In this document: one piece after another, positions 1 through 32,000 of the stretch
How the letters are laid out: the number at the start of each line of letters is the position of its first letter
Position numbering within the stretch: the stretch's first letter is position 1
The notes under the pieces: model-generated
What the model was told of the DNA's origin: nothing
What the model saw: the letters and a program-made list of their open reading frames with translations, nothing else
Database searches by the model: none
Program-made: the position numbers and the translations under genes
Assembly: GCF_000039765.1 (NCBI RefSeq)
Contig: NC_004460.2
Coordinates: forward strand, 960,001 to 992,000
Direction: 5' to 3'
DNA length: 32,000 nt
Origin: Vibrio vulnificus CMCP6
GTDB taxonomy: Bacteria; Pseudomonadota; Gammaproteobacteria; Enterobacterales; Vibrionaceae

Positions 1-274
1 TCAAGTCTCCCTTTTTCACCATTTGGTTATGATCGACAAACACCTGCTCCACCTCTTGACCAATCAGCGGACTTAACACCGCATGAGGCGCCTTCACGGT
101 GGTACTGTTGGTTAGGTCCGCCGGAGACCAAAAGCGATGCGCCGTAAACAAGGCTAAGGCAATCAATACCCCTGTGCCAACAATGATTACCGCATTCCTT
201 AATGTCCACTTAACCAGCCCTGTTTTTACCAACAACCAGCAGATGAACACATAAGGCAACATGATTTCTTTCAT
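1..274 (-). CDS. HlyD-family membrane-fusion/secretion protein (YiaV/AaeA-like), N-terminal fragment running off the window
   Basis: A reverse-strand ATG at 274..272 sits 4 nt after the stop of the 278..784 ORF. It opens a stop-free frame to the window edge: MKEIMLPYVFICWLLVKTGLVKWTLRNAVIIVGTGVLIALALFTAHRFWSPADLTNSTTVKAPHAVLSPLIGQEVEQVFVDHNQMVKKGDL. The pattern is one N-terminal TM helix followed by the 'V..V.V..n..VkkGd.L' hairpin typical of HlyD adaptors, resembling E. coli YiaV as I recall it. This frame is absent from the ORF track; track ORF 27..209 is in a different frame. Confidence 0.7.
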   Translation of the reverse strand, partial: MKEIMLPYVFICWLLVKTGLVKWTLRNAVIIVGTGVLIALALFTAHRFWSPADLTNSTTVKAPHAVLSPLIGQEVEQVFVDHNQMVKKGDL

Positions 275-277
275 CGC

Positions 278-784
278 TTACTCCTTAACGCTGGTGCGGG
301 GCTGGACGCCATTACGAATGATATTAGAGAGCTCTTTGGCCAACACATCCCAACGTGCAAACGCAATAATGATCGCCAACACCCACCACGCTTTATCGAC
401 AAACAACCCGCACAGTGATAACGCAAAGACCAGTTGCGTGTGCGCACTCGACATTTCAGAGGCTCGATGAACAGCCACTTCGTGTAAACGCCAAAAAAGA
501 TAAACCACATAGATAAGGACGGCGACGGTGACAAAGAAAATGAATCCCATAAAGATCTCAGAATCCAACAGGCGCAATATGCTCGGATAGCCATGAGAAA
601 AATAGCTTTCAGGCAAGTCTTTACCGTGAATGGCCCCCAATTTGGATAGCGCAAGTGACGAGCCGACTAACGTGCCAATCACCAATAGGGCTTTAAAAAT
701 AAACCGTAGGGTGCCCATAACGAACCTTGTTATTTTGCTGCCTAGACCTTCCTTTGGCGCTAGGGTTTCTGCAGAGGTAGACAT
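278..784 (-). CDS. small inner-membrane protein, tentatively YiaW/DUF3302-like
   Basis: 168-aa ORF with several hydrophobic helices (LLVIGTLVGSSLAL, MGFIFFVTVAVLIYVVYLF, LVFALSLCGLF, WWVLAIIIAF). It lies immediately upstream of, and nearly abuts, the HlyD-like gene, matching the yiaW-yiaV gene order. An alternative ATG at 718 is possible. Confidence 0.6.
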   Translation of the reverse strand: MSTSAETLAPKEGLGSKITRFVMGTLRFIFKALLVIGTLVGSSLALSKLGAIHGKDLPESYFSHGYPSILRLLDSEIFMGFIFFVTVAVLIYVVYLFWRLHEVAVHRASEMSSAHTQLVFALSLCGLFVDKAWWVLAIIIAFARWDVLAKELSNIIRNGVQPRTSVKE

Positions 785-912
785 GATGTAGAGCCTTGTT
801 TTATTGGTATATTGAGCGGCACATTTTACAAAACTCGCCCAGTCAATTCGGAATTTTCGCTATTCCAAACCTTGGGCGTTTTTTGCACTTTTCTTGATTT
901 AACGTCAGGAAG

Positions 913-943
913 TGAAAAATCCCTCAACCGAAGTTGAGGGATT
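913..943 (-). terminator. rho-independent terminator of the sulfatase gene
   Basis: Hairpin aatccctcaac-cgaa-gttgagggatt (918..943), followed on the minus strand by a T-run (plus-strand gaaaaa at 914..919). It lies 16 nt downstream of the stop at 959. Confidence 0.7.
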
Positions 944-958
944 AGGGGTTAGCACTTT

Positions 959-2983
959 CTATGCTTTTTTATTCGGCATTGGAAGAATCTCAAACAAGCC
1001 ATCAAACTCATCTAAACATTCCGACAGTGCTTTTATCAGTTGGGCATCCCCTTTCAGGTTTGCCTTTCCTTCTTTCACTAGCTTATCTAACGTTGTTTTA
1101 CCTAGTACAATTTGCGTTAAGTCGCTCTTACTGATGCTTAGAGTCACATCGGTATTCGGTAACTTATCCACTTGAATATTGGCCATGTTCGCGTTGGACA
1201 CTTCACCGTAGTAATGCTCTTTCAGCTCTGGATGTGATACACCAAAGCGGAAATCCAGCCCCGCTTGCTCTGCTTTCGTCGCGTTGAGCTTCACCGCTAA
1301 GAAATCAAGGAACATACCCGTTGGGGTGTTGGCAATCACATCGGCCGATGCTGCTTTGATCGATGGACGAATTTCTCCGGTTCTCAACTCAACCGCGCCT
1401 TGCAGATACGAGTTGCGCCACGCCATAGTTTCCGACTGGTAGCCTTGCTGTTCAAAGCTGTCAGCTAACGCAAAACGGTATTGGATATTGTTCGGGTCAC
1501 ACTGAACCAAGTCGTTAAATAGCTGCGATGCTTGCTGATATTCCCCTTTGGCGAAGTGTGTTTGCCCCGCTTTGTATAGCGTTTGTGCGCCAGCGGCTTC
1601 GACGTAAACGCACGATTTATCCTGAGTCGCCAGTGGGTTCGTGTTCACCGGGTTCATATCGTGATAGCCAAGATACAAGTTCACCACAGCTCGAGCGTTA
1701 TGGCTGTAGGAGCCATGGTAACCATTGGTGTGCCAGGTTTCTTTTTGCGTTTGAGGCACAATTTTCTCAATCTCACGGCCCACATCGTGAATGGTCACGC
1801 CATGATTTGCTAAGCGCATCGACTGGTTATGAATAAACCCATAGTTGTCGCGCTGCAGGGTCATGTATTGTGAAATCTCATTCACTTCAGTGTGCGGATC
1901 ATTCCACACTGGCGCTGAGTGCGCGGCGTGAATGTTGTCCACCAAACCGCTGTCGACAAAACGCAGTTTCAGCTCGGTGAGGTATTTGGTCCACGCCAAG
2001 GAATCGCGTACTTTCGCACCACGGAAAGTGTAGATGTTATGCATGCCATCGTAAGTCAGCTCTGCGGTATTGAGAGAGCGATACTTAGGAACATAAAGCA
2101 CCATTTCTGCTGGGGCTTCTGCGCCCGGCATGTTGATCGCGTGGAACTTGAGCCCATCAATGGTCAGCTCTTTTTCGCGAGGTTGGATTTCTTGTGTTGG
2201 CGCCACCAACGTGATTTCACCACGAGAGGTGCCTAAGCCAAGCGCATTATCCACGATGCCTTTGGTATTGTTATCGAGAGTGGTGCCGTATTGATAGTTA
2301 GCACGACGACTCATGGCCGTACCCGCGATGATGTTTTCATCCGCCAGCTCTTTAATGAAATCTTTCGGTGCGTAGATCGGCGCACCTTTAACAAAATCGC
2401 CAGAATCAATAATGCTTCTTGAACCACCGAAATGATCAGCGTGCATATGCGAGTAGATCATGCCGGTGATTTTGTGGCCACCCTTCACTTTAGGAAGATG
2501 CTGTTTGGCAAATTCCCACGCCGCTGCCGCCGCTTCGCGTGACAATAGTGGATCGTGAATCACGTAGCCATTGTTGGTGCGGTAAATGGTCATATTCGAG
2601 AGATCAGCACCACGGATTTGATAAACCCCATCCGTCACTTCATACAAGCCGCCGGCAACGTAGTTGAGCATGCCTTGACGCCAAATCGACGGATTCACCG
2701 TCTCTGGCAACTGCTCTACGTTCATTTCTGCCATATAGTGAAAGCGCTGCTTGAGTTCACCGGCTTGATGGCTACCGAATTCGGCAATAAGCCCACGCTG
2801 AGTGCGCTCAAACGCCGAGATATCATGCCAAGGCAACTGTTTTGCCAGTTCAGCGTTGGCTTGTTTTGTGTGGGCCGTTGCTGGCTTACCTTGATAGTTT
2901 TCTAAGCTGGCGTAGTCCGCCGATGCGCCAAAAGAAACCATCAAAGCAAGGGTAAGGGTTGAGGGTACAAAGCGGATATTCAT
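959..2983 (-). CDS. alkyl/aryl-sulfatase, metallo-beta-lactamase fold (SdsA1/YjcS/BDS1 family), secreted
   Basis: 674 aa. Signal peptide MNIRFVPSTLTLALMVSFGASA; MBL metal motif YSHMHADHFGG. Its length and the C-terminal helical/SCP2-like tail (LDFRFGVSHPELKEHYYGEVSNANMANIQ...GDAQLIKALSECLDEFDGLFEILP) are typical of alkyl sulfatases. Confidence 0.9.
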   Translation of the reverse strand: MNIRFVPSTLTLALMVSFGASADYASLENYQGKPATAHTKQANAELAKQLPWHDISAFERTQRGLIAEFGSHQAGELKQRFHYMAEMNVEQLPETVNPSIWRQGMLNYVAGGLYEVTDGVYQIRGADLSNMTIYRTNNGYVIHDPLLSREAAAAAWEFAKQHLPKVKGGHKITGMIYSHMHADHFGGSRSIIDSGDFVKGAPIYAPKDFIKELADENIIAGTAMSRRANYQYGTTLDNNTKGIVDNALGLGTSRGEITLVAPTQEIQPREKELTIDGLKFHAINMPGAEAPAEMVLYVPKYRSLNTAELTYDGMHNIYTFRGAKVRDSLAWTKYLTELKLRFVDSGLVDNIHAAHSAPVWNDPHTEVNEISQYMTLQRDNYGFIHNQSMRLANHGVTIHDVGREIEKIVPQTQKETWHTNGYHGSYSHNARAVVNLYLGYHDMNPVNTNPLATQDKSCVYVEAAGAQTLYKAGQTHFAKGEYQQASQLFNDLVQCDPNNIQYRFALADSFEQQGYQSETMAWRNSYLQGAVELRTGEIRPSIKAASADVIANTPTGMFLDFLAVKLNATKAEQAGLDFRFGVSHPELKEHYYGEVSNANMANIQVDKLPNTDVTLSISKSDLTQIVLGKTTLDKLVKEGKANLKGDAQLIKALSECLDEFDGLFEILPMPNKKA

Positions 2984-3134
2984 AACGTTATCTCTCTTAG
3001 TGCGTTGTTATGGGCATACTTTAGAAAAACAACACATAGAGATACATGCATGAATGTTTATTTAAAACATCACGATTCGCGATACTTCAACACTTCACCT
3101 TATCAAAGAATCCCTCCTAACAGCATAATGCGCG

Positions 3135-3626
3135 TTAGCCCTTGGGCCAGACGCGATCCAAATCTTCCGCATACAAAGCTATGGCTCTTTGATAACCCAG
3201 AATGGCTTGAGATTGGGTCGTCTCCACCAGTAGATTGAGTAGCAACGCGGTCGATTGATGATGTTTGCCCAAGTTATAAAGGCACATTGCGTAGAACGGC
3301 ATCACTTCTCTTCGCTCAGGAAACTCTTGCAGCGTTTTCTCAAACCAGTTCAGTGCATCTTGATAGTCCCCTAAGCTTCTCAATGTACTGGCCAAACCAA
3401 ACAGGGCTTCAAAGCGGTCATCCCCCGTCAAGTTACCTTGTATTGCCGCCAAATAGTGAGGTACCGCTTGTGATTCCAAACCTTGATTATCATAGCTCCA
3501 AGCAATATGGAGATGCGCTAGCGCTTTGTAGTGCGCGTCTTGAAGCAAGGTGGTTAATTGCGCTCGGCTTTGATCGTATTGCCCAGCTTTTCTCAATTGG
3601 ATTGCGGATTGAATCACCTCATCCAT
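3135..3626 (-). CDS. tetratricopeptide-repeat protein
   Basis: 163 aa, all-helical, with repeated TPR-like units (AIQLRKAGQYDQSRAQL; LASTLRSLGDYQDALNWFEKTL; AMCLYNLGKHHQSTALL). Confidence 0.7.
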   Translation of the reverse strand: MDEVIQSAIQLRKAGQYDQSRAQLTTLLQDAHYKALAHLHIAWSYDNQGLESQAVPHYLAAIQGNLTGDDRFEALFGLASTLRSLGDYQDALNWFEKTLQEFPERREVMPFYAMCLYNLGKHHQSTALLLNLLVETTQSQAILGYQRAIALYAEDLDRVWPKG

Positions 3627-3799
3627 GCGAACTCCCCATTATTGTGCTCATCGTTGTTGAATTTTTGAATGATTGCCGTGAAACGAGCAGAGATCATTTT
3701 CCGCCTCCTCTCACAGTTGAGCCAAAACCTTGATTGACTCATCGCTAAAGTTCCATAAAACTTAGCTCAAAACATAACAAACTGCGATGTATTAAGGCC

Positions 3800-4696
3800 A
3801 TGGATAACCCGATCGACTTCAACTTATTGAAAGTATTTGTCACCGTGTATCGCCACCGTTCGATCACCTTGGCGGCTGACGCCATGGGGTTAACCCAGCC
3901 CGGCGTCAGTGGCATTTTAAAACGTCTACAAGAGCAACTTGGCGTCACCCTGTTTACTCGTGATGGCCGTGGAATTGCCCCCACACACCATGCACATGAG
4001 TTGGCTAGACAAGTCGAACCGGCGCTCAGCCAAATTCACAATGCTTTGGAAAGCCTAGAAGCCTTCCGCACCGACACCTACCGCAAGTTTGTCATTTATG
4101 CGCCAGAGCCTTTGATGCTAACACTGCTGCCTAAGATTGAAGGCGATTCGACACTGGGCAAAATCGACATCGAGCTTCAACACATGCCTTACGATGTAGA
4201 CGAACAGTTTACGCGTTTGAACCAACAGCAAGCGGATCTCGCGATTGATTTTGTGCACCATTCAGCCCCTTCTTTCTATTCAGAAAAGCTGATGAATGAT
4301 GAAATTTGCTTGATTGCACGGCGTGGGCACCCGCGTATTCAAGGGGCGATTAGCCGCGATGAGTATTACCAAGAGAAGCACATCACCTTAAAAATGCGTC
4401 GAGAAAATGTCTACCTCGCCGATTACTTTACCGAAGAGTTTCTCAACGTTAGACGGGTTGCGGCGGAATGCGATTCGATGGTGGCGCAGATGTCACTCGT
4501 TGCCACCAGCGATTGCATTGCCATGGTCACCCGCTCATTGGCGGAGCAATTTGCCGAGACACTGGGTTTGCAAGTTCTCCACTCTCCGATGACTGCTATT
4601 CCCATCACCTATCGGCTTCTCATCCATAACCGAGAGATCAACAGCCCTGCCAACCAATGGCTTCGTGAACGACTCAGTCGCTACTTTACTCAGTAA
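3800..4696 (+). CDS. LysR-family transcriptional regulator
   Basis: 298 aa. N-terminal wHTH LLKVFVTVYRHRSITLAADAMGLTQPGVSGILKRLQEQLGVTLFTR, followed by a substrate-binding domain of LysR length. ATG at 3800. Confidence 0.9.
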   Translation: MDNPIDFNLLKVFVTVYRHRSITLAADAMGLTQPGVSGILKRLQEQLGVTLFTRDGRGIAPTHHAHELARQVEPALSQIHNALESLEAFRTDTYRKFVIYAPEPLMLTLLPKIEGDSTLGKIDIELQHMPYDVDEQFTRLNQQQADLAIDFVHHSAPSFYSEKLMNDEICLIARRGHPRIQGAISRDEYYQEKHITLKMRRENVYLADYFTEEFLNVRRVAAECDSMVAQMSLVATSDCIAMVTRSLAEQFAETLGLQVLHSPMTAIPITYRLLIHNREINSPANQWLRERLSRYFTQ

Positions 4697-4716
4697 CGAC
4701 ATTAACTGAGTACTGG

Positions 4717-6357
4717 TTAACTGCGGCACTGGGCAAAAATATCCAGATCACTTTGATAAACCTGAGTTTTCACGTCCATGATGCCAAGCATAGAGTGGAA
4801 CAGGTTATCGTGAGAAAACGCGCCGTGTGTTGCTTCATTGGCTAAGCATTTTCTGTCTAACCCTTTTTCTTTGGCAAAACCGTTGGATGCCCAAAAAAGC
4901 ATCGGCACTTTGGTTTGGTTTTCTGGCGCGAGCGCATACGGCATACCATGCAAAAAGAGCCCATCTTCGCCCAAGGATTCGCCGTGGTCAGAGACATAAA
5001 TCAGCGCGGTGTTAAACTGATTTTGCAGCGCTTTTAACTGTTCAATGGTCTGCGCAATCACGTAGTCGGTATACAAGATGGTGTTGTCGTAACTGTTAAC
5101 GATCTGCTCGACGCTGCAGTTTTCGATGTCAGCACGCGGGCAATCTGGCTGAAACGCGGCCTGTTGCTCCGGGTAACGTCGGAAATAGGTCGGCCCATGG
5201 CTGCCCATGCCATGCAAAAACACCACTCGGTTTCCTTGCATGCCGTCAACTCGTTGTGAGAAGTCTTCCAACATCGCCATGTCGTAACAGGTATTGCCAT
5301 CGCAGAAGGCATTTTTTGCGTTGCGATCCACCACCGTTTTTTGGATGTTGTGCGCTACGCCTTTGTCACCTCCGTCATTTTCAAGCCACAATTGGTCAAC
5401 GTTGGCGCGTTTCAGAATGTCGATAACGTTATCTTGATTGTCCGCCACGCGCTTCGAGTAGTTATCGTGTTTCATTGCAGAAAACATGCAAGGCACCGAT
5501 ACCGCCGTGGCGGTTCCACACGAAGAAACTTGGCTAAATGAGATCACATCAAGATCTTTGGTGTAAGCGTTGGTTGCTCTGGGGTAACCGTTTAACTCAA
5601 AGTTGTTTGAGCGCGCGGTTTCGCCAAGGATGAACACCATCAGCGTTGGCTTTGTTGTCGCTTGTTGTAACGCTTGTGACGACTGCTGCGCATCCTCACC
5701 CAAGACTTGGTATGCCATGGGCTGATAAAAATACGTGCGGTGAACATACTTACCAATGCTGTACACCAATTGAGTGGGAATGATCTCTTGACGAAGATAA
5801 GGGTTGTTACGCCCAACGGACGCGTAATCTTGGTAGTAAAGCCCGGCAATTGCGACAATCACCGCCAGAGAAATCACCATAGAGACAAGCTTGCGGCCAA
5901 TAAATCGCAGCCAAGAGCCGCTTGAGCGAATCGGTGTCACCGCCAGTAGCACAGCCGGTAGTACCCCCATCAAACCGATCCACAGCACAGAATAGGCACT
6001 GAGGTACGCACTCGCCTCGGCAGAGTCCGTCTCGAGAATGTTGGCGATCATATCGGAGTCAAACAAGGTGCCGTAGTTAAAACCCGCATAGCTCGCCGCG
6101 GCAGAAACCAGCAGCAGCACAGCAAAAAAGGGCTTAGTGATCCAAGGCCAACTGAACAGATTAAACAGCAAATTAAACGCCGCAAGAAAGAACAGCGGGA
6201 TCGAAATGACAAAGCCAATCTTAACGCTATCTAAACTACTTAAGATCGAATGCAACGTGGCGTAGATCGGGATGTTAACCAAAAACGCAAAGTAGCTCGC
6301 CAACATCAATGTGATGCCAACATACGAGAAATGGGTATTTTTTAAAATTCGCTGCAT
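4717..6357 (-). CDS. phosphoethanolamine transferase (EptA/EptB/OpgE family: membrane domain plus sulfatase-fold domain)
   Basis: Five N-terminal TM helices, then a sulfatase-type domain (LMVFILGETARS..., SCGTATAVSVPCMF, YVSDHGESLGE, LHGMPY). The track start at 6402 is a GTG. I prefer the ATG at 6357 (MQRILKNTHFSYVG...), which matches the usual EptA N-terminus. The start is uncertain. Confidence 0.85.
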   Translation of the reverse strand: MQRILKNTHFSYVGITLMLASYFAFLVNIPIYATLHSILSSLDSVKIGFVISIPLFFLAAFNLLFNLFSWPWITKPFFAVLLLVSAAASYAGFNYGTLFDSDMIANILETDSAEASAYLSAYSVLWIGLMGVLPAVLLAVTPIRSSGSWLRFIGRKLVSMVISLAVIVAIAGLYYQDYASVGRNNPYLRQEIIPTQLVYSIGKYVHRTYFYQPMAYQVLGEDAQQSSQALQQATTKPTLMVFILGETARSNNFELNGYPRATNAYTKDLDVISFSQVSSCGTATAVSVPCMFSAMKHDNYSKRVADNQDNVIDILKRANVDQLWLENDGGDKGVAHNIQKTVVDRNAKNAFCDGNTCYDMAMLEDFSQRVDGMQGNRVVFLHGMGSHGPTYFRRYPEQQAAFQPDCPRADIENCSVEQIVNSYDNTILYTDYVIAQTIEQLKALQNQFNTALIYVSDHGESLGEDGLFLHGMPYALAPENQTKVPMLFWASNGFAKEKGLDRKCLANEATHGAFSHDNLFHSMLGIMDVKTQVYQSDLDIFAQCRS

Positions 6358-6420
6358 AACAACCAAACTCAATGTGAAATAAAACCAGCGCAGAGCATTC
6401 ACTGCCCTGCGAATGTGCTG

Positions 6421-6921
6421 CTAAGGCAGCATCGATTTGAGATAATTTTTGCGATTCCATTTGCTCATAAAAATCACGGCCGAGACGTGAACTGCAACGG
6501 CCACTAAGGTTAGGTTGGCAAGCACCTCGTGTACTTCCTCTAACCACTCTTCTCCCCAGAAAAGATCGCTCTCGGTCAACCAACCACTGCCTGCGGTTGC
6601 GATGAGCAGGCTCCACAATAGCCAAATCATCACCGCGCCCGCTGGGTTGTGACCAAGGTGCTTATCCTGCCTGTTGCTCACCACTTCTTTTAGGTGGACC
6701 AGCGCGGCTGAAACAGAAGGCAGAAAGCGAGTTAAACGTGCAGGTGACTCCACCACCAGCCCCCAAGCAAGACGAAGGCTCAAACTCAGTAGGATCAAAT
6801 AACCTGCCCAGTGATGCCATTCGCTGCCCTCTTCCAAGACAAAAAAGTTGGCCAAAAACAGCACTGCCACTGTCCAATGGGTTGCTCGCACAACCCAATC
6901 CCATTTAAAGGTGTTAGTCAT
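6421..6921 (-). CDS. cytochrome b561-type membrane protein (Ni/Fe-hydrogenase b-type cytochrome subunit family)
   Basis: 166 aa with 4 TM helices carrying conserved His residues (ATHWTVAVLF, WHHWAGY, GHNPAGA, HEVLANLTLVAVAVHV). The ATG overlaps the stop of the upstream PepSY gene by 8 nt. Confidence 0.75.
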   Translation of the reverse strand: MTNTFKWDWVVRATHWTVAVLFLANFFVLEEGSEWHHWAGYLILLSLSLRLAWGLVVESPARLTRFLPSVSAALVHLKEVVSNRQDKHLGHNPAGAVMIWLLWSLLIATAGSGWLTESDLFWGEEWLEEVHEVLANLTLVAVAVHVSAVIFMSKWNRKNYLKSMLP

Positions 6922-7195
6922 CCAACTCTTCCTTCACTTTGCGCATGTCGGTGGGATCAAAATAGATTTCGACGCGTTTGTTCTCTTTGGTGTGACCATA
7001 CAATTCATAGCAACCGGTTTTGGTCTTTTTGAACACTTTGATTTTGTAACCCATCGCTTCCACTTGAGATTTGGCTTGCTCAAAGTTAATCCACTGCGAT
7101 TCCGGTGCATTCGTGCACTGTGGATCGGCCAATGCACTGGTTGCGCTGCCCATTGAAATCAATGCGATGGTGGTCAAGAGAAGTGTTTTTTTCAT
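6914..7195 (-). CDS. PepSY-domain periplasmic protein
   Basis: 93 aa. Signal peptide MKKTLLLTTIALISMGSATSALA. A small beta-rich domain (GYKIKVFKKTKTGCYELYGHTKENKRVEIYFDP) of the type commonly paired with cytochrome-b proteins. The overlap suggests translational coupling. Confidence 0.7.
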   Translation of the reverse strand: MKKTLLLTTIALISMGSATSALADPQCTNAPESQWINFEQAKSQVEAMGYKIKVFKKTKTGCYELYGHTKENKRVEIYFDPTDMRKVKEELDD

Positions 7196-7319
7196 GATGG
7201 GGTCCTTGTGTGTGCTTCAACAAGGCGAATCATATCGAGCGAAACTTAAGATTGGCTTAAGAAATAAAATGAATGAATAATGAAGGCGGGATGAAAAAGA
7301 GATCAACAAGGAAAAGACT

Positions 7320-7793
7320 GTGGCAACAGAGCAAACTTGCATCATCTGTCAGATTCAACAAAACAAACTGACACATTTTCTTATCGCAGAGCAAGATGGC
7401 TTCAAGGCGGTACTCGATAAATACCCGATTGCAGAAGGACATATTCTGATTCTTAGCCCAAGTCACGCATCTCATTTAGAGCAACTGTCTGACAGTGAAT
7501 ATGCGACTCTCTTTCAATTTGCGCGTGATATTGGGCAGCAAATGTCACATGTCTATGATGGTGTTTGTGATTACAACGTAATCATCAACAACGGCCAATA
7601 TTCAGGCCAACATATTCCCCACGTGCACCTTCATCTGATCCCAAGAAAGAAAGGGGATTCCGTGCACTTTTATTGGCGATTGTTAACGCGGTTTATTAAT
7701 CCTCTGAGCCCGATGAACACACTTGCAAGACTCAAACGCGTTCATCAAAAATGGCAACAGAGGATCTCTATAGTGGACTCTTCAAAGAGTTAA
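7320..7793 (+). CDS. HIT-family (histidine triad) nucleotide hydrolase/transferase
   Basis: 157 aa with GTG start. N-terminal CxxC (CIIC) and the histidine triad HVHLHLIP. Confidence 0.85.
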   Translation: MATEQTCIICQIQQNKLTHFLIAEQDGFKAVLDKYPIAEGHILILSPSHASHLEQLSDSEYATLFQFARDIGQQMSHVYDGVCDYNVIINNGQYSGQHIPHVHLHLIPRKKGDSVHFYWRLLTRFINPLSPMNTLARLKRVHQKWQQRISIVDSSKS

Positions 7794-7803
7794 GAGCGGA
7801 AGA

Positions 7804-8868
7804 CTAAGCATCGTATTTGCGCTTCATTCTTAACGCGACATTGACCAACGCAATCAACACAGGCACCTCGACCAGAGGCCCGATCACGCCAGCAAACGCT
7901 TGGTCTGAATTGAGTCCAAACACCGCAATGGAAACGGCGATCGCAAGCTCGAAATTATTACCAGATGAGGTAAAAGCGATAGAGGCATTTTGATCGTAAG
8001 GCAGCCCTAAGCGCTTGCCGATGTAAAAGCTGGCAAAAAACATCACCATAAAGTAAATCACCAGCGGGATAGCGATTTGGAACACATCCATCGGCAACTC
8101 GATGATCATGTCACCTTTGAGGCTGAACATCAGCACGATGGTGGCGAGCAGCGCAACTAATGTAATGGGCGAAACACGTGGGATAAACACCTCGTTGTAC
8201 CACTGCTCACCTTTGGCGGCGACCAGCCATTTTCGGCTTAAAAAGCCCGCTAAGAATGGGATACCAAGATAGATCAAAACACTTTGTGCGATGTCGAGAA
8301 TCGTCACATCGACCACCACGCTTTCCAAGCCAAAATAGGGCGGAAGCACCGTGATAAACAACCACGCCATAAAGCTGTAGGTAAAAATTTGAAAAGCGCT
8401 GTTCAGCGCTACCAACGTGGCACCGTACTCTTTATTGCCGCCGCTGATGTCATTCCAAACCAGCACCATTGCGATGCAGCGTGCCAAGCCAATTAAAATA
8501 AGCCCGACCATATACCCCGGTTGATCACGCAGGAAAATGATCGCCAAAACGAACATCAAAATTGGCCCGACGATCCAGTTCATCACCAGCGACAAGGTGA
8601 TGGCGCGTTTATCGCGAGTCACTTCACCCAGTAGGCTATAGTTGACCTTAGCCAGTGGCGGATACATCATTAAAATCAACCCAATAGCCAACGGAATATT
8701 GGTCGAGCCCACCGAAAGCGCTTCATTCCACTGCGCGACTTGAGGGAACAGCACACCAATGCCGACCCCCACCGCCATGGCGAGAAAAATCCATAACGTT
8801 AGGTATCGATCAAGAAAGCTCATCTTTTGATAAGCACTGCTCTCTTCACAACTGACGGTCTGGTTCAT
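7804..8868 (-). CDS. acr3: ACR3-family arsenite efflux transporter
   Basis: About 10-TM protein with the ACR3-like N-terminus [23 protein letters not shown] and the [11 protein letters not shown] segment. I chose the ATG at 8868 (RBS AAGAGG 7 nt upstream). The longer track ORF extending to 8934 would overlap arsR. Confidence 0.9.
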
Positions 8869-8900
8869 ATCAACCTCTTTCAAATTTGTTCTGGATGCGC

Positions 8901-9248
8901 TTATTGGGCGCAATGACTCACATCGCTGCGGCAAGACTTGCCAAGGATGCTTTCTAGCTCTGATTCAATAAACGCAAAATTGTTTTCCAACGTGGTTTGC
9001 AGCACTTGCTTCATCCAAGGAGCAAGCTGAGGATGGATTTGGTAGTAGACCCATTTACCGCGGCGTTCATCCAACACCAGCTCCTGCTTACGTAGCTCAG
9101 CCAGATGGCGAGAGACTTTCGGTTGGCTTACATCCAGGGCTTCCATCAAATCACAAACACACAACTCCCCGAGCTTTTGCATTAAAAGCAGAGATTTAAG
9201 ACGAGTTTCTTCCGAAAGTGCTTTGTAGAGAAAAACGGGATTAGACAT
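8901..9248 (-). CDS. arsR: ArsR/SmtB-family metalloregulator
   Basis: wHTH with the metal-binding ELCVCDL motif and [16 protein letters not shown]. It lies directly upstream of acr3. I prefer the ATG at 9248 over the GTG at 9257. Confidence 0.85.
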
Positions 9249-9280
9249 AGCAAACACTCAATCAAACACATACGGAAAAT

Positions 9281-9303
9281 CATATATATGGAAAAACATA
9301 TGT
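9281..9303. promoter_or_regulatory. candidate ArsR operator (paired short palindromes)
   Basis: catatatatg (9281..9290) and acatatgt (9296..9303) lie 33-55 nt upstream of the arsR start and contain the TCATAT half-site seen in ars operators. There is no experimental basis. Confidence 0.3.
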
Positions 9304-9558
9304 CAAGTTATGCAAGGAGAAAATCGGAAATGAGAGACACCCTGTGTCACTGCACGTCGCCGCTTAGGTATAAGCCGACAACGGTAGAAGCGGGCAATGG
9401 TATAAGCGGTCAATGGTAGCAGGCACTGCTTTGGGTCGAATACGTTCTGGAGTCAACATGCTGACGAATGGCTCACTTTCTCCGCAAATCGGGGTCATGA
9501 TGCGCTTCTGAGCTCTATACTGAGAGAAATAACAGTCATCGAATCCAGAGCAAACTGA

Positions 9559-10344
9559 ATGCGCTATCTATTGTTCCTGTTTTGTATGTTGCTGAGCCCA
9601 TTCAGCTCACACGCTTCGCCCGCCACGACAATAACGCTGGCGTACTCAGACGTCGAATCCTTCCCCTTCCAAATGGGCAATGGCAACTTGGTTGCCGAGC
9701 CACCCGGAGTCTCCGTCGATGTCATCGAGCAAGCCGCCCGTCTGCTCAATATTAAAATCAACTATGTCAGGCTTCCTGGTAAAAGGGTTTTAAGCCAGAT
9801 CAAAGCGAACCAAGTGGATGGCGGATTTATTTTTTCTTACAGTCAGGAGCGAGCTCAATACGCGCGCTATCCGATGAAAGATCAACAAGCCGATCACACC
9901 TTGCGCATCGCCACACTAGACTATTATTTTTACAAGCTAAAAGAGCAACCGTTCGCATGGGACGGCGTGCAACTGAGCTCTATTGGAGGCGTCCCCGTAG
10001 GGGCTCATACTGGCTTTTCCATTACAAAGAAACTGAAGGAGAGTGACGTCAACACCATCGAGATCGGCAGCACGGAAAAGCTATTCGAGATGCTCGGCAA
10101 ACGACGCTTAACCGCCATTGCTATTCAGAGCAACATTGCCACCAGTTACATTAATGAACACCACCTTTCCAGCGTCGAACGCGTTTCCCCACCGATATCG
10201 ACCAAGGATTACTACCTTATTTTCAGCCATGAGTTTGCCGAAGCGAATCCGCAATTAGTGCAAAACATTTGGGAAATGATAGGCCTTATTCGGGATGACG
10301 TGATCGACACCAGCATCAAGAAATACTTAACAGGTACTGAGTAA
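9559..10344 (+). CDS. periplasmic solute-binding protein (family-3 / amino-acid-type SBP fold)
   Basis: 261 aa. Signal peptide MRYLLFLFCMLLSPFSSHA. The length and pattern (ITLAYSDVESFPF..., RLPGKRVL..., VDGGFIFS) are typical of orphan SBP_bac_3 proteins. Confidence 0.7.
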   Translation: MRYLLFLFCMLLSPFSSHASPATTITLAYSDVESFPFQMGNGNLVAEPPGVSVDVIEQAARLLNIKINYVRLPGKRVLSQIKANQVDGGFIFSYSQERAQYARYPMKDQQADHTLRIATLDYYFYKLKEQPFAWDGVQLSSIGGVPVGAHTGFSITKKLKESDVNTIEIGSTEKLFEMLGKRRLTAIAIQSNIATSYINEHHLSSVERVSPPISTKDYYLIFSHEFAEANPQLVQNIWEMIGLIRDDVIDTSIKKYLTGTE

Positions 10345-10410
10345 ATGTCTCTCCTTGCGCGAATGACAAAGAGAGACAGGCCAGATAAGCGATGAGAAAT
10401 TGGCGGCGGT

Positions 10411-10794
10411 TTACTCGTCATCCTCCTCCAGTTGTTTTAGCTCTTTTTCGATATTCTCTTCTTCCATTTCAAGCTTTTCGCGCTGATCTTTTAACGCTTG
10501 CTTTTTCTCTTTGAGCGCTTGTTTACGCGCTTCTTTCTCCTGCTTATTCATCTCCTTCATCGCTTTTTGTTCTTCTTTTTTGCCTTTTTCTTTGGCGGCT
10601 TTTTTCTGCTCTTTTTCCAGTTTTTTCAAACACTCTTTGTCTTTCTTGTCACAGTGTTTTTGCATCATTTCTTCGGTATGTTGCTCCACCGCTTCCTTGC
10701 TGGGTTTGCCTTCCCCTGCCCAGTTCGGTTTTTCAGCCAACGCCAGTGGTGAAGTTGCCAGCCCGATAACCAGAGTGATCAATAACGCTTTCAT
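10411..10794 (-). CDS. secreted Lys/Glu-rich coiled-coil protein, function unknown
   Basis: ATG at 10794 with RBS AAGGAAG. Signal peptide MKALLITLVIGLATSPLALA, then about 100 aa that are mostly K/E/Q and end in EEDDE. The track start at 10914 adds an implausible hydrophobic leader. Confidence 0.65.
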   Translation of the reverse strand: MKALLITLVIGLATSPLALAEKPNWAGEGKPSKEAVEQHTEEMMQKHCDKKDKECLKKLEKEQKKAAKEKGKKEEQKAMKEMNKQEKEARKQALKEKKQALKDQREKLEMEEENIEKELKQLEEDDE

Positions 10795-10892
10795 AGTGAG
10801 TACTTCCTTTGTGGATACATTGATGAAAGCGTAGAAGAGGCCAAGTAGAAATGACAGGTTCAAGATTGAAATCTGTGGCACAAACTCACAGC

Positions 10893-10936
10893 CAAACAAA
10901 AACCCCGTGGTCATGCGATACCACGGGGTTTTTATT
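10893..10936 (-). terminator. rho-independent (structurally bidirectional) terminator after the M20 peptidase gene
   Basis: An 11-bp GC-rich stem aaccccgtggt / accacggggtt (10901..10930), flanked by an A-run upstream and a T-run downstream. Confidence 0.8.
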
Positions 10937-10962
10937 TAATGCCTTATTAAACAGTTAAACGT

Positions 10963-12087
10963 TTAAGCTGCCAGCTTTTCAAGCACACGCATCAGCATAC
11001 GGATACGAGGTTCGATCGAGGCCAGCACTAGATACTCTTGATCGCTGTGGAAACCCGCGCCGATTGGGCCCAAACCATCAAGGGTAGGCACACCTAAAAT
11101 CGCCGTGTTGTTCGCATCAGAGCCACCACCCACCGCGTGCCAATTCAGATCAATCGACAGCTCTTGCGCTGCGCTTTCCACCAACTTCATCAGGCCTTCG
11201 GTCTGCTCGCTTGGCACCATAGACGGTTTGTACGCCTCACGTTCGATGGTCACACTTACGCCGTCCACAAATGGCGTTTGCGCCATGGCGTTGAGTTGGG
11301 TGTCTACGTCATCGTATTCTGCGTTGTTCCAGAAACGCACGTCCACCACCGCTTGCGCATGTTCCGGCACAATGTTGGCACCCGCACCACCAGACACCAC
11401 ACCCACGTTTAAGGTGGTGCCCGATTCAAAGTTGGTCATCGCATTGATTGCCATGATCCACTGCGCCATTTCGGTGATCGCGCTGCGGCCTTTTTCAGGA
11501 TCGTTACCCGCGTGCGCCGCAATGCCTTTGAAGTTGATCTTGTAACCTGCCATGCCTTTACGCGCTTTCACTAAGCCGCCATCGGCACGAGCGGCTTCGG
11601 CCACCAGCACGTTTTTGGCCAGTTTGGCGACCGATTGAATCCATTCAACCGAATCGCCAGAGCCTGTTTCTTCGTCTGGATTCATGCAGATGCAGATAGA
11701 AAGCTTGTCCAGCACTGCTTGGTCCAAATTGCGCATCGCGTATACGATGTTGAGCAAGCCAGATTTCATGTCTGACACGCCTGGGCCGTACGCTTTCTCA
11801 GCGTCTAGCGACATCGGGCGCGCTGCTGCCGTACCGACAGGGAACACGGTATCCATGTGACCAATCATCATCACATCGATGTGCGCAGCATCCGGTTGGT
11901 TGCTAATTTCAAGACCCACACCCGCTTTACCGCAATCGACACGCTTGACCTGCCAGCCGTTCATCGCTTGAAACTTTTGCTCAAACTGGCTGGCAATATA
12001 TTCGATGCCTTCTAGCGTGTAGGTACCGCAATCAACGTTGATCAGCGGCTTTAGTTCTTCCAGATAATGCTCGAGAGAAAATTGCAT
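10963..12087 (-). CDS. M20-family metallopeptidase (carboxypeptidase G2/glutamate carboxypeptidase-like)
   Basis: 374 aa. Metal-binding motifs GHMDTV, GPGVSDMKSG and NPDEETGS, plus a dimerisation-domain insert. Confidence 0.85.
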   Translation of the reverse strand: MQFSLEHYLEELKPLINVDCGTYTLEGIEYIASQFEQKFQAMNGWQVKRVDCGKAGVGLEISNQPDAAHIDVMMIGHMDTVFPVGTAAARPMSLDAEKAYGPGVSDMKSGLLNIVYAMRNLDQAVLDKLSICICMNPDEETGSGDSVEWIQSVAKLAKNVLVAEAARADGGLVKARKGMAGYKINFKGIAAHAGNDPEKGRSAITEMAQWIMAINAMTNFESGTTLNVGVVSGGAGANIVPEHAQAVVDVRFWNNAEYDDVDTQLNAMAQTPFVDGVSVTIEREAYKPSMVPSEQTEGLMKLVESAAQELSIDLNWHAVGGGSDANNTAILGVPTLDGLGPIGAGFHSDQEYLVLASIEPRIRMLMRVLEKLAA

Positions 12088-12099
12088 ATCTTACTGCTC

Positions 12100-12567
12100 C
12101 TAGACAAACAGGTTCATCACCAGCATGGCGCCAAAGGCGTTCAATACTGAAATTGCGATCATCACTGGAATGTAGCGGCCTTCGGTGCCGATAGGACCCA
12201 AGATACGGCCAACATACTGCACTTGTGAGCCCATTAGGTAGATCGCTGGTGCCAAAATCGCAATGTGAGTGCCGTTAAGGATGCCTTGGTCAAACAAGCT
12301 GATCACCACACCCACTGCACCACCCATCGACATCCACGCGCCGATCAATACTGCTGCGGCTTCACCCGGCAAACCAAACACCGCCATCACAGGTGAAAAT
12401 ACGCTGCCCATCAAATCAAGTGTGCCCGTGATTTGCAGTGCTTTGATGATCACAAACGCCATCAGAACGTTAGGAACGGTCGAGGTGGTGGCAATAACCC
12501 AGCCTTTTTTCGCGCCTTCAACAAAAATGTCGGTCACAATCGGCTTCTTTGCTTTTACTTCACTCAT
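12100..12567 (-). CDS. YjiG-family membrane protein (nucleoside-recognition/SpmB-like)
   Basis: 155 aa polytopic membrane protein. It overlaps the upstream yjiH-like gene by 4 nt and shows the yjiH-yjiG-peptidase gene order known from E. coli (iadA-yjiG-yjiH). Confidence 0.75.
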   Translation of the reverse strand: MSEVKAKKPIVTDIFVEGAKKGWVIATTSTVPNVLMAFVIIKALQITGTLDLMGSVFSPVMAVFGLPGEAAAVLIGAWMSMGGAVGVVISLFDQGILNGTHIAILAPAIYLMGSQVQYVGRILGPIGTEGRYIPVMIAISVLNAFGAMLVMNLFV

Positions 12568-13313
12568 TTTGCTGCCTCTTCTTTTAGCGTTTGTGGTTTG
12601 TCTTGATCCGCGTTGTCTTGTTTGTCTTCTTTACCTTCCGTTAGGTTTAGGTAGATGCGGAACAAGTTCGCGCCGACGATTTTGAAGACGAACATCACGG
12701 CAACTGCGAGGCCGATAGACGACGTTACCGCTGGTGAACCATCCGCCATGGTGAGGGTGAAAAGCACCGCGCCAGAAGAGAAGAAGTTAACGATGGTAGC
12801 ACCGGCAGTGAACTGGAACATGGTGAACACGTCCGTTTCGCGCTTGGTCAGGTGGCCTTCGTCTTTCAATTGACGCGTCATCGCCGCACCCGCATCGGTA
12901 CTTTGCAGCGAGGCAATCAATGCAAGACCCGTGTTACCTGGGATGTTCATCAGTGGGCGTAGTAGTGGCGTCAGCAACTTGCGTGCTGCATCCAATGCGC
13001 CGTAGTGCTCAAGCACGTTGATCATCCCCAAAGCGAACATCACCGTTGGAATTAAGGTCAATGCGAAGATGAAACCATCACGCGCACCGCTACCGCCCGT
13101 ACCACGGAAAGAGGTGGTCATGGCTTGTACGCCATCGGCCGTTTCGTTCACGCCGTACGCTACTTTACCGAACGCACCGTTTAGCGTCGTAAAGTCAAAA
13201 ACGCCATACCACTGATTCGATTGCAGTAGGCCCGAGAAGAACACAACGGCAAACGCGAGAGCAATGTAGCTCCCAATCGTTACCTTGCGTTCTGTTTGAA
13301 CAGGAGTTGTCAT
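12564..13313 (-). CDS. YjiH-family membrane protein (nucleoside-recognition/SpmA-like)
   Basis: 249 aa polytopic membrane protein, first gene of the apparent three-gene operon. Confidence 0.75.
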   Translation of the reverse strand: MTTPVQTERKVTIGSYIALAFAVVFFSGLLQSNQWYGVFDFTTLNGAFGKVAYGVNETADGVQAMTTSFRGTGGSGARDGFIFALTLIPTVMFALGMINVLEHYGALDAARKLLTPLLRPLMNIPGNTGLALIASLQSTDAGAAMTRQLKDEGHLTKRETDVFTMFQFTAGATIVNFFSSGAVLFTLTMADGSPAVTSSIGLAVAVMFVFKIVGANLFRIYLNLTEGKEDKQDNADQDKPQTLKEEAAK

Positions 13314-13722
13314 AAATTCACCTATGGTTGTGGAACTGAACGCATAGGATCTTGAACGTAGAAGATGGGTTACATACTGATCAGGGTCAACCCCCGCGCC
13401 AAACGATTAAATAAGCCACTATTGAAATATTATTTTTTGATAACCATCACAATTAACATATTATATTAATTAATAACACAAATTAGGTTTTTTTAATCCA
13501 TTCACAACCAAGCAAATTGGAAACCAAATCCCTCACATTTCATAACAGTGTGCTAGCAATTTTTATGGCTCTTTTGCGGCAAACGTCGCTTTTCTTTCGC
13601 GAGATAAAAGAGATTTGCGGCGATCATCGAACTTTCACCGTTTAAACGACCCTTTTGCCATTGCTCAAACGCCGTCTTTCTCTCCTATACTCAAACGGAA
13701 TTTATCCATCAAGGAGATAAAC

Positions 13723-14112
13723 ATGTACGGATTTAGCACTCAGTTTGCTGGCAGCTATGAACAAGCGATCGAAAAAGTAACGCAAGAACTCGCCAAAGAA
13801 GGCTTTGGTATTTTGACCGAAATTGACGTCAAAGCGACCTTAAAGAAAAAGATCGATGTGGATAGAAAACCTTATGTGATTCTCGGCGCTTGCAACCCTC
13901 ACTTGGCCAATCAAGCCATCACCGCCGAGCCAGACATTGGCTTATTGCTGCCGTGCAATGTGGTGGTGCGAGTGGAAGAAGATGACAGCGTGACGGTGGC
14001 GTTTATGGATCCGTCTGCGGTGCTCAGCATGGTGGATCAGCCCGGTATCGAAGGGCTAGCAGGGCAAGTGAAAGAGAAACTGATGCGCGTTTGCGATGGG
14101 CTAAAACAGTGA
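13723..14112 (+). CDS. DUF302-domain protein
   Basis: ATG at 13723 preceded by AAGGAGA. MYGFSTQFAGSYEQAIEKVTQELAKEGFGILTEIDVKATLKKK...YVILGACNP...LLPCNVVV is the characteristic DUF302 pattern. The track start at 13615 is an unlikely extension. Confidence 0.8.
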   Translation: MYGFSTQFAGSYEQAIEKVTQELAKEGFGILTEIDVKATLKKKIDVDRKPYVILGACNPHLANQAITAEPDIGLLLPCNVVVRVEEDDSVTVAFMDPSAVLSMVDQPGIEGLAGQVKEKLMRVCDGLKQ

Positions 14113-14166
14113 TTCGACACTCACGCCTCTAACTCTGTATTGCTCAACCAGCACATCTCGCTTAAT

Positions 14167-14192
14167 GTTCGCCACCACTCTGGGTGGCGAAC
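14167..14192. terminator. GC-rich hairpin between convergent genes (possible bidirectional terminator)
   Basis: A 10-bp stem gttcgccacc / ggtggcgaac with a 6-nt loop. Confidence is low because there is no clear U-tract on either strand. Confidence 0.35.
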
Positions 14193-14217
14193 ATTGAGGA
14201 CAAGGTACTTCTCGTCG

Positions 14218-16281
14218 CTATTGCACGGCGTGACCAACAAACGCCACAACCACTTTGTCATCCCCTAAGGTGCGGGAGAAAACGTACGCGCCAGTTTGTT
14301 CAATCTCCTGATGCACACCAGCGCCAATCGCGGGATGCGCCCGGCGGAACTGGCCCAGTTTCTGCCAATGATTGAGCAATGTTTGTTGCTCTGCGCTCAA
14401 TTGCCATACCATGTCCGAGCGAGTGCCTTGATGGAAATCATCCGCGTATGGGCCAATATTGCGCCCTACTTCATCACCATAGTAAATCTGCACCGCACCA
14501 GGGCTGAGCAGCAATGCGTTCGCGGCGTTGCGCTGCACGGCATAGTCTTTAAATCGGCTAAAGAACAGCTCAGTATCGTGCGAGGACATGTAGCTCACTG
14601 GATTAAAATCACTCTGCTGCGCGATGGTGTTGGCGTAATCGCGATAGGTATCGGCCATTTGGCTAAAACAGGCTGCGCCTTTATCGAGTTTCTTCTGCAT
14701 ATCGAAGTTGATCAGCGCATCAAAACCGTCGTCAAAATAAGGGCTGCGGTAGGCTGAGTGGCCCCACACTTCCCCCATCATCCAAAATGGCGCACCCGAT
14801 TGGCCATTGGCTTTGCGCCACGCATCGAGGCTTTTCGTCGCTTCTTGTTTCAGGCGCTTCCACACTTCGCCTTCAACGTGTTTGACCGTATCTACCCGAT
14901 AGCCGTCAATACCAAAGCGTTTCACCCAATCGGTTTGCCACTCAATCAAATAGTCGCTGACGGTGTAGTTGTCACGCGCCACCACGCGCGTACCGGGGTT
15001 CTCTAGCAGCCACTGTGGTGGCGTCACCGCTTGGGTCGACTCGGTGCGAAAATCAGGCAACCCAGCGAGAGACAAAGTAATGTCGCTGCTGCCCGGTTGT
15101 TGGTAACCCGGAAGCCCAGTTCGCACCCAATCTGCCCCCCACCACTGTGACCAGTTTTGGCTTTGATAGTCGATCGCAGAGTGGTAGCTATGCCAGTTTT
15201 CACCCGATGTTGGCTGCCAGTTGGCCCATTTTTCTGGCAAGTTCGCTTCTTTTGTCGTCACTTGCATGCCATCAAATTGCAGATCCGCCAGTGTTGAATA
15301 CCCGGAATGGTTGATCACCGCATCGAGCAGGACTTTGATGCCGCGTTTATGCGCCTCTTCCACCAGAGTTTTCAAATCTTCATCGCGGCCAAAGTTCTCA
15401 TCGATCTTGGTAAAATCACGCGTCCAATAGCCGTGATAGGCATAAAATGGGAAAGAGCCGCTGTCGCCACCACCAACAAAACCGTGCACTTGCTCCACAA
15501 TCGGCGACAACCAAATCGCATCAGTGCCGAGACGTTGAATGTAGTCGAGCTTTTCAATCACCCCTTTAAGATCGCCCCCGTGGAAGGTGCCGATTTCCTC
15601 TTTACCATCCTTCTGACGACCATAACTTTGGTCATTGCTGGTGTCGCCATTGTTAAAGCGATCCACCATCACGAAGTAAATATTGGCGTTGCGGTAATCG
15701 AAAGGGCGCGCTTTTTTGTTTTGTTTAACCGGTTCCAGCAGCACCAAACCGCCAGATTGCGCTGATGGCGTTAAGCTCACTTTGCCTTTTTTCACGCTCA
15801 CCACTTGGCCGCTGTAGGCGTCACGCAGTGAGGTGCCGTCTTTGAAACTGTCGCCCAGTTCAATCGTCACTTCACCGCCTTGGTAAACTTCACAAGTCAC
15901 CTGCGGCAATGGGCGTTTGAATTCGGTTTTAGCGACCTTTTTCGGCTCACGTTTGAATGTCAGCGTGTTGGCGTTCGCGTCTAGTTCAAAGCTGTAGTCA
16001 CCCGTAAAGCGGATTTTAAGCGGAAGTTCGGTCACTTTGCCACAATTCAGCGCAATGGGTTGATTGAACTTAATCACCTGCGCATCTGGCGCTTGGCAAT
16101 CACCTTCCAGCCCAGTGATTTTCAGTTGATAGCTCTCTTTGACCAGCGGCACCACTAATGGCTGCTCGGCACTGAGCGGAAAATCTCGGCTGTTGGTGGT
16201 GGTTGAAATGGTTAAATTCGGCTCGGCAATCGCCGCTGTCGAGCTGAGAAGCAGAGTTAGGGTTATGGCGTTCAGTTTCAT
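14218..16281 (-). CDS. malS: periplasmic alpha-amylase, GH13 (MalS-like)
   Basis: 687 aa with signal peptide MKLNAITLTLLLSSTAAIA. GH13 regions DAVINHSGY, GYRVDTVKHVE, MMGEVWGH and YMSSHD. There is long colinear similarity to E. coli MalS as I recall it (FDYRNANIYFVMVDRFNNGDTSNDQSYGRQKDG..IGTFHGGDL). Confidence 0.9.
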   Translation of the reverse strand: MKLNAITLTLLLSSTAAIAEPNLTISTTTNSRDFPLSAEQPLVVPLVKESYQLKITGLEGDCQAPDAQVIKFNQPIALNCGKVTELPLKIRFTGDYSFELDANANTLTFKREPKKVAKTEFKRPLPQVTCEVYQGGEVTIELGDSFKDGTSLRDAYSGQVVSVKKGKVSLTPSAQSGGLVLLEPVKQNKKARPFDYRNANIYFVMVDRFNNGDTSNDQSYGRQKDGKEEIGTFHGGDLKGVIEKLDYIQRLGTDAIWLSPIVEQVHGFVGGGDSGSFPFYAYHGYWTRDFTKIDENFGRDEDLKTLVEEAHKRGIKVLLDAVINHSGYSTLADLQFDGMQVTTKEANLPEKWANWQPTSGENWHSYHSAIDYQSQNWSQWWGADWVRTGLPGYQQPGSSDITLSLAGLPDFRTESTQAVTPPQWLLENPGTRVVARDNYTVSDYLIEWQTDWVKRFGIDGYRVDTVKHVEGEVWKRLKQEATKSLDAWRKANGQSGAPFWMMGEVWGHSAYRSPYFDDGFDALINFDMQKKLDKGAACFSQMADTYRDYANTIAQQSDFNPVSYMSSHDTELFFSRFKDYAVQRNAANALLLSPGAVQIYYGDEVGRNIGPYADDFHQGTRSDMVWQLSAEQQTLLNHWQKLGQFRRAHPAIGAGVHQEIEQTGAYVFSRTLGDDKVVVAFVGHAVQ

Positions 16282-16486
16282 CGTTCAGTCCGTTGTTCAC
16301 GCCTTCTCCTCTCAAGTCACCATCGATCCTCAGAACAATAGATGCTTAAAGCAATGGAGACTAAAAAGGTAGACGTTTGATCGTTTTTATCACGCTCAGA
16401 ATAAAACGACGGAATAACAAACACATCCTTCTCACCCCCTACGCCCTAAAACTTTGCCGAGGTCACAAATTCGCCGCTAGGGGCGT

Positions 16487-16514
16487 AGAAAAACGCCTGC
16501 AACCAGTGCAGGCG
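16487..16514 (-). terminator. rho-independent terminator of kdgK-eda
   Basis: Stem cgcctgca / tgcaggcg (16494..16514) with a 5-nt loop, followed on the minus strand by TTTTTCT (plus-strand agaaaaa at 16487..16493). Confidence 0.7.
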
Positions 16515-16528
16515 TGGCAAAGAAGAGC

Positions 16529-16572
16529 CAAATATCTTCGATTTCTAAAGCAAATATCTTCGATTTCTGAAG
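16529..16572. repeat. 22-bp tandem duplication (2 copies, 1 mismatch) in the eda 3' UTR
   Basis: caaatatcttcgatttctaaag (16529..16550) is followed directly by caaatatcttcgatttctgaag (16551..16572). Confidence 0.9.
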
Positions 16573-16600
16573 ACAGTGAAGGGAGCCAAATCAGGGGGAA

Positions 16601-17224
16601 TTAAGCGATAATGCCCGCAACTTCGCGTACTAGCTTCGCTAGATCGTCCCATTGCTCGTTATCAATCAAATCACCCGGAACCATCCAAGTGCCACCACAC
16701 GCCAACACAGCAGGGATAGCAAGATAATCTTTGACGTTGCTTGGGCTAACGCCGCCCGTAGGCATAAATTTCACTGGGTAAACCGCCGTTAGCGCTTTCA
16801 GCATGTTCACGCCACCCGAAGGCTCTGCAGGGAAGAACTTCAGGGTACGTAGACCCATTTCCATCGCTTGTTCAACCAAACTTGGGTTGTTCACTCCCGG
16901 AACAATGGTCACATTGCGCTGTTGGCAATATTTCACTGTGGTTGGGTTGAAACCTGGGCTGACGATGAAATCCACACCGGCCTCAATCGCTTCATCCACT
17001 TGCGCAGAAGTCAGTACCGTACCTGCGCCAATCAGCATTTCTGGGTACGCTTCGCGCATGTTTTTGATTGCCAAAGCCGCATCTGCAGTACGGAACGTCA
17101 CTTCAGCACAAGGCAAGCCATTTTCAATCAGCACTTGCGCCAATTTTACCGCTTTGTTGGCATCTTTGATGGCGATAACCGGAACCACTTTGATTTCAGC
17201 AAGCTGTTGATTTAAATCTTTCAT
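16601..17224 (-). CDS. eda: KDPG/KHG aldolase (2-dehydro-3-deoxy-phosphogluconate aldolase)
   Basis: 207 aa. Class-I aldolase motifs VVPVI, EVTFRT, GAGTV, SPG and KFFPAE..GG. Confidence 0.9.
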   Translation of the reverse strand: MKDLNQQLAEIKVVPVIAIKDANKAVKLAQVLIENGLPCAEVTFRTADAALAIKNMREAYPEMLIGAGTVLTSAQVDEAIEAGVDFIVSPGFNPTTVKYCQQRNVTIVPGVNNPSLVEQAMEMGLRTLKFFPAEPSGGVNMLKALTAVYPVKFMPTGGVSPSNVKDYLAIPAVLACGGTWMVPGDLIDNEQWDDLAKLVREVAGIIA

Positions 17225-17236
17225 TTGTTTGAATCC

Positions 17237-18166
17237 TTAAATAGTTGGCATCGCTTCGCGAGGAATAATTGCGCCACGATGTTGAATAACATGACCTGCA
17301 ACAGTGTGACCAGCAAAAGCAGCTTGCTGACAATCACCACCCAAAATACGCTTTGCAAGATAGCCAGCACTGAATGAATCTCCCGCGGCGGTGGTGTCGA
17401 CAACATGGTCAATTTTGAGTGGCGCAACCGCATGACGGCCCGCTTCTGTAACGACAAAACACTCATCCCCACCACGTTTGATGACGATTTCACTCACACC
17501 AAACCCCTTGGTGCGCTCAATCGCTTGATCTTCATGGGTATCGCCCCACAACAGCATCTCATCATCAAAGGTGAGAAATGCCATATCGGTGACTTGCAGA
17601 ATTTGCTGGTAGAACGCTTGTGCGTCCGCCACGTTGCTCCACAGCGCAGGGCGGAAGTTATTATCAAACGCGATTTTCACCCCATCACTGCGGCAAAGCG
17701 CGAGCAGTTTGATCAGCGCTTCACGGCAATCTTGCGACAGTATCGCCAAGCTGATACCACTGAGGTAAATCATTTGATGCTGACACAGCTCTTTCGCCAG
17801 CGTCAGGATGGCACGGTCACGCAGCCAGTATTTCGCCGCCGAATCGTTGCGCCAGTAGAAGAAGCTACGCTCACCATTGTCTGCCGTTTCGATGGCATAA
17901 ATGCCTGGCAATTTGTCTTGAGAAAGGTACACCATGTCCGTGTTAATACCTTCGTCTTGCCATGCGGCAAGCATTTCTCGGCTAAATGGATCCTGTCCTA
18001 ATCCCGTAACATAAGAGGTTGAAACACCGGATTGCTGGGTCAAACGGGAAAGGTAAACTGCGGTGTTGAGTGTATCCCCACCAAAACCTTGTTGTAGCTC
18101 GCCGTTGACCTTTTTCAGTTCAACCATGCATTCGCCAATAATGGCAACGCGATTGATGTGATTCAT
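17237..18166 (-). CDS. kdgK: 2-dehydro-3-deoxygluconokinase (PfkB family)
   Basis: ATG at 18166 with AAGGAG 8 nt upstream. MNHINRVAIIGECMVEL..., GGDTLNTAVYLSRL, and the C-terminal DTTAAGDSFSAGYL PfkB signature. The track ORF extending to 18223 is an upstream extension. Confidence 0.9.
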   Translation of the reverse strand: MNHINRVAIIGECMVELKKVNGELQQGFGGDTLNTAVYLSRLTQQSGVSTSYVTGLGQDPFSREMLAAWQDEGINTDMVYLSQDKLPGIYAIETADNGERSFFYWRNDSAAKYWLRDRAILTLAKELCQHQMIYLSGISLAILSQDCREALIKLLALCRSDGVKIAFDNNFRPALWSNVADAQAFYQQILQVTDMAFLTFDDEMLLWGDTHEDQAIERTKGFGVSEIVIKRGGDECFVVTEAGRHAVAPLKIDHVVDTTAAGDSFSAGYLAKRILGGDCQQAAFAGHTVAGHVIQHRGAIIPREAMPTI

Positions 18167-18221
18167 AGGATGTCTCCTTAACGTAATTGCTGCTATTATT
18201 ACAGCAACAAAACCATGAGAC

Positions 18222-18250
18222 AATATTTTTAAAACAATGGTTCAATTATT
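18222..18250. promoter_or_regulatory. candidate KdgR box upstream of kdgK
   Basis: aatatttttaaaacaatggttcaattatt shares its left half (aatattttt.aaa) with the perfect palindrome at 27713..27743. It is a degenerate dyad. Confidence 0.3.
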
Positions 18251-18346
18251 CGTGAGCAAGATCCAACTCTGCAGTTTTGGCAGGTTCGAGTTCTACCGCT
18301 CTCTGATAGCATCACGCCACTGACCTTATTCACCACACTCGCCACA

Positions 18347-19261
18347 ATGCTGGCAGTAGACGAGCCTTTAGCACTTCATATCATGAACAACCCAACCGTT
18401 TCTCGCGCCATCTTTCTACTGGTGACGGCCAATTTGCTTGCTTCCCTCTCGGATGTGTCACTCAAAATACTCAATGGCGAAGTGCCGACGTTTCAATATG
18501 TGTTTATTCGCCAGTCGATCAGCCTAGTGCTGCTATTGCCTTTCTGGCTTCGTCTGGAGAAATCGCAGTGGGAAAAGGGCTGCGACTGGATCACCTTTTG
18601 GCGCGCGCAACTGATCTTGCTCGGCAGCGCGTGCGCGATGATAGCGATCACCCATTTGCCACTGGCGACCGCCAATGCCATGTTCTACGTTGGCCCACTG
18701 CTGGTATTGCCTCTGGCTTTTGTCTTTTTGGGGGAACGCCCTGCCGCAGGAAAAATTGTTGCAACGTTATTGGGCTTTGTTGGTGTGCTGATTGTGCTGC
18801 GCCCAGAGCAGTTTCATTGGGCAGCGATTGTGGCATTGGGCAGCGCGTTATCCATGGGCGTGGGTAATATTCTGATCCGCAAAGTACCTGCCGATCAGTC
18901 GCTGATTTCCACGCTTTTTTGGACGACCTTAATGACGCTGCCCTTTGCTTTTGCCCTCGCCTACTGGCAATGGAGCGCGATTCGCTTCGAGCATATTTTA
19001 TGGATTGTGGCGATCAATCTGTTTGTACTCGCCTACCACGCTTTGGTGGTGAAGGCATTTCAGCAAGCTCCGGCAAGCCAGATCGCTCTGGCCGAATATT
19101 CTGGCTTAGCGTTTGTCACCTTCTTTGGGGTGATTTGGTTTGATGAAGTGCCAGACAGTTACACCGTTTTAGGCATTCTACTGATCATTGTGCCTATGAT
19201 GCCCATCCGCTGGAAACATTGGCTTAAGGGCAAAAGACGCACAGCGGTGAGTAAGGGTTAA
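18347..19261 (+). CDS. DMT-superfamily (EamA-type) transporter
   Basis: 304 aa, about 10 TM helices, two EamA-like halves. The start is ambiguous, either ATG 18347 or ATG 18383. Confidence 0.8.
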   Translation: MLAVDEPLALHIMNNPTVSRAIFLLVTANLLASLSDVSLKILNGEVPTFQYVFIRQSISLVLLLPFWLRLEKSQWEKGCDWITFWRAQLILLGSACAMIAITHLPLATANAMFYVGPLLVLPLAFVFLGERPAAGKIVATLLGFVGVLIVLRPEQFHWAAIVALGSALSMGVGNILIRKVPADQSLISTLFWTTLMTLPFAFALAYWQWSAIRFEHILWIVAINLFVLAYHALVVKAFQQAPASQIALAEYSGLAFVTFFGVIWFDEVPDSYTVLGILLIIVPMMPIRWKHWLKGKRRTAVSKG

Positions 19262-19280
19262 GTACAGTTCTGTGAGGAGC

Positions 19281-19304
19281 GAGTTAGAGGGAAGGCTCTA
19301 ACTC
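19281..19304 (+). terminator. hairpin downstream of the DMT gene (possible terminator; marks the left edge of the low-GC islet)
   Basis: A 9-bp stem gagttagag / ctctaactc with a 6-nt loop, followed by gttgtt (a weak U-tract). Confidence 0.45.
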
Positions 19305-19558
19305 GTTGTTGGACATTTTTAATTTGACACCGACGGACTAACTTTCACCCTATTAATAACTTTTAGTATCCAAAAGCACAATCAGGTACTGTTTATCACT
19401 GTTCCTGAGATTCAAAGAAATGGACAAAAACTTCCATCTTCAACCAGTTGTGTTAGATTCATATTATGCACTTTTTCAGCATAACATGCAGATCATCCTT
19501 AGAAATACTTGTCCCCTGAAGTAAATTTCAACTCAAATCGAAACTTATAAATAAATCA

Positions 19559-22174
19559 TTAAAAAACCTCTAAGATTTTCTTATAAGTCTCGTGTGTGAC
19601 AATACTACGGCCTTCAGACAAGAGAAAGTTCTTCAGAACGTCGTAAGCTAGCGGATTATTGCCAATTTCTCTGGCCAATTGCTCAGGTATTATTCCTTTT
19701 GAATCTTCAATTTTTAGTAGCCCAGGTTTCTTTTCAATTAATAGTTCAATTATAGGCAGATCACCCATGCGAATAGCCGTATGTAACGCTGTTTCACCTT
19801 CTTCGTTAATTAACGTCGCATCACAACCATGCTCTAGTATGAGATAAGCTGATTTTAAGCATCGACTAGCTGCTGCTGCATGTAGGGCGGTTCTACCCGT
19901 GAAATCTTGAAGATTCGGATCTGCGTTTGCTTTTAGTAATGCTTCTACCGTTTGATGATCTCTGTTGTTTGCAGCTAACATCAAAGGTGTCTGGAGTTTA
20001 AAGTCAGTTATATTAACGATTTCTGGCCATAATTCGATGATTTTCCTGATGCCTGTAACCATCGCACTAAATACATTACTAACTTCATTAGCAATATCGA
20101 CTTGTACCATCTGTTTATAAGAATTTAATTTAGCACGCATTTCATAGCTCATCTTCATCATTAGCAAAATGATGCTATCTGCTTGTGGATATTTCAGTTG
20201 TTTATTTTTTAAATCTTTGTGTTTTTTAAGTACTAGCTCAATAGAATATCCATTTTTTATACACTCTGCGAAATCACGACTAAACTTTCCCATATCGCTA
20301 GAACAAGAAGAAAAAAGCGGTTGATAGTTAGGATAGCATTGATACAACTTGTCCCAAAAATACTCATGTAACTCACGCGAAACGTCATAAATATTAGATT
20401 CTACTTTCAGTCCACCCCAGTAGTACATGTCTCTAAAGTACTTTTCGTGATTATTAGGAATGAGTTTTTGGTTTGCTATAGCCAATGAGAATGCATCTCT
20501 AGCTAACAATCCTCTAAACTTTCCAAAGCTGTATTTCTTACATTCATCGATAGCCAAATTAAGATTTTTTTCTGCTTCTTTAAGCTTGTTCTGCGCAATA
20601 TAATGAAGTGCTTCATAACGTAGTATATTTGCTTTTGAAAATTTAAAATCATCACAGTTTTTCGCCTCATCTAGTAAAGCAGATACTTTTTCTTCGGTTT
20701 TTGAACCAAACTTCTTAAGGAGTAGATGAGTTTCTAGTTCAAATAATATTCGCCTCATCGACTCTGTAGGCGTGGCTTCTAAAGATTTTAACCTTTCAAC
20801 AATCATTTCACCTATATTAGGATTTGAATATTGATTCATCTGAACGATTCTAGCCCCATATACTAGCTCAAAATCATCAATATTCTGTAATTGTTTAAAT
20901 GGAGCTTTGTTTTGTTTTAGTTTATCTATTAAAACATCTCTACGCATAAGGTAATTATTTGAATAATCACCTTCTTCTTTTATAAGTTTACACATTTTTT
21001 CAAATTCATCTTGAGACGTAGGAAAGACATTATCTAATATATCCTCTTCTCCAGAACGGCTAAAAATACAATTAATTCTATCTAAAGCACTCCATGGGAT
21101 ATCGTGTTCATTGTCTGTGGTAAAAAGTCGTAATAAATCATACCTATAAAAGGAAGGAAGTTGTTCTTCAAAATACTTATTTTCCGCATGGTATCCTAAA
21201 CTTCCCTTTTGAATATGAGCTTTAAAAGTTATATTATATACGTAGTTGTAAAGTTCAACTAATTGGAGTGTTTTATTTTCATTTAAGTCAAAACATAGCT
21301 TATCGACTCCAGGTGTTAAATACTTAACTAATTGCTCATACCCCTCTTGAATAGCTCTGGCTATCAGCAACCTCATACGTATCACTTCAGAGCTTGGTGC
21401 CTGATATCGTACTTTTAGTTTCTGTACAAAATCTTGCTGCTCCGCTGCTGGGCATTCACTCCTTATTATTCGCTTTAAGTCTTCACAATCAATAGCTATT
21501 TCATGCTGTAAGTCTTCATAAGACAAACCTTTTTTTTCAATAAACTCCAGAGCCTGTTCAAATTGCGAAGACTTTTCATCAGGCTCAAAGCAGCCACAAA
21601 ATTGTATATTCACTTTATCGAGGAACAGATTATTAATACTTGATACTTCAGGAGTACTCTTGGCTTTTTTCCAATTGTAAAGGTTCTTTAACACTGTACC
21701 GTGGCCATCATGAATTTTTAGATCTTTTTCCAAATTGCTAGCAATAGATTCATGAGTTCCTTGAATTAAATCGATGAGCCAATTCAAGACTCGCGGTACA
21801 GGGAGAAGAAGCTGCTTAGGTTCAATCGTAGAGTCTACGGCAGGAAGATACCAAAACCGTCCGCCAGGCATACCCTCATCCATTTTTGATTCAATTTGCC
21901 AAAATACCGTATGTCTCGCTAGAGCTGGTATGATAACCCTGGCTAAATAATGCCAAACGATTTTTCTTTGTGACGCCTTTGAAGAATAAACATTAAGCTC
22001 GATGTTCTTATGCATCAAGTAATCGTCTGCAACATTGGAGGTCAGATCTTTTTTCGCTCTTTCATCAAGCCCTAAAGCATCCGCTATATCATCCAAAATA
22101 CTTTCCCAAGTATTAGATAAATTATCCATCGTCATCTCGACATATTTAAACTTGCTTTTCGATTTTGACGTCAT
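19559..22174 (-). CDS. large helical-repeat protein with C-terminal ankyrin repeats, function unknown
   Basis: A long uninterrupted ORF in AT-rich DNA. Ankyrin repeats lie at about 19660..19990 (TPLMLAANNRDHQTVEALLKANADPNLQD / GRTALHAAAASRCLKSAYLILEHGCDATLIN / GETALHTAIRMGDLPIIELLIEK). A TPR-like segment is KANILRYEALHYIAQNKLKEAEKNLNLAIDECKK. I see no P-loop or obvious catalytic motif. The start is uncertain: the first ATG is at 22174, but the frame stays open to a GTG at 22384. Confidence 0.8.
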   Translation of the reverse strand: MTSKSKSKFKYVEMTMDNLSNTWESILDDIADALGLDERAKKDLTSNVADDYLMHKNIELNVYSSKASQRKIVWHYLARVIIPALARHTVFWQIESKMDEGMPGGRFWYLPAVDSTIEPKQLLLPVPRVLNWLIDLIQGTHESIASNLEKDLKIHDGHGTVLKNLYNWKKAKSTPEVSSINNLFLDKVNIQFCGCFEPDEKSSQFEQALEFIEKKGLSYEDLQHEIAIDCEDLKRIIRSECPAAEQQDFVQKLKVRYQAPSSEVIRMRLLIARAIQEGYEQLVKYLTPGVDKLCFDLNENKTLQLVELYNYVYNITFKAHIQKGSLGYHAENKYFEEQLPSFYRYDLLRLFTTDNEHDIPWSALDRINCIFSRSGEEDILDNVFPTSQDEFEKMCKLIKEEGDYSNNYLMRRDVLIDKLKQNKAPFKQLQNIDDFELVYGARIVQMNQYSNPNIGEMIVERLKSLEATPTESMRRILFELETHLLLKKFGSKTEEKVSALLDEAKNCDDFKFSKANILRYEALHYIAQNKLKEAEKNLNLAIDECKKYSFGKFRGLLARDAFSLAIANQKLIPNNHEKYFRDMYYWGGLKVESNIYDVSRELHEYFWDKLYQCYPNYQPLFSSCSSDMGKFSRDFAECIKNGYSIELVLKKHKDLKNKQLKYPQADSIILLMMKMSYEMRAKLNSYKQMVQVDIANEVSNVFSAMVTGIRKIIELWPEIVNITDFKLQTPLMLAANNRDHQTVEALLKANADPNLQDFTGRTALHAAAASRCLKSAYLILEHGCDATLINEEGETALHTAIRMGDLPIIELLIEKKPGLLKIEDSKGIIPEQLAREIGNNPLAYDVLKNFLLSEGRSIVTHETYKKILEVF

Positions 22175-22290
22175 CTGACCATTAGCGCCAAGCGCTTTAG
22201 CAATCTGAAGAAGTACCGATTCGAAGGTTGGAAAAGTAGCCACTGAATGTCCTTTTATTGTTTCGTTTTCCGCTAGAAAAAGAAAATTGA

Positions 22291-22299
22291 GGGGGGGGG
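22291..22299. repeat. G9 homopolymer tract (C9 on the minus strand)
   Basis: Nine consecutive G in an otherwise AT-rich stretch, 72 nt upstream of the pVip ATG. The tract lies inside the optional N-terminal extension of the ankyrin ORF, where it is read as TCC CCC CCC CTC. Confidence 0.95.
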
Positions 22300-22371
22300 A
22301 TGTTGCTTTTCCTTTTTCTACAGAGCCGATTTTATCATACTGAAGCCATCTGAATACCTGAGAATAAAAGC

Positions 22372-23289
22372 ATGACAACAGCACAATCTAGAAAAACAAA
22401 AGAACTGGTAATCAATTGGCACATGACAGAAGTCTGCAATTACAGTTGTAAATACTGTTTTGCAAAATGGGGACGCCCCAAAGAACTCCATCGTTCAGAA
22501 CAGGCAATCGATAACTTATTGGATAAGCTAGCAGACTACTTCATCAAAGGCACTCCAGTCTTAAAAGAAAAGCTGGGGTACGAAAGTGTTCGTCTTAACT
22601 TTGCAGGAGGGGAACCAATGATGTTAGGAAATACGTTCGTTACCGCTTTGGTTCTTGCAAAACAAAAAGGATTTAAAACCTCAACCATAACTAATGGACA
22701 TTACCTAATTCATGGAAAATCACCGTTGCCGAAAGATACTTTAGACATGATTGGAATCAGCTTTGACAGTCAGTACTTAAGTACACGTATGAAAATAGGA
22801 AGAAACGATCGAAAAGGAAACTCTTTTGGCGTTAATGATTTAACACATGCTCTAGCGAGACTCACACAGTCACAAACAGGAATCAAAACAAAGATTAATA
22901 CTGTAATTAACAGTCTTAATTGGGAAGAGGATTTCACTAATTTAATTTCTAGTCTAAATCCATACAAATGGAAAGTGTTACAGGTCATGCCTTATGGTGA
23001 TAATGAACTACTAATTTCCAAAGAACAGTTCGATAATTTTGTTCATAGACATAGTGGATTAGGATTACCTATTTATTTTGAGTCTAATTCTACTATGACA
23101 GAATCATACTTAATGATTAGTCCAGAGGGTTGCTTTTACCAAAACACTGCCAATAAATCTGGGTATAAATACAGCGAATGCATTAATTCATGCGGTGTGG
23201 AAAAAGCTCTTTCTCAAATAGAGTTTAATCCAATTACGTTTGCTTCAAGATATAAAAAAACTAATATTGACATTGTAGATGTATCATAA
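22372..23289 (+). CDS. viperin-like radical-SAM enzyme (prokaryotic viperin, pVip-type)
   Basis: 305 aa. INWHMTEVCNYSCKYCF contains the CxxxCxxC cluster in the viperin context N.H.T..CNY.C.FCF. NFAGGEPM is the SAM-binding GGEP motif. ITNG, ISFDS, KINTVINSLNWEEDF and LNPYKWKVLQVM follow, and ESYLMISPEGCFYQN is at the C-terminus. These are colinear with human viperin motifs as I recall them (NFSGGEPF, VSNGS, ISCDSF, KINSVINRFNVEEDM, LNPVRWKVFQCL, DSYLILDEYMRFLN). Confidence 0.85.
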   Translation: MTTAQSRKTKELVINWHMTEVCNYSCKYCFAKWGRPKELHRSEQAIDNLLDKLADYFIKGTPVLKEKLGYESVRLNFAGGEPMMLGNTFVTALVLAKQKGFKTSTITNGHYLIHGKSPLPKDTLDMIGISFDSQYLSTRMKIGRNDRKGNSFGVNDLTHALARLTQSQTGIKTKINTVINSLNWEEDFTNLISSLNPYKWKVLQVMPYGDNELLISKEQFDNFVHRHSGLGLPIYFESNSTMTESYLMISPEGCFYQNTANKSGYKYSECINSCGVEKALSQIEFNPITFASRYKKTNIDIVDVS

Positions 23290-23374
23290 AATCTTTTAAC
23301 AAAAATGAAACAAATAAACTAGATTCCTTATTATAGGAGCTATAAATAATCACAAAATATTAGATGAGGAACAA

Positions 23375-23992
23375 GTGAATAAATTTATCGTTTTTGAAGG
23401 GTTAGATGCATGTGGGAAAACAACATTAAGCTCTATATATGCGAAAGAAATGAATACTATCGTTCATAATGCGGTAGTCCCTGAAGCTCATGATCTAAGA
23501 AAGGTCATTGACTCCTATGAGTCAAAAGAGAGTGCATTTCTATTTTTTTTGTTAAATAATTTATTGAAGAGTAACGATGTTTCGAAATTATTAAACGATG
23601 AAGATGTCATATTAGATAGATATGTATTTTCAACTTTGGCCTACCAAACAATTATGCTTGGGGAAGATATTGTCAAAAATATTTTTGACACACTTAAAAT
23701 TAATAAAAAAATACTTCTTCCAGAAGTGATAATTTTTGTTAAAGCTGATATTGAAACAATAAACAACAGAATAGAGGCCAGAGGTGGCACAGTTCAGTGG
23801 TACGGCGATGCAGTTACGCAAAATAATAGTGTTGAATCAGCATATCACAAAGTTTTTAAGTGGTTTGATATTCCAATTGTAGAGGTCGATACATCAGAAA
23901 AATATGGCCGTTCGGTAGAAGAAAATTACCTACTAATGAAAGAACAGGTCGAGCACGTTCTTTCGGGAGGGAGTAATTTTTACAGTTTCTAG
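23375..23992 (+). CDS. thymidylate-kinase-fold nucleotide (NMP) kinase
   Basis: 205 aa with GTG start and GAGGA 7 nt upstream. P-loop IVFEGLDACGKTT (Tmk: EGxxGxGKTT), the Tmk-type LDRYVFSTLAYQ (Tmk: DRhxxStxAYQ), and a LID-like NNRIEARGG. The NMP-binding region is divergent, so substrate cannot be assigned. Confidence 0.8.
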   Translation: MNKFIVFEGLDACGKTTLSSIYAKEMNTIVHNAVVPEAHDLRKVIDSYESKESAFLFFLLNNLLKSNDVSKLLNDEDVILDRYVFSTLAYQTIMLGEDIVKNIFDTLKINKKILLPEVIIFVKADIETINNRIEARGGTVQWYGDAVTQNNSVESAYHKVFKWFDIPIVEVDTSEKYGRSVEENYLLMKEQVEHVLSGGSNFYSF

Positions 23993-24355
23993 TTCAATAT
24001 CTCTCGGTGATATTGTATGAACATGCAGACGTAAATTACTGGTAAAGAAAGCCGTTTCTACTTATGTTTGGACGAAAGAGAGGACTACTGCTCCGTGATC
24101 CGAAATAAGCAAATGTAAGGTGAGATCCTGGCTAGATTGAAATGCAACTTATTGCGCAAACTCATATAGGGGCAATTTCGTGTTACATACCCCGTCAGCA
24201 CACCTTTGGACAAAGACGTACTATCACCTTTGCTAAATTAGCAATTAATGAATAAATGTAGGTATGGAAAGTAGTTAACTTTATGCCCAATATCAATGGT
24301 GCAGATCACTGATTACATTTACCTTAAACGATAATGCCTCACCTTACCCAACACA

Positions 24356-24380
24356 GGGTAGAAGAGTTTTCCATCTACCC
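24356..24380 (-). terminator. weak hairpin downstream of the 188-aa ORF
   Basis: A 7-bp stem gggtaga / tctaccc with an 11-nt loop, 14 nt after the stop. There is no good U-tract. Confidence 0.3.
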
Positions 24381-24393
24381 ATTGGCTCGCCAT

Positions 24394-24960
24394 TTATCTT
24401 GTTATCCGAATACGAGTTTCTAACGTTTCCTCGTAAATATCTTCAACATGATAAGGCTCTATCGGTTCATTAGAAATAAGCCATTCACCTATGATTAAAT
24501 CGTCTTCCGTTTTGATCGAAATACAATTGCCATCAACAAGCACAATGTTGAAGCCAAAGTCATAAATGACAACCTCTGAAGAAGGGATAAAGACTTTAAA
24601 GTTTTCTTTTACTGCTTTACGACTGCGTAACCTAACGACTTCTATAAATTCTATTGCCTTAGATTCTTCGAAAAGCTTTACCTCCTCAAGTTGCCCTGCC
24701 TTAACGTCTTTTGGGTTCAATTCATGAATAAATCTTGCAATAGGCAAATGAAAGTCATGACCTTGAGGGCTGGTATACCAATCGTTGCTTAACTCAATAA
24801 AACCGGTAGGTATCTGGAAAAATAAAGAATACAGGCTCGTCACTGTATTCGATTCAAAGCTAGTGCCCTCACTGCTCGCCATCACTTTACATTTTAGCCC
24901 TATGATGGATCGCAGTGCCTGTATAGATTCACCATCCATCTGATAATTTAGCGTTTCCAT
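24394..24960 (-). CDS. hypothetical protein (islet orphan)
   Basis: 188-aa ORF with an ATG start in AT-rich DNA, where long ORFs are unlikely by chance. No signal peptide, TM segment or motif that I recognise. Confidence 0.55.
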   Translation of the reverse strand: METLNYQMDGESIQALRSIIGLKCKVMASSEGTSFESNTVTSLYSLFFQIPTGFIELSNDWYTSPQGHDFHLPIARFIHELNPKDVKAGQLEEVKLFEESKAIEFIEVVRLRSRKAVKENFKVFIPSSEVVIYDFGFNIVLVDGNCISIKTEDDLIIGEWLISNEPIEPYHVEDIYEETLETRIRITR

Positions 24961-25237
24961 TCTCTACCGCCCTAACTCTGGCTAACACGATTAATTAATG
25001 TAAATTTAGTCCTGACTATTAACAAGCAACTTCTTCAAATCTCCTCATGGTTGGACACTTGATCTTATTATTCGTGATAGGTGATTAGAATGCGGGGTTT
25101 ATGACGCGCTTACGGTAGATCACTCTATGCCTTCAGATAACTTTTATAGGGAAAACGCACGCCCCTAGATTTTGTAGAGTATTAGCTCTGAATGATTTAG
25201 GGGCAAAAACACCTCAGAAAAACCAACTCCCCCCTCC

Positions 25238-25270
25238 CAAATAAAACAAAAGCCAGCATTTGCTGGCTTT
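25238..25270 (-). terminator. rho-independent terminator of the kduD...rpiB-like operon (marks the right edge of the islet)
   Basis: Stem aaagccagc / gctggcttt (25249..25270), followed on the minus strand by TTTTGTTTTATTT. Confidence 0.7.
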
Positions 25271-25307
25271 GTATTAGTTCCCGAAAAAGTATTAGATGAC
25301 TGAGTGC

Positions 25308-25943
25308 TTAGTCGATCAGCGAGCGTACGTACTCAGCGATTTCTGGCACTTGGCAGTTTGCGAAGAAGCACTCTTGGAATTGCGCACCGCCAACCGCTGT
25401 TTTCACCAACTCTTGGTCAATTGCACGTAGGCCTTCAACCACATCTTTCGCAACCGCTGCTTTTACGTTGTTTAGGATCGCCGCATTCGCTTGCTGTGGT
25501 GCCGCACGCTCAATTGGGTAACCTTCACCACGGTTACCAGTGAACGCTTTTTCGAAGATGTAACGGACATTGAGCTCGCCCGCCCAGCCAAAACCTTTTG
25601 CAAACGCGAGAGAAATAGCATTGCCGTTGTTGATTTGGTTGAACAAAAAAGCATCTGACGGCTCTAGGCAGTAGCCACATACCACGCCTGGGTGTAGGTT
25701 GCTCGACATCATTGCGCCTTGGCCAGTGCCACAACCGGTTACCACAAAGTCTACCGCTTTTGAGTTCAGTAGAATGCTTGCCATGATGCCTAGGTGGATG
25801 TAAGTCAGGTGATGGTCATTTTCATCTTTCATGCCGACGTTGAATACGTCGTGGCCTAGGCCACCTGCTACGCTGTTAAGCTCTGCTGCAACCATCGCGT
25901 TTTTCGGTGCTTGGCTGTTTTCCATCATTAGTGCAATTTTCAT
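25308..25943 (-). CDS. RpiB/LacA/LacB-family sugar(-phosphate) isomerase; possibly the 4-deoxy-L-threo-5-hexosulose-uronate isomerase of this pathway (DhuI-like)
   Basis: 211 aa with the RpiB-fold core (MKIALMMEN..., VVTGCGTGQGAMMSSN). It is the last gene of the kduD operon. The family call is firm; the pathway role is inferred from context. Confidence 0.75.
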   Translation of the reverse strand: MKIALMMENSQAPKNAMVAAELNSVAGGLGHDVFNVGMKDENDHHLTYIHLGIMASILLNSKAVDFVVTGCGTGQGAMMSSNLHPGVVCGYCLEPSDAFLFNQINNGNAISLAFAKGFGWAGELNVRYIFEKAFTGNRGEGYPIERAAPQQANAAILNNVKAAVAKDVVEGLRAIDQELVKTAVGGAQFQECFFANCQVPEIAEYVRSLID

Positions 25944-25983
25944 CTGTTACTCCCGCGGTCAAACCGCAATTCAAAAATAAATC

Positions 25984-26304
25984 TTAAACGAAATCTTTAC
26001 GCATTGGGGTGAAGGTATCAATCAGTACACCCGCTTCTAGACAAACACAGCCATGTTCGACGTTTGGCTCTTTGTACATAGTATCGCCTGTTTTGACGAT
26101 TTTTTTCTCATCGCCAATGGTGAATTCAAACTCACCCGATAACACATAAGTCAATTGCTCATGGGGATGTGAGTGCATGGCACCAATCGCGCCAGTTTCA
26201 AAATGCACTTCCACCGACATCATGTTGTCGCTGTGTGCCAGCACTTTGCGTGAAATGCCTTGGCCAAGATCTTCCAGCGTAATGTCTTGATTAAATACAA
26301 ACAT
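25984..26304 (-). CDS. kdgF: cupin-domain protein (KdgF-like)
   Basis: 106 aa. Cupin motifs GAIGAMHSHPHEQ and GDTMYKEPNVEHG, in the pectin/uronate operon context. Confidence 0.75.
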   Translation of the reverse strand: MFVFNQDITLEDLGQGISRKVLAHSDNMMSVEVHFETGAIGAMHSHPHEQLTYVLSGEFEFTIGDEKKIVKTGDTMYKEPNVEHGCVCLEAGVLIDTFTPMRKDFV

Positions 26305-26324
26305 GCTTCACCTATCTGTCTGTT

Positions 26325-26837
26325 TTACTCGTTAATCGGCACCAAATGCTGCCGATGTAACCGATAAATCGTGATGAGGTTGGTGGCGATCACTGTCATC
26401 TCTAACAAGGTGCCACCAATGGAACCCACTAAAATGTTATTGATTAACCAGCAGGTCGCTCCAACCAGAAAACCAATCCGCATGCGGATGCCGTTCAACA
26501 CGAATAATGAATAGGTGCCAATCACTGTCCCTAGAATTGGCCATAATTCCCACCAGTGTTGCGCCATCCACACGCCGCTAGTAACACCGATGACAATAAA
26601 GAATGCGGCTACCCATCTCGAGGAGGTAAAGATCGAGGTGGTGGTGCGTAATGCAGAAAGCAGCGCACTGAGTGCAGATACCATCGATCCTAGCAGCAAA
26701 AAATGGAGAAGATGATTGAGATTGAACACCAACATCAGGATTTTCAAATGCCTGTCATTTTTCTGGTAAAAGGTGGAGATTCCCAAACCAAAACTGAGAA
26801 ACCCTAACGCTTGTGCCAAATCAATCTCGACCATCAT
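26325..26837 (-). CDS. YgjV-family inner-membrane protein
   Basis: 170 aa, about 5-6 TM helices. Its size and context, next to hexuronate genes as in E. coli ygjV, support the call. Confidence 0.65.
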   Translation of the reverse strand: MMVEIDLAQALGFLSFGLGISTFYQKNDRHLKILMLVFNLNHLLHFLLLGSMVSALSALLSALRTTTSIFTSSRWVAAFFIVIGVTSGVWMAQHWWELWPILGTVIGTYSLFVLNGIRMRIGFLVGATCWLINNILVGSIGGTLLEMTVIATNLITIYRLHRQHLVPINE

Positions 26838-26852
26838 CTTCTCACAATTAGG

Positions 26853-27614
26853 TTAGCGTGATAGCCAGCCACCATCTACCGCAACGGTGTAACCGTTAAT
26901 GTAGTCAGACGCTTTCGACGCAAGGAACACACAAGGACCAGCCAAATCTTCCGGCGTGCCCCAACGGTTTGCAGGAATGCGCTCTAGGATTTCTTGGTTG
27001 CGTTGCTCATCAGCACGCAGTGCCGCTGTGTTGTTGGTTGCCATGTAGCCCGGTGCAATCGCATTCACGTTGATACCGTGTTTTGCCCACTCGTTTGCCA
27101 TAAGGCGAGTCACACCCATTACGCCACTCTTAGACGCAGTGTATGAAGGCACGCGGATACCACCTTGGAAAGAAAGCATGGATGCGATGTTGATGATCTT
27201 GCCGCCTTCGCCTTGTGCAATAAATTGTTTCGCCACCGCTTGAGACATAAAGAACACGGATTTGATGTTGATGTTCATAACGTCATCCCAATCTTGCTCA
27301 GAGAACTCGATCGCGTCGTTGCGGCGGATGATGCCTGCGTTGTTCACCAAAATGTCGATGCGGCCAAGCTCAGTCACTGCGCGATCAACGATTGAAGGAA
27401 TATCATCTAGTTTCATTAGGTTAGCGCGGATATCGACGAACTTACGTCCCGTCGCTTGGATTTTTTCCATTGTTTCTGTTGGTTCACTGATGTTCACACC
27501 AACGATATCGCAACCTGCCTTTGCTAAACCCAGCGCCATGCCTTGACCTAAACCGGTGTCACACCCCGTGACGACTGCTACTTTGCCTTGCAAGCTAAAT
27601 GAATCAAGAATCAT
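26853..27614 (-). CDS. kduD: 2-dehydro-3-deoxy-D-gluconate 5-dehydrogenase (SDR)
   Basis: MILDSFSLQGKVAVVTGCDTGLGQGMALGLAKAGCDIVGVNI is near-identical in pattern to the E. coli KduD N-terminus. YTASK catalytic motif. I chose the ATG at 27614 (AGAGGA 8 nt upstream) over 27623. Confidence 0.9.
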   Translation of the reverse strand: MILDSFSLQGKVAVVTGCDTGLGQGMALGLAKAGCDIVGVNISEPTETMEKIQATGRKFVDIRANLMKLDDIPSIVDRAVTELGRIDILVNNAGIIRRNDAIEFSEQDWDDVMNINIKSVFFMSQAVAKQFIAQGEGGKIINIASMLSFQGGIRVPSYTASKSGVMGVTRLMANEWAKHGINVNAIAPGYMATNNTAALRADEQRNQEILERIPANRWGTPEDLAGPCVFLASKASDYINGYTVAVDGGWLSR

Positions 27615-27712
27615 GTAATGCATCCTCTAGAATACTGAAAGAAGTGAACCGACGTTTTGGTTGTTGTTCACTGTGGTAGGATAAACATAACAGCAAAATG
27701 GCTACGCTCGCA

Positions 27713-27743
27713 AATATTTTTGAAAAGACGTTTCAAAAATATT
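27713..27743. promoter_or_regulatory. candidate KdgR operator: perfect 13-bp inverted repeat with 5-bp spacer
   Basis: aatatttttgaaa-agacg-tttcaaaaatatt lies in the kduD/kdgR divergent intergenic region. It contains the TGAAA-N5-TTTCA core of KdgR boxes. A weaker second dyad, tttcaaaattatgaaa, is at 27784..27799. Confidence 0.55.
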
Positions 27744-27842
27744 GATGGATGTCTTATTTTACTAAAACGAACTAAGTGAGCGGTTTCAAAATTATGAAAA
27801 GGTATTTTAAAAATAGTGGTGATACAGAAAATCAACGATATA

Positions 27843-28658
27843 ATGGCAAAAAACACAACTAAAGAAGGGAAAACAATGGAAAAGTCGACACAGCCAGAAG
27901 CTGTTTCGTCAGTGATGAAGGTGTTCCACATCCTTCAAGCACTGGGTGAGCAGAAGGCTATTGGCGTATCAGAATTGTCGCAACGTCTTATGATGTCTAA
28001 GGCAACCACTTACCGTTTTTTACAAACCATGAAGTCACTTGGGTATGTTTCTCAAGAAGGCGAAGCGGATAAGTATTCACTCACTTTAAAAGTGTTTGAG
28101 CTGGGTGCTCGCTCACTGGAATACGTTGATCTGATCGAATTGGCCGACAAAGAAATGCGCCAAATCTCTCAACTGACCAATGAAGCGCTTCACTTAGGTG
28201 CACTCGATGAGAACGCGATCATCTACATCCATAAGATTGATTCCGGTTACAACCTGCGCATGCAATCGCGCATTGGCCGTCGTAACCCTCTTTACAGTAC
28301 TGCTATTGGCAAAGTGTTGCTTTCCGAACGTGAAGAGAGCTTTATCCGTGAATCTCTTGCCGATGTTGAATTCATCAAACATACAGAAAAAACACTAGAA
28401 AACACGGAACAAGTGCTTGAAGAACTGGCGAAAGTGCGTGAACAGCATTTTGCAGAAGATAACGAAGAGCAAGAACCGGGTTTACGTTGTATCGCGGCTC
28501 CGATTTATGATCGTTTTGGTCAAATCATTGCGGCGGTATCTATCTCGTTCCCAACCATTCGTTTTGATGAAGAGCGCAAAGATTACTATGTGGGTCTGCT
28601 TCATCAAGCGGGTAAGAACGTTTCTGAGCAGCTTGGCTACCACAGCTACCCTGCTTAA
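27843..28658 (+). CDS. kdgR: IclR-family repressor KdgR
   Basis: ATG at 27843 (MAKNTTKEGK...). The segment SSVMKVFHILQALGEQKAIGVSELSQRLMMSKATTYRFLQTMKSLGYVSQEGEADKYSLTLKVFELG is colinear with E. coli KdgR as I recall it. Confidence 0.9.
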   Translation: MAKNTTKEGKTMEKSTQPEAVSSVMKVFHILQALGEQKAIGVSELSQRLMMSKATTYRFLQTMKSLGYVSQEGEADKYSLTLKVFELGARSLEYVDLIELADKEMRQISQLTNEALHLGALDENAIIYIHKIDSGYNLRMQSRIGRRNPLYSTAIGKVLLSEREESFIRESLADVEFIKHTEKTLENTEQVLEELAKVREQHFAEDNEEQEPGLRCIAAPIYDRFGQIIAAVSISFPTIRFDEERKDYYVGLLHQAGKNVSEQLGYHSYPA

Positions 28659-28667
28659 TGATTGACG

Positions 28668-28692
28668 AGCAGCCCTCGGGCTGCTTTTTTTG
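28668..28692 (+). terminator. rho-independent terminator of kdgR
   Basis: Stem agcagcc / ggctgct with a 4-nt loop, followed by TTTTTTT. Confidence 0.8.
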
Positions 28693-28738
28693 GCGCAATA
28701 TCAATTGATGAAACGCCGTTTTAATTTAGAGGTGAGCG

Positions 28739-30604
28739 ATGGGCACATCCGTTACTCCAAACATTGTTGATTTCCTAGTCCGCATTGATCCGTTTGATAA
28801 ATTGCCAAAGGCTTTGGTTGAATCCCTTGCCAATTCGGTACAGATCAAATATTTGGTGAAGGGAGAAACCATCAGTTTTAGCTCACTTTGCGAAACGCGT
28901 TATCTCTATGTCATTCGCACGGGCGCGATTGAACAGCGCACGCCAACGGGTGATCTTCGCGCTCGCCTCGGCCACGAGGACCAGTTTGGTTTTACCTTCC
29001 TCGCCCCTCTCGATAATGCCGAAAACGGCTATCAAGCCGAAGCCATTGAAGATGCGCTGCTCTATTTGATCCCGCATCACCAACTGAAGAAAGTGTGCGA
29101 CTCGCACCCTGAGTTTGCCGACTATTTCGCGGCGCAAGCTAACCTTCGCTTGAGTTCGGCGGTCAACTTCGTCTGCCAGAAAGAAGAAAAAGGGCTGTTT
29201 TTCCGCACGGTCGGTGAGATCGCCAGCGAAAACATCGCCATCGTGAAGGTGACGGATTCGATTCGGGATGTCGCCCTTGCCATGTGCGGTAAACAGCGCA
29301 GCTCTTGCGCAGTGGTGATGGATGGCAATGACATTGTCGGTTTGGTGACCGACCGCGATATGACGGCCTCCGTGGTGGCGAAAGAGAAAGACGTCAGTGA
29401 GCGCATTGAAAGCGTTATGACGCTGAATCCAGTATTGATCGAAAGCGATGCCAAAGTGATCCAAGCGATCTCCCTCATGCTGCAATACAACATTCGCTGC
29501 TTACCTGTCGTGAACCACGGCAAAGTGGCCGGCTTGCTGACAACCACACATTTGGTACACAACCACCGCACCCAATCGCTGTTCTTGATTGAGAAAATAA
29601 AATACGCCAGTTCGCTAAATGCGCTAGCGGCGTTAAAAGAAGAGCGTCAAACCATTTTCCAAGCATTGGTCGAAAGTGGCGTCAGCGCGGAAATCCAAGG
29701 CAAAGTGATGTCGATGATCATGGATGCCTTTACCCGTCGCATTATCCAACTCAATGAAGAAGTGTTGGGCGCGCCTCCATGCGATTACGCTTGGATGGTA
29801 GCAGGGTCGCACGCGCGCAATGAAGTGCACATGCTCTCGGATCAAGACAGTGCTATCGTCCTTTCCGACGACGCGACCGAAGAACACAAGCTCTACTTTA
29901 CCCATTTGGCCATGCGCGTGTGTAATGGGCTCGCTGCGTGCGGCTATCCGCTCTGCGATGGCAAATACATGGCGGCGTCTCCCAAATGGTGCCAGCCTGT
30001 CTCACGTTGGAAAGAGTATTACCAAAAGTGGGTGGCAAGCCCGGAATACAACAAACTGCTCTCCATCAGTGTGTTCTTAGAAGTTCGCTCAATTCACGGC
30101 AGCCGTGAATTGGTAGAGCAGATCCAACAGCATCTACACCATTGCATTCAGCAAAGTCCGAGTTTTATTCCTGCTTTGGTGCGCGATGCGATCGACACTC
30201 AACCGCCATTGGGCATTTTTAACCATTTGGTGCTGGAAAAAGGCGGCCAAAACAGCAACACGTTAAACATCAAAAAATACGCACTTAATCTCATCATCGA
30301 TCTGGCGCGTATTTTCAGCTTGGCCGCAGGAGGCTCCCTAACAGGCACCGAAGAGCGATTCCGTTTTGCGGTCGAACACGGCACCCTATCAAAAGGCAGT
30401 TGCGACAACATCATTGGCGCCTATCGTTTCATTACTCAGGTACGTTTTCGTCATCAGTTGAATGCCATTTTGGCAGGAAAAACACCCGACAATCATATCT
30501 CTCCGGATGAAATCAGCAGCTTTGAACGCAAACACCTCAAAGATGCCTTTAAGATCATCAGCGAGTTGCAAGATGTCGCCAAACTGAAGTTTGTTAAAGG
30601 CTAG
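28739..30604 (+). CDS. cNMP-binding / CBS-pair / DUF294 nucleotidyltransferase-domain signal-transduction protein
   Basis: 621 aa with RBS GAGGTGA. The N-terminal cyclic-nucleotide-binding-like beta-barrel (YLYVIRTGAIEQR) is followed by a tandem CBS pair (VTDSIRDVALAMCGKQRSSCAVVMDGNDIVGLVTDRDM; VIQAISLMLQYNIRCLPVVNHGKVAGLLTTTHL). A nucleotidyltransferase core (AGSHARNEVHMLSDQDSAIV) and a DUF294_C-type helical tail complete it. Confidence 0.85.
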   Translation: MGTSVTPNIVDFLVRIDPFDKLPKALVESLANSVQIKYLVKGETISFSSLCETRYLYVIRTGAIEQRTPTGDLRARLGHEDQFGFTFLAPLDNAENGYQAEAIEDALLYLIPHHQLKKVCDSHPEFADYFAAQANLRLSSAVNFVCQKEEKGLFFRTVGEIASENIAIVKVTDSIRDVALAMCGKQRSSCAVVMDGNDIVGLVTDRDMTASVVAKEKDVSERIESVMTLNPVLIESDAKVIQAISLMLQYNIRCLPVVNHGKVAGLLTTTHLVHNHRTQSLFLIEKIKYASSLNALAALKEERQTIFQALVESGVSAEIQGKVMSMIMDAFTRRIIQLNEEVLGAPPCDYAWMVAGSHARNEVHMLSDQDSAIVLSDDATEEHKLYFTHLAMRVCNGLAACGYPLCDGKYMAASPKWCQPVSRWKEYYQKWVASPEYNKLLSISVFLEVRSIHGSRELVEQIQQHLHHCIQQSPSFIPALVRDAIDTQPPLGIFNHLVLEKGGQNSNTLNIKKYALNLIIDLARIFSLAAGGSLTGTEERFRFAVEHGTLSKGSCDNIIGAYRFITQVRFRHQLNAILAGKTPDNHISPDEISSFERKHLKDAFKIISELQDVAKLKFVKG

Positions 30605-31342
30605 ATGATGATAAAGAAATGGTTCAAGCGCTGGGACACCATGCCCAGCCAAGAACAGATACGCCAACAGATCGTCGTTGAATCGGCGTGGCCCGAAGCG
30701 CTGCAAAACTACCTGAATACGCCGCTCATTGCACAAGAGACGCCACTTCATCAAGTCTCGTTTCTTGCTTTGGATTTTGAAACCACTGGGCTTGACGCAA
30801 AACACGATAAAATACTGTCCATCGGTATGGTGGATTTGACGCTCGAAGGCATTAACCTCTCAAGCGCAGAAGAGATCCTGCTCAACCATGGCGCGTACAT
30901 TAAAGCCGAATCTGCGCGCATTAACGGCCTAACGCCACAGGCGCTAGAGCAAGGTTGCTCGCTAGAGCAAGGTTGCTCGCTAGAGCAAGGGATGATGCGT
31001 TTATTTGAACGTGCACAAGGCAAAGTTCTGCTCGCGCACAGCGCAATCATTGAACAAGGTTTTCTCCAAGCCTTTGCTCAACAACATTTTCAGCTTGCCA
31101 AATTGCCTTGCCACTTCGTGGATACACTGCAAATTGAAAAGCGCTTTAGCTACGCAGGGAAAAGCGGCCAACGCAGCAGTTTTCAACTTGATGATTTACG
31201 ACGTTGTTATCACTTACCCGATTACCATTCTCATTCTGCCGCCAGTGATGCCTTGGCCTGTGCGGAGTTGTTTATCGTGCAAAGCAAAAAACTCGATCTG
31301 AATAAACAACGGCAGTTAAACACGGTTTTGTGCTCCATATAA
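30605..31342 (+). CDS. DEDDh 3'-5' exonuclease (DnaQ/epsilon-like)
   Basis: The ATG immediately follows the upstream TAG (ggcTAGATGATG). ExoI is LALDFETTGLD and ExoIII is HSAASDALACAELF. The ExoII region, LLAHSAIIEQGFL, is atypical. Confidence 0.85.
   Translation: MMIKKWFKRWDTMPSQEQIRQQIVVESAWPEALQNYLNTPLIAQETPLHQVSFLALDFETTGLDAKHDKILSIGMVDLTLEGINLSSAEEILLNHGAYIKAESARINGLTPQALEQGCSLEQGCSLEQGMMRLFERAQGKVLLAHSAIIEQGFLQAFAQQHFQLAKLPCHFVDTLQIEKRFSYAGKSGQRSSFQLDDLRRCYHLPDYHSHSAASDALACAELFIVQSKKLDLNKQRQLNTVLCSI
30943..30990 (+). repeat. 18-bp in-frame tandem repeat, about 2.7 copies, inside the exonuclease gene
   Basis: gctagagcaaggttgctc appears twice (30943..30978), followed by gctagagcaagg (30979..30990). 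This encodes LEQGCS-LEQGCS-LEQG. Confidence 0.95.
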
Positions 31343-31980
31343 CGTCAAAGCCAATCACGCTGTTTATCCATGCTCGTGGGTATTAAGCACCATCTCTTGC
31401 TCTTAGAAAAAAGTCGACGGCAGCGCAAATCTGCCATTGCCTTACAGCGACCTACAACAACCAATCACTTTGGAAAGGACACACTGCAAACGTTAATTAT
31501 TCCAAGAGGTTATACCTAATGGGGGGATTAACGTTTCTAAAGGCATGATTTTTGTTTTGCCTCAAACTTAAATAACCATACAAAATGTAAGAATATATTT
31601 ATTTCCCACTTTCAGATTTAAATACCATATATGAATTACTTAATAGAGATATATTCTTATTTAACAATAATGTCGCACTGTCTATGAAAAATCACGCCAA
31701 TCACATAAAAGTTAAATTAAAACAACACTTTATAATTGCGTAAAATTTCAGAAATATATGAAACATAGATAATAAAAACAATTTAAATATCATGCATTTG
31801 AAATGTAAAGACACTCTCATAAAATAGGTTTCATACTCTGTTTTATTGAAAATGTGCACTGGCTCGACTTAATTAACTTCAATACATGAATGCGAAATAA
31901 ATAATGATTCATGTCAAAAATGATTTTGCCATCGGCCTCTAATAATAAATCAGTCAAAAAGGATTTATTATGGAGAAACC

Positions 31981-32000
31981 ATGAGCCAACACGAATCATC
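31981..32000 (+). CDS. possible start of a CDS running off the window (MSQHES...)
   Basis: An ATG at 31981 is preceded by GGAGAA 4 nt upstream. Only 20 nt are visible, so no product can be called. Confidence 0.25.

Follow-up and report, generated by a model that had tools for sequence, protein, structure and literature searches.

Does a large repeat protein encoded head to head with a bacterial viperin belong to the same defense unit, or has its gene come to lie there on its own account? The question is raised by a locus in Vibrio vulnificus CMCP6 (contig NC_004460.2), of which we analyzed a 32-kb stretch of DNA, referred to below as the window. A first-pass annotation had proposed an undescribed three-gene module here, in which a viperin-like gene and a nucleotide kinase gene are transcribed away from a large ankyrin-repeat partner. 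All three open reading frames are indeed present where it had placed them, and they encode a prokaryotic viperin (pVip, 305 aa), a Tmk-fold kinase (205 aa), and, divergent from these, a large protein of 894 aa. The AT-rich islet that was said to contain them was borne out as well, with a GC content of 0.31-0.39 over ~19.3-25.0 kb of the window as compared to ~0.48 in the flanks.

The viperin, its kinase, and the mobile cassette

We identified the gene at 22372..23289 (plus strand) as a bona fide pVip, i.e., a radical-SAM nucleotide dehydratase. Residues 20-30 read EVCNYSCKYCF, presenting the CxxxCxxC radical-SAM motif, with its cysteine triad C22/C26/C29 (22435-22458, plus strand), in the viperin context CNYxCxYCF. 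The protein matched the NCBIfam model NF038283 (viperin_w_prok) with 327.7 bits at a cut-off of 180 (positions 1-281 of 281), as well as the PADLOC model PDLC02904, a pVip "associated with kinases", with 420 bits (positions 1-262 of 262). The first-pass annotation had considered that the gene might group outside the viperins; comparison with PDB sequences put it closest to them, as the nine best were viperins, viperin-like proteins, or full-length relatives (E = 2e-21 to 3e-18; solved viperin relatives, at E = 1e-18 to 1e-21, include 7n7h, 5vsl, and 6b4c), and other radical-SAM enzymes reached E = 6e-4 at best. The exact sequence is on record as a "viperin family antiviral radical SAM protein" of Vibrio vulnificus. 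Going by what is known of the family, the enzyme would convert CTP, UTP, or GTP to 3'-deoxy-3',4'-didehydro-NTP (ddhNTP) chain terminators, which would abort phage transcription. In 2021, Bernheim and co-workers reportedly found that pVips expressed alone protect E. coli; if so, the partner is dispensable for catalysis.

The kinase gene (23375..23992, plus strand) follows pVip on the same strand, 85 nt downstream as first described, and has a GTG start preceded by a GAGGAA ribosome-binding site. Its product contains the P-loop GLDACGKTT (23399-23425, plus strand) and a DRYVF motif, corresponding to the Tmk/dNK DR[YFH] motif, and scored 58.4 bits with Pfam Thymidylate_kin (cut-off 27), 35.2 bits with dNK, and 242.8 bits with the PADLOC model VakA (PDLC02911). 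Its closest solved relatives are thymidylate kinases, and source records name it "deoxynucleoside kinase". A housekeeping dTMP kinase was considered and rejected, with TIGR00041 giving 78.9 bits, under its cut-off of 83.25, and the gene being accessory and AT-rich. Judging from its family, the kinase may feed pVip by phosphorylating nucleoside mono- or diphosphates, like CMPK2 beside animal viperin. Such a role is supported by Shomar et al. 2023 (bioRxiv 10.1101/2023.09.13.557418), where 12% of bacterial viperins had a kinase within 3 genes and the viperin-associated kinases were mostly, though not all, CMPK2-related.

Adjacency and co-orientation of pVip and kinase are kept in loci L001, L012-L025, and L055, and the kinase is present only in the window's own clade and in one metagenomic relative (L055). 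Other loci hold a 117-aa Cys-rich protein or a HicA-like protein in its slot, the HicA-like gene overlapping the pVip stop codon in 12 distant loci. Of the proposed three-gene module, the large protein and pVip are conserved, and the kinase is a local option rather than a fixed member.

In the window, the three genes make up a co-inherited, AT-rich cassette of 4.9 kb (19277..24186) without a mobility gene of its own. It shares 99.9% identity across 4911 bp with the copy at L012, which occupies a different chromosomal site (between FapA and DUF1456), and the boundaries drawn from this comparison take in exactly the three genes; a 188-aa ORF (24394-24960) adjoins the cassette but falls outside the co-inherited unit. 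Identity is 95.5% with L001 and 91% with L018/L022, each in another context. The cassette is horizontally mobile, and its three genes travel as one unit between chromosomal sites. A search of 2.9 million viral contigs returned 0 matches, which argues for a cellular rather than a phage origin.

The large protein and its linkage to pVip

Even where the sequences have diverged very widely, the large gene is co-inherited with pVip, the two in divergent orientation. A divergent pVip adjoins the large gene in 10 of 11 close loci, where the large proteins are 45-93% identical. Among distant metagenomic loci, chosen solely by the GMPGGxFW[YF]LP motif of the large protein, a full-length pVip-like gene lies directly upstream in 54 of 88 informative cases, divergent every time, and all 14 places found via the pVip cluster carry the large gene. 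The two proteins co-diverge, their identities co-varying with a Spearman rho of 0.70 (p = 3e-10), and the head-to-head orientation with a spacer of ~100-220 bp is kept from 26% to 99.9% identity, in surroundings as unrelated as Tn7-like elements, integrases, IS66, type I R-M, and core metabolic genes. The linkage proposed at first reading thus holds, and the retention of a divergent pVip neighbor by the homologues argues against the large gene being independent cargo. Since pVip is absent from 34 of the 88 distant loci, some of which pair the large gene with other small genes, the family is not viperin-specific. In some copies, the large gene carries a frameshift (L003) or is interrupted by an IS element (L024) while the adjacent pVip is intact.

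At its maximal extent, the large ORF spans 19559-22384 (minus strand, 941 aa), of which the start at 22384 is probably not used. Translation almost certainly begins at GTG 22243, which has AAAGGA 6 nt upstream and is also where the family alignments and the PADLOC model set in; this yields the 894-aa protein (19559..22243, minus strand), whose called homologues measure 891-896 aa and share the N-terminus MATFPTF. The PADLOC model PDLC02908 ("Ankyrin") was matched at positions 2-880 of 880 (1312.6 bits, E = 0). We found 50 homologues at 45-93% identity, nearly all of 857-947 aa, and the N-terminal part as query added a further 226 clusters at 50% identity.

AF2 predicted the large protein with a pLDDT of 83.4, and the model of aa 1-723 was confident and all-helical (pLDDT 88.2, pTM 0.84). 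The family core, a non-ankyrin helical region of ~640 aa, includes the N-terminal region (aa 1 to ~480; 20804..22243, minus strand), which has no recognizable fold: scanned in segments at E <= 10, it contained no Pfam domain, and Foldseek on the helical region found no match below E = 0.001 in PDB or BFVD. Here lies the signature motif D-x-G-M-P-G-G-x-F-W-[YF]-L-P (aa 122-134; 21842..21880, minus strand), followed by the only beta-hairpin of the model. It is nearly invariant in 48 representatives at 21-47% identity, and 119 of 120 matches to a degenerate DNA probe of it were confirmed family loci. Conservation in the family peaks N-terminally, not in the repeats, at a cluster of polar or aromatic residues (E8, R110, D158, R279, R289, R296, Q299, N323, Q327, Y336, N337, and the GMPGGxFWYLP loop). 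A TPR-like helical solenoid follows (aa ~480-735; 20039..20803, minus strand). Pfam TPR matches are sub-threshold here, as in the relative P0083, and the Foldseek matches (KLC TPR domain, PlcR, ComR, PilF, and APC5; E 0.05-0.7) are all weak.

The C-terminal ankyrin repeats that the first-pass annotation had reported were confirmed as a module of 3-4 repeats (aa ~745-880; 19604..20011, minus strand), with 67.1 bits for Pfam Ank_2 and 60.6 bits for Ank; matches to Ank, Ank_2, Ank_3, Ank_4, and Ank_5 covered residues 787-887 in the numbering of the 941-aa ORF, with tandem 33-residue repeats scoring above the Pfam thresholds. The module is modeled as helix-pair repeats, and its PDB sequence and fold matches are all ankyrins or DARPins. 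As the defining part of the partner, however, the repeats did not stand up, being an optional C-terminal add-on: they occur in 65 of 65 representatives of at least 800 aa and are absent from 49 of 51 of 600-700 aa (49 of 119, ~40%, among those of at least 600 aa), and linkage to pVip is independent of them. That the protein shows no visible catalytic motif agrees with our profile and fold searches, which found no catalytic domain or fold. The analogy drawn to RNase L, whose ANK domain is fused to pseudokinase and KEN ribonuclease domains, is unsupported, because Pfam, NCBIfam, PADLOC, and fold searches found no kinase-like or RNase domain in the large protein.

A conserved half-site and its apparently hypervariable G tract in the shared control region

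As the large protein starts at GTG 22243, the divergent control region measures 128 bp (22244..22371), which corrects the 0-197 bp given at first. Within it lies a conserved half-site whose G tract appears to be hypervariable. In pVip sense (22291..22313, plus strand), the half-site consists of a G9 tract (22291-22299) and then ATGTTGCTTTTCCT, and it takes the form G(n)-TAC-N-TTTC, ~80 nt before the start codon, the distal end of the tract being 81 nt upstream of the pVip ATG. This tract is the sole G/C run of at least 8 nt in the window, where 0.17 would be expected, and motif and tract are kept in all close loci and in 46 of 57 distant intergenic regions. Most clades have the half-site also upstream of the large gene itself, and where a locus has both copies, one variable core repeats the other exactly in inverted orientation, the core changing from clade to clade. 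Among loci without pVip, 15 of 46 hold the half-site 78-88 nt before the family gene, as compared to 2% of random windows. Folding of the inverted repeats gives hairpins of very high stability (z -6.7 to -10). A simple scan of the 128 bp found no sigma-70 consensus promoter; ATACT (AGTAT on the minus strand; 22337..22341, plus strand), whose columns are invariant in an alignment of 10 intergenic regions, could serve one of the divergent promoters as its -10 element.

The length of the tract, a G/C homopolymer of 6-12 nt, appears to differ between near-identical copies. Sister clades show C9/C10/C11, C6-C9, C7-C9, G6/G8, and G7-G9, to which assembly error may contribute. Tract differences number 45 per 622 tract nt versus 54 indel nt per 12,299 nt outside, making the homopolymer roughly 16-fold more indel-prone than its flanks, with the proviso that homopolymer lengths in assemblies may be sequencing artefacts. 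In the window's own clade, 7 of 7 copies have a tract of 9 (C9).

Role of the large protein and comparison with known systems

Overall, we lean toward reading the locus as a self-contained, mobile anti-phage viperin cassette in which the large protein is a non-catalytic regulator or sensor and the G tract tunes expression. The 894-aa protein would be a regulatory or sensing subunit, in which a cue (protein, nucleotide, or nucleic acid) is bound at the helical core and at the TPR-like and ankyrin surfaces, so that the effector arm is gated. That arm would vary, pVip being accompanied by a kinase, a HicA-like RNase, or a Cys-rich protein. Such a binding-type role is suggested by the confident all-helical model without a PDB or BFVD fold match, by Pfam showing ANK and weak TPR alone, and by a constant partner, its own domains optional and modular, alongside variable effectors. 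Expression of both genes is probably set, or switched, by how long the G tract ~80 nt before pVip is, a length that would change by strand slippage.

The control region also invites the view, possible though unlikely, that the large protein regulates both divergent promoters by binding nucleic acid sequence-specifically at the G(n)-TAC-core-TTTC half-site, as in a classic divergent regulator-target pair, with transcriptional or post-transcriptional control instead of protein-level sensing. The divergent arrangement of the two genes fits such a regulator, as does the fixed distance of the half-site from the start codon of whichever gene follows, and the inverted identical, clade-specific cores would fit a co-evolving, locus-specific recognition. 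The TPR transcription factors PlcR and ComR are among the weak fold matches, but these matches span generic TPR helices alone (E > 0.2), Pfam, NCBIfam, and fold searches gave neither an HTH nor any other domain that binds DNA or RNA, and an 894-aa repeat protein would be atypical as a simple repressor. Because the hairpins formed by the inverted repeats are very stable, the complementarity of the half-sites could, furthermore, reflect nucleic-acid structure rather than protein binding.

We think it decidedly unlikely that the large protein is an effector or enzyme of unrecognized fold with repeats merely for targeting. Its targets could then be ddhNTPs, nucleotides, RNA, or a phage component, or it could shield the host from viperin products. 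The polar and aromatic character and N-terminal position of the most conserved residues would suit such a role, but they could equally line a ligand- or partner-binding groove. The N-terminal region, which has no fold match, is not a plain solenoid, and family members occur without pVip too; against this, the region is all-alpha, matches no solved or viral structure, and gave no signature of nucleotide binding or of a nuclease, hydrolase, or transferase with any library. Very little credence, finally, is due to the caveat of the first-pass annotation that the large gene is independent cargo, hitch-hiking beside viperins in defense islands. Defense genes do cluster in general, 39% of distant family loci are without pVip, and one close locus (L004) holds the large gene alone, as Tn7-like cargo; yet the fixed orientation and spacer in unrelated surroundings, the co-divergence of the two proteins, the conserved element in their shared intergenic region, and the cassette boundaries all disfavor it.

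How new is the pair? The PADLOC run that had been suggested at first reading matched pVip, VakA, and "Ankyrin" models. PADLOC-DB v2.0 contains a set of viperin-associated models (PDLC02903-02905 pVip, PDLC02908 "Ankyrin", PDLC02910 "HicA-like", PDLC02911 "VakA", and PDLC02916 "CSD_V"), with PDLC02908 numbered among the pVip, HicA-like, and VakA models; they are without a description field, and we found no accompanying publication. As the window's large protein and kinase and the small coupled protein of distant loci each match full-length, the PADLOC curators evidently collected the same neighborhood, although the name "Ankyrin" masks the non-ankyrin 640-aa family core, and the 117-aa Cys-rich partner has no PADLOC model. 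Hence, "undescribed" does not apply at the level of database models and stands insofar as we found no literature on the large protein, whose link to viperins is real and widespread.

pVips are usually treated as single-gene systems. Like them, the window's enzyme passes curated viperin models and sits in a mobile, AT-rich, defense-type islet, whereas it forms one half of a divergent pair with an 894-aa partner and a structured control region common to both. A viperin-CMPK2 pair was reportedly described by Gizzi and co-workers in 2018, and the window resembles it in having a Tmk/NMP-kinase-fold gene directly downstream of the viperin in the same orientation; by contrast, this kinase is exceptional within the lineage, occurring in the window's clade and in L055, with a Cys-rich or HicA-like gene in its slot elsewhere.

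For the G tract and the regulator or sensor role that we favor, other systems offer parallels. Homopolymer-tract phase variation occurs at Neisseria porA and opc, Bordetella fim, and the divergent promoter of Haemophilus hif, and further phase-variable examples are the restriction-modification "phasevarions" and the pglX G-tract of the Streptomyces Pgl system. The cassette likewise has a 6-12-nt G/C homopolymer in a divergent promoter region, kept in position and apparently varying in length among otherwise near-identical copies, but its tract lies ~80 nt from the start codon, not demonstrably between -35 and -10, belongs to a longer conserved half-site or palindrome, and is fixed at 9 nt in the window's own clade. 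Repeat-domain defense sensors include the TPR sensor domains of Avs/STAND NTPases and the RRNPP TPR peptide sensors. With these, the large protein shares its size, helical repeats, lack of a catalytic domain, and interchangeable effectors, although its polypeptide includes neither an NTPase nor an HTH or effector domain and its N-terminal 480 aa match no fold.

A comparison for the effector arm is provided by Gerdes 2024 (mBio, PMC10865869), where hicA and relE genes adjoin pVip in classes 9 and 10. The 12 distant loci with overlapping HicA-like and pVip genes match class 10, whereas the window has a kinase instead. The large divergent gene is unmentioned there, and the control of the antitoxin-less RNases was left open, a question to which the large protein is a candidate answer.

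A viperin and its divergent helical partner

We found that the large helical-repeat gene and the gene for the prokaryotic viperin (pVip) are inherited as a pair. The three genes picked out in the first-pass annotation are indeed present as ORFs in an AT-rich islet (about 19.3–25.0 kb; GC 0.31–0.39 versus about 0.48 in the flanks) that is set between sugar-acid metabolism genes: to its left eda, kdgK and an EamA transporter, to its right an rpiB-like gene, a cupin and kduD. The radical-SAM gene (22372–23289, + strand, 305 aa), previously read as a viperin, encodes a true prokaryotic viperin, which bears the radical-SAM motif CNYSCKYC, scores 327.7 bits against NCBIfam viperin_w_prok (cut-off 180) and 420 bits against the PADLOC model 'viperins associated with kinases', and has viperins or viperin-like enzymes as all nine of its best solved relatives (E = 2e-21 to 3e-18, versus E = 6e-4 for the next radical-SAM class). 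The kinase (23375–23992, + strand, 205 aa), which starts 85 nt downstream of pVip, has a Tmk/dNK fold with an intact P-loop and a DRY motif, and scores 243 bits against PADLOC VakA while staying below the cut-off of the housekeeping dTMP-kinase equivalog (78.9 versus 83.25 bits). Identical pVip and kinase sequences are already deposited for Vibrio vulnificus and relatives. As established for these enzyme families, pVip produces ddhNTP chain terminators and a kinase of the CMPK2 type raises the substrate supply.

The large gene (19559–22243, − strand) is best read from GTG 22243, which gives 894 aa (N-terminus MATFPTF...), a start favored alike by the ribosome-binding site, by the alignments of the family, by the PADLOC model and by homologues as called; GTG 22384 (941 aa, 13-nt overlap with pVip) was rejected in its favor. 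This leaves a divergent control region of 128 bp (22244–22371), which corrects the earlier range of 0–197 bp. AlphaFold returned confident models, with a pLDDT of 83 for the full-length protein and, for aa 1–723, a pLDDT of 88 with a pTM of 0.84. The model is all-helical except for one small beta-hairpin directly after the GMPGG motif, with a TPR-like solenoid at about aa 480–735 followed by three to four ankyrin repeats (ANK). The family motif D-x-GMPGGxFW[YF]LP is nearly invariant across the 50%-identity clusters. As the core of this partner has no known fold, it constitutes a new protein family to characterize. No family match was found in viral contigs, and PHROG matches to the large protein were confined to the ANK region.

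Linkage between the large gene and pVip, as proposed earlier, held in each of the samples that we drew. Searching with the non-ankyrin part of the large protein (aa 1–723) as query yielded 50 clusters of 45–93% identity, nearly all 857–947 aa long, and a divergent pVip lay directly upstream in 10/11 close loci sampled across this identity range, the surroundings of which were otherwise unrelated (Tn7-like elements, integrases, IS66, type I restriction-modification and AAA_13 genes). Upon retrieval from the pVip cluster, the large gene was present at 14/14 places. An exhaustive search for distant relatives gave 226 clusters at 50% identity, and a hand-designed degenerate DNA probe for GMPGGxFW[YF]LP, chosen without reference to viperin, recovered 120 metagenomic loci, 119 of which encode a family member. 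Upstream DNA sufficed for a judgement at 88 distant loci, and 54 of these (61%) had a full-length pVip-like gene as the immediate upstream neighbor, in divergent orientation in every case. The identity of the large protein to its window copy is correlated with that of pVip to its own (Spearman 0.70, p = 3e-10, 61 distinct pairs). Together, linkage and co-variation disfavor the caveat in the first-pass annotation that the large gene might be independent cargo.

The 34 distant loci that lack pVip share no single alternative partner; at a few of them, the family gene is paired with a Cys-rich protein alone, as at locus L104, or with a tiny conserved peptide. This peptide of about 27 aa (M..QPNWPSK..G.KSGGGRDN.PPKK) is encoded divergently, 46–95 nt upstream of the family gene, at the pVip-less loci L078, L083, L092, L122 and L128, and it may be an alternative partner. 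At L004 (ERZ3422389 NODE_98, 1–9000), a 62%-identical family member without pVip is cargo of a Tn7-like element (TnsD/TnsE), beside a VspR-like regulator and a helicase, and the expected place of pVip holds only two tiny ORFs. In some genomes, the large gene is inactivated beside an intact pVip, namely by a frameshift in Vibrio metoecus OP3H (L003, 9968–12692) and by a DDE transposase insertion that splits the gene at L024 (133–3967), which suggests that cells can survive without the partner, or that it is costly.

Optional parts and the mobile cassette

Both ANK and the kinase are optional additions. ANK was present in 65/65 family representatives of at least 800 aa and absent from 49/51 representatives of 600–700 aa, while pVip linkage was similar with and without it (31/44 versus 9/15). 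The window-type kinase is limited to the window's clade and one metagenomic relative. As both vary, the conserved core is a helical protein of about 640 aa divergent from pVip; of the module originally proposed, an ankyrin giant with a viperin and a kinase, the viperin/helical-partner pair thus stands, with the kinase and the ankyrin module as variable parts. A published survey placed a kinase within three genes of 12% of bacterial viperins, most of these kinases being CMPK2-related (Shomar et al., bioRxiv 10.1101/2023.09.13.557418).

The usual gene in third place in this lineage, found after pVip in 9/11 close loci, encodes a 93–117-aa protein that consists of a pair of Cys-rich repeats (..Y.C.KC..WHLS.. 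and ..YKC.....WHLTK), weakly matches the DUF4379 treble-clef zinc finger and has no PADLOC model (L002 8464–8817; L003 8571–8924; L005–L011; the gene also occurs at L037, L046, L050, L073, L091 and L097). A remnant of this gene was looked for in the window and none was found. Downstream of the pVip and Cys-rich genes, the two distant loci L006 (3600–4514) and L007 (3617–4555) encode a 304–312-aa NYN/OST-HTH protein, which weakly matches PADLOC 'CSD_V' (PDLC02916), a model in the viperin-associated block. At 12 distant loci (L030, L036, L043, L049, L067, L100, L109, L110, L114, L117, L127 and L136), pVip is directly followed by a gene for a 63–82-aa HicA-like protein (PADLOC PDLC02910, 106 bits), the start codon of which overlaps the pVip stop. 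These loci show no visible HicB-type antitoxin gene, and the large divergent protein or a leader hairpin could be the missing regulator.

The three genes of the window travel together. Other strains carry a 99.9%-identical copy over 4911 bp (window 19277–24186) at a different chromosomal site, between FapA and DUF1456 genes, and further contexts hold copies at 91–95% identity. This cassette contains exactly three genes and no mobility gene. Its ends are sharp (window 19277–19310 and 24175–24198), integrase and transposase being absent, with a GC-rich hairpin, GAGCGAGTTAGAG...CTCTAACTCG, at the left junction; in Vibrio, at least three chromosomal sites are occupied by near-identical copies. A 188-aa ORF (24394–24960, − strand) was rejected as a fourth component, as it lies within the AT-rich islet yet outside the shared cassette and is absent from L001 and L012. 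It had no match in Pfam, NCBIfam, PADLOC or PHROGs, and its homologues, all annotated as hypothetical, come from Vibrio only (68–100% identity).

The shared control region

The control region between the large gene and pVip contains an element that is both conserved and hypervariable. The window has a single G/C run of at least 8 nt, a G9 tract at 22291–22299. It opens a half-site (22291–22313) whose sequence in the sense of pVip is G(n)-(T)AC-N5-8-(C)TTTC(A), and the distal end of the tract precedes the pVip ATG by about 80 nt (81 nt here). Half-site and tract occur in all close loci and in 46/57 distant family–pVip intergenic regions. The intergenic regions in which the element was noted include those of L018–L025 (at about 3880–3960), L067, L093, L127, L082, L066 and L137. 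In loci that lack pVip, the half-site was found 78–88 nt upstream of the family gene in 15/46 cases versus 2% of random windows, and it therefore behaves like a gene-proximal element of both promoters.

Many distant clades have a second half-site copy upstream of the family gene in mirror orientation. The two copies then form a 15–24-bp palindrome whose ends, GAAA...TTTC, are conserved and whose cores are specific to the clade and complementary to each other: at least 12 of 16 Watson-Crick pairs were obtained in 20/57 regions versus 2/1140 shuffles, pairing was 80% in register versus 25–38% when the register was shifted, and at several positions two or three kinds of Watson-Crick pair are seen. 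Folded as RNA, the palindromic elements gave z-scores of −6.7 to −10; the hairpin had no match in Rfam. In the window's clade, the family-proximal copy is deleted, and what is left is a weak A-U stem whose loop holds the C9 run (the G tract on the opposite strand), at a z-score of about 0.

The tract also differs in length among near-identical copies, as C9/C10/C11 in a sister Vibrio clade and as C6/C7/C8/C9, C7/C8/C9, G6/G8 and G7/G8/G9 in four metagenomic clades, whereas C9 is found in 7/7 copies of the window's clade. We counted 45 length differences in 622 nt of tract versus 54 indel nt in 12,299 nt outside it, an excess of about 16-fold to which homopolymer assembly errors possibly contribute. 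On the tract as a possible −35/−10 spacer, a simple scan returned no sigma-70 consensus, and the putative −10 hexamers after the tract are poor. We rejected a polyproline leader peptide (ATG-AAA-AGx-xxx-GTC-CCC-CCC) read from the conserved motif: AGG stands in place of its ATG in the window, as do ACG or AGG in several clades, and the ATG is no more than an outer portion of the TGAAA...TTTCA palindrome. Feedback through the C-run as a 'ddhCTP trap' was rejected by reasoning, as the gene body offers far more C positions. The half-site may work as a phase switch, as an operator or as a 5'-UTR structure.

Possible roles of the large protein

On balance, we favor, if by a narrow measure of confidence, a large protein that is a non-catalytic sensing or regulatory subunit gating interchangeable effectors, with the G tract tuning or switching expression. 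If the large protein were instead a nucleic-acid-binding regulator acting on the half-sites, this would fit their fixed distance and their locus-specific cores; we nonetheless regard it as unlikely, and neither an HTH nor any other nucleic-acid-binding domain was detected in the large protein, segment scans included. An effector or enzyme with an unrecognised fold appears quite improbable, and unrelated cargo, set against the counts of pVip-linked loci, highly improbable.

A further-reaching version of the sensing or regulatory role is put forward tentatively, as a possibility that we hold to be rather doubtful: this viperin lineage would be the effector arm of a two-part immune module rather than a system of one enzyme, its interchangeable effectors would be gated by a sensor or regulator of new fold, and the G(n)-TAC-core-TTTC element would control and switch expression. 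Its first part would be a sensor/regulator family built on the helical core of about 640 aa, with or without ANK, and acting with pVip plus kinase, pVip plus an antitoxin-less HicA-like RNase, or pVip plus a zinc-ribbon protein. In its second part, the hypermutable G/C tract, joined in many clades by the covarying 15–24-bp palindrome, would provide heritable on/off or graded switching. A hypervariable tract and a covarying palindrome in a shared region lead to a simple hypothesis, the stochastic switching of a costly defense, and the 4.9-kb cassette, small, self-contained and at home in a culturable Vibrio, makes it directly testable.

Parts of the locus are already catalogued. The PADLOC-DB 2.0 'Ankyrin' model PDLC02908 (880 positions) matches the window's large protein end to end (1312 bits) and ANK-less relatives over positions 1–635, and it is numbered among the pVip, HicA-like, VakA and CSD_V models, from which numbering we infer that curators had evidently catalogued the neighborhood. 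The module, first taken as undescribed, therefore has existing PADLOC HMMs, while no description or test of it was found in the literature: our search returned no paper joining pVip to an ankyrin or TPR partner and nothing relevant on a V. vulnificus viperin. The adjacency of HicA and RelE to viperins has been published (Gerdes 2024, PMC10865869), and the large divergent gene is mentioned neither there nor by Shomar et al. Gerdes explicitly leaves open how viperin-linked RNases are regulated, and the partner described here might also govern the antitoxin-less HicA genes beside viperins.

Overall, the original interpretation is borne out in part, and the more general finding is a conserved pair of a viperin and a helical partner of unrecognised fold. 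Viperins are a textbook case of an immune enzyme common to bacteria and animals. A conserved partner that most members of an entire pVip lineage possess offers a concrete candidate for the missing step of control or sensing, and a gated effector arm under a hypermutable switch would, if true, be the first phase-variable viperin immunity.

Follow-up and report, generated by a model that had tools for sequence, protein, structure and literature searches.

A large helical-repeat and ankyrin protein is a putative accessory component of a prokaryotic viperin cassette in Vibrio vulnificus

Results

A viperin, a nucleotide kinase and a large repeat protein lie in one mobile cassette

We analyzed a 32,000-nucleotide stretch of Vibrio vulnificus CMCP6 (NC_004460.2, positions 960001 to 992000; hereafter, the window), in which a gene for a large protein of the PADLOC "Ankyrin" family lies back-to-back with a gene for a prokaryotic viperin (pVip), which is followed by one for the nucleotide kinase VakA (Table 1). 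The viperin matched the PADLOC pVip model "associated with kinases" (9e-127), Pfam Radical_SAM and NCBIfam NF038283 viperin_w_prok (327.7 bits against a cutoff of 180), and carries a CNYSCKYC motif. VakA was identified by its PADLOC model (5.7e-73) and by Pfam Thymidylate_kin (58.4 bits against a cutoff of 27), while the NCBIfam dTMP kinase score of 78.9 bits fell slightly short of its cutoff, 83.25. Within the cassette it is the kinase that varies, most relatives carrying in its place a Cys-rich protein of approximately 117 aa.

Table 1. Features of the cassette, in coordinates of the window
Feature	Coordinates	Strand	Basis or remark
Gene for 894-aa helical/ankyrin protein (PADLOC "Ankyrin" family)	19559..22243, stop codon included	minus	GTG start at 22243
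N-terminal family-specific domain, aa 1 to ~370	21134..22243	minus	Conservation across family
Central helical-repeat region, aa ~384-742	20018..21094	minus	Helix pairs in model
C-terminal ankyrin repeats, 3 canonical (aa 750-848) and 1 degenerate cap (aa 849-880)	19604..19996	minus	Pfam, PDB matches, model
Divergent control region between large gene and pVip, 128 bp	22244..22371	.	Alignment of loci
Poly-C tract, C9 on large-gene sense strand, G9 on pVip sense strand	22291..22299	minus	Locus alignment
Conserved block ATGAAAAG, reading AGGAAAAG in the window	22306..22313	minus	Locus alignment
Conserved block, pVip-sense nATACT/CATAAT	22336..22341	plus	Invariant or near-invariant columns
pVip, prokaryotic viperin, radical SAM, 305 aa	22372..23289	plus	PADLOC, NCBIfam, Pfam
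VakA, viperin-associated nucleotide kinase, thymidylate kinase-like, 205 aa	23375..23992	plus	PADLOC, Pfam
Mobile three-gene cassette (large gene, pVip, VakA)	19309..24174	.	Identity to L001, GC

The cassette has a GC content of 35.1%, compared to 48.2% in the rest of the window, and 4,878 bp of it are 95.6% identical to a locus (L001) at an unrelated genomic location, with no similarity beyond that span. Judged from this alignment, the three genes move as one 4.9-kb unit and the large gene sits in horizontally acquired DNA, a link that the original prediction, made from the DNA alone, had raised for ankyrin repeats. No credible Rfam match to a structured RNA was found in the island.

The large gene starts at an internal GTG and belongs to a catalogued family

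The original prediction had placed the large gene at 19559..22384 on the minus strand, which is the mechanical open reading frame of 941 aa. While its downstream end holds, the gene actually begins with the GTG at 22243, which corresponds to V48 of that frame and lies 141 nt inside it. This codon is preceded by a Shine-Dalgarno sequence (AAAGGA) 6 nt upstream, and all 35 aligned homologues open with M/V/L-ATFPTFES at the V48 position. The PADLOC Ankyrin model also begins at this residue, as do all close relatives (49 clusters at 44-93% identity). The protein is therefore 894 aa long, and a 128-bp intergenic region, rather than an overlap, separates its gene from that of pVip. At local composition, 894 stop-free codons would arise by chance with a probability of ~1e-31, so that the frame is a real gene, as had been proposed; its GC content, previously put at about 30%, is 35.7%.

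The large protein matched PADLOC-DB v2 model PDLC02908 ("Ankyrin") over model positions 2-880 of 880 (E = 0, 1312.6 bits; residues 49-941 of the long frame), and this model is numbered among those for pVip, the pVip kinase and VakA (PDLC02903-02911). With the same full-length match and the same pVip and VakA neighbors, the 894-aa protein is a member of this family and shows no structural difference from it. The family is thus already catalogued, but its PADLOC entry carries no description, and a literature search found no paper linking pVip or viperin to an ankyrin partner.

The N-terminal part of the family, approximately 640 aa, forms at least 252 clusters at 50% identity, with hosts among the Vibrionaceae, Marinobacter, Azoarcus, Acinetobacter (plasmids) and Halodesulfovibrio, and no Pfam or NCBIfam model or structural relative was found for it. 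Shorter family forms, of about 650 aa, align to the profile only over positions 1-640 and have no ankyrin repeats, which are absent from approximately 40% of family representatives. No match to the large gene was obtained in 50,697 phage records, and on plasmids it occurs only in Acinetobacter, as IS-truncated remnants that lack pVip. A 723-aa protein encoded upstream of a same-clade Vibrio parahaemolyticus pVip was considered as a divergent member and rejected, since it gave no match to the family HMM.

The protein is all-helical, with a conserved N-terminal domain of its own

The best-conserved part of the family is the N-terminal domain, which carries the motif RH.VFWQ..SK.D.GMPGG.FWYLP...LP.P.VL.WL and for which Pfam, NCBIfam and PDB searches returned nothing, the PADLOC family model alone matching it. 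At the 90% level or above, the positions conserved among 96 divergent representatives include W97, P106, R110, W115, M125, P126, F130, W131, L133, P134, P148, W155, W191, R279, P283, A295, R296, Q299, Y302, N323 and Q327. Such positions are occupied by W, P, F, M, L, Y, A, V and G together with three R, two Q and one N, and no conserved set of H, D, E, C, K or S was present across the same representatives.

An AlphaFold2 model of the large protein (pLDDT 82.4, pTM 0.73) is all-helical, its only strands being three of 1-2 residues each, which bears out the helical character predicted for the N-terminal region; the part that could not be assigned is about 745 aa long rather than about 800. In 13 members, Pfam assigned no family to the first 742 aa, and neither PDB sequence profiles nor Foldseek, the latter run with an N-terminal-only model of moderate quality (pLDDT 70.9), matched the helical region beyond generic TPR likeness; no well-known family unrelated to defence emerged from these searches, and the region still resists assignment to a family or fold. 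The likeness of the central region to TPR repeats or a helical solenoid is likewise generic, and its last ~100 aa are missing from short family members. A TPR-like stretch had been proposed, and it received weak support: two of 13 members matched TPR_10 or TPR_2 at E ~0.08, below the cutoffs, and the TPR proteins that ranked top in Foldseek did so generically (E of at least 0.02, TMq of at most 0.2, TM-score of at most 0.48).

The C-terminal ankyrin repeats, by contrast with this generic likeness, scored well above the Pfam cutoffs (Ank_2, 67.1 against 27.3, E 2.2e-18; Ank, 60.6 against 21.1; Ank_5, 56.6 against 27), with Ank matches in three stretches. Matches to PDB ankyrin proteins and DARPins were confined to this region, which also shows helix-pair periodicity in the model, so that the three to four repeats expected are present as three canonical and one degenerate.

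There is no Walker A motif in the large protein, and Pfam found no NTPase family in it or in the N-terminal regions of the 13 members, for which reason a STAND/NLR-like sensor (Avs, bNACHT) was rejected. The earlier reading of no P-loop, nuclease, protease, TIR or SIR2 signature is upheld as far as these searches reach, Pfam, PDB profiles and Foldseek having given no match for the N-terminal region. Given the types of residue conserved, the missing Walker A motif, the all-alpha fold and the lack of an enzyme-family match, the best reading is that of a cytoplasmic, non-enzymatic, all-alpha repeat scaffold.

The large gene is nearly always paired with pVip

In 19 of the 20 loci fetched through the large gene, pVip stands back-to-back with it at a spacing of 107-187 bp. 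Across the linked loci, which include an ankyrin-less form of 649 aa (L012), identity of the large protein ranges from 92% down to approximately 30%, and the identities of the large protein and pVip drop together (92/97, 65/75, 58/69, 51/64, 48/65 and 45/59%). Conversely, pVips of the same clade, 64-69% identical to that of the window, occur without the large gene. Dependence is therefore one-way and nearly obligate: the large gene is nearly always found with pVip, while pVip can lack the large gene, and among the loci examined an intact family member essentially never occurs without pVip. The flanks of related loci hold type I restriction-modification, Tn7-like genes, integrases, RT-like genes and AAA_13 with NYN. 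The original prediction that the protein has no evident function was thus an understatement, in that its PADLOC family and its near-obligate pVip neighbor place the gene in antiviral defence.

A conserved poly-C tract of variable length lies between the divergent genes

An alignment of 17 loci shows two conserved sequence blocks and, at constant spacing from them, a homopolymer tract within the intergenic region; blocks and tract are absent upstream of pVips without the large gene. The tract, 47 nt upstream of the large-gene start codon in the window, is present in all 19 loci compared: 17 of them have six or more consecutive C, and the other two carry CCCCTCCCC(C) at that position; at the background C-run rate of 7.4e-5 per bp, 0.012 runs would be expected per region. 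Among eight near-identical assemblies (0-3 mismatches in 1,680 flanking nt), tract lengths were 9, 9, 9, 10, 10, 10, 10 and 11, the only polymorphism present, to which homopolymer sequencing error may contribute in part. Since tract length is the sole difference among otherwise identical strains, it suggests phase-variable control.

The ATGAAAAG block is a candidate for the -35 element of the large gene, for the start of a leader ORF, MK(S/R)x(V/I)PP(P), or for an upstream site of the pVip promoter, and the nATACT/CATAAT block is a candidate -10 element of that promoter. A scan for consensus promoters returned no sigma-70-like site in the intergenic region of the window, and we therefore infer these assignments from the alignment. 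A motif scan of IMG/VR for ATGAAAAG-N4-GT-C6 gave a single, unrelated chance match.

Discussion

We propose that the large protein is a dedicated accessory protein of the pVip antiviral cassette, a non-enzymatic scaffold that likely serves as a regulator, sensor or adaptor, and we put the probability of this reading at roughly 0.55. Its family-specific N-terminal domain, the TPR-like helical region (to about residue 742) and the optional ankyrin cap would together form a scaffold that acts by protein-protein contacts and sets when, or how strongly, pVip makes chain-terminating ddhNTPs, with VakA presumably supplying NTP to pVip. The large gene would be expressed from a promoter region in common with pVip, where the slippage-prone poly-C tract would probably make its expression phase-variable. 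We infer that the protein is coupled to pVip physically or through regulation, that its repeats sense a ligand and that tract length influences expression.

This accessory role is supported by the end-to-end PADLOC match, the linkage to pVip, the co-divergence of the two proteins, transfer as a unit and the common control region. It is weakened by the arrangement of the genes, which are divergent rather than co-operonic, unusual for stoichiometric partners. It is also weakened by earlier work with pVips expressed alone, possibly Vibrio ones too, which reportedly protected Escherichia coli (Bernheim et al., 2021). The large gene is not required for pVip chemistry, since pVips of the same clade exist without it.

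A different role in control would be that of a transcription factor of the RRNPP/PlcR type (HTH plus TPR), binding the common intergenic region and switching pVip on or off, perhaps by means of a bound peptide or phage protein. The divergent regulator-target geometry is kept down to 30% identity and the conserved intergenic blocks travel only with the large gene, as such a regulator would predict. PlcR and Rap also gave the Foldseek matches of highest probability (0.85-1.0), but at an E of at least 0.05 and a TMt of at most 0.41. Residues ~225-262 ("KKGLSYEDLQHEIAIDCEDLKRII") look by eye like an HTH of the XRE type, which RRNPP regulators carry at the N-terminus, and form short helices in the model, but Pfam found no HTH in this segment of nine members, a 44-sequence profile of it reached no HTH protein in PDB at E up to 10, and hhalign against two XRE-type antitoxins gave probabilities of 0.1-0.4%. 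We therefore rejected an XRE-type HTH here, and no DNA-binding or ligand-binding domain was identified anywhere in the large protein. Such a transcription factor is, in our view, unlikely.

It is more doubtful still that the large gene is independent cargo, brought beside pVip by the accumulation of genes in defence islands and functionally uncoupled from it. While the flanks are typical of defence and mobile islands and a same-clade pVip stands without the large gene, neighbor, orientation and spacing recur while the surroundings differ, the two proteins diverge together, a conserved control region is common to both genes, the cassette transfers as a unit and the family is essentially never intact without pVip in the loci examined.

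We also consider it improbable that the protein is a cryptic nucleotide enzyme, for instance one that protects the host by hydrolyzing or sequestering ddhNTPs or that modifies the substrate or product of pVip. The strict dependence of the large gene on the presence of pVip would fit such an activity, and many polar residues are invariant in the close family (including H78, H111, H547, H599, H626, H675, D122, D369 and D689), but these are not conserved in the wider family, the all-alpha fold has no enzyme match and no nucleotide-binding motif is present. Finally, a secreted ankyrin effector of the Legionella or Coxiella kind, acting on a eukaryotic host, is very improbable, and the host interaction originally read from the ankyrin repeats is unsupported, because the NCBIfam matches to AnkY, AnkH, AnkX and AnkG are weak (25-39 bits, where the cutoffs are 500-1400) and confined to the repeats, no secretion-system genes lie near the gene in the window, where the neighbors are metabolic, the gene is paired with an antiviral enzyme and about 40% of the family lack the repeats.

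An accessory component of this kind would matter because viperins are antiviral enzymes common to bacteria and human innate immunity, and for the signal that activates viperin defence a 2026 review enters "Unknown" (PMC13276650). A large protein with no enzymatic signature that almost never occurs away from pVip is an obvious candidate for a component, so far missing, that controls or targets this defence. The conserved poly-C tract of variable length suggests stochastic switching of a small-molecule immune pathway, which, if true, would be new for such defence. Speculating further, the accessory protein might be a missing control layer of viperin immunity, in which a repeat sensor gates ddhNTP production while the deeply conserved, hypermutable poly-C tract, either by spacing the promoter or by encoding a poly-proline leader, MK(S/R)x(V/I)PPP, that perhaps also reads translation stress, sets synthesis of the sensor, yielding a phase-variable, infection-responsive defence; in this full form we regard the idea as tentative and rather doubtful.

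In comparison with the RRNPP family (PlcR, Rap) and other TPR sensors, in which, for RRNPP proteins, the repeats bind ligand and control output, the large protein has the same all-helical repeats and these proteins are its best, though non-significant, Foldseek matches. It is not an RRNPP member, being much bigger, with an N-terminal domain that has no counterpart there, an ankyrin cap and no detected HTH.

Phase-variable homopolymeric promoters or 5' regions include the poly-C of Bordetella fim, the poly-C/G of Neisseria opc and porA, and the divergent promoter of Haemophilus hif. Like these, the tract described here is a homopolymer of C/G, 6-12 nt long, that occupies a promoter or 5' region, in this case the gap between two divergent genes, and that varies in length among otherwise identical strains. 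It differs from them in keeping its position at 30% identity and in several bacterial orders, unusual behavior for a contingency locus, and in allowing a second reading, as a poly-proline leader ORF.

Described pVip defence consists of pVip alone or of pVip with a nucleotide kinase (bioRxiv 10.1101/2023.09.13.557418; PMC13276650). The cassette in V. vulnificus has the same core, a viperin that passes curated models followed by a thymidylate-kinase-like VakA, but here a third, much larger and probably non-enzymatic gene product is encoded in a fixed divergent position, with a control region in common with pVip.

Structure of the large gene and its cassette

The mechanical ORF at 19559..22384 (minus strand, 941 aa), which the original prediction had taken to be a real protein, was found in the window. 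A chance frame can be dismissed, since the probability of 894 stop-free codons at the gene's own composition (35.7% GC) is ~1e-31. The start, however, had been placed too far upstream. Since an AAAGGA motif 6 bases upstream, the N-terminus of the homologues (M/V/L-ATFPTFES in 35/35 aligned) and the first position of the PADLOC family model all coincide at the GTG codon at 22243, we assigned the start to this codon. On these sequence grounds, the gene encodes 894 aa, with the first 47 codons of the mechanical ORF lying outside it. The large gene is separated by 128 bp, without overlap, from a divergent gene starting at 22372.

This divergent gene encodes a prokaryotic viperin (pVip), an antiviral radical-SAM enzyme, as judged by PADLOC (pVip "associated with kinases," 9e-127), NCBIfam (viperin_w_prok, 327.7 bits vs. 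a cutoff of 180) and its radical-SAM motif, CNYSCKYC. Together with VakA, a viperin-associated nucleotide kinase, the two genes form a cassette that shares 95.6% identity with one on an unrelated Vibrio contig; the similarity does not extend beyond that span. The cassette splits a series of genes for sugar-acid metabolism and has a GC content of 35.1%, compared to 48.2% in the remaining window; the low GC noted originally was thus borne out, but not the figure of about 30%. Both flanks consist of ordinary genes: a KDPG aldolase-like gene (by eye), a PfkB kinase and an EamA transporter on the left, and RpiB-like, cupin, YgjV, short-chain dehydrogenase and IclR-type regulator genes on the right. 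Just outside the shared cassette lies a 188-aa ORF (39% GC) that is missing from L001, one of the loci from other genomes and plasmids compared with the window; it had no match in Pfam, PADLOC or NCBIfam and may represent separate island cargo.

Coordinates of features in the window, the large protein and the compared loci (L numbers)
Feature	Position	Strand	Remarks
Large gene	19559..22243	-	894 aa; start GTG 22243
pVip	22372..23289	divergent from large gene	PADLOC + NCBIfam + motif
VakA	23375..23992		thymidylate-kinase-like, viperin-associated kinase; next gene after pVip
Three-gene cassette (large gene, pVip, VakA)	19309-24174		4.9 kb
Left flank	16601-19261
Right flank	25308-28658
188-aa ORF	24394-24960	-
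Canonical ankyrin repeats, n = 3	aa 750-848		model + sequence
Degenerate ankyrin cap	aa 849-880		model + sequence
Poly-C tract, C9	22291-22299	sense strand of large gene	divergent intergenic region
Conserved block ATGAAAAG	22306-22313	-	alignment of loci
Conserved block AGTAT	22336-22341		pVip strand reads nATACT or CATAAT
Putative leader region	22244-22313	-	also L001 9932-10000, L036
Cys-rich protein gene, L002	8464-8817	-
Cys-rich protein gene, L004	749-1099	-
Cys-rich protein gene, L006	6600-6950	-
Cys-rich protein gene, L008	6568-6921	-
Cys-rich protein gene, L026	5928-6284	+
Cys-rich protein gene, L031	5963-6319	+

An all-alpha protein with an optional ankyrin cap

The AlphaFold2 model of the 894-aa protein, built from an alignment of 36 sequences, was confident and all-alpha (pLDDT 82.4, pTM 0.73). 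This agrees with the predicted helical stretch, although 742 aa rather than ~800 precede the ankyrin part. The C-terminal ankyrin repeats were recovered by Pfam (Ank_2, 67.1 bits vs. a cutoff of 27.3) as three canonical repeats plus one degenerate, and Pfam detected nothing else in the protein. For the N-terminal 742 aa, no Pfam family was found in any of 13 members tested (TPR_10 and TPR_2 reached E ~0.08 in 2/13) and NCBIfam matched no family; a PDB search with the N-terminal profile gave no relative, the best hit (E = 0.043) being a designed helical protein. Foldseek returned zero matches at E ≤ 0.001 against PDB or BFVD; its top PDB matches were generic TPR/solenoid proteins (APC5, PlcR, Rap, MamA, kinesin light chain and IFIT1; TMq ≤ 0.2) and disclosed no cryptic enzyme fold. 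A Walker A motif was also absent, in line with the reported lack of a P-loop. Apart from small numerical points, the original description of the protein was therefore correct.

The protein does, however, belong to a catalogued family, with a full-length match to the 880-position PADLOC-DB "Ankyrin" model (PDLC02908; E = 0, 1312.6 bits). A word-indexed search yielded 49 close clusters, 44-93% identical, whose sources are Vibrio, Photobacterium, Aliivibrio and marine metagenomes. When a profile of the N-terminal 742 aa was searched exhaustively, 252 representatives were recovered at 50% clustering (141 at E ≤ 1e-30), with Marinobacter, Azoarcus and Halodesulfovibrio among the named members; no match was found in the phage records searched. 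Among 95 representatives covering most of the N-terminal profile, 55 were at least 800 aa long, and ankyrin repeats were present in all nine longer forms checked (730-1042 aa). The 39 representatives below 700 aa span profile positions 1 to ~640 only, and the one checked lacked ankyrin repeats; we therefore regard the N-terminal ~640 aa as the family core and the ankyrin cap as optional. Copies broken by insertion sequences were also encountered (L038, 1-3167; L009, 7001-9238; L010, 7001-9237; L011, 6001-6426). One of these is in a complete Vibrio genome where pVip and VakA are intact, while others are truncated remnants on Acinetobacter plasmids with no pVip left.

Linkage to pVip

To survey genomic context, we considered loci that were reached via the large gene, had an intact 5′ end and retained upstream sequence (n = 20). 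A divergent pVip was located 107-187 bp from the large gene in 19 of them, including L012, which carries an ankyrin-less 649-aa form at 32% identity, and L014 (821 aa, 30%). In the only exception, L019 (3587-3911), a 51-aa ORF stands in place of pVip and Tn7-like (TnsD/TniQ-like) genes adjoin, yet the conserved control region persists, as does a C10 tract. The remaining neighbors vary by locus (integrases, Tn7-like genes, type I R-M, RT-like genes, AAA_13 with NYN). Sequence identity declines in parallel for the large protein and pVip across loci, with the large protein diverging faster. Conversely, pVips 64-69% identical to that of the window occur without the large gene in Shewanella, Pseudoalteromonas and a V. 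parahaemolyticus element. Given such same-clade pVips, the dependence is one-way, of the large gene on pVip. The earlier view that the protein has no evident function understates this near-obligate partnership and the PADLOC match.

The third gene also varies. VakA is present in the window, L001 and L017, while in most other loci a Cys-rich protein of ~117 aa (range ~93-129 aa) follows pVip in its place. This protein carries two treble-clef-like C..C...WHL(S/T) motifs, also occurs behind pVips without the large gene, and has no PADLOC model or Pfam family above cutoff. In V. parahaemolyticus, the same-clade pVip has upstream of it, in the same orientation, a gene for a 723-aa protein (L030/L031, 2709-4880, +), unrelated to the large-gene family and without family assignment. 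Integrase, AlpA and primase-like genes are also part of the element; pVip may be able to swap one large partner for another. In Vibrio genomosp. F10 (L002, 13040-15612, +), genes for 298-aa and 558-aa proteins, the latter with a YVDD motif, lie downstream of the large gene and look, by eye, like a candidate reverse-transcriptase-type defense module.

A likely scaffold serving pVip

Across 96 divergent representatives, positions conserved in at least 90% are mostly aromatic, proline, glycine or aliphatic, plus three Arg, two Gln and one Asn, and are concentrated in aa 90-360; no conserved constellation of His, Asp, Glu, Cys, Lys or Ser was found. Taken jointly, the all-alpha repeats, the strict dependence on pVip, the faster divergence and the shared divergent control region suggest that the large protein is most likely a non-enzymatic scaffold that would serve pVip through protein contacts, as a regulator, sensor or adaptor, a coupling drawn from comparative genomics. 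One version of the regulator idea, a transcription factor combining an HTH with TPRs as in PlcR, was raised by residues 225-262, which look HTH-like by eye, but Pfam, the PDB profile search and hhalign gave it no support. A STAND sensor was rejected for want of a Walker A motif. By NCBIfam scores, the protein lacks the defining features of the secreted effector to which an ankyrin-based host-interaction role would point, and profile and structure searches placed the protein in no known nondefense family.

A variable poly-C tract in the shared control region

The DNA separating the large gene from pVip retains, even at ~30% identity, a 6-12-nt poly-C/G tract and, at fixed spacing ahead of it, two blocks (the window, L001-L008, L012, L014, L016-L025 and L032-L039). 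A C run of at least 6 occupies the equivalent position in 17/19 loci, the other two having CCCCTCCCC(C); the rest of these loci has such runs at a rate of 7.4e-5 per bp, so that 0.012 would be expected per region. Neither tract nor blocks lie upstream of pVips without the large gene. In eight assemblies with an identical pVip protein and 0-3 mismatches in 1,680 flanking nt, the tract measured 9, 9, 9, 10, 10, 10, 10 and 11. Because its length differs among otherwise identical assemblies, phase variation of this control region is suggested; the spread is a signature of slipped-strand mutation, with homopolymer sequencing error a possible source too.

How the tract might act can be read in several ways. 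The ATG of block ATGAAAAG, together with the tract, can be read as opening a putative leader ORF, M-K-(S/R/K)-x-(V/I)-P-P-(P), in 23/25 loci, with frame and length set by tract length and the leader in frame with the main ORF in L001 (C8), L036 (C11) and L012 (C6). Alternatively, ATGAAA is a candidate -35 element for transcription of the large gene, in which case the tract falls inside a spacer of 8-9 nt plus n, giving 15-20 in all. The window carries AGG (22311-22313) in place of this ATG, so that either the leader start or the -35 element is altered. The same block is also a candidate upstream site of the pVip promoter, for which AGTAT would be a plausible -10.

Relation to known viperin systems

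The locus is of a catalogued type, comprising pVip, a kinase and a PADLOC "Ankyrin" gene, and accessory genes of pVip as such will not surprise specialists. No mention of an ankyrin-type pVip partner was found in the literature searched, and a 2026 review gives the activation signal of viperin defense as unknown (PMC13276650). We consider the control-region tract the most promising lead at this locus. Near-obligate linkage, a protein of no known fold and a hypervariable control element together make viperin regulation directly testable.

Follow-up and report, generated by a model that had tools for sequence, protein, structure and literature searches.

The window, i.e. the whole stretch of 32,000 nucleotides that was analysed, carries an open reading frame for a radical-SAM protein on the forward strand (22372..23289). 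It raises the question whether this protein is a genuine prokaryotic viperin (pVip), that is, a radical-SAM NTP 3'-dehydratase or ddhNTP synthase, and whether the adjacent genes form a system with it. Viperins cleave SAM to a 5'-deoxyadenosyl radical, which abstracts H4' from an NTP; loss of the 3'-OH then yields a ddhNTP, by which the viral polymerase is chain-terminated. The primary paper on pVips is reportedly that of Bernheim et al. in Nature in 2021. From the sequence comparisons and structure models described below, we consider it very likely that the locus encodes a functional pVip, with a kinase that would supply its substrate and a large ankyrin-repeat protein as its presumed partner; the three genes form a mobile cassette in a strain-variable V. 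vulnificus defence hotspot.

Family identity and catalytic residues of the viperin

The open reading frame has an ATG start and encodes 305 residues. A sequence-only reading of the window had claimed a set of viperin motifs for it, and all seven of these could be identified in the intact 305-residue translation (INWHMTEVCNYSCKYCF, NFAGGEPM, ITNG, ISFDS, KINTVINSLNWEEDF, LNPYKWKVLQVM and ESYLMISPEGCFYQN). That reading had also set the protein apart from MoaA, PqqE and SPASM enzymes, and had named profile searches and structural comparison as the means of checking this; both kinds of search bear it out. The best profiles are viperin families. The NCBIfam equivalog NF038283 (viperin_w_prok) is matched with 327.7 bits (E-value 4.9e-98) over its complete length (positions 1–281 of 281), above its curated cutoff of 180 bits. 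In PADLOC, the model for pVips "associated with kinases" (PDLC02904) is matched with an E-value of 9e-127, and the model for pVips "not associated with kinases" with 1.4e-96. The second NCBIfam match is to animal viperin (TIGR04278), with 96.5 bits and under the cutoff of 450. Pfam recognizes only the generic Radical_SAM domain, with no SPASM match, and all nine matches below 1e-18 in a sequence search of the PDB are viperins or viperin-like proteins.

An AlphaFold2 model, based on an alignment of 39 homologs down to 47% identity, has a pLDDT of 86.1 and a pTM of 0.86. When this model was compared with the PDB by Foldseek, ranks 1 to 30 were all occupied by viperins or viperin-like proteins (E-values of 6e-21 to 6e-14, TM-scores of 0.73–0.78 on the target). 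Other radical-SAM folds, namely CteB (a sactipeptide maturase), BlsE, anSME, SuiB, PqqE and MoaA, follow from rank 31 with E-values of 1e-10 to 1e-8, MoaA (1tv7) being found at rank 44 with 4.7e-9. The E-value gap between viperins and the other folds is at least three orders of magnitude.

The presence of these folds in the list is one of two points in favour of the alternative that the protein is a non-viperin radical-SAM enzyme (a MoaA-like GTP cyclase, PqqE or a SPASM/twitch peptide maturase) with only generic likeness to viperins. The other is a series of weak, sub-threshold HMM matches to the MoaA, anSME and SPASM families, as expected of any radical-SAM core. MoaA (TIGR02666) scores 44.4 bits where 284 are required, and all SPASM maturase families in NCBIfam remain far under their respective cutoffs; judged by these scores, such matches are generic radical-SAM noise. 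The only cysteines that are invariant among the 39 homologs are C22, C26 and C29, and no conserved C-terminal cysteines could be identified among these homologs for a SPASM/twitch auxiliary cluster or for the second [4Fe-4S] cluster of MoaA. Since the sole invariant cysteines are the three cluster ligands, pVip has no auxiliary cluster. The viperin-specific C-terminal region, including Y246 and N258, is conserved as well. Profiles, conserved-cysteine pattern and structure search, with the E-value gap mentioned above, refute the non-viperin alternative, to which we attach next to no probability.

The residues of pVip were placed on mouse viperin numbering via a HMMER alignment. The motif C22-x3-C26-x2-C29, which is the radical-SAM CxxxCxxC motif for the [4Fe-4S] cluster and is invariant in the 39 homologs, corresponds to C84/C88/C91 of the mouse enzyme, and residues G79, G80, E81 and P82 form the GGEP motif for SAM binding, which is also invariant across the homologs. 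The residues that reportedly bind the NTP in mouse viperin (structure 6Q2P) are N77, H79, K120, R194, K220, N222, R245, K247 and Y302. Their equivalents in pVip are N15, H17, R74, R144, K174, N176, K199, K201 and Y246, respectively, which are all identical or conservative, and most of which are invariant in homologs down to 47% identity. Alignment and predicted model together show that all residues needed for ddhNTP chemistry are present and that the fold matches. On this combination of sequence and modelled structure, the open reading frame at 22372..23289 is a genuine bacterial viperin.

This identification is already known: the protein has been annotated, the family has been experimentally characterised, and all three genes of the cassette are detected by PADLOC. 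The exact 305-residue sequence is annotated in NCBI as an antiviral enzyme of the viperin family (AAO07825.2, AMG10130.1 and others), and its UniRef name is "S-adenosylmethionine-dependent nucleotide dehydratase". Its 90% cluster has 198 members, from V. vulnificus, V. parahaemolyticus, V. fluvialis and Photobacterium. Records of the identical protein come from 56 contigs of V. vulnificus, and judging by this recurrence the gene is intact and under selection. The Vibrio-like chromosome of the earlier reading can accordingly be given a species name, as the exact protein is from V. vulnificus and the flanks of the window are 98.9% identical to BA000038.2 (locus L014), which we take to be chromosome II of V. 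vulnificus YJ016.

The nucleotide pocket and the gene following pVip

Three types of viperin pocket have been defined (Shomar et al., bioRxiv 10.1101/2023.09.13.557418). The CTP-selective pocket is characterized by Cys314 and Lys319 of the mouse enzyme, and the UTP-selective pocket by Arg257 of Trichoderma virens. The third pocket, typical of prokaryotes, has a conserved Asn at the position of Cys314, and has been linked to promiscuous output of ddhCTP, ddhUTP and ddhGTP (same source). In the pVip of the window, Asn258 in the beta-8 loop aligns with mouse Cys314, and Ser263 with mouse Lys319; in the homolog alignment Asn258 is invariant in the clade. With these residues at the two mouse positions, pVip falls into the class with an Asn pocket, which predicts a potentially promiscuous enzyme rather than a CTP- or UTP-selective one. 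The substrate had earlier been called unreadable from the sequence. This stands for the actual product, which the sequence does not fix, and is to be revised for the pocket class, which can be read from Asn258 and Ser263.

A gene for VakA, a viperin-associated nucleotide kinase of the thymidylate-kinase family (23375..23992, forward strand), starts 85 bp past the stop codon of pVip on the same strand. It has a GTG start after a GAGGA ribosome-binding site and encodes 205 residues, in which a P-loop (GLDACGKT) and a DRY motif can be recognized. The PADLOC model for VakA is matched with an E-value of 5.7e-73 and the Pfam domain Thymidylate_kin with 1e-15, and the best PDB matches are thymidylate kinases. 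The equivalog model for the housekeeping dTMP kinase (TIGR00041) gives 78.9 bits, just under its cutoff of 83.25. Viperin-associated kinases have been linked to CMPK2 (Shomar et al. 2023, bioRxiv 10.1101/2023.09.13.557418), and a thymidylate-kinase-family neighbour is consistent with substrate supply in the style of CMPK2; the kinase does not fix the base.

The gene that follows pVip is modular. A VakA kinase is found at this place in the window and in loci L001 and L002. In other loci the slot is taken by a protein of 116–118 residues (L003:8464-8817(-), L004:8724-9077(-), L024:6928-7284(+), L026:6963-7319(+) and L027:6951-7301(+)), designated 'WHL' here, with six invariant cysteines, including C44xxC47 and C64xxC67, and two WHL[ST] motifs. 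This protein has no match in PADLOC and, in Pfam, only sub-threshold hints of zinc fingers. A third slot protein of 66–77 residues, which starts with the pattern MKYSxNK...GWxFxxGxKHGKLxxP, was found in more distant pVip loci (L031:3717-3920(-), L032:3688-3921(-) and L035:352-552(-)), and may resemble the HicA/YcfA-like small proteins. No relevant paper on VakA or on the small slot proteins was found in the searchable literature.

A mobile cassette in a strain-variable hotspot

The genes for the ankyrin protein, pVip and the kinase lie together in a cassette of 4.9 kb (19277..24198, GC 0.31–0.39). It is part of a low-GC stretch from about 19.3 to 25.2 kb, with a GC content of 0.31–0.39 compared to about 0.48 in the flanks. 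BLAST comparison with fetched loci revealed copies of the cassette at a second chromosomal site, between FapA and DUF1456 genes, with 99.8–99.9% identity over 4911–4923 bp (loci L005-L007 and L009-L013, matching the window from 19277 to 24186 or 24198). Since a cassette of such identity is found at a completely different site, the three genes have moved as a unit. In two of the second-site loci (L006 and L011, 9996-10973, forward strand), a gene for a 325-residue rve-family transposase directly follows the kinase gene, and this is probably an IS element. The occurrence of this transposase coincides with a match that is 12 bp longer at the right end of the cassette.

No megablast match for the cassette was found among the plasmids of PLSDB, and no tblastn match for pVip among the phages of INPHARED. 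Convincing terminal repeats bounding the cassette could not be identified, the only structure at its left junction being a stem-loop. This stem-loop (CGAGTTAGAG-GGAAGG-CTCTAACTCG, followed by TTGTTGGACA; window 19280-19305) marks the left boundary of the cargo. Strains that carry other cargo at the same site have retained it, and a version with another loop is present at the cassette's left end in the FapA/DUF1456 site; the cargo of L017 starts with another GCGAGTTAGAGG copy. The stem-loop may represent a recombination hotspot or a REP-like element.

The insertion site in the window, between the genes for an EamA transporter and an RpiB-like protein (19316..25196), is variable among strains. 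Both flanking genes are 96-99% conserved in loci L014-L023, and the interior has been exchanged for other cargo, i.e. a 1022-residue protein with Metallophos and nSTAND_NTPase4 domains (L020), a ResIII/DEAD helicase with a 486-residue protein and a Lactamase_B protein (L022), or various unannotated open reading frames (L016-L019 and L023). The alternative cargo looks defence-related, and at the sequence level the site shows the pattern expected of a defence hotspot, or of a variable one, on chromosome II of V. vulnificus. Besides the cassette, it contains an orphan open reading frame of 188 residues (24394..24960, reverse strand), located between the cassette and the RpiB-like gene. This orphan has no match in Pfam, NCBIfam, PADLOC or PHROGs, its cluster has 5 members, of which the named ones are all from V. 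vulnificus, and it is absent from the second insertion site of the cassette. Because it lies outside the mobile cassette, we leave it out of the system. Towards the end of the window (31000-32000), the GC content goes down to 0.36, which possibly marks the boundary of a further acquired region.

A predicted role of pVip in phage resistance is supported by this context, i.e. by the mobility and low GC content of the cassette and by its location in a hotspot that varies among strains. A different role would be the production of ddh- or related modified nucleotides for a non-immune use, such as nucleoside-antibiotic biosynthesis or signalling, since secondary metabolism could in principle draw on radical-SAM nucleotide dehydratases, and a neighbouring kinase would fit into a small pathway. 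However, the cassette contains no genes for biosynthetic tailoring, export or resistance, the alternative cargos of the hotspot are defence-like (the nSTAND NTPase and the helicase trio), and relatives adjoin RM, GmrSD, McrBC and toxin-antitoxin genes, all of which makes a non-immune use highly improbable.

The divergent partner and the proposed system

Transcribed divergently from pVip is a gene on the reverse strand (19559..22243) for a large all-alpha protein of 894 residues, with some three to four ankyrin repeats at the C-terminus. Its GTG start at 22243 has an AAGGA sequence 6 nt upstream, and both its relatives and the called genes all have 894 residues. The protein matches the PADLOC model PDLC02908, 'Ankyrin', end to end with 1312 bits, and the only Pfam matches are ankyrin repeats (residues 787–887 of the 941-residue open reading frame). 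The AlphaFold2 model (pLDDT 80.9, pTM 0.71) is entirely helical, and in a Foldseek search of the PDB only the C-terminal tail is matched, by DARPins and ankyrins, with TM-scores on the query of at most 0.17. For residues 1–740, no recognisable fold or motif was found with Foldseek against the PDB or with the profile libraries.

In a word-indexed search the partner family looks small, with about 50 clusters that derive from Vibrionaceae and from marine metagenomes. A full phmmer scan in which residues 1–741 served as the query retrieves 226 representative clusters, 110 of them at E-values of 1e-30 or lower. The family falls into two length classes, of about 900 residues with ankyrin repeats and of about 650 residues without, and both are covered by the PADLOC 'Ankyrin' model. 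Because the shorter members lack the repeats, the name of this model fits an accessory tail only. By its sequence and its predicted structure, the core of the partner is an all-helical module of about 650 residues of no recognised fold, to which the ankyrin tail is an optional extension.

The two divergent genes are separated by 128 bp (22244..22371), where their promoters are presumed to lie; no strong sigma-70 consensus and no convincing promoter could be identified within this region. It contains a G9 tract (22291-22299), which is G9 in all nine near-identical copies and G8 in L001, a 95%-identical relative. Phase variation at this tract was considered and ruled out: nine independent assemblies agree in its length, so that the tract is not a phase-variation switch.

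Gene contexts were sampled in the Vibrio genomes L001-L004, the metagenomic locus L027 and five distant representatives at 24-34% identity. In all ten distinct loci that were sampled (L001-L004, L027, L031, L032/33, L034, L035 and L028-30), the partner divergently adjoins a radical-SAM gene of about 300 residues, at partner identities of 24-93% and in unrelated contexts. The radical-SAM neighbours in the distant loci score as pVip in PADLOC, with E-values of 1e-86 to 1e-100. An apparent exception to the pairing, P0215, was dismissed, as the pVip N-terminus is present there and is cut by the contig end. Members of the same pVip clade that have no such partner occur in V. splendidus (L026) and in Shewanella, where they lie next to smpB on an island with an integrase (L024/25). 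The possibility that a 723-residue protein upstream of the V. splendidus pVip is a diverged homolog of the partner was considered and rejected (BLASTP E-value of at least 0.71).

These loci (L024-L026), which have neither the ankyrin protein nor the kinase, favour the view that pVip acts by itself, with the kinase and the ankyrin protein as independent, hitch-hiking neighbours, i.e. separate defence or metabolic genes. The position of the ankyrin gene on the opposite strand, which implies a separate transcript, points in the same direction, as do published tests in which pVips expressed alone reportedly protected E. coli. Because of such stand-alone protection and of the same-clade pVips that lack the partner, the partner is not universally required. 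In contrast, the preservation of the divergent pair in ten out of ten distinct loci over such a range of identities and contexts, the viperin-associated model names given by PADLOC to both neighbours, and the joint transfer of the three genes as a block of 99.8-99.9% identity all argue for a functional connection, and we regard the independence of the neighbours as unlikely.

In the system of pVip, kinase and partner that we favour, the [4Fe-4S] cluster of pVip, bound to C22, C26 and C29, would reductively cleave SAM to generate a 5'-deoxyadenosyl radical. This radical would take H4' from a ribonucleoside triphosphate, with loss of the 3'-OH and formation of a 3'-deoxy-3',4'-didehydro-NTP (ddhNTP), and incorporation of the latter by the phage RNA polymerase would give a transcript that cannot be extended, so that phage transcription would be aborted. 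The co-transcribed VakA probably phosphorylates nucleoside monophosphates and would in this way feed pVip, comparable to CMPK2 with human viperin. The 894-residue helical/ankyrin protein would be a dedicated partner that regulates or targets pVip. We infer the roles of the kinase and of the ankyrin protein from adjacency only. Most plausibly, the partner is a regulator or a phage-sensing adaptor, with ankyrin repeats for binding of protein; because no fold or motif can be recognised in residues 1–740, such a sensory or regulatory role is a guess.

No functional description of the ankyrin partner, nor of a link between ankyrin proteins and viperins, was found in the searchable literature. The conserved linkage of the partner to pVip, together with the modular third slot, may constitute the residual novelty of this locus, to be taken as leads and not as results. 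We tentatively suggest, as a possibility of rather low probability, that the real defence unit consists of the divergent pair of pVip and the helical protein of about 650 residues (extended by ankyrin repeats in the window), with a modular third slot for a kinase, the 117-residue Cys-rich 'WHL' protein or the protein of about 70 residues, and that the helical protein is the sensor or regulator still missing from the picture, through which the detection of phage would be coupled to the synthesis of ddhNTP. If true, the role of the helical partner would be analogous to the interferon induction that controls viperin in animals. To our knowledge, the control of viperin activity in bacteria has not been described. 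A pVip-linked partner and a swapping slot would offer a concrete way of testing how ddhNTP-based immunity is regulated or provided with substrate, and the EamA/RpiB-like locus documents a hotspot with interchangeable cargo on chromosome II of V. vulnificus.

Compared to known systems, the pVip of the window shares with the prokaryotic viperins (NF038283, PDLC02904) the full-length HMM match, the radical-SAM and NTP-binding residues, the fold, an adjacent nucleotide kinase and a location in a defence island, and no difference at the family level was found. Animal viperin/RSAD2 (mouse structures 5VSL and 6Q2P; TIGR04278) is more distant, with about 26-28% identity and a TM-score of about 0.75; the CxxxCxxC, GGEP, N/H, K/R triphosphate-binding and SYL motifs all align, and both enzymes have a neighbour of the thymidylate-kinase family, the bacterial one being an analog of CMPK2. 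The bacterial protein differs from animal viperin in having no N-terminal amphipathic membrane helix, its core starting at about residue 11, in a longer insertion after the cluster-binding loop (residues ~31-70), in the replacement of the CTP-selective Cys314 and Lys319 by Asn258 and Ser263, and in its score of 96.5 bits where the animal family has a cutoff of 450. The fungal viperin-like enzymes of T. virens (7N7I and 9DGW), which prefer UTP, have the same fold and comparable scores; the assignment of pVip to the Asn class is based on the Cys314 and Lys319 positions. Finally, the 894-residue partner matches the PADLOC family PDLC02908, 'Ankyrin', from end to end, and it differs from the ~650-residue members of that family, which have no ankyrin repeats, by its ankyrin tail.
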